A DNA stretch of 61,481 nt, counting the filler, from Heterodontus francisci (lineage: Eukaryota): NCBI RefSeq assembly GCF_036365525.1. It is 4 parts of 4 records of this genome, joined end to end, with 100 filler letters (N's around TTAATTAATTAA, not from the genome) between each part and the next. Parts side by side here need not be neighbours in the genome. Positions count along the whole stretch, not along the records: positions 41,997 to 61,481 come from NW_027140453.1; 3 more parts are not named here. One strand, given 5' to 3'. Positions 1 through 61,481 of this stretch are shown here, one piece after another; within the stretch, counting starts at the first letter, position 1, and each line of letters starts with the position of its first letter. The notes below the pieces were generated by a model. The model had not been told where the DNA came from. It did not search any database and saw only the letters and a list, made by a program, of their open reading frames with translations. Made by a program: the position numbers and the translations under genes.

Positions 1-12522: not shown

Positions 12523-14269
12523 ATTGCTTCTTTTTCTTGCCTAATCCTTCAAAGGGGCTTTACCAACCCAACCAGCCAGTCCTGATCGAGGATTATTAAT
12601 TTATCTTTCAGAGTTCTGTTTTGTATTAGTGTCACTTTAATTTGGATACTAGTAGATGGACATTAGTGGGCTGGCTATTCATCCATTTAATCCAACTTTC
12701 TTATCTCAATGCCAATCGTAGCAGTTTTCAAGGACTCTTGTCTCCCAAGATCCAAGCCTCCATTTTAAAAGCAACTTGTGTTTCCACACTGGCTTCAGTA
12801 AATGGGCCCCCCAAGCACTGTGGTCCCCAATTGCATTTAACACCTGATATCATTCTCCATCAGGCAGAGGTGGAACAGGAGAATGGGTGGCAACTCTTAG
12901 AAACTACAAGATGTGTTTCTGGTGTCACTGGCGTAAAGAAGATCAGGATGTCGATATTTCTGCAGCTCTGACTTTTTCCAGTTCTGATGAAAGGTCATGG
13001 ACCTGAAATGTTAACTCAATTTCTCTTTCGACAGATGCCACTGGCCTGCTGAGTATTTCCAGCATTTTCTGTTTTTATGTTGATAGCACTAACTGTGGCC
13101 AGCAGCAACACATTGGCATTTTTACAGCAGACTACAGCTCTTAGGCGCAAAGACTTGCTTTCTCATTCAGGTTTTGACTGCTGTCCTGTGAATTGTAAAT
13201 TGCTGGTTATGGAATATAAAAAGGAATACAGCTTTAAAGCCGATAAATAATCTATCATCATAAAAGCAAAATACTGCGGATGCTGGAAATCTGAAACAAA
13301 AACAAGAAATGCTGGAGTCACTCAGCAGGTCTGGCAGCATCTGTGGAAAGAGAAGCAGAGTTAACGTTTCAGGTCAGTGACCCTTCTTCAGTACTGACAA
13401 ATATTAGAAAAGTCACAGATTATAAACAAGTGAGGTGGGGGTGGGGCAAGAAATAACAAAGGAGAAGGTGCAGATTGGACCAGGCCACATAGCTGACCAA
13501 AAGGTCACGGAGCAAAGGCAAACAATATGTTAATGGTGTGTTGAAAGACAAAGACAAATAATCTATCATCGTTCCTTGCTGAAGTGGCAGTATTAATTCT
13601 GTTTTAAGTAACAATTTACAATTCTTATAACATGCCTCCAATAAACTGTGTAGACTGCATGGTGCTTGAAGTATTGAAACAACCAAGAATATATTAAAAT
13701 GTTGCAATGATAACGAGTCGACACTTGCATTGATGTTAGGACTTACCCACATGAAATACAGGAAATACTCCATCTTGGGTGAACGATAATTTTGGCAGCA
13801 CTTATAACCTGCTCTCCACCCTCAACAACATGCCTGTCGTACTCTCCCAATACCACCTGGTAAGACCGTCCTGCACTATGAACAAAGAACAGAATCAAAT
13901 TTAAATCACATTTGCCTCGACATACCGAATCATGGAAGAGGAAGGAAGAAAATGCTTTGATAGTGCAGTCGTACTCACGAGATACAATGGCCTGCAGTCA
14001 TAACCCAATCTGTGGAAATTAGAGTTCCACCACAAGTGTGAGAAAATGAACTGCCATATCCAACTTTCAAAGATATCTAACAATAAACAAAATTATAAAA
14101 TAGGGTTTTATTTCTCTGGAAAATATTGCCATATGCATTCTTTTCTTACCTAATGGGTGATTCGTATCAGTGATGCTTCCTTCACCTCTAGCTTCTAACC
14201 TCTCTTTGTCACAATCTTTCTTATTTTTCTTCCATTCTTCTCTATCTCAGTCGTAGCTGCAGAATCACC

Positions 14270-15310
14270 TGCAATGGCTTCTCTTCCTGCTCCCACACCG
14301 TTATCTCTGGTGTCCCTCAAGGATCTATTCTTGCCCACCTTCTATTTCTCATCTTAATGCAGCCCCTTCACGACATCATCCAAAAACACATCAGATTCCA
14401 CATGTGTGCAGATGACACCCAGCTCAATCTCAGCACTACCTTTTACGACCCCTCTTAATTTTTGCACTGCTTGTCTGACATCCAGTAATGGATGAGCAGA
14501 AATTTCCTCCAACTAAATATTGGGAAGGCTGAAGCCATTGGCTTCAGTCCCCATCATAAACTCTGTTCCCTAGTCACCAACTCCATCCTTCTCCCGGTCA
14601 ACTGTCTGAACCAGACAGTTCATAACCTTGGTATCATATTAGATCCCCAGATGAGCTTCCGACCACATATCCGCGCCTTAAGCAAGTCCACTTACTTCCA
14701 CCTCCTTAACATCACCTGACTCCACCCCGCCTCAGCTCATGTGCTGCTAAAACCCTCCTCCATGCCTTTGTTACCTCTGGACGTGACTAGTCCAAAGCTC
14801 TCCTGAATGGCCTCCCATTTTCCACCCTCCATAATCCTGAGCTCATGTAAAACTCTGTTGCCCAAACCTTAACTTGCACCAAGCGCTGTTCATCCATCAC
14901 TCTTGTGCTCGCAGACCTACATTGGCTCCCGTTTCCTGTGTGCCTCCATTTAAAAATTCTCATTTGTTTTCAAATCACTCCATAGCCTCGCCCCTCCCTA
15001 TGTCTGTAACTTCCTCTGCGCTCCTCCAATTCTGGCCTCTTGAGCATCCCTGATTTTAATTGCTCCACCATTAATGGTTGTGCTTTCAGCTGCCAGGGCC
15101 CTAAGCTCTGGAATACCCTGTCTAAGCCTCACAGCAATTCTACCTCTCTTTCCTCCTTAAGCTGCTCATTAAAATCTACCTCTTTGACCAAGCTTTTGGT
15201 CGCCCGCACTAATATTTCCTTAAGCAGCTTGGTATCAAATTTTGTTTGATAACTCTCCTTTGAATCATCTTGGGATATTTCACTATATTAAAGGAGCTAT
15301 ATAAATGCAA
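14270..15310 (+). mobile_element. Degenerate L2 LINE (RT C-terminal half and 3' end)
   Basis: SGVPQGSIL, (Y>C)ADDTQL, WMSRNFLQLNIGKAE, NLGIILD and AFSCQGPKLWN motifs, with stops and frameshifts. Confidence 0.85.
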
Positions 15311-15384
15311 GTTGGTGTTGTTATTTGCCCCTCTCTAGTAATTGCTTCTTTGCACTTTCTCCTCTTGTTTCTCCCAGCGTCTTC

Positions 15385-15735
15385 AGCCGGCCCAATTAGT
15401 AGCAGTCTTGCTTCTGAGGCAGAGGTGCCGGGTTCAAGCCCCATTCCAGGACCTGAATATATAATCTTGGTTGACACACACATGGATGCTGCTCTTTGGG
15501 TGAATGTGAGGTAATGTCTGCCTGTTCCATTAGCTGTAAAACATCCCATGGCAGTAAGCGTGAAGAGTAAGGTGCTGTCCTGATGCTCTGACTTATAACT
15601 TCCTCAGGCACCAACACGATTAACTAATCAACTGATTTGTGTGACCTTGCTGTGTGCAAATTGGTTTTTGCATTTTCCCATATAACAAAAGTAATTTATT
15701 CGTTGTGAAGCACTTTGAGACATCTTGAGGATGTA
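15385..15735 (+). mobile_element. tRNA-headed SINE (Deu/AmnSINE-like), degenerate
   Basis: B-box-like GGTTCAAGCCC at ~15431; body GACCTTGCTGTGTGCAAATTGG; tail AAGCACTTTGAGACATCTTGAGG. Confidence 0.6.
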
Positions 15736-16014
15736 CTTTATAACTGCTTGTTCTTTCTGCCTTTCCTAAGCTCCAAATACAGTATTGTACTTTTCCTCCT
15801 CCCTTCATGCACACTGTTGAAATTAAAACTAGTGACACATTTCCTTCCTTAACTGAATCTTTCCCAGAACCTCCCATTTGTGGAACTCATTGTCTCTCTC
15901 AGTTTCCCCTTCCTTTAACTACCTACAGACTTTTAAAACTCAAACTTGACAGTCATCTAACCATTACTGATAAATTCATCTCACCTTCTCCCCTACTCTG
16001 TTCAACCTTCAAAC

Positions 16015-16330
16015 AAACATACGAATTAGGAGCAGGAGTAGGCCATTCAGCCGCTTCGTGCCTGCTCCGCCATTTAATAAGATCATGGCTGATCTGATTG
16101 TGGCCTCAACTCCATTTTCCTGCCTACCCCCCCCCCCCCCCCCCCCGATACCCTTTGACTCCCTTGTTAGTCAAGAATTTATCCACCTCTGGCTTAAAAA
16201 TATTCAATGACCCTGTCTCCACCACTCTCTGTGGAAGAGTGTTCCAAAGACTCTCAACCCTCTGAGAGAAAGAATTTTTCCTCATCTCCGTCCTAAATGG
16301 GTGACCCATTATTTTAAACAGTGTCCCTTA
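16015..16330 (-). mobile_element. CR1 LINE 3' end fragment
   Basis: FRTEMRKNSFSQRVESLWNTLPQRVVE..FK.EVDKFL peptide plus a CR1 3' UTR (GAATGGCCTACTCCTGCTCCT). Confidence 0.85.
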
Positions 16331-16474
16331 GGCTGCCTGTGCGCTTCTAGGTTTCTCAATGAAAGGAAAACACTGAAAGATTTTGTAACACAAACAGAAA
16401 GCACTGGAAACCCACAGCGGGACAGTTGGCATCTATGGAGACAATTCTGTCCTTTCCATAAACAGTGACTGACC

Positions 16475-16826
16475 TTAGTTTAGTTTAGAGATACAGCACT
16501 GAAACAGGCCCTTCGGCCCACCGAGTCTGTGCCGACCATCAACCACCCATTTATACTAATCCTACACTAATCCCATATTCCTACCACATTCCCACCTGTC
16601 CCTATATTTCCCTACCACCTACCTATACTAGGGGCAATTTATAATGGCCAATTTACCTACCAACCTGCAAGTCTTTTGGCTTGTGGGAGGAAACCGGAGC
16701 ACCCGGAGAAAACCCATGCAGACACAGGGAGAACTTGCAAACTCCACACAGGCAGTACCCGGAATTGAACCCGGGTCGCTGGAGCTGTGAGGCTGCGGTG
16801 CTAACCACTGCGCCACTGTGCCGCCC
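16475..16826 (-). mobile_element. Full-length V-SINE (HE1-type elasmobranch SINE)
   Basis: tRNA head GGCGGCACAGTGGCGCAGTGGTTAGC..GGGTTCAATTCC; V-domain GGGTTTTCTCCGGGTGCTCCGGTTTCCTCCCAC; CR1-like tail GGGCCGAAGGGCCTGTTTCAGTGCTGTATCTCTAAACTAAACTAA. Confidence 0.85.
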
Positions 16827-18177
16827 TTCTGTGCATCTTCAGTATTTTCTGTTTTTTGTTTTCGATTTCTAGCATCCGCCGCATTTGGGCTTTACTTGAT
16901 AAAGTTCTGTGTTGACCTACCTGCCACGGCCAGCTGTAAGGCCTCGCATCAACTCCATTCACCACCTTTGAGGAATATGGAGGGTAGCTGGTCTGCCCAC
17001 AGCCATAAGCTGAAATTACAGGAACCAGAGGCTAACTGTTCATTCTAGTCAATGTAGCGTGCAGATAGTTTTTAAATTGCATATGTAGATTAGGTATTCC
17101 AAATATCTGCTTCCAAGTACAGTGATACTACATTACACATTACATTACATAGCATTTACAGCACAGAAACAGGCCATTCGGCCCAACATTTCCATGCTGG
17201 TGTTTATGCTCCAAACAAGCCTCCTCCCACCTTACTTCATCGCACCCTGTCAACCTATCCTTCTATTCCTTTCTCCAATTTTAATATCGTTTAAAAAATT
17301 ATATCATTTTTTTGTGCTTATCACAGTGAGGGATGTCAGTGTTGGGAAAGGATAATGTGTCTCACAGTCTCTGACTGTCCATGTAGTGCTTTCTCTCAAA
17401 AGAATGTGTCACTTGGGTGAGATACCAGTGGGTTGCTTGGACTGGTGGAACCATACCTTTCCAGCAATTAACAGGGGGTAATTTAGACTTTGTGCGATAG
17501 TATAAAATGGTGATAATGAGTCGGCAGGCAGTTTTATATCTTTCCTCACTTTTATTTTGATTGACTTCTCTGTAGGTGACAATCAGGAGAGGTATAAAGT
17601 GGGCTGCCAATTTGCTATCATTGTTATACACCATCGCACAAATTCCTCCCAACGTCTGCATGAAGGGGAAAGGTGTGAAAAAATATATCTTAAAAACTGT
17701 ATGGAAAGATTAAATCACTGACTGGTCCTTTGTTTTTCTTGTCATGTGAATGAAAGTTAGATACGACTGTAGCCTGATGTGTTGAAAATCTGCCTCACAA
17801 ATCCTTGAGGGCCAGGTTTCTCTGCAATCCCTATTTTTAGCAATAAAATAGATTTGAGTATAAAGCAGTGAACTCCCTTTTATACTTACCAATTTGTTCA
17901 CCAGTGAATATAGACCTTTGTGTTTTTCAATAGATATATCTTCAACCATGAACACTGCTACAATACATAAGTAGTCAAAATGGCAAAGTTTCTCAATCAC
18001 TCAGCGGGTAATCACAATGAACTGTGCAGACCCGAAGGCTTAAAATTCAATTTCCAGTCTGTGCTGTTCGAGCTGATCTCAGTCAAGGCAATGGTAAGGG
18101 GCTGCTGTAAACAACCACAGCAACTTTTGGCTAGGGATGGAAGGAGTAGGGGCTCCTCTATCAATTTTTGATCTACT

Positions 18178-18460
18178 CTATCAAAAGCCTTCCTGATGTT
18201 GAACACCTCTGTTAAATCTCTCATTAACCTTCTCTGCCCTAAGGAGAACAATCCTAGCTTTTCTAGTCACCCCATATAACTCAAGTCCCTCATTTCTGGT
18301 ACCATTCTGGTAAATCTCCTCTGCACCTTTTCCAAAACCTTGGCATCCTCCCCAAAGTGTGATGCCCATAATTGGGCACAATATTCCACCTGAGGCCTAA
18401 TGAGTGATTTTATAAAAGTTGAGCAGATCTTCTCTGTGTTTGTACTTGATGCCTCTATTT
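18178..18460 (-). mobile_element. CR1 LINE fragment
   Basis: LFSLGQRRLMRDLTEVFNIRKAFDRVD peptide typical of the CR1 ORF2 C-terminus. Confidence 0.75.
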
Positions 18461-19739
18461 ATACACATTTCTGGAGTTCGATATATTGCTTGAATGGAGG
18501 GCATTTTCTAGTAACTTACCACTGGCTGCAAGTAGTGCAATGAGGAGCAGTTGGTACATCATCTCTCTGTGTTGCTGTGTAGCTGAGACAGCCGCCAATG
18601 GATTTGGACCTTTATATGCCTTGCCAGCTGCTAGTTTTTGGATGCTGCAGCTATTTTAATAATGTCGCTATCTGCTAAAATCCCCACTCCAAGTAGGAAA
18701 GTAAACAATTAAATATCTTTGTGTCAAGGTTGCGCTGTTTATATGGCCGAAAAAACTTTCCATGGTGTGCAAGTGCAGCCGCCACCTGTCACAAGAGCAT
18801 TCACACACATGGTCACTCCCTGTCAGGGGGAATTAATGGCTAAGAGAAAGCTCCCCAAATGTTTCCACTGATTAATTCATTGCTTAGGTTGGGGCTGAGC
18901 CAAACTGACCAGAAGGTTTCAGGTTTGATCCCTGGTTAGTGCTCAGTTAGCTGAACTTAACCTGGTGACTGCACTTTGGAAGGTGTAATTATACTCACTG
19001 GGGTAGATTTTGACTTCGGGGAATGGTGTAACATGAAGGATAGCGAATCAGCATCCTGTTTTACATCCTTCCCAAAGTCAATTGAAGACATTGCAATAGG
19101 AAGGGTGAAAAATCAGCCGGGGGTCTTGCTCCTGAACTCCTGAACAAGGTCGTCTGTGATGCATTCTGAACCCTCGTGACCAAATAGCCTGATTCATGCA
19201 CGAAGAGCAATCACTTTGAGGTTCAGAGGCACTGCTGTCCTCCCCCAAATCAGAAAACTCTGCAAAGAAAGGGGACTGAACCCAGCACTGCCCTCTATAT
19301 GGTTGATGAACACCACACACCAGAGTACACATTTCTACAAAACATTGAGCTATATAGTTTAAAATGCTTGTGCAAGAAAGTTATGTCATGCAGTCATTTA
19401 ATAAGTTCTCAACCATGATGACAATCTTGATATTGAGTTAGAATACAGGTGCAAAACCTCAAGAGGCAGCTGGTTTTGTTCCTATATATGTACCTATGTT
19501 TACATAGGAACATCTGTTCAATTCAAGAGTCTCTGTAGATTTGAGGGACACTGCCTCACACAGAGGCTTGAAGAAGTGTTTTACTGGTTAAAGCAAGCCC
19601 AAATGATTACATATAGAATCACTTACACAGACAAGCAATATACATGTTGGATTAAACAGACTCATTGTGTGTCCTTTGATATCGAGGAAGACAGCCAGAA
19701 TATCGTCCCATTTTCTGCACTAAGTTCTTTGGTGACTCA

Positions 19740-20820
19740 TGAGAGCTACTTTTGTTGGGAATCAGTGTCCACAGATTGAACACTGGATCCCGGATACACC
19801 AGTTTAGAGATCTTGATTTTCCAGGCGAGACTTCCTCAGCTGGCATTTCCATTCAGAATCAGCAATGCAACTCACCTCATAGCAGGGCATGCTTTCATGA
19901 ACAGTTTCTCACCTTCTTTTCCTGAGCAGGTGGTTCCTACCTATAGACATCTATTTTGCACTGTATCAGAGTCGCTTTTAAGCAGTCTTTTTCTCTGGTT
20001 TGTGCTCCACCACAAAATCACTTCCCAGTTGTCAATGGTCCAGAAAAGATCTTCAGGATTGTGGTATTGTTCATTCACACCAAATGACCTGACCACCGTA
20101 GGCATGCCTTCATAGAGAATCCATGCTCTGTCAGTGTTTTTTAAGAACTTTGGTGCCAGGGATCTTGTCTTGCATCTGATCTTTAATATTCATCTTAGGC
20201 AGCTTAGGCCAAAAGTGATTCAGCTTCTTAATGTGGCACAAATTTGTGCAAGTCTCACAGGCATAAGGCAGTGTTATCAGTACATGGTGAGCTTGGTCTG
20301 CAGACTGATGCCTCTCTTGTCCCAGAATTGCTCATGGAGTTTGCCAATAGCTAAGCTGGCTTTGGAGATTCTGCAGGATGTTTCTGTATCAATATTGATT
20401 CTTTAGACAGGATTCTACCCAGGTGTTAAACAAGGATGCATCATTGCACCATGGCTGTTCAGCATTTTGTTTGTTGCTGTGCTTCTCTTGGTTCGCAATA
20501 ATTTTGAAATAGGAGTCAAGATCATATTCAGGATTGATGGACAGTTCTTCAACCTTAGAAGATTACAAGGTAAAACAAAGGTGCTGGATGAAATTGTAGG
20601 TGAATTCCTTTTTGCTTGTAGCCCACTCCCAAGGATGATATGCAAACAATCATGAACCGCCTTGCAACAGATTGCAATCTTGCCATCAGCCTTAAAAGAA
20701 ATTATGGTACTTGTCCAACCAGCCCTAGGCAAGCTCTACATTCTACTAATAATTACTATAAGTGATTACAGGTTTCTGGTCATGGACAGATTTACCTACC
20801 TGGGTAGCACCCTGTCCATA
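19740..20820. mobile_element. Degenerate RTE-clade LINE with inverted 5' part (19740-20400 minus; 20410-20820 plus)
   Basis: Plus strand: GVKQGCIIAPWLFSILF..DGQFFNLRRLQGKTKV..FTYLGSTLS. Minus strand: IDTETSCRISKASLAIGKL..WDKRGISLQTKL. Confidence 0.75.
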
Positions 20821-21300
20821 TTGTAAACAACATATTATAGTACCAGAGTATCTGGAGATAGTTTGTAAAGGGTTAACTAAATGAACTAGAGCAACAAATC
20901 TCTTTGTAATACTTCTTGCATATCTCATGGTATGAAGTGCTTCTCAGAAAGAAGTGTGCAATTTTGTCTCAGCATAAACAGGATATGGTCTTTAGGGGAT
21001 TGTGTAAGAGTTAAATTGTGGGGTATTTCTTCACATCTCACAGCAAAATGGCCAAACTACCCAACAAACAAAACATCCTGTTCTACTTTTACTAATAATT
21101 CCTTTGAAGAACTGGCACTTTCTTTGAAATTCAGTCTGAGCAAAGTTGATCGGCTGAATGACACAATTGATACTTACAACCCTTAGGTACAAAATGCACA
21201 TGGGATATCAATGAAGACCTTAAATATGCAATGGGGAAAATATTCATTCAGACCCAAAGAGGCGGATGCAGGAGACTCAGTGAACAAATCCGCCTCTGAA

Positions 21301-23571
21301 TTTTTTTTTATTTCCAAAATATACTTTATTCATAAAAATCTGCAAAAATTACATTGCCAAACAGTTTCAAACAGCACCAAAAAATACAAACATTGCAAGG
21401 GAGATCAGTTTCCTTCAATACTATCATGAGTTTCTTCACAACCTTCCATTTCACTATTGTCATGCTAATTACAGTTTTACATTTACAGCAAATGAAAATA
21501 TCAACGATACAGTTCGAGGGGTTACCCATGGATCCAGCCCCTCAGTCCAGCTTGGTGGGGGTCCTTATACTGTGGTCTTTCCCCATTGAGCCTTTGCTGC
21601 GGCTGCCCCAAGCTTTAGTGCGTCCCTCAGCACGTAGTCCTGGACCTTGGAATGTGCCAATCTGCAACATTCGGTGGTGGACAACTCTTTGCGCTGGAAG
21701 ACCAGCAAGTTTCGGGCAGACCAAAGGGCGTCTTTCACCGAATTGATAGTCCTCCAGCAGCAGTTGATGTTTGTCTCGGTGTGCGTCCCTGGGAACAGCC
21801 CTTAGAGCACAGACTCCTGTGTTACAGAGCTGCTTGGGATGAACCTCGACAAAAACCACTGCATCTCTTTCCACACCTGCTTTGCAAAGACACATTCCAG
21901 GAGGGGGTGGGCAACCGTCTCTTCCCCACCACAGCCAACGCAGGGGTACTGTGCGGAGGGGGCGAGACTTCGAGTGTGCATGAAGGATCTGACGGGAAGG
22001 GCCCTTCTCACCACCAGCCAAGCTACGTCTTGGTGCTTGTTTGAAAGTTTTGGTGATGAGGCATTCTGCCAAATGACTTTGACAGTCTGCTCAGGGAACC
22101 ATCCGACAGCATCCACCGTCTCCTTTTCCCGTAGGGCCTTGAGGACATTCCGTGCAGACCACTGCCTGATGGACCGGTGGTCAAAGGTGTTTTCCCGCAG
22201 AAACTGCTCCACGAAGGATAGATGGTATGGCACGGCCCAACTGCATGGAGCGTTCCGCGGCAATGTGGCCAAGCCCATCCTTCGCAACACCGGGGACAGA
22301 TAGAACCTCAGCATGTAGTGACACTTGGAGTTTGCGTAATGGAGGTCTACACACAGCTTGATGCAGCAGCACACGAAGGTGGTCATCAGGATGAGGGCCA
22401 CGTTGGGTACATTTTTCCCGCCCTTGTCCAGAGATTTGAACATCGTGTCCCTCCGGACCCAGTCCATTTTAGATCCCCAGATGAAGCGGAAAATGGCTCG
22501 GGTGACTGCCACTGCGCAGGAGTGGGGTATAGGCCAGACCTGCGCCACGTACAGCAACAACGTGAGCGCCTCGCACCTGATGACCAGGTTCTTACCCATA
22601 ATGGAGTGAGATCGCTGCTCCCACATGCCCAACTTTTGTCGTACCTTGGCTACTTGCTCCTCCCATGTTTTGGTGCACGCCCCGGCCCTTCCGAACCATA
22701 TCCCCAGCACCTTCAGGTAATCTGACCTGACGGTGAAGGGGACAAAGGATCGGTCAGCCCAGTTCCCAAAGAACATGGCCTCGCTCTTGCCGTGGTTAAC
22801 TTTGGCTCCCGAGGCCAGTTCGAACTAGTCGCAGATGCTCATCAGTCTGCGCATGGACAGCGGATCCGAGCAGAAGACGGCGACGTCATCCATGTACAGG
22901 GAGGTTTTAACCTGAGTGCCTCCGCTGCCTGGGATTGTCACCCCTCTTATGCTCGCATCCTTCCTAATAGACTCAGCAAAGGGTTCAATACAGCAAACAA
23001 ACAAGACAGGGGAGAGAGGACAGCCCTGTCTGACTCCAGATTTGATCGGGAAACTTTCCGGTTCCCACCCGTTGATTGAGACTGCGCTACTGATGTTTGT
23101 GTAGAGCAGTTGGATCCAATTGCAGATTCCCTCCCCAAACCCCATTTTGGAAAGCACGTCCATCATGTAGGTGTGCGATATCCTGTCAAAAGCCTTCTCC
23201 TGGTCCAGGCTGATGAGGCAGGTGTCCACCCTCCTGTCCCGTACGTAGGCGATCGTATCCCTGAGTAGCGCGAGACTATCAGAGATCTTCCTGCCGGGTA
23301 CAGTACAGGTCTGATCGGGGTGAATCACCAACTCCAGAGCAGATTTGACTCAACTGGCTATGACTTTGGACAGAATCTTGTAGTCAACATTAAGCAGTGA
23401 GATGGGCCGCCAATTTCTGATTTCTGCCCTCTCCCCCTTCTGCTTGTAAATGAGGGTGATGATGCCTTTCCTCATGGATTCTGCCATGCTGCCGGCCAGG
23501 AGCATACTCTCGTATACTTCCAGCAGGTCCGGGCCGACCCAGTCCCACAGGCCCGAGTACAACTTGACGGT
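21301..23571 (-). mobile_element. 5'-truncated Tx1/L1-clade non-LTR retrotransposon (ORF2 RT + zf-RVT), pseudogenised
   Basis: NWRPISLLNVDYKIL, LDQEKAFDR, SGVRQGCPLSP, YMDD and a C-terminal zinc-finger-like motif. The frame is broken by in-frame stops at 23350, 22825 and 21802, with no frameshift. AATAAA and a poly(A) at 21301-21330. Confidence 0.92.
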
Positions 23572-24444
23572 AGGCATGCCTAACATTAGGCCTTGAACCT
23601 CAGTGCCATCAACTGGCAAGCTGCAGATACCTAATGGGCATTCCCAGGCATCTTTCTGGTGAAGAGGCCTCAATGCTGACCAGTTTCCAAGAGGGGTCCT
23701 TATGCAGGCCTTTGGGCTCTCCATTAGCAAATGAGGGATCTAGCACCGGTTTAAGGCAGCTTCCAGGAATTCCCGAGTCAAAATGACATTGGATGTATTA
23801 ACTATGCAAATTTGGAACATTTCACACCTGATAAATGGGTGGTGTGAGGTCCAAATCCTTCCCCTCTTTGTTAAATTCTCTTTGGTTGTGACTGGTATAG
23901 CCGAGCAATTGATTTCTGTAACCTTTTTTACTCTCTGACTTAAATATACTTGGTACTTCTAAAGGCATTGTTCTACGTTTGCCAGGGAGGGACTACCACA
24001 GAAGGTTAGTGAAGACAATGGGAATATTTTACAAACAGAGATAAGCATGCCGCTTCATTGTACAAGTTGTCTGGGATTAAGATGGCTGAGAGATAAGCCA
24101 CCTAGTTCAGATAGTCACTTGTGTAAAGGAGGATTCGAGGGAACAGATAACCCAGCCGCCAAAGGGCTCATCAACTCAACACCCCAGAAGCAAATACCAA
24201 CACCCCAAGGGAAGAAGATCAAATCAACCACTCCACTCGTAAGCACAGAGTTGTATAAGCTCTGGAAACATTGTTCAGCACCTGCTTATAGACTCTACAC
24301 TTTTTAATAGACTAGCTAACCAATGCTATTAACTTGTCAGATATCTAAGGATCTCAGTTACAATTTAATAATCAGCTATCCCGTTAATTCTGAATTACGG
24401 TGACACTGTTGAGTTTCCTTTCCAACCTCTGTTACGCAACAAGA

Positions 24445-24832
24445 GCAATAACAACTTGCATTTTTATAGTGCCTTTCAGGGCCGCTGCAAGTCTCAAAAC
24501 ACTTTACAGCCACAAAGTACTTTTTGAAGTGTAGTCACTTTGACATGCAAGAACAGCAGCAGCCAGTATGTGTTCAGCAAACACCCACAAACAGCAATGC
24601 GATAATGATCAGATAATCTGTTCTTGTGATGTTGATTGAGGGATGAATATTGGCCAGGACACAGGGGAGAACTCCCCTGCTTTTCTTCAAAACAGTGCCA
24701 TGGTATCTTTTACATCCACCCAAGCAAGTAGATGGGACCTCAGTTTAATGTCTCATCTGAAAGACAGCATCTATGACAGTGTAGTACTCCCTCAGTACTG
24801 TACTAGAGTGTCAGCCTTGATGGACTTGAACT
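24445..24832 (-). mobile_element. SINE (Deu/AmnSINE-like), degenerate
   Basis: Contains GCTGACACTCTAGTACAGTACTGAGGGAGTACTACACTGTC..TTTCAGATGAGACATTAAAC and CCTGGCCAATATTCATCCCTCAATCAACATCAC. Confidence 0.7.
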
Positions 24833-24835
24833 GAG

Positions 24836-25350
24836 AAAGAGAATTTTAAAACAGAGGCATTCAGGGACTGGGAGCTAATGCTGGTTAACGAGCATAGGGA
24901 TAATGGATAAATAGAATTTGGTGTGAATTAGGATACATGCAACAGAGTTTTGAATGAGCCAGGAACGCAGTGGAATGGTCAAGTCTGGAGGGTGCATGGA
25001 TGTGTGTTTCAGCAGCAGATAGACTGAGGGAGGGGTGGAGATGGGTGACATTATAGAGGTGGAGATAAGTAGTCTTGGTAATGGAGAGAATATCAGGTCA
25101 GACCCTCAGCTCAGGGTCACATAGGCCATTGTTGCGAACAGTCTGATTCAGATGAGACATTGGCCAGGGACTGGGCTGGAATCAGTGTCTCGGGAAAGGA
25201 GTTTGCAGTGGGGGCTGAAGACAATGACTTCAGTCTCCCTGATGTTTAACTGGAGAAAGTTTTGGCTCATTCAGGACTGAGCAGTGGAGGAATCGAGAGA
25301 GGTGGTGGTGAGATAGAGCTGGGTATAATCATCATACATGTGGAACCAGA
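24836..25350 (-). mobile_element. L2 LINE fragment
   Basis: Minus strand shows NFLQLNIRETEVIVF- and TYLHLYN-like L2 motifs, homologous to 14490-14930. Confidence 0.65.
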
Positions 25351-27024
25351 TGTTGTATTAAGTAACTCTATTACTTAATTGCTAGGTAACCCCCATCTAT
25401 ATTAATTGTATACGCAATGTTTATAGTTAAGTAGTAATAATTGTGGTTTGTAGTTTACAAATCATTCTCAGCTCATGACTTGTTGCCTGACTTCTCTGAT
25501 GGTTTGAAAACAAATCATTCTCTAAGTAATTTGTAAGTATCTTAACTGAGGGTGGGAAAGTGAACTCAAATACCATTCAAATTGGGCGATGTAGGTCAGT
25601 TCAGTGAGCTAAACATGGACACTGTTCACTCCTGGACCTAAACTGGGTGGTTAATTCCAGATGGTTCCTTATTGAGAAATTAAGTGAGCAGATTAAGGAT
25701 TCCTTGACATATATTTGTCAAGATAGCCAATGATCTTACAACCGACCCATTCTTGTCAGAGAAAGACCACCTGGAAACTCTGTAGGTATCAAGGTGATTG
25801 GAAATTACCTGAGATCATGATTTTATAATATTTGGAACAATATTTCATCCACTGGAATTGGGTCAACAACTGCTCGTGTGTTTGTTTTGGGGGGGGATGG
25901 AGAGACAAACATTCCTGAAGAAGGGAAGGGAGAAAAGTTTTAAATTCAGAAGAAAATTTATTGTTAAGCCTTCAATCTTTTCCACGTGTAGTTTTTAAGT
26001 CAGAGTATGGTAACAGTAGGCAGACTCAGCTCGACATGCAGACACACCATGGAACAGGTGTCCTTACGAAACACCATTTTGACTTGAATTGTGTAGAGGG
26101 GGGATATGGGATTTCAAGCCTGAAGCTTTTGCTACTGGGGGAAAAACTAAGGGGGAAAGAGTCACATTTGGATGGGCTCTGGCACATTCTAGTGGCTGAT
26201 TGGCACACAAGGCTTCCTGCATTCTCGAGTGGAAGATAATAAATTACATGACCAAAAGAGGAAAAGGAAGAAAATTATAATACAAAGGGTGGTGTAGAAA
26301 TTTCTTTCTAATTTCGAATAAACTATTTCTTATCCCCCTCCGTCCCCCAGGACATATTATGTTTATTAATCCTCATTGTGCTGGGAAAGCAGACAGGTGA
26401 CTTTTGGATTGGAGTGAAACCTCAGGATAGATTTGGCTGCAATTCAAATTACCATTAATGGTAGAAAGCTGACAACCACGTAGAGTTCAGATAATGAACA
26501 GGGAACCTCTTCCTATTTGCATGGGCTGGATAAAGCCAGTCTAATGCCTATTAACTAGGCATAAACAGTATACACTAAAGAAAAGGCAACAATATTCTGG
26601 CCCCACATCTCTATAAATAATGTGCTATATTAACATCATGGGCAGTCTTGAGTCGAATGTTAAACCCTGAATCCCAAAATACAGACATGTTCTCGCTAGA
26701 GGCTGTGGATTTGTCGCATTTCCTGTTTCTGATCTCAGAACTCCGCCATGTACAGTTTTAAAAAAATATTCGTTTCATTGGGTTTGCAAACTACTTCCCT
26801 CACAATTATATACTTGTTGCAATGATTGCATTCTGGAGAGAAGCTTTTGCTGTGCATGCAGGAAGACGAAAGACCGACAGTGAAAGGAGATGGTGAAACC
26901 CAGAAGTGATCTGCAATTAGTAAAACACCGAGAGGTCAAGAGGAAATTGACGCTTAGTTGATTCAGCAGTGAAACTGAGCGAGTGCAGCCGGCAACACTG
27001 GGTAAGAACCTTACTGAATGGAGC

Positions 27025-27753
27025 AGAGAGAGAGCGAGAGACTCCTTCCCCATCCCTGGTGAGAGAGAGCGAGAGACTCCTTCCCCATCCCTGGTGAGAG
27101 AGAGCGAGAGACTCCTTCCCCATCCCGGGTGAGAGAGAGCGAGAGACTCCTTCCCCATCCCGGGTGAGAGAGAGCGAGAGACTCCTTCCCCATCCCTGGT
27201 GAGAGAGAGCGAGAGACTCCTTCCCCATCCCGGGTGAGAGAGAGAGAGACTCCTTCCCCATCCCGGGGGGAGAGAGAGAGACTCCTTCCCTATCCCGGGT
27301 GAGAGAGCGAGAGACAGACTCCTTCCCCATCCCTGGTGAGAGAGAGCGAGAGACTCCTTCCCCATCCCGGGTGAGAGAGAGCGAGAGACTCCTTCCCCAT
27401 CCCGGGTGAGAGAGAGCGAGAGACTCCTTCCCCATCCCGGGTGAGAGAGAGAGCGAGAGACTCCTTCCCCATCCCGGGTGAGAGAGAGAGCGAGAGACTC
27501 CTTCCCCATCCCGGGTGAGAGAGAGAGCGAGAGACTCCTTCCCCATCCCGGGTGAGAGAGAGAGCGAGAGACTCCTTCCCCATCCCGGGTGAGAGAGAGA
27601 GCGAGAGACTCCTTCCCCATCCCGGGTGAGAGAGAGAGCGAGAGACTCCTTCCCCATCCCGGGTGAGAGAGAGAGCGAGAGACTCCTTCCCCATCCCGGG
27701 TGAGAGAGAGAGAGAGAGACTCCTTCCCCATCCCGGGTGAGAGAGAGAGAGAC
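27025..27753 (+). repeat. 35-37-bp minisatellite (GAGAGAGAGCGAGAGACTCCTTCCCCATCCCGGGT)
   Basis: About 20 near-identical units with a variable (GA)n stretch; ends at a gap. Confidence 0.93.
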
Positions 27754-27853
27754 NNNNNNNNNNNNNNNNNNNNNNNNNNNNNNNNNNNNNNNNNNNNTTA
27801 ATTAATTAANNNNNNNNNNNNNNNNNNNNNNNNNNNNNNNNNNNNNNNNNNNN
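27754..27853. other. Assembly gap with TTAATTAATTAA linker
   Basis: N run with linker at 27798-27809. Confidence 0.97.
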
Positions 27854-27872
27854 TTTGTCTCAACAGCTTTCT

Positions 27873-28490
27873 AATACCCTCACTATCAACAGACCCCCAT
27901 CCAAATACCCTCACTATCAACAGACCCCCATCTAAATACCCCCCCGGGAACAGACTCCCATCTAAATAACCCCCCCCCAAGGAACAGACCCCCATCCAAA
28001 TACCTCCTGGGAACAGACTCCCATCCAAATACCCCCCCAAGGAACAGACTCCCATCTAAATACCCCCCCCCAAGGAACAGACTCCCATCTAAATACCCCT
28101 CAGGAACAGACTCCCATCTAAATAACCCCCCCCCCCCCCCAAGGAACAGACCCCCATCCAAATACCTCCTGGGAACAGACTCCCATCCAAATACCCCCCC
28201 AAGGAACAGACCCCCATCTAAATACCCCCCCGGGAACAGACTCCCATCTAAATAACCCCCCTCCCCCCAAGGAACAGACCCCCATCCAAATACCTCCTGG
28301 GAACAGACCCCCATCCAAATACCCCCCCAAGGAACAGACTCCCATCCAAATACCCCCCCAAGGAACAGACTCCCATCCAAATACCCCCCAAGGAACAGAC
28401 TCCCATCTAAATACCACCCCCCCAGGAACAGACTCCCATCTAAATACCCCCCTCCTCCTGTGAACAGACCCCCATCTAAATACCCCCCCA
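27873..28490 (+). repeat. ~30-33-bp C-run minisatellite (GGAACAGACTCCCATCTAAATACCCCCCCAA)
   Basis: Repeated unit with a variable poly-C tract. Confidence 0.9.
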
Positions 28491-31079
28491 TTAACTGACC
28501 CCAATCTAATTCTCCCCCTGCCCTCCACTGTAAACACTCTCCCTTTTCTAAGTACCCTCCCTGTCATGTAAACCCCCCCCCCCTCTACTAATTCCCACCC
28601 TGCATCATCTCCCCCGTGTTATTCCCACCTCCAACACTTTCCTGGGTTTGGTTCCATCTCCCGGCAATCTTTCATTCACTTTAATTCCTAGTCTGGATAA
28701 GCCACTGGAATTCCATCAACTGGCTCCCAGACCCCCGGCACCTTTAACTCATGTCCGGCCGGGCATAGAGCAAGGACCCCCAGAGGCTAACTGGCATTCT
28801 GAGACTTCAGCGCACAGGAAGATCCCAGCCCCAGACACGTCCCTCTCTGCAGAAAGGTGTTTCACCTGTTCTCCCCATCGGCTTCAGGGAATCAAACAGA
28901 GGGAGACGCACACAAACACACACACACTGACTGGCACAGGGACGGGAGGAGGCCATTCAGCCCTTTGAGCCTGTCCCACCCCATGTTAGATCATGGCTGA
29001 TCTGTCCCTTCCCCCATCGGGCCACAAGGAGGCAGGCAGAGACAGTCGGGGAGCAGATACACAGAGAGGCAAAGAAACACTGGGCTGGACTCGGACTCGG
29101 TGCCAATGGTGCAAACCAGGGTGAGGTACAAACGGGAGAGATGTTGAACGGGCAGCCGATTCACAACCACCCTGTACAACACCAAGACAACGAGTTCAAA
29201 TCCACCCCCAGACAGAGGGACAGAGACACAGAAAACAGATCCCGGGATTAGGACAGAACAGAGAGAGCGAGAAATAAATGGAAAGGGAGCTGGAGAATGA
29301 CATGCAGGGAGTCCGAAACCAGTGAGAGAAACTGAGAACAGAGGGTCAGAAATACCGAGAAGGACAGAGAGAGAAATGGAGACATACAGAGAGAGAGAGA
29401 GAGAGAGCTGGAGGTGTAGAGAGAGAATGCAGCAGCAATGTAGATATTGAGAAAGATCCCAGACAAAGAGAGAGATGCAGAGACAAAAAGATGTGGAGGG
29501 GCAGAGATACAAAGTAAGATGTGTTTACAGAATAGAGAGGGATGTCCCGGGACAGGGGGGAGGGAAATGCAGAGATAATCTTGCAGGAAAGGAGCAGAGA
29601 CGGAAAGATTCAGGGATTTGGAAGTGAGTGAGTGAGAGAAGAAATGGACTGAGAGAGAGACAGATTAAGATGCAGAGATTCACAGAAAGAGAGTACAATG
29701 GAAACCTGTGAGACTCTAGAGAGAGGCAGAGATAGAAAGGATGTTAAGAGATACAGAGATAGGGATTTAAAGATGTGAAGGAACAGAGTTAGGAACAAGG
29801 AGGAAGGTGCAGGGAACGTTACAGCAAGAGATGGAGAGAGGGAAATCTAGGGGATTACATTGACTGTTCTGGAGCAGCGATTCCCAAACTATTCCCTTCG
29901 GAGCACCCTCCAGCCCCCTCCCTTGTGGCAAAAAATCCACAGACCCCCGAAAACGCAAAATCAAAATACTGCAGATACTGGAAATCTGAAATAAAAACCG
30001 TGTTGGAAATACTGAGCATTTCCAGCACTTTGTTTTTCTATCAGCCCCGAAATCACACAGTTTTCTTTTCCGTATCTAGAAATGAATTTGACAATGACAA
30101 ATATATTTTTATTATTATTTTCCTCCATGGTTATAGCTCTTGTCTGAGAATTCCACGTGGACAAAAGATTCTCCCTCTGCATCATCACAGCTGCAGCTTC
30201 CGAAAAGATTCTCCTTGGGAATAAGAGAAATAAAATTGATTCAAACAAAGCACAGCATTTTTGAACAGAAATAAAACACAGCAAGAGCCCAGGGCTCTTT
30301 CTCTCACTCACTGACATAAAACAATCTCTGTGACTCCCCATCTTACAAATACATCCCCCGACACAGAGGCAGAGACTGGGAAGTGTGGATGTGTTTACCC
30401 TGTCATTTCCTGCTCTCTCTCTCGATTTCTGTGTGTGTCTCTCTCTCGCTCTGTTTAACCTGCCAACTCCAGCACAGCAAGAGCCCAGGAATTGACCTCG
30501 GTTACACAAACACTCTCTCAGCAACACCCAGTTACAGACAAATCAGAGTTATAAACCGAAGGATAAAAGGATTGAGACAGCAACCTCCACCTGTGTGTGT
30601 GTCCGTCTCTGTATCTCTCTCCCTGTCTCTGTATCTCTCTCTGTTCCTATCTCATTCTCCCCGTCTCTCTCTCTCTCCCTATCTCATTCTCTCCATCTTT
30701 CTCTCTTCCCCCCTCTCTCTCTCTCCCTATCACTCTTTCTCTCCCTCTGACCATGACTCTTGTTTGTCTCTCTCTCACACCTTTTCTGCTTCTCTCTATT
30801 TTTCTCTCCCACTCTCTCTCTCCCTCCATCTCTCTCTCTCCCTCTGTCGGTCTCTGTCTCTGTCCATCTCCCTTTGTCGTCTATTTGTGTCCTCAAAGTT
30901 TACTGTCTCATCTAAACCTGGTATCTCTCTCCTTCGCTCTGTCTCGCTCTCTCTCTCCCTCACCCCAATGCACTAGTTAAGACTGTATTTGACCATGCCT
31001 CTGTTTATATGATACTCGGCCCTGTTTCTGGTATAAAAATGTTTAAAAAGTGCTTTAAAATGGGTGAAGTGTCTGTGGT

Positions 31080-34000
31080 ATCCCCTCCATTCTATATGTA
31101 CAGGTGGAACACCCTCTATTTTATACATAGAAGGGCATCTCCCTCCATTTTATCTGCATTTAGGGAACTCCTGCTATTTTATGTGTAAAGGGGTAACTCC
31201 CTCCATTTTATCTGCATTTAGGGAACTCCTGCTATTTTATGTGTAAAGGGGTATCTCCCTCCATTTTATCTGTATTTAGGGAACTCCTGCTATTTTATGT
31301 GAAAAGGGGTATCTCCCTCCATTTTATCTGTAGAGAGGGAACTCCTGCTATTTTATGTGTAAAGGGGTATCTCCCTCCATTTTATCTGTAGAGAGGGAAC
31401 TCCTGCTATTTTATTATGTGTAAAGGGGTATCTCCCTCCATTTTATCTGTCGAGAGGGAACTCCTGCTATTTTATGTGTAAAGGGGTAACTCCCTCCATT
31501 TTATCTGTATTTAGGGAACTCCTGCTATTTTATGTGTAAAGGGGTATCTCCCTCCATTTTATCTGCATTTAGGGAACTCCTGCTATTTTATGTGTAAAGG
31601 GGTATCTCCCTCCATTTTATCTGTATTTAGGGAACTCCTGCTATTTTATGTGTAAAGGGGTAACTCCCTCCATTTTATCTGCAGAGAGGGAACTCCTGCT
31701 ATTTTATGTGTAAAGGGGTATCTCCCTCCATTTTATCTGCAGAGAGGGAACTCCTGCTATTTTATGTGTAAAGGGGTATCTCCCTCCATTTTATCTGTAT
31801 TTAGGGAACTCCTGCTATTTTATGTGTAAAGGGGTATCTCCCTCCATTTTATCTGCAGAGAGGGAACTCCTGCTATTTTATGTGTAAAGGGGTATCTCCC
31901 TCCAATTTATCTGTAGAGAAGGAGCTCTTGCTATTTTATGTGTAAAGGGGTAACTCCCTCCATTTTATCTGCAGAGAGGGAACTCCTGCTATTTTATGTG
32001 TAAAGGGGTATCTCCCTCCATTTTATCTGTATTCAGGGAACTCCTGCTATTTTATGTGTAAAGGGGTATCTCCCTCCATTTTATCTGTATTTAGGGAACT
32101 CCTGCTATTTTATGTGTAAAGGGGTAACTCCCTCCATTTTATCTGTATTTAGGGAACTCCTGCTATTTTATGTGTAAAGGGGTATCTCCCTCCATTTTAT
32201 CTGTATTTAGGGAACTCCTGCTATTTTATGTGTAAAGGGGTATCGCCCTCCATTTTATCTGTAGAGAGGGAACTCCTGCTATTTTATGTGTAAAGGGGTA
32301 TCTCCCTCAATTTTATCTGTATTTAGGGAACTCCTGCTATTTTATGAATAAAGGGGTAACTCCCTCCATTTTATCTGTAGAGAAGGAGCTCTTGCTATTT
32401 TATGTGTAAAGGGGTATCTCCCTCCATTTTATCTGCAGAGAGGGAACTCCTGCTATTTTCTGTGTAAAGGGGTATCTCCCTCCATTTTATCTGTTTTTAG
32501 GGAACTCCTGCTATTTTATGTGTAAAGGGGTAACTCCCTCCATTTTATCTGTATTTAGGGAACCTGCTATTTTCTGTGGAAAGGGGTATCTCCCTCCATT
32601 TTATCTGCAGAGAGGGAACTCCTGCTATTTTCTGTGTAAAGGGGTATCTCCCTCCATTTTATCTGTTTTTAGGGAACTCCTGCTATTTTATGTGTAAAGG
32701 GGTAACTCCCTCCATTTTATCTGTATTTAGGGAACCTGCTATTTTCTGTGGAAAGGGGTATCTCCCTCCATTTTATCTGTAGAGAGGGAGCTCCTGCTAT
32801 TTTATGTGTAAAGGGGTATCTCCCTCCATTTTATCTGCAGAGAGGGAACTCCTGCTATTTTCTGTGTAAAGGGGTATCTCCCTCCATTTTATCTGTTTTT
32901 AGGGAACTCCTGCTATTTTATGTGTAAAGGGGTAACTCCCTCCATTTTATCTGTATTTAGGGAACCTGCTATTTTCTGTGGAAAGGGGTATCTCCCTCCA
33001 TTTTATCTGTAGAGAGGGAGCTCCTGCTATTTTATGTGTAAAGGGGTATCTCCCTCCATTTTATCTGTTTTTAGGGAACTCCTGCTATTTTATGTGTAAA
33101 GGGGTATCTCCCTCCATTTTATCTGAATTTAGGGAACCTGCTATTTTCTGTGGAAAGGGGTATCTCCCTCCATTTTATCTGTTTTTAGGGAATTCCTGCT
33201 ATTTTATGTGTAGAGGGGTATCTCCCTCCATTTTATCTGTTTTTAGGGAATTCCTGCTATTTTATGTGTAAAGGGGTATCTCCCTCCATTTTATCTGTAT
33301 TTAGGGAACTCCTGCTATTTTATGTGTAAAGGGGTAACTCCCTCCATTTTATCTGTAGAGAGGGAACTCCTGCTATTTTATGTGTAAAGGGGTATCTCCC
33401 TCCATTTTATCTGTAGAGAGGGAACTCCTGCTATTTTATGTGTAAAGGGGTATCTCCCTCCATTTTATCTGTAGAGAGGGAGCTCCTGCTATTTTATGTG
33501 TAAAGGGGTATCTCCCTCCATTTTATCTGTATTTAGGGAACTCCTGCTATTTTATGTGTAAAGGGGTATCTCCCTCCATTTTATCTGTATTTAGGGAACT
33601 CCTGCTATTTTATGTGTAAAGGGGTATCTCCCTCCATTTTATCTGTAGAGAGGGAACTCCTGCTATTTTATGTGTAAAGGGGTAACTCCCTCCATTTTAT
33701 CTGTATTTAGGGAACTCCTGCTATTTTATGTGTAAAGGGGTAACTCCCTCCATTTTATCTGTATTTAGGGAACTCCTGCTATTTTATGTGTAAAGGGGTA
33801 TCTCCCTCCATTTTATCTGTTTTTAGGGAACTCCTGCTATTTTTTGTGTAAAGGGGTATCTCCCTCCATTTTATCTGTATTTAGGGAACTCCTGCTATTT
33901 TATGTGTAAAGGGGTATCTCCCTCCATTTTATCTGTATTTAGGGAACTCCTGCTATTTTATGTGTAAAGGGGTATCTCCCTCCATTTTATCTGTATTTAG

Positions 34001-37000
34001 GGAACTCCTGCTATTTTATGTGTAAAGGGGTATCTCCCTCCATTTTATCTGTAGAGAGGGAACTCCTGCTATTTTATGTGTAAAGGGGTAACTCCCTCCA
34101 TTTTATCTGTATTTAGGGAACTCCTGCTATTTTATGTGTAAAGGGGTAACTCCCTCCATTTTATCTGTATTTAGGGAACTCCTGCTATTTTATGTGTAAA
34201 GGGGTATCTCCCTCCATTTTATCTGTTTTTAGGGAACTCCTGCTATTTTTTGTGTAAAGGGGTATCTCCCTCCATTTTATCTGTAGAGAGGGAACTCCTG
34301 CTATTTTATGTGTAAAGGGGTATCTCCCTCCATTTTATCTGTTTTTAGGGAACTCCTGCTATTTTTTGTGTAAAGGGGTATCTCCCTCCATTTTATCTGT
34401 ATTTAGGGAACTCCTGCTATTTTATGTGTAAAGGGGTATCTCCCTCCATTTTATCTGTATTTAGGGAACTCCTGCTATTTTATGTGTAAAGGGGTAACTC
34501 CCTCCATTTTATCTGTATTTAGGGAACTCCTGCTATTTTATGTGTAAAGGGGTATCTCCCTCCATTTTATCTGTTTTTAGGGAACTCCTGCTATTTTATG
34601 TGTAAAGGGGCAACTCCCTCCATTTTATCAGTATTTAGGGAACTCCTGCTATTTTATGTGTAAAGGGGTAACTCCCTCCATTTTATCTGTATTTAGGGAA
34701 CTCCTGCTATTTTATGTGTAAAGGGGTAACTCCCTCCATTTTATCTGTAGAGAGGGAACTCCTGCTATTTTATGTGTAAAGGGGTATCTCCCTCCATTTT
34801 ATCTGTAGAGAGGGAGCTCCTGCTATTTTATGTGTAAAGGGGTATCTCCCTCCATTTTATCTGTATTTAGGGAACTCCTGCTATTTTATGTGTAAAGGGG
34901 TATCTCCCTCCATTTTATCTGTAGAGAGGGAACTCCTGCTATTTTATGTGTAAAGGGGTATCTCCCTCCATTTTATCTGAAGAGAGGGAACTCCTGCTAT
35001 TTTATGTGTAAAGGCGTATCTCCCTCCATTTTATCTGTAGAGAGGGAACTCCTGCTATTTTATGTGCAAAGGGGCAACTCCCTCCATTTTATCTGTAGAG
35101 AGGGAGCTCCTGCTATTTTATGTGTAAAGGGGCAACTCCCTCCATTTTATCTGTAGAGAGGGAACTCCTGCTATTTTATGTGTAAAGGGGCAACTCCCTC
35201 CATTTTATCTGTAGAGAGGGAACTCCTGCTATTTTATGTGTAAAGGGGCAACTCCCTCCATTTTATCTGTAGAGAGGGAACTCCTGCTATTTTATGTGTA
35301 AAGGGGTAACTCCCTCCATTTTATATCCAGAGGGAACTCCTGCTATTTTATGTGTAAAGGGGTATCTCCCTCCATTTTATCTGTAGAGAGGGAACTCCTG
35401 CTATTTTATGTGTAAAGGGGTATCTCCCTCCATTTTATCTGTAGAGAGGGAACTCCTGCTATTTTATGTGTAAAGGGGCAACTCCCTCCATTTTATCTGT
35501 AGAGAGGGAACTCCTGCTATTTTATGTGTAAAGGGGTATCTCCCTCCATTTTATCTGTAGAGAGGGAACTCCTGCTATTTTATGTGTAAAGGGGTAACTC
35601 CCTCAATTTTATCTGTAGAGAGGGAGCTCCTGCTATTTTATGTGTAAAGGGGCAACTCCCTCCATTTTATCTGTAGAGAGGGAGCTCCTGCTATTTTATG
35701 TGTAAAGGGGTATCTCCCTCCAATTTATCTGTAGAGAAGGAGCTCTTGCTATTTTATGTGAAAAGGGGTAACTCCCTCCATTTTATCTGCAGAGAGGGAA
35801 CTCCTGCTATTTTATGTGTAAAGGGGTATCTCCCTCAATTTTATCTGTATTTAGGGAACTCCTGCTATTTTATGTGTAAAGGGGTATCTCCCTCCATTTT
35901 ATCTGTTTTTAGGGAGCTCCTGCTATTTTATGTGTAAAGGGGTATCTCCCTCAATTTTATCTGTATTTAGGGAACTCCTGCTATTTTATGTGTAAAGGGG
36001 TATCTCCCTCCATTTTATCTGTTTTTAGGGAGCTCCTGCTATTTTATGTGTAAAGAGGTATCTTCCTCCATTTTATCTGCAGAGAGGGAACTCCTGCTAT
36101 TTTATGTGTAAAGGGGTATCTCCCTCCATTTTATCTGTAGAGAGGGAACTCCTGCTATTTTATGTGTAAAGGGGTATCTCCCTCCATTTTATCTGTTTTT
36201 AGGGAGCTCCTGCTATTTTATGTGTAAAGAGGTATCTTCCTCCATTTTATCTGCAGAGAGGGAACTCCTGCTATTTTATGTGTAAAGGGGTATCTCCCTC
36301 CATTTTATCTGCAGAGAGGGAACTCCTGCTATTTTATGTGTAAAGGGGTAACTCCCTCCATTTTATCTGTAGAGAGGGAACTCCTGCTATTTTATGTGTA
36401 AAGGGGTATCTCCCTCCATTTTATCTGTAGAGAGGGAACTCCTGCTATTTTATGTGTAAAGGGGTATCTCCCTCCATTTTATCTGTAGAGAGGGAACTCC
36501 TGCTATTTTATGTGTAAAGGGGTAACTCCCTCAATTTTATCTGTATTTAGGGAACTCCTGCTATTTTATGTGTAAAGGGGTATCTCCCTCCATTTTATCT
36601 GTTTTTAGGGAGCTCCTGCTATTTTATGTGTAAAGAGGTATCTTCCTCCATTTTATCTGCAGAGAGGGAACTCCTGCTATTTTATGTGTAAAGGGGTATC
36701 TCCCTCCATTCTATCTGCAGAGAGGGAACTCCTGCTATTTTATGTGTAAAGGGGTAACTCCCTCCATTTTATCTGTAGAGAGGGAACTCCTGCTATTTTA
36801 TGTGTAAAGGGGTATCTCCCTCCATTTTATCTGTCGAGAGGGAACTCCTGCTATTTTATGTGTAAAGGGGTAACTCCCTCCATTTTATCTGTATTTAGGG
36901 AACTCCTGCTATTTTATGTGTAAAGGGGTATCTCCCTCCATTTTATCTGCATTTAGGGAACTCCTGCTATTTTATGTGTAAAGGGGTATCTCCCTCCATT

Positions 37001-40000
37001 TTATCTGTATTTAGGGAACTCCTGCTATTTTATGTGTAAAGGGGTAACTCCCTCCATTTTATCTGCAGAGAGGGAACTCCTGCTATTTTATGTGTAAAGG
37101 GGTATCTCCCTCCATTTTATCTGCAGAGAGGGAACTCCTGCTATTTTATGTGTAAAGGGGTATCTCCCTCCATTTTATCTGTATTTAGGGAACTCCTGCT
37201 ATTTTATGTGTAAAGGGGTATCTCCCTCCATTTTATCTGCAGAGAGGGAACTCCTGCTATTTTATGTGTAAAGGGGTATCTCCCTCCAATTTATCTGTAG
37301 AGAAGGAGCTCTTGCTATTTTATGTGTAAAGGGGTAACTCCCTCCATTTTATCTGCAGAGAGGGAACTCCTGCTATTTTATGTGTAAAGGGGTATCTCCC
37401 TCCATTTTATCTGTATTCAGGGAACTCCTGCTATTTTATGTGTAAAGGGGTATCTCCCTCCATTTTATCTGTATTTAGGGAACTCCTGCTATTTTATGTG
37501 TAAAGGGGTAACTCCCTCCATTTTATCTGTATTTAGGGAACTCCTGCTATTTTATGTGTAAAGGGGTATCTCCCTCCATTTTATCTGTATTTAGGGAACT
37601 CCTGCTATTTTATGTGTAAAGGGGTATCGCCCTCCATTTTATCTGTAGAGAGGGAACTCCTGCTATTTTATGTGTAAAGGGGTATCTCCCTCAATTTTAT
37701 CTGTATTTAGGGAACTCCTGCTATTTTATGAATAAAGGGGTAACTCCCTCCATTTTATCTGTAGAGAAGGAGCTCTTGCTATTTTATGTGTAAAGGGGTA
37801 TCTCCCTCCATTTTATCTGCAGAGAGGGAACTCCTGCTATTTTCTGTGTAAAGGGGTATCTCCCTCCATTTTATCTGTTTTTAGGGAACTCCTGCTATTT
37901 TATGTGTAAAGGGGTAACTCCCTCCATTTTATCTGTATTTAGGGAACCTGCTATTTTCTGTGGAAAGGGGTATCTCCCTCCATTTTATCTGCAGAGAGGG
38001 AACTCCTGCTATTTTCTGTGTAAAGGGGTATCTCCCTCCATTTTATCTGTTTTTAGGGAACTCCTGCTATTTTATGTGTAAAGGGGTAACTCCCTCCATT
38101 TTATCTGTATTTAGGGAACCTGCTATTTTCTGTGGAAAGGGGTATCTCCCTCCATTTTATCTGTAGAGAGGGAGCTCCTGCTATTTTATGTGTAAAGGGG
38201 TATCTCCCTCCATTTTATCTGCAGAGAGGGAACTCCTGCTATTTTCTGTGTAAAGGGGTATCTCCCTCCATTTTATCTGTTTTTAGGGAACTCCTGCTAT
38301 TTTATGTGTAAAGGGGTAACTCCCTCCATTTTATCTGTATTTAGGGAACCTGCTATTTTCTGTGGAAAGGGGTATCTCCCTCCATTTTATCTGTAGAGAG
38401 GGAGCTCCTGCTATTTTATGTGTAAAGGGGTATCTCCCTCCATTTTATCTGTTTTTAGGGAACTCCTGCTATTTTATGTGTAAAGGGGTATCTCCCTCCA
38501 TTTTATCTGTAGAGAGGGAGCTCCTGCTATTTTATGTGTAAAGGGGTATCTCCCTCCATTTTATCTGAATTTAGGGAACCTGCTATTTTCTGTGGAAAGG
38601 GGTATCTCCCTCCATTTTATCTGTTTTTAGGGAATTCCTGCTATTTTATGTGTAGAGGGGTATCTCCCTCCATTTTATCTGTTTTTAGGGAATTCCTGCT
38701 ATTTTATGTGTAAAGGGGTATCTCCCTCCATTTTATCTGTATTTAGGGAACTCCTGCTATTTTATGTGTAAAGGGGTAACTCCCTCCATTTTATCTGTAG
38801 AGAGGGAACTCCTGCTATTTTATGTGTAAAGGGGTATCTCCCTCCATTTTATCTGTAGAGAGGGAACTCCTGCTATTTTATGTGTAAAGGGGTATCTCCC
38901 TCCATTTTATCTGTAGAGAGGGAGCTCCTGCTATTTTATGTGTAAAGGGGTATCTCCCTCCATTTTATCTGTATTTAGGGAACTCCTGCTATTTTATGTG
39001 TAAAGGGGTATCTCCCTCCATTTTATCTGTATTTAGGGAACTCCTGCTATTTTATGTGTAAAGGGGTATCTCCCTCCATTTTATCTGTAGAGAGGGAACT
39101 CCTGCTATTTTATGTGTAAAGGGGTAACTCCCTCCATTTTATCTGTATTTAGGGAACTCCTGCTATTTTATGTGTAAAGGGGTAACTCCCTCCATTTTAT
39201 CTGTATTTAGGGAACTCCTGCTATTTTATGTGTAAAGGGGTATCTCCCTCCATTTTATCTGTTTTTAGGGAACTCCTGCTATTTTTTGTGTAAAGGGGTA
39301 TCTCCCTCCATTTTATCTGTAGAGAGGGAACTCCTGCTATTTTATGTGTAAAGGGGTATCTCCCTCCATTTTATCTGTTTTTAGGGAACTCCTGCTATTT
39401 TTTGTGTAAAGGGGTATCTCCCTCCATTTTATCTGTATTTAGGGAACTCCTGCTATTTTATGTGTAAAGGGGTATCTCCCTCCATTTTATCTGTATTTAG
39501 GGAACTCCTGCTATTTTATGTGTAAAGGGGTAACTCCCTCCATTTTATCTGTAGAGAGGGAACTCCTGCTATTTTATGTGTAAAGGGGTATCTCCCTCCA
39601 TTTTATCTGTTTTTAGGGAACTCCTGCTATTTTATGTGTAAAGGGGCAACTCCCTCCATTTTATCAGTATTTAGGGAACTCCTGCTATTTTATGTGTAAA
39701 GGGGTAACTCCCTCCATTTTATCTGTATTTAGGGAACTCCTGCTATTTTATGTGTAAAGGGGTAACTCCCTCCATTTTATCTGTAGAGAGGGAACTCCTG
39801 CTATTTTATGTGTAAAGGGGTATCTCCCTCCATTTTATCTGTAGAGAGGGAGCTCCTGCTATTTTATGTGTAAAGGGGTATCTCCCTCCATTTTATCTGT
39901 ATTTAGGGAACTCCTGCTATTTTATGTGTAAAGGGGTATCTCCCTCCATTTTATCTGTAGAGAGGGAACTCCTGCTATTTTATGTGTAAAGGGGTATCTC

Positions 40001-41896
40001 CCTCCATTTTATCTGAAGAGAGGGAACTCCTGCTATTTTATGTGTAAAGGCGTATCTCCCTCCATTTTATCTGTAGAGAGGGAACTCCTGCTATTTTATG
40101 TGCAAAGGGGCAACTCCCTCCATTTTATCTGTAGAGAGGGAGCTCCTGCTATTTTATGTGTAAAGGGGCAACTCCCTCCATTTTATCTGTAGAGAGGGAA
40201 CTCCTGCTATTTTATGTGTAAAGGGGCAACTCCCTCCATTTTATCTGTAGAGAGGGAACTCCTGCTATTTTATGTGTAAAGGGGCAACTCCCTCCATTTT
40301 ATCTGTAGAGAGGGAACTCCTGCTATTTTATGTGTAAAGGGGTATCTCCCTCCATTTTATATCCAGAGGGAACTCCTGCTATTTTATGTGTAAAGGGGTA
40401 TCTCCCTCCATTTTATCTGTAGAGAGGGAACTCCTGCTATTTTATGTGTAAAGGGGTATCTCCCTCCATTTTATCTGTAGAGAGGGAACTCCTGCTATTT
40501 TATGTGTAAAGGGGCAACTCCCTCCATTTTATCTGTAGAGAGGGAACTCCTGCTATTTTATGTGTAAAGGGGTATCTCCCTCCATTTTATCTGTAGAGAG
40601 GGAACTCCTGCTATTTTATGTGTAAAGGGGTAACTCCCTCAATTTTATCTGTAGAGAGGGAGCTCCTGCTATTTTATGTGTAAAGGGGCAACTCCCTCCA
40701 TTTTATCTGTAGAGAGGGAGCTCCTGCTATTTTATGTGTAAAGGGGTATCTCCCTCCAATTTATCTGTAGAGAAGGAGCTCTTGCTATTTTATGTGTAAA
40801 GGGGTAACTCCCTCCATTTTATCTGCAGAGAGGGAACTCCTGCTATTTTATGTGTAAAGGGGTATCTCCCTCCATTTTATCTGTATTCAGGGAACTCCTG
40901 CTATTTTATGTGTAAAGGGGTATCTCCCTCCATTTTATCTGTATTTAGGGAACTCCTGCTATTTTATGTGTAAAGGGGTAACTCCCTCCATTTTATCTGT
41001 ATTTAGGGAACTCCTGCTATTTTATGTGTAAAGGGGTATCTCCCTCCATTTTATCTGTATTTAGGGAACTCCTGCTATTTTATGTGTAAAGGGGTATCGC
41101 CCTCCATTTTATCTGTAGAGAGGGAACTCCTGCTATTTTATGTGTAAAGGGGTATCTCCCTCAATTTTATCTGTATTTAGGGAACTCCTGCTATTTTATG
41201 AATAAAGGGGTAACTCCCTCCATTTTATCTGTAGAGAAGGAGCTCTTGCTATTTTATGTGTAAAGGGGTATCTCCCTCCATTTTATCTGCAGAGAGGGAA
41301 CTCCTGCTATTTTCTGTGTAAAGGGGTATCTCCCTCCATTTTATCTGTTTTTAGGGAACTCCTGCTATTTTATGTGTAAAGGGGTAACTCCCTCCATTTT
41401 ATCTGTATTTAGGGAACCTGCTATTTTCTGTGGAAAGGGGTATCTCCCTCCATTTTATCTGCAGAGAGGGAACTCCTGCTATTTTCTGTGTAAAGGGGTA
41501 TCTCCCTCCATTTTATCTGTTTTTAGGGAACTCCTGCTATTTTATGTGTAAAGGGGTAACTCCCTCCATTTTATCTGTATTTAGGGAACCTGCTATTTTC
41601 TGTGGAAAGGGGTATCTCCCTCCATTTTATCTGTAGAGAGGGAGCTCCTGCTATTTTATGTGTAAAGGGGTATCTCCCTCCATTTTATCTGCAGAGAGGG
41701 AACTCCTGCTATTTTCTGTGTAAAGGGGTATCTCCCTCCATTTTATCTGTTTTTAGGGAACTCCTGCTATTTTATGTGTAAAGGGGTAACTCCCTCCATT
41801 TTATCTGTATTTAGGGAACCTGCTATTTTCTGTGGAAAGGGGTATCTCCCTCCATTTTATCTGTAGAGAGGGAGCTCCTGCTATTTTATGTGTAAA
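31080..41896 (+). repeat. 58-bp satellite (dimer of 29-bp subunits), ~10.8 kb
   Basis: Unit GGGAACTCCTGCTATTTTATGTGTAAAGG + GGTATCTCCCTCCATTTTATCTGTA(TTTA/GAGA); ends at a gap. Confidence 0.97.
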
Positions 41897-41996
41897 NNNN
41901 NNNNNNNNNNNNNNNNNNNNNNNNNNNNNNNNNNNNNNNNTTAATTAATTAANNNNNNNNNNNNNNNNNNNNNNNNNNNNNNNNNNNNNNNNNNNN
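41897..41996. other. Assembly gap with TTAATTAATTAA linker, immediately 3' of the last J
   Basis: N run with linker at 41941-41952. Confidence 0.97.
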
Positions 41997-42112
41997 GTTT
42001 TTTTCTAAAGTTTATGGTCTCTCCCCTTTCTTCAAACTGATGGGGACAAACTGGCCGACAGTTTTAATAATTACTGAGACCACTGATATGTTTCAACAAA
42101 TATCTCACTCAC

Positions 42113-42170
42113 CCAGGAGTGTTAACTTAGTGCCGTCTCCAAAATATGATAGCTGGGTATTTCCTGCACC
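42113..42170 (-). CDS. TRBJ: TCR beta J segment J2.6: GAGNTQLSYFGDGTKLTLL
   Basis: FGDG motif; donor GTGAGT (42107-42112); RSS read on + as CACATCA(42171)-12-ACGAAAACA(42190-42198). Confidence 0.9.
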
Positions 42171-42720
42171 CACATCATCATGTGACAACACGAAAACATT
42201 CCTCAATAGCGCCCTGCCAGTTTTCAGTGTCCATCTCATTAATATTTGATATTGCCCTTTGACTAACATGAGCTGACCATACAACAAAGTACACGCATAA
42301 AATAACCGGGTGGGGAGGTGGGGGAGAGGGGGCCTGACCATTAAAGCCAGCAACATTCACAGTACCGTCTATCCATCCATCTGTGAATATGTTAGATGTC
42401 CACAGATACAGTGCTTATAATACTGGAAGATTTTACATGGAGTTGTTCATAATTATTAATTAACTTCTACACACAAGTTGGGGACCAGATAGCTCAGTTG
42501 GCTAACGTGCCAGTTAGAACAATGCTTACAGAACGGGTTCATTTCTCACCATGTCTGGGGAAGGCAAGGGGAAGCCTCCTCATAGACACTGCTCCACATT
42601 CATGCTCCTCTCTCCTGCTGGAGAAAAGGAGCAGAGAGCCAGTACATCAGATGACCACCAGCCTGCACAGACAAGATGAACCCAGCATCCCTGGCTTCAT
42701 TGAATGAAGGTCTAACTCAC

Positions 42721-42777
42721 CCAATACTGTTAGAGCCGAACGTTCTCCAAAATGTAAAGGCTGGTCGCTCCCGCCTG
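42721..42777 (-). CDS. TRBJ: TCR beta J segment J2.5: GGSDQPLHFGERSALTVL (non-canonical FGER)
   Basis: Donor GTGAGT (42715-42720); RSS CACTATG(42778)-12-ACCAAAACA(42797-42805). The second Gly of FGxG is Arg. Confidence 0.82.
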
Positions 42778-42932
42778 CACTATGCTGAACAACATTACCA
42801 AAACACACCTTTGGATAGACCGATACACCGACAGAAAAGTAGCTACGTAGATCGATAAACATAAAGATGGATACACAGACCGATACATTGTGGATGATGG
42901 AACAATAGATGTTTATATAGATGGTAACGTAC

Positions 42933-42982
42933 CTAAAACAGTTAACTTGGTACCAGCTCCGAAGTAGTAAATATCAGAAGAG
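42933..42982 (-). CDS. TRBJ: TCR beta J segment J2.4: SSDIYYFGAGTKLTVL
   Basis: Donor GTACGT; RSS CACAAAG(42983)-12-ATCAAAACC(43002-43010). Confidence 0.9.
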
Positions 42983-44522
42983 CACAAAGCTAAATCCCTG
43001 CATCAAAACCTCTCACCTCTCTCTGATTCTTGTCCTGAAGGAGCCTTTCACAACTAGAAAGAACCTACAGGAGTATTGGCACAAAGGAACATAGAAATAC
43101 TGTAGCTGGAGTAGGCCATTCAGCCCGTCGAGCTTGTTCTGACATTCAGTGAGGTCATGAATCATCTGTATTGTAACCCCATTAGCCTGTTTGTGTTCCA
43201 GACCCTTTTCCTAACAAGGCTCTATCATTCTCAGATTGGGAAGTGACAATTGACCCTGTGGCCTCAGCAGTTTCATAGGGGAGAGAGGCCCAGATTTCCA
43301 CCACCGTTTGTTCAGTTATGTCCTTTCTGGCATCACCCCTGAACGGCCAAGCTTTGATGTTAAGCTAATGCTCCTCTCCACCCTCACCCTTGTTCTGGGC
43401 TCTGACACCCGTGTAAATTGCAGCTCTATCTACCCGATCGAATCCTCTCATTATCTTAAACACATCAGTTGGATCAATCCTTAATCTCCAATGCTCAACA
43501 TCTCTAAGCAACCTGCCCCCACAATTTAATTCCGGCATGATTCTGGTAAATGAGGAAAGATCATTCGCAATCTGCCCTGGACTTTCAGCTCACGTTCCCC
43601 AGGCCGTTCAATGTGCATTCTCCACCCAGTCTCCATTCACAAATTTTAAAAATCCCTTTTGATATTTCTCATCCATTCAAACGCTTCAGGTTAATGGGGA
43701 ATACATCAAATCATATCGACACTTCAGCACCGAACCAGGCCATTCGGCCCACTACATCCTAGCCGATTAAATGCTCCACATTATCCTTCTCACACCCTCT
43801 TCATCTCACCCCATCAATAGGTCCTTTTATTCCTTTCTCCCCCATATGTTTATCCAGCTTCCCTCTTAAAAACATCTCTGCTATTTGCCTCAGCCCACTC
43901 CCTGTGGTAGTGAATTCCACATTCTTGCCACTCTCTGGTTGAAAAGGCTTCTCCTGAATTCCATATTGGATTTATTAGTGACTGTCTTATATTGATGGTC
44001 CCCTGGTTCTGGTCTCCCCAACAAGTAGAATCATCTTGCCTCTGTCATAATCATAAAGACCTCGATCAGGTTATCCTCTCTGCCTTCTCTTTTCTAGAGA
44101 AAACAGCACCAGCCTCTTCATTCTTTATCTGTAGTTATATTCTCTCAGTTTTGGGAGCTCACTTGTAAATATGTTTTGTTTTGCTCTATCCAGTGCCTCT
44201 GCTTTTTTAATCATATGCAGAACAGAACGGCATACTAAAGAACTGAATCTGACAGTTTTCGTTCTGTGTCTGTGTCCTCTTGTTCTGCTCTCATTTGCAG
44301 CTACAATTGCCGTTTGCACTGTTTATTTTAGAGACCCTCCCTTATGTTCCACTCAAACCCCTTTCCATCCAGTGACATGAATTCAGCAGTTGTAGGTCTC
44401 CCTTTGTAAGCTCAAGAGTCGAAATTAATTCACCAAATTCCCATATTTTCACTCCCTCGACCACCCCACGTGAATTCCCAAATTGAATCAACTTTTCCAG
44501 CATTAGGAATGCATTCACTCAC

Positions 44523-44572
44523 CTAAAACCACCAGTTTGGTCCCATCTCCGAAATATGCTTCTCCAGCATTA
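44523..44572 (-). CDS. TRBJ: TCR beta J segment J2.3: NAGEAYFGDGTKLVVL
   Basis: Donor GTGAGT; RSS CACAATG(44573)-13-GCAAAATCC(44593-44601). Confidence 0.92.
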
Positions 44573-45162
44573 CACAATGGTATGGGGCTGTCGCAAAATC
44601 CCCCTCAAGTCTAGATTGTTAAGTCTGTTCCATTGAAGTTCTGACTGTGTCAATGGCCTGTAAAGGTCGTTGGAACATGGGGACAGGAGGTGGCCATTCA
44701 GCCCTTCGTACCTGTTCCACCATTCAGTTAGATCAGGGTTGTTCTGAACCTTAACTCCATCATCCCACCTTGCTTCTGTAAACCTCAATACTTCTGTTTA
44801 ACAAAAATCAAACAATCTTGGATTTGAACTTATCAATTGACCCCCAGCCTCAACAGTATTTTATTTGTTGTGGGGGGTTCGGGGAGAGTTCCTGATCTCA
44901 CCCCTGAACGGCTCGAATTTAAATTGTTCTGGATTTCCCCCAACCTGAAGAAGCAGTTTCTCTCTTTCTATCCAACACCTCAAGCACCTCGATTATATCA
45001 ACCCTTAATGATCTAGGTTCAAGGGACTGTCAGCTTAGTCTGAGTAACCAGTCCTCATGATTTAACCCCTTTCTGCATCTAATATCTGAACTTACTCCCC
45101 GCGATTTTTTAACCGCATATAGACCTCGATGTTGATCTGATAGGAAGAACAGAGTCCCTTAC

Positions 45163-45210
45163 CGAAAACTGTTAACTTGGTCCCGTCGCCGAAGTAAGCT
45201 ATGTTTCCTG
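45163..45210 (-). CDS. TRBJ: TCR beta J segment J2.2: GNIAYFGDGTKLTVF
   Basis: Donor GTAAGG; consensus heptamer CACAGTG(45211)-12-TCATGAACT (weak nonamer). Confidence 0.9.
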
Positions 45211-45591
45211 CACAGTGGCCTAAACCCAGTCATGAACTGGCCCGGGAACTGTTACCCTTGCAGCTGAACGGGTCTGTGCCGGGCGGTTTACCGTGGAACA
45301 CATCACCAAGCGGGTGTCCCGTTGGACTGGTCTTTGCGAACCAGAAGGAAGGGCCAGTGTCGTCCCGGGGAGAGAAATACCGCGCCAAAGTGACATACGG
45401 ACGCTTGTGGCAGGAGGGAAATTAGGCGCAATTCTCTGCGGTCATGAGACAGATCTAACCGACTGACTAACTCGTTAAACTGTCCGGGGTTGGGGGGGGG
45501 GGGGGGGGTGGTGGGGGAGGGGGTGCAGTAAGCTGTGAATGCACACAGCTACACATGAAGGTAGAGAGAACAAAAGACCCCATTATCTTAC

Positions 45592-45642
45592 CTAACACCG
45601 TCAGTTTGGTGCCGGTCCCGAAATTGTGTGGTGCTGTCTGGG
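45592..45642 (-). CDS. TRBJ: TCR beta J segment J2.1: QTAPHNFGTGTKLTVL
   Basis: Donor GTAAGA; RSS CACATCA(45643)-12-ACATCAACC(45662-45670). Confidence 0.9.
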
Positions 45643-46124
45643 CACATCAGCAAATCATGTTACATCAACCCGGTCGAAAACGGTTTGCTACAAGTGGGCT
45701 GCTCAGCGTTTAGGAAGCACTGGTCAAGACAATCAGGAGGCACAAAGCAGCTTACAGCCAATGAAGCAGTTTGTTTAGGAAGTGGTCACCACAGGGAGAC
45801 AGAGCAACTGATATTGTACCAAGGAAGTCCCATCAAACAGCAGTGAGATTAATGAGCAGATCATTGTGATGTTGGTTGAGGGATCAATATTGGTCCCAAG
45901 ACACCGGGGTGGTGTTTCAGGGGTTGAAGAGTAACCAGTTTTCACACAAATAACACAGTTATTCTCTTTTCCAGAGGAATGCTCTAGGTTATAAAGCTGG
46001 ACCATTCTGAGGCATCTACAAGATTGAAAGGGCCCAGCTCCCGCCATAATCCAGAGGAGATGTTTATTCGTTTACTCTGTTGCCACTGCTCTTCTGCTGA
46101 TCTTCCTCGAGGTGTGTAGAGCGA

Positions 46125-46163
46125 GGTTTTTGTACGGAGGCTGCATTGGATTCTATCACAGTG
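46125..46163 (-). promoter_or_regulatory. 3' 23-RSS of D2
   Basis: Minus strand: CACTGTG ATAGAATCCAATGCAGCCTCCGT ACAAAAACC (23-nt spacer, consensus nonamer). Confidence 0.95.
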
Positions 46164-46176
46164 TCCCCCCTGTCCC
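46164..46176 (-). CDS. TRBD: TCR beta D segment D2: GGGACAGGGGGGA (GTGG/GQGG/DRG)
   Basis: First 11 nt match the conserved TRBD1 GGGACAGGGGGC; flanked by 12- and 23-RSS; open in all three frames. Confidence 0.95.
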
Positions 46177-46204
46177 CACGGTGATAGACACTCATACAAA
46201 AAAG
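46177..46204 (+). promoter_or_regulatory. 5' 12-RSS of D2
   Basis: CACGGTG ATAGACACTCAT ACAAAAAAG. Confidence 0.95.
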
Positions 46205-46689
46205 AACGCGAATTTTGCAAGGCCCTGCCTCTGAAAAGACTCCCGAGGGCTTCACTTGGTGAAGTCAGTTGAGATTGAGCTGCTGAAAGTTTTTTAGTCC
46301 TTTGGACCAGAATTATAGGCCGTTCATTCCGTCTCAAAACTGTTAGCAGGAACAGGAGGTGGCCATTCCGCCCCTTCACAGCCTGCTACACAGGTGCAGC
46401 AAGAGACCATTCAGCCCCTCTAGACCTTGTTACACAGGAAGAAGAGGAGGCCCATTCAGCCCCTCTTGAGCTGCTTACACAGTAACAGGCCCATTCATCC
46501 ACTCAAGCCTCCTTCCTTTCCTCTACTTCCTTCCTTCCTTTCTTTCCGTCCTTCCATCCTTCCTCCCTTCCTTCCTTTCATGGTTTTTTTCTTGCTTGCT
46601 TTCTCTCTTTCTTTCTCTCTCTCCATTCCATCTCTCTGTTGCACCCCTTCTCCCCTTCCCCCTCCCCCATCCCTTACCCGCTTCATGAT

Positions 46690-46927
46690 CTGCATTCTCT
46701 CTTCTACAACGTGCAGGACCTCAGGACATACCGGCCACGGGACCTCAAACAGAAGCCACTTACTCTAGACAGTAAATCGTTCACACTGCTATCTCTTATC
46801 TTATCACTCAGAGAGACCCATGTCTGCCAAACTAGTGCAAGTTTCCCAGGTGTCGTGTTGATGTGCGCGGTGCTGTTATCATTCCTGCAGATCTCATTGC
46901 ACACCAACCCCCATCGCCATGCACCTG
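46690..46927 (-). promoter_or_regulatory. Candidate D2 germline promoter (PDbeta-like) block
   Basis: Paralogous to 56645-56876. Shared E-boxes CAGGTG (46847) and CACCTG (46922), and GATA sites TTATCA (46801, 46876). Confidence 0.4.
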
Positions 46928-47796
46928 ACATGAGGGAGAAAGGAATAGAAGTTTAGATGGTGTAGTGGGGGGGGAGAGGAGGCTCATGTTCAGTATCACC
47001 ACTGGCTTGATGACACATTTCTGGGGGGATTCGAGCAATGTTTGAAAATGAATAATCCGCCCTCTGAGAAAATGGGTCAAAAAAGGAACTCTTTCCTTAA
47101 CAACACTGTGGAAATACCTAAACCACATTGAACGCAGGCGTGACGCCAGCAAAATGATAATGTTGCTGGGCTAGTAATCCTGCAGCCCGGGCTAGTGTTC
47201 TGGTTGTGTGAATTCAAATGGCCGCAGATGGGATTTAAATTCAGCTGATTCATAAAAATCTGTCAGGGTGCCATGAAACTGTCGTCGATTGTCATAAAAA
47301 CCCATCTACCATCTTATCTGGGACTCCATACCTGCAGCATGCAGTTGACTGTTAACTGCCCTCTGAAATTGCAAAGCACTCAGTTCAAGGGCAATTAGGG
47401 ATGGGCAACAAATGTTAGCCTTGCCATCGGTGCCCACATCCCATGACAAGAATAAAAACATGGCCTAACAAACCACTCAGAAGGCAATTATGGGTGGCCA
47501 ATAAATGCATCCCAGCACGAATTAACAATGACTTTTCCTGTTCATTTTTGTCTGTATTTTGCTCCCAATCTGTGCCTCTCTGCATATGGTTGCCTCCCTA
47601 GTTTTCTTCCACTCTCCACCTCGCCTTTCCTCTATGTTTAATTGTTTTAACCTTTGCTTCTTTACTGCAATGCTTACTGTTTATTTTTCCAAATTTCATG
47701 TTCTCTCCCCTTTCTTCAAACGGAAGGGAGCAAACTGCCCAACAGTTTCAGTGCTGATTGAGCCCACTGATATACTTCGACCAATATTCTACTCAC

Positions 47797-47854
47797 CCAG
47801 GACCGTTAACTTCGTGGCATCTACAAAATATGATGGATGGTTACTTCCTGCTCC
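47797..47854 (-). pseudogene. TRBJ: TCR beta J pseudo/ORF segment (J6 paralog): GAGSNHPSYFVDATKLTVL
   Basis: FGxG is changed to FVDA; heptamer CACATCA retained but nonamer degenerate (ATTCATCAA); donor intact. Confidence 0.82.
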
Positions 47855-48375
47855 CACATCACCATGTCACAACATTCATCAATAGCGTCCTGCTAATTTG
47901 CATTGTCCCTATCATTAATATTTGATATGGGCCTTTGAGTGTCATTGGCCAAAGTAAACTCATAAACTAACCGGGGTAGTTGGCAATTAAAACTCGAAAC
48001 ATTCCCAATACTGGCTCTCCATCAATGTATGGACCAGTTAGTCAGATGTCCACAGATACAGCTCTGACAATACTGGAAAATTTTACTTGGAGTTCGTCAT
48101 AATTATTAAGTAAGTTGTGCATGCAGGATGGGGACCGATTAGTTTGGTTAGCTAGATGGCTCACGTGTGATTCAGAGCAAGGTCAACAGCAGGGGTTCAG
48201 TTATCGTCTTGTTCTGACGAAAGTAACGGGAAACCGCCTTACCTACCTTTTTCCCTTGTCATTCTCATCTCTCCTGCTGGAGAAAAGGAGCACAGAGCCA
48301 TGGACAGAACATCTGCATGACACAGGCAATATGAAACCAGCCATCCTGGCTTAATCGAATAAACATGTAACTCAC

Positions 48376-48432
48376 CCAAAACTGTTAGAGTCCAGCCTTC
48401 CCCAAAATGTAGAGTCTGGATGTTCCCGCCTA
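48376..48432 (-). CDS. TRBJ: TCR beta J segment (J5 paralog): GGNIQTLHFGEGWTLTVL
   Basis: Donor GTGAGT; RSS CACTATA(48433)-12-ACCAAAACA(48452-48460). Confidence 0.85.
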
Positions 48433-48585
48433 CACTATACTAAACAACAGTACCAAAACACAGCGTTGGGTAGACAGGTACAGTCTCAAACAAGTAATGT
48501 ATCTATATCTAAACACATAGATGGATGCACAGATACATTGTGGATCGATCGAACAATGGATATTTGCACATTTATGTAGATGGGA

Positions 48586-48650
48586 TATTACCTAAAACTT
48601 AGATCCAGTTCCGATTCAGCAGAGCAAAACCTAGATCCCTGAATAAAACC
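48586..48650 (-). pseudogene. TRBJ: Internally deleted J pseudogene (J4 paralog)
   Basis: Aligns with 42927-43010 (CCTAAAAC..CCAG.TCCGA..CAG.AGAG..TA.ATCCCTG..AAAACC) but is ~17 nt shorter and has lost the heptamer CAC. Confidence 0.7.
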
Positions 48651-48924
48651 TCTCAACTCTCTGTGGTTCTATCCCAAGAGAGCCTTTCACAACAATGGAG
48701 AACCGACAAGTACAGGAATATTGGCTGACAGCAGCACGAGAGCATAAATTGACCGTTCAGCCCTTCGAGTAGGATCCGACATGCAAAAGGATCATGTATC
48801 TTCGTATCGTCAAGGTGGATGGAAAGAAAGGTGCAGAGCTGAGTGGTTAAGTGCACAGCTCTCAATGGTGGATTGATGGAAATCGGACAGTCCAGAATTT
48901 CAGGATCACAAAGATCTCGGAGAG

Positions 48925-49133
48925 TTGTAGAGGCTGGAGGAGGTTACAGAGATAGGAAGGGTTGTCGGGGCTGGAAGAGGTTACAGAGATAGGGAGGGAT
49001 GTAGGGGCATGGAGGAAGTTATAGACATAGGGAGGGTTGTCGGGACTGGAGGTGGTTACAGACATAGAGAGGGTTGTAAGGGACTGGAGGAGGTTACAGG
49101 GATAGGGAGGGTTGTAGGGTGCTGGAGGAGGTT
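48925..49133 (-). repeat. Short inverted array of the 37-bp L2-derived repeat
   Basis: GGCTGGAGGAGGTTACAGAGATAGGGAGGG units, the reverse complement of the 1-6918 unit. Confidence 0.85.
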
Positions 49134-49259
49134 GAGGCGCTTTTAAAAAACTCCTTCATGGGATGTGGGCGTCGATGACAAGGCCAGCATTTGTTACCCA
49201 TCCCTAGTTGCCCTTGACAACTGCGTGGCTATTTCAGAAAGCAGTTACGAGTAAAGCAA

Positions 49260-49870
49260 AATAGTTAATAGGTAGAATGAAGTAGAAGTCGTGTTTCAGC
49301 TATACAGAGCCCTGGTTACACCACATCTGGAGTTCCTCTGAGCATTTATGGGCACCAGACATTAGGAAGGATATGCTGGTCTTGGGGGAAGTGTAGTGTA
49401 GATTAAACAGACTGATTCTTGGACGCCAAGGGTTAAATTGCAAGGAAAGATTCGACATTTCCTATTCTTTGGAAAAGAGAAGGTTAAAGGGTGGTTTGAG
49501 CAAAGTTTTCAAGATATTAAGGGGAATGCATGATGTAGATGGAGAGAAACGATCTCCATTGGTTGTGCAGTCTAGATCTCCGGGACAGAGTTTAAGAATT
49601 AGAGCCAGAACTTTTCAGGCATGAAATTAGAAAACATCTTTTCACATAAAGGATGGTAGAAGTTTAGAACTCTCTTCTGCTGGAACAATTGTCAATTTTA
49701 AATCTCAAATTGATAGATTTTTGTTAACCATAGCTATTAAGGGATTATGGGGCTATGGGGGTAGATGGAGTTAGGTCACTGATCAGTCATGATCGCATTG
49801 ATTGGCAGAACAGACTCGAGGGGCCGAATGGACTACTCCTGCTCCTGTGTACCGATGATCCTATGTTCCT
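49260..49870 (+). mobile_element. CR1 LINE 3' fragment
   Basis: QLYRALVTPHLE..SLEKRRLKG motifs and 3' tail GGGCCGAATGGACTACTCCTGCTCCT. Confidence 0.75.
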
Positions 49871-50882
49871 GTAACTTCTATTTAAACATAGAGTCAGCAT
49901 TCTGCTTCAGTTAGAGTGTCCCAAATTCTGACAACTCTGAGTGAAAAGGAATCTAGTAATTGTCCTTGTAGATCTTTTGTCAATGATTTTAAATATCTGA
50001 CCTTTGTTTATTGACCCATCCACCAGTAGAAATAATTTCCCCTTCAAGTAATTGTCCAGTCCCCCTTTTGAAAGTTACTATTGAGTCTGTTTGCACCACC
50101 CTTTCAGGCAGCGCATTCCAGATAACAACACACCGCATAATTGTTTTATTCTTCATATCACCCCTGTTTATTTTGTCAATTACCTCAACTCTGTGCCCTT
50201 TGTTTACCAACGCTTCGAGCATTGGAAATTGTTTCTGAGCATGTACTGTGTCCAAAGCCTTCATTGCTTTGGACACCTCTGTCAAATCCCCCCTAAACTT
50301 TCTCTGCTCTAGTCTCTAGATGCAACTGAAGACCCTCATCGCTGGAACCAGTCGAATAAATCATTCGTGCAACCACTCTAAGGCCTTGACATCCATCCTA
50401 ACATGTGACACCCACAATTCTCCAGCTGGGACCTAACCAGCGATTCATCGAGGTTCAGCTTAACTCCCTTGCTCAACTCCTCGTCAATCCTTCTTTAACG
50501 AAGGTACTTTCCAGCTTCCTCAACTCTTTATTCTAAATTTCTTGATTGTCACGTATTTGTCCCTGTACCTCACTCCTATCATCAACTCGCATTACGCCGA
50601 TTTAGCTACATTAGGGACTGGATTAGGCCATTCAACCTCTGATATCCAAGGTACTTATCACATGTCGATTTCCACATGCACAATACGTCTCTAGTTTGTT
50701 TCAGGAAATATTCCATATGGGGCTCGGAAGTAATGCATGAAGCCGGAACACAAATACAAGGTGTATGTTTATATATAAGGTCCTCATATCCACAACTAGG
50801 TTTGAATAATTTTAAATTTCAACTAGACATCCCTCTGATTCCACTTTCCTTTAAAGAGCTAATTCGATTCTATCTCACTTAC

Positions 50883-50934
50883 CTAAAACCATGAGTTTTG
50901 AATTACCCCCAAAAGTATAACCATCGTTGCCTGA
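50883..50934 (-). pseudogene. TRBJ: TCR beta J segment J1.7 (probably non-functional): SGNDGYTFGGNSKLMVL
   Basis: Donor GTAAGT and open frame, but FGGN instead of FGxG, and RSS CGCAATG (invariant CAC broken)-12-ATCAGAACT. Confidence 0.75.
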
Positions 50935-51674
50935 CGCAATGTTACACTTTTGTATCAGAACTCGCGTTTCTTTAACTCGATACACAATAGTTAATGAACA
51001 TAGTTGGAACATTTTGCCTTGTGTTATATTCATTATTCCACCCTATTGCTCTTTATCTTATATTCTGTTACAATTGATCTCCTTGTCTCTGTCTCTTTTT
51101 CACTGTTTTAAATCTAATTTCCCATCTCCCTCCAGTTTTGTCTGATGTTTGCTCTCCATCTGGAGTGAAGAAGAATGGGGGATGATGGTCTGGGAAATTC
51201 TAAGATTCAGAGGGCGCTTGACAGGGTAAATGCTGAGAGGATGTTCCCCTGTAGAATTAAAGGGCGCAGTTTCAGAATGAGGGGTCGCTCATTTAGGACG
51301 GAGTGGAGGAGGAATTTCTTCGATCAGGGAGTCGTGAATCTTTGGAATTCCCTACTCCACAGCGCTGTGGAGGCTGAGTCCGTGAATGCATTCAAACTGA
51401 GATAGAGAGCAGAGCCAAGGATTATGGAGAACAGGTAGGAAAGAGGGATCGAGGCCAACATCAGATCAGCCATGATCTCTGGTTGTAAATTCCTCTCTCA
51501 CCAGCCCTCCTCCAATCTCCTACATTTAGCTATTTAAATTCTTGCTTCTTCAATGCAATGCTTACTCTTTTGCCTGTTTTCACATTCTCTCTCCTTTCTT
51601 TAAATTGAAGAGACTAAACTAGTCGACGTTTGCAATGCTAGTAAGAGACATATTTTGACGAACATCTCACTTAC

Positions 51675-51733
51675 CCAGGACTGTTAATTTAGAGCCATCT
51701 CCAAAATACACAAGGCTGAATACTCCCTGCTCC
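51675..51733 (-). CDS. TRBJ: TCR beta J segment J1.6: EQGVFSLVYFGDGSKLTVL
   Basis: Donor GTAAGT; RSS CACATCA(51734)-12-ACAAAAACA(51753-51761). Confidence 0.9.
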
Positions 51734-52077
51734 CACATCATCACCTCACAACACAAAAACATTCCCCAACTCTCTTCTGGAAGAAAAGAAATTCACTGCC
51801 CCATTCCTTAATATTTGATAGTGGCCTCTGGTTAACGCAAGCTAACTGTAAGTTAATGTAAACTCGTGGACTAACCAGGCAGTTTGCAGTTATAGCTCTC
51901 AGAATTCCCAAGACTGTCTGCCCCGTCTCTATGTGGACCTGTTCGTCAGTTATCCACCGTGGCAGTCCTGACAATAGGAGATTTTCTCTAAGTCCCTCAC
52001 AATTATTCATTCAATCCTTCTTGCAAGATGTTTACAGGTGACCCTTGCTTCATTGAAAACAAAGAAACTGAACTCAC

Positions 52078-52134
52078 CCAAAATCGTCAACGTGGACCCG
52101 TCCCCAAAATGTAGCAGGTTGGTATACCCGCCCG
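52078..52134 (-). CDS. TRBJ: TCR beta J segment J1.5: GGYTNLLHFGDGSTLTIL
   Basis: Donor GTGAGT; RSS CACTGAA(52135)-12-ACCAAAATA(52154-52162). Confidence 0.88.
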
Positions 52135-52345
52135 CACTGAACTAAACAACAATACCAAAATACAACGATGGGTAGACAGATGTATGGACAGACAAATAGA
52201 TAAGTAGATGGACAAACAGACAGACAGATGGATCCACAGACCAACAAATAGATAGGTCCATTGATAGATAAAGAAATAGAAAGACTTACAGATGAAAATA
52301 GATGTTTACATATATAAATATCTACATGTGCAAACATAATCTTAC

Positions 52346-52395
52346 CTAAAACAGTGAGTTTCGTCCCAGCTCCGAAATAATAAATCTCACCAGAG
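52346..52395 (-). CDS. TRBJ: TCR beta J segment J1.4: SGEIYYFGAGTKLTVL
   Basis: Donor GTAAGA; RSS CACAATG(52396)-12-ATTAAAACA(52415-52423). Confidence 0.9.
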
Positions 52396-53905
52396 CACAA
52401 TGATAAACTCATGTATTAAAACATCACCTGTCTTTGAGTCCTTTTCCAAAGGAGCCCCTCATAATAAGGGAGAACCTACAAGTATAAGGAAATTTTGTCC
52501 AAAGGAACATAGCAACTGGGGAACAGGAGTAGACCATTCAGCCCTTCGTGCTTATTCCGACATTTAATTAGATTATAAATCAATTGTACCTTAACGCCTT
52601 CGACCTGCCTTCTTGGTTCCATAACCTTTAGCATCTTTGCCGATCAAAAAATCATCAACCACACATTTGAAATTTTCGACTGACTCCCTCAGCTTTCTGT
52701 GGGAGAGATTTCTGGATTCCACAGGGCATTTTGTAAACAAGTCCTTCTTGACATCATTCCTGAATGGTCTAGCTATCAGTGTAAGGTTTTGCTCTCTTGT
52801 TCTGGACCCGTCACACCAGAGGAAATATCAGATCCTATCATTATCTTAAACACATCAATTGGATCACCCCTGAATCTCCAATTCTCAATTTACTGCAACC
52901 CTACTTTAAACAACACATCGTCATAAATTAAACTCTTTTAATACCGGTATTATCCTGGTGAATGAGGAAAGCTCATGGGGCCCTTGACACCTCATTGTCC
53001 ACTGGATATGGATAGCTCACCAGTTCGATTAGTAACTTGAAAATAGTGTGTCTCAAAATGGTTTCATCCATTGCTGCTCGAGGCCAAGAGGGAATATATA
53101 GAATTACATAGAATTTACAACACACAAACAGGCCATTCAGCCCATCTGCTCCATTCCAGTGTTTGCACTCCATTGAGACTCCTCTCATCCCCTTCATTTA
53201 ATCCATTTTTTTTTTATCCAATCTACTTTTTTAAACCCACTCCTTGTGGTTGTGAGTTCCACATTCGCACCACTGTCTGGGTAAAGAAATTTCTCCTGAA
53301 TTCCCTATTGAATTTATTACTGACTATCTGACATTTATGATCCCCCCCGTTCTGGTCTCCCCACAAGTGGAAAAAACTTCGGTGTGTCTACCCTATCGAA
53401 ACCGCTTTCAAAATCGTGCAGACCTCGACCAGGTCACCCCTCAAACTTCACTGCTCTCGAGAAAGGAGTTCCAGTCTGTCCGACCTTCCCCAATAGTTAC
53501 AACGTCCCAGTTTGGGCAGCACAGCTGTTAATCTGTTTTGTTTTACCTTATCCAGAGCCTCTACATCATTTATTTTATAATATGCAGACCAGAACTGCAT
53601 ACTGAACGATGCAATCTGACATTTTTCGTTCTTTGTCTGTGTCCTCTTGTTTTGCTCTCACAAGCGCAATCATTCTATTTGTATCTACATTGCTGTTTGT
53701 TCTGTTTCTTTTAGCGACCCTCCCTTATGTATCCACTCAAACCCCTTCCCTACAGTGAAACGAATTCGGCAGTTGTAGGTCTCCCCTTGTAAGCTGAAGA
53801 ATTGAAATTAATTCACCAAAGTTCTACATTTTCACCCCCTCGACCATCCCACGTGAATTACCAAATTGAATCAACTTTTCCAGTATTAGGAATGCATTCA
53901 CTCAC

Positions 53906-53955
53906 CTAAAACCACCAGTTTGGTCCCATCTCCGAAATATTCTTCGGTATTGGAG
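53906..53955 (-). CDS. TRBJ: TCR beta J segment J1.3: SNTEEYFGDGTKLVVL
   Basis: Donor GTGAGT; RSS CACACTG(53956)-13-ACAAAATCC(53976-53984). Confidence 0.92.
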
Positions 53956-54588
53956 CACACTGGTATGGGGCTGTCACAAAATCCCCCCCAATCCCCTTAG
54001 ATTGTTAATTCTGTTCCATTGAAGTTCCTATTATGTAAATGACCGTACAGGTCGTAGGAACATGGGGACAGGAGGTGGCCATTCAGCCCTTCGAGCCTGT
54101 TCCACCATTCAGTTATTTCAGGGTTGATCTGAATCTTAACTCCATCATCCCTCCTTGGTTCTGCAACCCTCAATATTTTTGTTTTACACAGGTCGATCAA
54201 TCTTGGATTTGAATTTATCAATTGACCCCCAGTCTCAACAGATTGTTTTGGGGAGAGAAGGAGGGGGAGAGAGTTCCTGATTTCCACTACCCTTTGTGTG
54301 AAGAAGTGCTTCCTGATATCACCCCTGAAAGGTGATAATTTAAATTGTTCTGGACACTCCCCAACGTGAGAAAGCAGTTTCTCTCTCTATCTATCCAACA
54401 CCTCAAACCCCTCCATTATATCAGCCCTTAATGTTCTATATTCGAGGGACTGTCAGCTTAGTCTGAGTAACCAGTCCTCATGAGTTAACCCTTTAATGTA
54501 TCTCATATCTGAACATTACTCCTGGTGATTTTTTAACTAGATATAGATTCTGATCGATAGGAGGAACAGAAATACAGAGTCACCTTAC

Positions 54589-54636
54589 CCAAAACTGTCA
54601 ACTTGGTCCCATCGCCGAAGTAAGCTATGTCTTTTG
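54589..54636 (-). CDS. TRBJ: TCR beta J segment J1.2: KDIAYFGDGTKLTVL
   Basis: Donor GTAAGG; RSS CACGATG(54637)-12-TCATGAACA. Confidence 0.9.
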
Positions 54637-54877
54637 CACGATGCTCTAAACTCAGTCATGAACAGACCCGGGAGATGTTCCCCTTGTAACTGAACGAGAC
54701 AGGACGGGGTGGTTTAGAGGCCAGGGTCATATTGGACTGGTCTTTGCAAACCAGAAAGAAGGGCCAGTGTCATCAGCCTGACTTTTTAAACCGCCCGCGG
54801 AGGGTTGGGGGGAATAAGCTTGGAATACAAACAGCTGGACATGAAGGGAGTGGGGGAAAAACGCCCCATTATCTTAC

Positions 54878-54928
54878 CTATCACTGTCAGTTTGGTGCCG
54901 GTCCCGAAGTTGAGTGGTGTGTTGGTAG
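54878..54928 (-). CDS. TRBJ: TCR beta J segment J1.1: TNTPLNFGTGTKLTVI
   Basis: Donor GTAAGA; RSS CACGTCA(54929)-12-ACATCAACC(54948-54956). Confidence 0.9.
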
Positions 54929-55411
54929 CACGTCAGCAGATCACGTTACATCAACCCGGTCAGAAACTGATTGCTAAAAGTGACCTGCTCAGCATTTAGG
55001 AAGCACTGGTCAAGACAATCAGGACACAGAAAGCAGCTTACAGCCAATGAAGCAGTTTGTTTAGGAAGTAGTCACACAGGGAGACGCAGCAACTGATATT
55101 GTACCAAGGAAGTCCCATCAAACAGCAATGAGATTAATGAGCACATCATTCTTTGTGATGTTGGTTGAGGGATCAATATTGGTCCCAGGACACCAGGGTG
55201 GGGTTTAAAGGTTAAAGAGTAACCAGTTTCCACACAAATGACACAGTTATTCTATTTTCCAGAGGAATATTCCAGGTTATAAGGCTGGACCATTCTGAGA
55301 CATCTTTATAATAAAAACGGCCCTGTTCCCGCCATAATCCAGGGCCATGTTGACTCCTTTACTCTGTTGTCACTGCTCTTCTGCTGATCCTCCACCAGGT
55401 GTGTTGAACGA

Positions 55412-55450
55412 GGTTTTTGTACGGAGGTTGCATTGGATTTTATCACCGTG
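55412..55450 (-). promoter_or_regulatory. 3' 23-RSS of D1
   Basis: Minus strand: CACGGTG ATAAAATCCAATGCAACCTCCGT ACAAAAACC. Confidence 0.95.
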
Positions 55451-55463
55451 TCCCTGCTGTCCC
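55451..55463 (-). CDS. TRBD: TCR beta D segment D1: GGGACAGCAGGGA (GTAG/GQQG/DSR)
   Basis: GGGACAG core flanked by 12- and 23-RSS; paralog of 46164-46176. Confidence 0.95.
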
Positions 55464-55491
55464 CACGGTGATAGACACTCATACAAAAAAG
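55464..55491 (+). promoter_or_regulatory. 5' 12-RSS of D1
   Basis: CACGGTG ATAGACACTCAT ACAAAAAAG, identical to the D2 12-RSS. Confidence 0.95.
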
Positions 55492-55642
55492 CGGAACACG
55501 AAATTTACATTTCCTATCCGCTTAAACGGCTCCCGAGGGTTTCACCTGGTGACGGCAGTTGAGACTGAGGTGCTGAAGTTTACTTAGACCTTCGGAGCAC
55601 AATTCGAGGCCATTCAGAACCTCTCAAAGCTGTTTCACATTC

Positions 55643-56227
55643 GCAGGAGGAGGACATTCAGCCCCTCTAGAACCTGCTACACAGGAACAGGAGGAGGGCA
55701 TTCAGCCCCTCTCCAGTCTGTTACGCAGGAACAGGAGGAGGACATTCAGCCCCTCTAGAGCCTGCTACACAGGAACAGGAGGTGGGCATTCAGCCCCTCT
55801 CCAGTCTGTTACGCAGGAACAGGAGGAGGACATTCAGTCCCTCTAGAGCCTGCTACACAGGAACAGGAGGAGGACATTCAGCCCCTCTCCATTGTGTTTC
55901 ACAGGAACAGGAGGAGGCCATTTAGCCCCTCTCCAGTCTGTTACACAGAAACAGGAGGAGGACATTCAGTCCCTCTCCAGTCTGTTACACAGAAACAGGA
56001 GGAGGACATTCAGCCCCTCTCCAGTCTGTTGCACAGGAATAGGAGCAGGACATTCAGCCCCTCTAGAGCCTGCTACACAGGAACAGGAGGAGGGCATTCA
56101 GCCCCTCTCCAGTCTGTTACACAGGAACAGGAGGAGGACATTCAGCCCCTCTCCAGTCTGTTCCACAGGAACAGGAAGAGGGCATTCAGCCCCTCTCCAG
56201 TCTGTTACACAGAAACAGGTGGAAGAC
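55643..56227 (+). repeat. 44-bp minisatellite (AGGAACAGGAGGAGGACATTCAGCCCCTCTCCAGTCTGTTACAC), CR1-tail derived
   Basis: About 13 units up to the gap. A diverged short paralogous array lies at 46347-46500. Confidence 0.88.
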
Positions 56228-56576
56228 NNNNNNNNNNNNNNNNNNNNNNNNNNNNNNNNNNNNNNNNNNNNNNNNNNNNNNNNNNNNNNNNNNNNNNNNN
56301 NNNNNNNNNNNNNNNNNNNNNNNNNNNNNNNNNNNNNNNNNNNNNNNNNNNNNNNNNNNNNNNNNNNNNNNNNNNNNNNNNNNNNNNNNNNNNNNNNNNN
56401 NNNNNNNNNNNNNNNNNNNNNNNNNNNNNNNNNNNNNNNNNNNNNNNNNNNNNNNNNNNNNNNNNNNNNNNNNNNNNNNNNNNNNNNNNNNNNNNNNNNN
56501 NNNNNNNNNNNNNNNNNNNNNNNNNNNNNNNNNNNNNNNNNNNNNNNNNNNNNNNNNNNNNNNNNNNNNNNNNNNN
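56228..56576. other. Assembly gap (349 N, no linker)
   Basis: N run. Confidence 0.97.
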
Positions 56577-56644
56577 AATTCCTTCCCTCTGTTGCACCCC
56601 TTATCCCAATCTCTGCCTCCGTTCCTTACCCTTTTCTTTACCTG

Positions 56645-56876
56645 CATTGTCCCTCCACAACCTGCAGGATCTCAGGAAGCACCGGCTACGGGTCCTCAAA
56701 CAGAACACACTTAATGTATACAGTAAATCGTGTACACTGCAATCTCTTCACCTATCACTGAGAGAGTCCCAGGTCTGCCAAACCAGGGGTGTGCAAGTTC
56801 CCAGGTGTTCTGTTGCGGTGCTGTTATCATTTCAGCTGATCTGTCTGCACACCAACAGCCATCGCCCATGCACCTG
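56645..56876 (-). promoter_or_regulatory. Candidate D1 germline promoter (PDbeta-like) block
   Basis: CAGGTG (56802), RUNX-like TGCGGT (56814), GATA TTATCA (56824), CAGCTG (56833) and CACCTG (56871); paralog of 46690-46927. Confidence 0.4.
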
Positions 56877-57149
56877 GTCCTCAACTCTAACATTGAGGGT
56901 TTTCCTCTTTTGTTCGGTTCTGATGCTGCTTGCTCTTCAGATGAAGGTAACGCGAGGTTCTGGGTTCAAGAGGTTCAAAAAATTTCTAACAATAAAGGCG
57001 GACATTGAATGAAGGATTGGGATATGGACACAAAACATTTTCAAAGAAAGGCGATTATGGAGTCATCAAAGTAAGTACATTTCCCTTTGTCCTTTTGCAA
57101 ACATGGCACAAAGTAGGAATCTATTGCTGCTTCTAAATGTTCCCTGGAC

Positions 57150-57700
57150 ATTATAGAGCGATGAGAAGTCATGTTAAACTTGTATTGAATCTAGCTTAGG
57201 CCACAGTTCGAGCACTTTTCACAGTTCTGGTATTCATTTTAAAGAGATATAGAGATACAGGAGAAGCGGCAAAAAAGTAATGACAAGGATGATATCAGAA
57301 CTGAGAGGTTATAATTATCAGGAAGGGCTGTAAAGAGAAGGCTGAAGGGTGATCTGATGGATGGATTTAAGATTATGAAAGAGTTTTTGATAGGGTTGAC
57401 GTGCAAAAGATGTTTTCACTTGTGGGGGAGTCAGGAACTCCGAACCATCAATAGAAAGATAGTCACTAATAAATAACATCGGGAATTCAGGAGAAACCTC
57501 TTTACCCAGAGAGTGGGAGGAAGTAGGGAGTTGGATAGGTGAATAGCGGAGATGTATTCAAGAGGGAATCTGGATAAACAAATGGGGGTGGGGGAGATTT
57601 GGAAGGATCTACTGATGGGGTGAGATGAAGACGGGAGCGAGGAAGCTCGTGTGGAGGATGAACGCCAGCATGCATGTGTTGGGCCGAATGGCATGTTTCT
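57150..57700 (+). mobile_element. CR1 LINE 3' fragment
   Basis: AGAAGGCTGAAGGGTGATCTGAT..GAATTCAGGAGAAACCTCTTTACCCAGAGAGTG and tail TGGGCCGAATGGC. Confidence 0.7.
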
Positions 57701-57793
57701 TTGCGATTTGCCTCAGGACACAGTCCAAGGGGTATAGTGTGTCTCACCTGAGAAGGCAGACCAGTCGCTGGTTTAAAATCTCAGGTGCAAATT

Positions 57794-58602
57794 CAGCACT
57801 CCCTCTGCACTGACCGTCTGAGAGTGCAGCACTCCCACAGTACTGACCCTCGGACAGTGCATCACTTCCTCAGTACTGACCCTCTGACAGTGCAGCACTC
57901 CCTCAGTACTGACCCTCTGACAGTGCAGCACTCCCTCAGTACTGACCCTCTGACAGTGCAGCACTCCCTCAGTTCGGACACTCAGACAGTGCAGCACTCC
58001 CTCAGTACTGACCATCTGACAGTGCAGCACTCTCTCAGTACTGACACTCTGACAGTGCAGCACTCCCTCAGTACTGACACTCAGACAGTGCAGCACTCCC
58101 TCAGTACTGACCCACTGACAGTGCAGCACTCCCTCAGTACTGACCATCTGAGAGTGCAGCACTCCCTCAGTACTGCCCCTCTGACAGTGCAGCACTCTCT
58201 CAGTACTGACACTCTGACAGTGCAGCACTCCCTCAGTACTGACACTGTGACAGAGCAGCACTCCCTCAGTACTGACCCTCTGACAGTGCTGCAATCCCTC
58301 AGTACAGACACTCTGTCATGCAGCACTCTCTCAGTACAGACACTCTGCCAGTGCAGTGCTCCCTCAGTACTGACCCTCTGACAGTGCAGCATTACCTCAG
58401 TACTAACCCTCTGACAGTGCAGCACTCCCTCAGTACTGACACTCTGACATGCAGCACTCCCTCAGTACTGACCCTCGGACAGTGCAGCACTCCCTCAGTG
58501 CTGACCATCTGATGGTGCAGCACTCCCTCAGTACTGACTCTCCAACAGTGCAGCACTCCCTCAGTACTGACCCTCCAACAATGCAGCACTCCCTCAGTAC
58601 TG
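57794..58602 (-). repeat. Inverted array of the 33-bp SINE-derived repeat
   Basis: CAGTGCAGCACTCCCTCAGTACTGACCCTCTGA units, the reverse complement of the 7123-11010 family. Confidence 0.92.
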
Positions 58603-58636
58603 AATTAACGAAATTAGCTGCATTGGTGATCGATGG

Positions 58637-58650
58637 GCGGTAGGTGGCGC
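58637..58650 (+). promoter_or_regulatory. CTCF-like motif
   Basis: GCGGTAGGTGGCGC compared with core CCASYAGRKGGCRC. Confidence 0.4.
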
Positions 58651-59611
58651 TATTGCTCCACTAATCCTAATCGCTTCTTCATTTCACAGCCGTTCCTTCC
58701 TCTGACAGCGACCTCAGGTCTGCCATTCCCTCCCAAACCCCCTCCACATCTCTCTCCTCCAAATCTTCCCAGCTTTGGCCCACACCTCGTAACAATTTCT
58801 GCTGTAACTCTGTGTCAAATAGTTGGCAGATTTACACTCTTCGGGCCATTTATCTCGGGACGGTGAAGTCGCTACATAAATGCAAACTGCAGCTGTTTAA
58901 TTACACGCTCGTGCTGACCTGTGAACAGGAGGTTTGGGACTTGGAACATGTCTTCCAGAAACGGACTCTGTCGGCAGTTTCGCTTGACGTTTCTTCCACG
59001 GGGGGAGACGAATTAAACTCTGCATTCACTGAAAATTTGATTCGAATTTGTCACGACCGGGATTTCGCGTCCTGTTGCTATAGTTTTCAGCACTTGTATG
59101 TTGTCGCTTGATGTAACGTCCTCTTAAAATCTATCACCATCCTCCTCACGGTTCACAATGCTGCAAAGTTTGCAAATGTGCCCTGCACACGCAAGTCTAT
59201 GTTATTAATATCGATCAAGACAAGCAGTGGTCCCTGGAGAACCCCACTATATACCTTCCTTCAGAATGAACACCAACTGTTTACCACTACTCTGTTCCAT
59301 GTTGCTTTGTATCCATGTTGATAATGCCCCTTTTATTGCATGGGCTTTATCTTTGCTGACAAGCCTGTTATGAAGTACTTTATCAAACGCTTTTTTTGAA
59401 GTTCATGTACACCACATCAACCGCAATACCCTCATTAACCCTCTCTGTTACCTCATCAAAAAATGTGTATCCGACTCTTGGTTTCCTGATTAGTCTACAG
59501 AGTGCTGGTTGTTTCAAAATGCCATGCAGTATTCATCATCTCTACAGATGGGAGAACCTCAAAGCACCCTGTATGACTGACCACTTCCTCTGATGTGTCT
59601 TTATATATCAG

Positions 59612-59922
59612 CCGTGGTTTAGTGGGGAGTACCTCGGCACTGAGTCAGAGGTTTGTGGGTTTAAGTCCCCGCACCATGATTTAAGCATAAAATCTAGGAT
59701 GACACTCCCAGTGCAGGACAGAGAAAGTGCTGCACCGTGTGGAGGTGTAGCACCGAGGTACTCTCTTTATTTTGGCTGAGATGTTAAAACGAGGTCCCGA
59801 CTGCAGACGGGAATGATCCCATAGCCACTATTTCGGAGAATAACAGGAGCATTCTGGAGGATTATCTGGGGCAATAGACATCCCTAAACCAACTTAACTA
59901 AAACAGATTGTTTGGTCATTCT
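59612..59922 (+). mobile_element. tRNA-headed SINE, degenerate
   Basis: GCCGTGGTTTAGTGGG..GGGTTTAAGTCCC head and GATGACACTCCCAGTGCAG..GAGATGTTAAAACGAGG body. Confidence 0.65.
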
Positions 59923-59931
59923 CAGTTTCCA

Positions 59932-59945
59932 CCAGGAGATGGCGC
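59932..59945 (+). promoter_or_regulatory. CTCF-like motif
   Basis: CCAGGAGATGGCGC, one mismatch to the core consensus. Confidence 0.5.
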
Positions 59946-60023
59946 AGTTCTCCGCAGAACTTGTGGCTGCAAATAGGATTCGATCAGATGGAGAGACAAT
60001 GAATTTCCATTCAGCGAGTGATC

Positions 60024-60037
60024 GCGCCCTCTGGCGG
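60024..60037 (-). promoter_or_regulatory. CTCF motif
   Basis: Minus strand GG-CCGCCAGAGGGCGC, a close match to the CTCF core. Confidence 0.6.
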
Positions 60038-60699
60038 CCGCAGAGGGAATTTTCATCACCATTCATCATTTGGATCATCCATCTGACGTAAAGGAGTCGC
60101 AGTCCGAGTATGATCAATGCTACCTACTTCCAGTGAGATGTCGGATTATTTATTGCCATGTGCAAAGATGACCAGATCGTGACAAATGGAGCGAAACTCC
60201 CCACCCCCGCAACCCCTCCACTAACACTATTGGATCTAAGATGCATCAGTTGGAATTCATTCCTGGTTATGTGCATTCACCTCACATTGGAATTTCGAGA
60301 CAGGGTGCCAACCGGCAGTTTTATCACGCTGCTCGATCTTGGACCCTGCAAGTAAAGGGTTACTATCTTGTTGGCACGTGGAAAAGACTTCTGATCTGCG
60401 TCCCTGCAATTTTGCTTCAATCATCAGAGAACACATCAGCTAAGGAACTCACTTTCGACTCCACTGGCATAATGGAGGTTGGAAATGTGCACAGCATCTC
60501 GAATCCGTAAAGGCTGGAGGACATCTTACCGTCAGGAGCCCATTAAAAGTCTTCCACTTCATAAAAGCTAAAGAAAAGAAATGACGGAATGTTGTAGATT
60601 TCGGGAACTTCAGTCCAATCTGAAAATATCTGGGGTTGCAGCAAAAGTGGTCGAGAAACAGGGTGAGTAATTTCAATGACAACATTCTTCCCATTATTG

Positions 60700-61410
60700 A
60701 TATTGCAAGAGGGACCCGTGTATATGAATCAGAGCAATTTTACATCAATGTGCAGCAAGGAATTAGGAATGCGAGTAGCATGTTAGCTTTTATTGTAAGG
60801 CGTTTGAAACATAAGAGTAAGGAAATCTTTCTGCAGCGAGTTCGGACTTTGGTAACAACACACCTTTAGTGTTGTGTAGAGTGTTGCTCTCCTTATCTAC
60901 GGAAGCATGTATTTGCCTTAGAGGAGGTTGCAACGAAGGTTCACTCAATTGGTTCCAAGGAGGAGAAGGCTGCCCAATGAGGAGAAATTGAGTCGAATGG
61001 GCAGTTATTGTCTGGAATCAGAGGTGATCCATTTGAAACGTACAAGATTATGAGCGGGTTTGACATGGTACACACTGAGAGGCTGCTTCCCCCCTGGCTA
61101 GAGAACCTAGAAATAAGGAGTCGAATCTTCAAGATAAGGGGTCCATCTATCGTACTTAGATGAGGAGGAATGTCTTCACTCAGAGGGTTATGACTCTTTG
61201 GAATTCAGAGAGCTTTGGATTCTCAGTCATTGAGAATATTGAAGACATGAGATCCATAGATTTTAGGCACCAAGGGAATCCGTGGATGTAGGAATATGGC
61301 GGGAAAGTGGAGTAAAGGTAGCAGATCCTCAAGATCTACATTACGTGGAGGAGCAGTTTCGACGGGCCGAATGGCTTACTCCTGCTCCTATTTTCTAATG
61401 TTCTGATGTA
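60700..61410 (+). mobile_element. CR1 LINE 3' portion
   Basis: ASSMLAFIVRRLKHKSKEI..RTLVTTHL, IRGDPFETYKIMSGFD and tail GGGCCGAATGGCTTACTCCTGCTCCTAT. Confidence 0.8.
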
Positions 61411-61481
61411 AGTGGTTCCTGCGCGTTTGCAGTGTCAGGTCATTGTGTCATCACATACGGTCTAAAATATTATCTTTCTCT

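What the first reader, a model, noticed from the sequence alone, without database searches (positions are those of the whole stretch)
42107..55491. TCR beta locus with tandem D-J clusters and no intervening constant gene (D-J7-J3-D-J6)
Seen: two RSS-flanked D segments and 16 J segments on the minus strand. The intervals between clusters (46.2-47.8 kb and 48.65-50.87 kb) contain repeats and short unique stretches in which I find no Ig-C exon. Known: human and mouse TRB duplicate whole D-J-C units, and chicken has a single D-J-C. Inference: only the D-J cassette (~5 kb; 41997-46927 vs ~51500-56876) was duplicated, so all J would splice to one downstream Cbeta, skipping an unrearranged D-J cluster. 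I cannot tell whether this layout is already described for cartilaginous fish.
Basis: partly seen in the sequence, partly recalled or inferred. Interest (0 to 1): 0.8.

Follow-up and report, generated by a model that had tools for sequence, protein, structure and literature searches.

The report
Two TCR-beta D-J cassettes, no C between
This 19.5-kb piece holds a genuine germline T-cell-receptor beta D-J region in which the D-plus-six-J cassette is duplicated without a constant gene in between, and RNA shows that the upstream cassette is rearranged and spliced to an exon lying off the piece.

Summary
On the minus strand there are two D segments (46164-46176 and 55451-55463), each with a 5' 12-spacer and a 3' 23-spacer recombination signal. 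There are 16 J-like segments. Twelve are canonical (FGXG, 12-spacer signal, phase-1 GT donor) and four are deviant or broken.

The layout is D2, six J, one odd J, a partial copy of three J, D1, six J. The two cassettes are 64-83% identical, so they are old paralogues and not haplotypes.

No Ig constant exon lies between them. No open frame there looks like one, Pfam finds nothing, and there is no Cys-to-Cys C-domain signature.

RNA contigs from one run show two upstream-cluster J spliced, exactly at their donors, to one and the same exon start. That 24-nt sequence is absent from the whole piece. A third upstream J is joined to a V-D end reading AVYFCAW.

So the upstream cassette works and splices over at least 11.9 kb, across the second D-J cassette, provided the constant gene lies downstream. 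That constant gene is off the piece, and no reads were laid on the downstream J. "One shared C" therefore remains an inference.

A TRB locus with several D and a single C is described for a skink. I found no description for cartilaginous fish. I rate this a modest new variant of a known kind.

The parts
55412..55491 (-). D2 (core GGGACAGCAGGGA, 55451-55463) with its 5' 12-spacer signal and 3' 23-spacer signal
   Evidence: nonamer CTTTTTTGT, 12 nt, heptamer CACCGTG, D, heptamer CACGGTG, 23 nt, nonamer ACAAAAACC
54878..54928 (-). J C1 (TNTPLNFGTGTKLTVI, donor gtaag). Seen joined to a V-D end in RNA.
   Evidence: In one search the X5 loose end behind 54923 reads, on the minus strand, AVYFCAWDNG, in frame with the J.
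54589..54636 (-). J C2 (KDIAYFGDGTKLTVL, donor gtaag). Spliced at its donor in an abundant RNA contig.
   Evidence: In one search there is an X5 loose end before 54588, and the contig over 54593 has depth 584.
53906..53955 (-). J C3 (SNTEEYFGDGTKLVVL, donor gtgag). Spliced at its donor to the same exon start as C2.
   Evidence: In one search there is an X5 loose end before 53905, and X7 record 26 (313 nt) has the J in its middle.
52346..52395 (-). J C4 (SGEIYYFGAGTKLTVL)
52078..52134 (-). J C5 (GGYTNLLHFGDGSTLTIL)
51675..51733 (-). J C6 (EQGVFSLVYFGDGSKLTVL)
50883..50934 (-). Odd J X (NDGYTFGGNSKLMVL). FGGN replaces FGXG, and the heptamer CATTGCG lacks the critical GTG, so it is probably not recombined.
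   Evidence: In one search only an unspliced contig (50657-51137) runs over it.
47654..48725 (-). Partial unit B, a copy of the last three J only. It holds B5 at 48376-48432 (FGEG, intact), a truncated remnant near 48590-48625, and B6 at about 47797-47860 (FVDA, both glycines lost).
   Evidence: 71.6% identity to 42000-43080, 66% to 51542-52030
46125..46204 (-). D1 (core GGGACAGGGGGGA, 46164-46176) with its 5' 12-spacer signal and 3' 23-spacer signal
45592..45642 (-). J A1 (QTAPHNFGTGTKLTVL)
45163..45210 (-). J A2 (GNIAYFGDGTKLTVF), with a perfect heptamer CACTGTG
44523..44572 (-). J A3 (NAGEAYFGDGTKLVVL)
42933..42982 (-). J A4 (SSDIYYFGAGTKLTVL)
42721..42777 (-). J A5 (GGSDQPLHFGERSALTVL); the second glycine of FGXG is replaced by R
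42113..42170 (-). J A6 (GAGNTQLSYFGDGTKLTLL), the last J before the piece ends at 41997
46928..47653 (.). Interval between unit B and unit A: no Ig-C exon
48726..51541 (.). Interval between unit C and unit B: a 37-bp tandem repeat, retroelement-like frames and the odd J; no Ig-C exon
56229..56576 (.). Assembly gap (N) inside the 44-bp tandem repeat upstream of D2. It does not lie between the two cassettes.

Best explanation
This is the germline D-J part of a T-cell-receptor beta locus, read on the minus strand.

An ancestral cassette of one D followed by six J was duplicated in tandem without a constant gene. A further partial copy of the last three J and one odd J lie between the two copies. 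The order is D2-J(C1..C6)-JX-J(B4..B6)-D1-J(A1..A6).

Shown:
- Both D have the 12/23 signals.
- Twelve J are canonical.
- The upstream cassette is recombined to V-D.
- Its J are spliced from their own donors to a single exon start, GCGAAAACGATACGATTAGGCCTGC on the minus strand. Read by eye with the last base of the J, this gives Gly-Glu-Asn-Asp-Thr-Ile-Arg-Pro. That sequence is not in the piece.

Inferred:
- That exon is the first exon of a constant gene lying downstream of the last J, below 41997.
- A VDJ made in the upstream cassette is therefore transcribed through the rest of its J, the partial copy and the whole D1-J cassette. All of this, at least 11.9 kb, is removed as one intron. It is removable because unrearranged J have donors but no acceptors, as in IgH, Ig kappa and TCR alpha.
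- D1 can join only its own six J. D2 can join any downstream J.
- A failed VD2J2 join can be followed by V to D1-J1. This gives two tries per allele, as the mammalian D-J-C tandem does, but with a shared constant gene.
For: - D cores and signals. The D1 core matches 11 nt of the vertebrate-wide TRBD sequence GGGACAGGGGGC quoted in PMC11754216.
- J anatomy: (12 on the minus strand, 0 on the plus strand; shuffles mean 0.01).
- Duplication at 64-83% identity, with the D and their signals about 93% identical.
- No C exon between the cassettes.
- RNA: run X5 has loose ends at 53905 and 54588, one base past the exon ends 53906 and 54589. The overlapping 20 nt are identical. The contig over J C2 has depth 584.
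- RNA: an X5 loose end behind 54923 gives an in-frame AVYFCAWDNG-NTPLNFG junction.
- RNA: 16 nt of that V end equal a nurse-shark V-beta primer printed in PMC5931798.
- RNA: X5, but not X6 or X7, covers unique intronic sequence from 50071 to 53879 at depth about 5-14. That is what primary transcripts running on from the upstream J would give.
- The exon start is absent from the whole piece at up to 3 mismatches.
Against: - The constant gene is not on the piece, so its position, number and linkage are not seen.
- No reads were laid on the downstream cassette, so its use and its splice partner are unknown.
- The RNA data are Logan contigs. They give no strand and no reliable level, and the run is RNA only by a guess of the tool. 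The J-to-exon junctions do argue for RNA.
- I had no C-beta protein in hand, so a badly decayed C remnant between the cassettes was not searched for by similarity.
- The piece looks like a short scaffold with one gap. Long-range correctness of the join between cassettes rests on an ungapped contig (41997-56228) and on short independent contigs that lie collinear but do not bridge it.
Confidence: 0.75

Rival explanations
1. Assembly artefact. In the real genome each cassette is followed by its own constant gene (an ordinary D-J-C tandem), or the two cassettes belong to separate loci. The assembler dropped or mis-joined the segment with the C gene.
For: - The piece is short, ends 116 bp after the last J exon and carries a 348-N gap.
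- The region is full of repeats.
- The DNA contigs laid are 400 nt or shorter and bridge nothing.
Against: - The gap lies upstream of D2, not between the cassettes. 41997-56228 is ungapped.
- The cassettes differ by 17-36%, so they cannot be confused or collapsed as alleles.
- The interval holds a diverged partial J copy that is itself part of the duplication pattern, not a junction of unrelated sequence.
- DNA and RNA contigs of another sample lie collinear over 49.8-54.7 kb.
- Collapse of two near-identical C genes would delete what lies between them. It would not remove only the C.
Confidence: 0.1
2. The layout is real, but the downstream cassette (D1 with J A1-A6) is a decaying copy. In practice only the upstream cassette feeds the constant gene.
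For: - J A5 has lost the second glycine (FGER).
- The neighbouring partial copy B is clearly decaying (FVDA, a truncated J).
- No expression data were obtained for A1-A6.
Against: - Five of six A-cluster J keep FGXG, a GTG-ended heptamer, a 12-type spacer and a phase-1 donor. A2 has a perfect CACTGTG.
- D1 and both its signals are intact and score as high as D2.
- D and signals are about 93% identical between copies against 64-83% around them, which suggests constraint on both.
Confidence: 0.1
3. The region is not TCR beta but another D-bearing antigen-receptor locus with the same signal geometry, such as TCR delta.
For: TCR delta D and J carry the same 12/23 and 12 spacers. Multiple D before a single C is the delta pattern (own knowledge).
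Against: - The D core is the conserved TRBD sequence.
- The J read FGxGTKLTVL, the beta and lambda type.
- The V end joined to J C1 equals nurse-shark V-beta primer sequence over 16 nt.
- Each D is followed by its own J set rather than the D being grouped.
Confidence: 0.03

Closest known systems
Mammalian and axolotl TRB: tandem D-J-C units (two in human, mouse and rabbit; three in sheep; five in axolotl; PMC12529555, PMC5278385)
   Same: One D followed by about six J forms the repeated unit. The D has 12/23 signals and the J has a 12 signal. Two cassettes in series allow a second try on one allele.
   Different: Here the repeated unit carries no constant gene. The upstream J must splice across the downstream cassette.
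Skink Tiliqua rugosa TRB: three TRBD, six TRBJ, a single TRBC (PMC11754216)
   Same: Several D segments serve one constant gene in a beta locus. The D core GGGACAGGGGG is the same.
   Different: The skink has only six J in all, and the text I could read does not give the order of D and J. Here whole D-plus-six-J cassettes are repeated. A single C is inferred here, not seen.
Channel catfish TRB (one D, 29 J, two tandem C) and zebrafish or duck TRB (D-J-C1-J-C2), as summarised in PMC5278385
   Same: They are translocon-like departures from the D-J-C tandem, with long J arrays and J that skip other segments when spliced.
   Different: Those loci have a single D and duplicate J and/or C. This one duplicates D with J and not C.
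IgH, Ig kappa and TCR alpha J clusters (own knowledge)
   Same: Unrearranged downstream J remain in the J-C intron and are spliced out, because they have donors but no acceptors.
   Different: In those loci no D segment with its own signals sits inside the J-C intron.

Membership tests
TCR beta (TRB) D-J region | D segment with a 5' 12-spacer and a 3' 23-spacer recombination signal | tested here: met
   both D have them; they score 13/16 and 15/16 and are the only such pairs in the piece
TCR beta (TRB) D-J region | Conserved TRBD core GGGACAGGGGGC | tested here: met
   D1 is GGGACAGGGGGGA (first 11 nt identical) and D2 is GGGACAGCAGGGA; the consensus is as quoted in PMC11754216
TCR beta (TRB) D-J region | J segments with a 12-spacer signal, FGXG and a phase-1 GT donor | tested here: met
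   12 canonical J, with 4 further deviant or broken copies
TCR beta (TRB) D-J region | Use in V-D-J-C transcripts | tested here: met
   a V-D junction on J C1 and donor-exact splices on J C2 and C3.
TCR beta (TRB) D-J region | Linked C-beta gene downstream of the J | not testable with these tools
   The piece ends at 41997, 116 bp past the last J exon. The exon start seen in RNA is absent from the piece.
Tandem D-J-C organisation (mammalian type) | A constant gene after each J cluster | tested here: not met
   no Ig-C frame or signature in 46.2-47.8 or 48.65-51.6 kb; the exon used by upstream J is not there. A decayed remnant was not searched for by similarity, because no C-beta query was in hand.
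TCR delta D-J region | Grouped D segments upstream of one J set; delta-type J and C | tested here: inconclusive
   The signal geometry is shared with beta. The D core, the J motif and the V end point to beta.

The most novel reading that the evidence does not exclude
In this (probably cartilaginous) fish the beta locus gains its second rearrangement attempt per allele, and much of its 12 usable J, by repeating only D-J cassettes in front of one constant gene. A complete, recombination-competent D-J cassette therefore sits inside the J-C intron of every receptor made from the upstream cassette. If the layout is shared among chondrichthyans, the D-J-C tandem of tetrapods would be a later elaboration of a multi-D translocon.
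Probability: 0.45. Interest if true: 0.55.

Novelty: new variant of a known kind. Interest (0 to 1): 0.45.

Why it matters
The arrangement of D, J and C decides which joins are possible and how many tries an allele has. It also decides how secondary rearrangement and allelic exclusion can work.

Beta loci described so far mostly repeat D-J-C, or J and C. A repeat of D-J alone gives the same rescue logic without a second constant gene. It leaves a live D-J cassette in the intron of a productive gene. That raises testable questions about continued D1-J1 joining and about D2-D1 joins.

It also gives a ready germline reference (2 D, 12-13 usable J) for repertoire work in this species.

It is not a new kind of system. 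A skink beta locus with three D and one C is already published.

Tried and rejected
- Two word searches with open frames that contain a J were meant to fetch J-C proteins of this or a related species. The aim was to get a C-beta query and to see downstream-cassette J joined to C. They returned nothing: 3 and 5 candidates, none scored. The third search was not spent.
- Pfam on frames upstream of D2 (56.7-61.2 kb) found nothing, and no V-type signal is in the piece. Rfam and the tRNA scan were empty.
- Nine paper searches and several full-text look-ups found no map of a chondrichthyan beta D-J-C region. The nurse-shark paper PMC3222143 is not held, and the elephant-shark supplement is not held.
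- Haplotype duplication was considered and rejected because the copies differ by 17-36%.
- Read laying could take only 6 kb once. I chose 49500-55499 (upstream cassette plus part of the interval).
The reading Gly-Glu-Asn-Asp-Thr-Ile-Arg-Pro was made by eye from the tool's loose-end letters. Only that 24-nt tag was searched, and only in the window.
Full report
**What is there**

The piece 41997-61481 carries, on the minus strand, an array of antigen-receptor gene segments.

Two D segments were found:
- D1 is GGGACAGGGGGGA at 46164-46176.
- D2 is GGGACAGCAGGGA at 55451-55463.
- Each is preceded by CTTTTTTGT, 12 nt, CACCGTG.
- D1 is followed by CACTGTG and D2 by CACGGTG, each then followed by 23 nt and ACAAAAACC.

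A scan of both strands for CAC-first heptamers with a nonamer at 12 or 23 nt (at least 13 of 16 matches) returns only these four signals. So the piece holds no third D and no V-type signal.

Sixteen J-like segments follow.

| Group | Segments | State |
|---|---|---|
| After D2 | C1 54878-54928, C2 54589-54636, C3 53906-53955, C4 52346-52395, C5 52078-52134, C6 51675-51733 | all canonical |
| Between | X 50883-50934 | FGGN; heptamer CATTGCG |
| Partial copy B | remnant near 48590-48625; B5 48376-48432; B6 about 47797-47860 | truncated; FGEG, intact; FVDA |
| After D1 | A1 45592-45642, A2 45163-45210, A3 44523-44572, A4 42933-42982, A5 42721-42777, A6 42113-42170 | A5 is FGER; the rest canonical |

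A strict J pattern matches 12 times on the minus strand and never on the plus strand. Shuffles give a mean of 0.01.

**Duplication, not haplotypes**

A self-comparison gave these matches:
- 43894-45364 aligns with 53236-54774 at 76.9% identity.
- 45521-46489 aligns with 54807-55779 at 83.5%.
- 46625-46927 aligns with 56578-56876 at 78.3%.
- 42689-43498 aligns with 52042-52888 at 63.6%.
- A third, partial unit, 47684-48725, matches 42000-43080 at 71.6% and 51542-52030 at 66%.

The two D with their signals are about 93% identical. Copies this diverged are old paralogues. They cannot be two alleles laid side by side.

The only gap, 56229-56576, sits in a 44-bp tandem repeat upstream of D2. The stretch 41997-56228 holds both cassettes and is ungapped.

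**No constant exon between the cassettes**

- None of the 23 stop-to-stop frames of 45 aa or more that overlap the intervals on the minus strand looks like an Ig domain.
- The ten largest gave no Ig family in Pfam at E up to 10.
- A scan for an uninterrupted Cys...[FYW]xCx signature gave only low-complexity or repeat-derived hits.
- The intervals hold a 37-bp tandem repeat (48919-49133) and retroelement-like frames.
- I could not run a similarity search with a real C-beta. Two word searches meant to fetch one found nothing. A badly decayed remnant is therefore not excluded.

**Expression**

One run search found DNA runs and three runs guessed to be RNA, all from one sample of the same species. 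I laid X1 (DNA) and X5-X7 on 49500-55499.

- X5 has contigs that end their match exactly one base past the exon ends of J C3 (place 53905) and J C2 (place 54588). The contigs continue with the same letters, ...GCCTAATCGTATCGTTTTCG on the plus strand. The extra matched base is explained if the next exon begins with G.
- On the minus strand the continuation is CGAAAACGATACGATTAGGCCTGC. Read by eye with the end of the J, this gives Gly-Glu-Asn-Asp-Thr-Ile-Arg-Pro.
- I did not send any joined sequence to a tool.
- The contig over J C2 has depth 584.
- A further X5 contig leaves J C1 at 54923 on its upstream side. On the minus strand it reads GCTGTCTATTTCTGCGCTTGGGACAACGGG. That is AVYFCAWDNG, in frame with NTPLNFG: a productive V-D-J junction.
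- Sixteen of those letters equal the nurse-shark V-beta 3 reverse primer printed in PMC5931798.
- X7 has a 313-nt contig with J C3 in its middle.
- X5 alone also covers unique intronic sequence between 50071 and 53879 at depth about 5-14. Primary transcripts running on from an upstream J would give that.
- The 24-nt exon start is absent from the whole piece even with three mismatches.

The upstream cassette is therefore recombined, transcribed and spliced to an exon at least 11.9 kb away if that exon lies downstream.

**What this does not show**

- The constant gene is off the piece.
- The data are contigs, without strand or true level.
- The DNA and RNA of that sample differ from the assembly at many sites. 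For example, there are eight substitutions in 54542-54634. The sample may be another individual or haplotype. That makes it independent support for the sequence, but its contigs are too short to bridge the cassettes.

**Mechanism**

- Shown: the anatomy and the use of the upstream J.
- From established V(D)J rules (12/23): D2 can join any downstream J. D1 can join only A1-A6. V-to-D1 joins delete the upstream cassette. After a failed VD2J2 join, a V upstream can still reach D1-J. This is the same two-shot logic as mammalian D-J-C tandems.
- From established splicing behaviour at IgH, kappa and TCR alpha: unrearranged J in the intron have donors but no acceptors, so the rearranged J splices straight to C.
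- Inferred: a single shared C lies just below 41997.

**Comparison with what is known**

- Tetrapod beta loci repeat D-J-C. Human, mouse and rabbit have two units, sheep three, axolotl five and Xenopus one (PMC12529555; PMC5278385).
- Zebrafish and duck have D-J-C1-J-C2. Catfish has D-29J-C1-C2.
- Salmonids repeat whole V-D-J-C loci (PMC10464911).
- The skink Tiliqua rugosa has three D, six J and one C (PMC11754216). Several D before a single beta C is therefore already on record.
- I found no paper that maps the D-J-C part of a chondrichthyan beta locus. That library lacks most subscription journals, so prior description cannot be excluded.

**Verdict**

The feature is real and correctly observed. 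It is a functional germline beta D-J region with a C-less cassette duplication, a modest new variant of a known kind.

Noticed in passing
window 57794-58603: A 33-bp tandem array with 24.6 copies at 88% match, consensus CAGCACTCCCTCAGTACTGACCCTCTGACAGTG. It gives long spurious open frames on both strands.
   Followed up: no
window 55644-56227 and 46363-46482: A repeat of about 44 bp that contains CATTCAGCCCCTC stands upstream of both D. There are 13 or more copies before D2, running into the assembly gap, and only 2.7 copies before D1. The array has expanded or contracted since the duplication.
   Followed up: partly
window 54542-54634 (J C2 and flanks): DNA contigs of run X1 carry eight substitutions relative to the assembly within 93 bp. 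The abundant RNA contig of X5 carries one of them (54593 A>C, synonymous in the J). This looks like a diverged allele or haplotype of the J region.
   Followed up: partly
window 54000-54386, 49992-50315, 51169-51402, 57321-57557, 60944-61204: Recurrent frames with the motif R-G-D-L-x-E-V...F-T-Q-R-V-V...W-N-x-L-P appear on either strand. Read depth there is very high in all runs (hundreds to thousands). These are interspersed retroelement tails. No family was assigned.
   Followed up: no
window 45486-45523: A long G-rich tract (GGGGGTGGGGGGGGAGGG, about two copies) lies in the intron between J A1 and J A2. It is absent from the matching place in the upstream cassette.
   Followed up: no
window 45521-46489 vs 54807-55779: The best-conserved block between the cassettes (83.5%) runs from J1 through the D and 300 bp upstream of it. 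It is a candidate germline D promoter region. No test was made.
   Followed up: no
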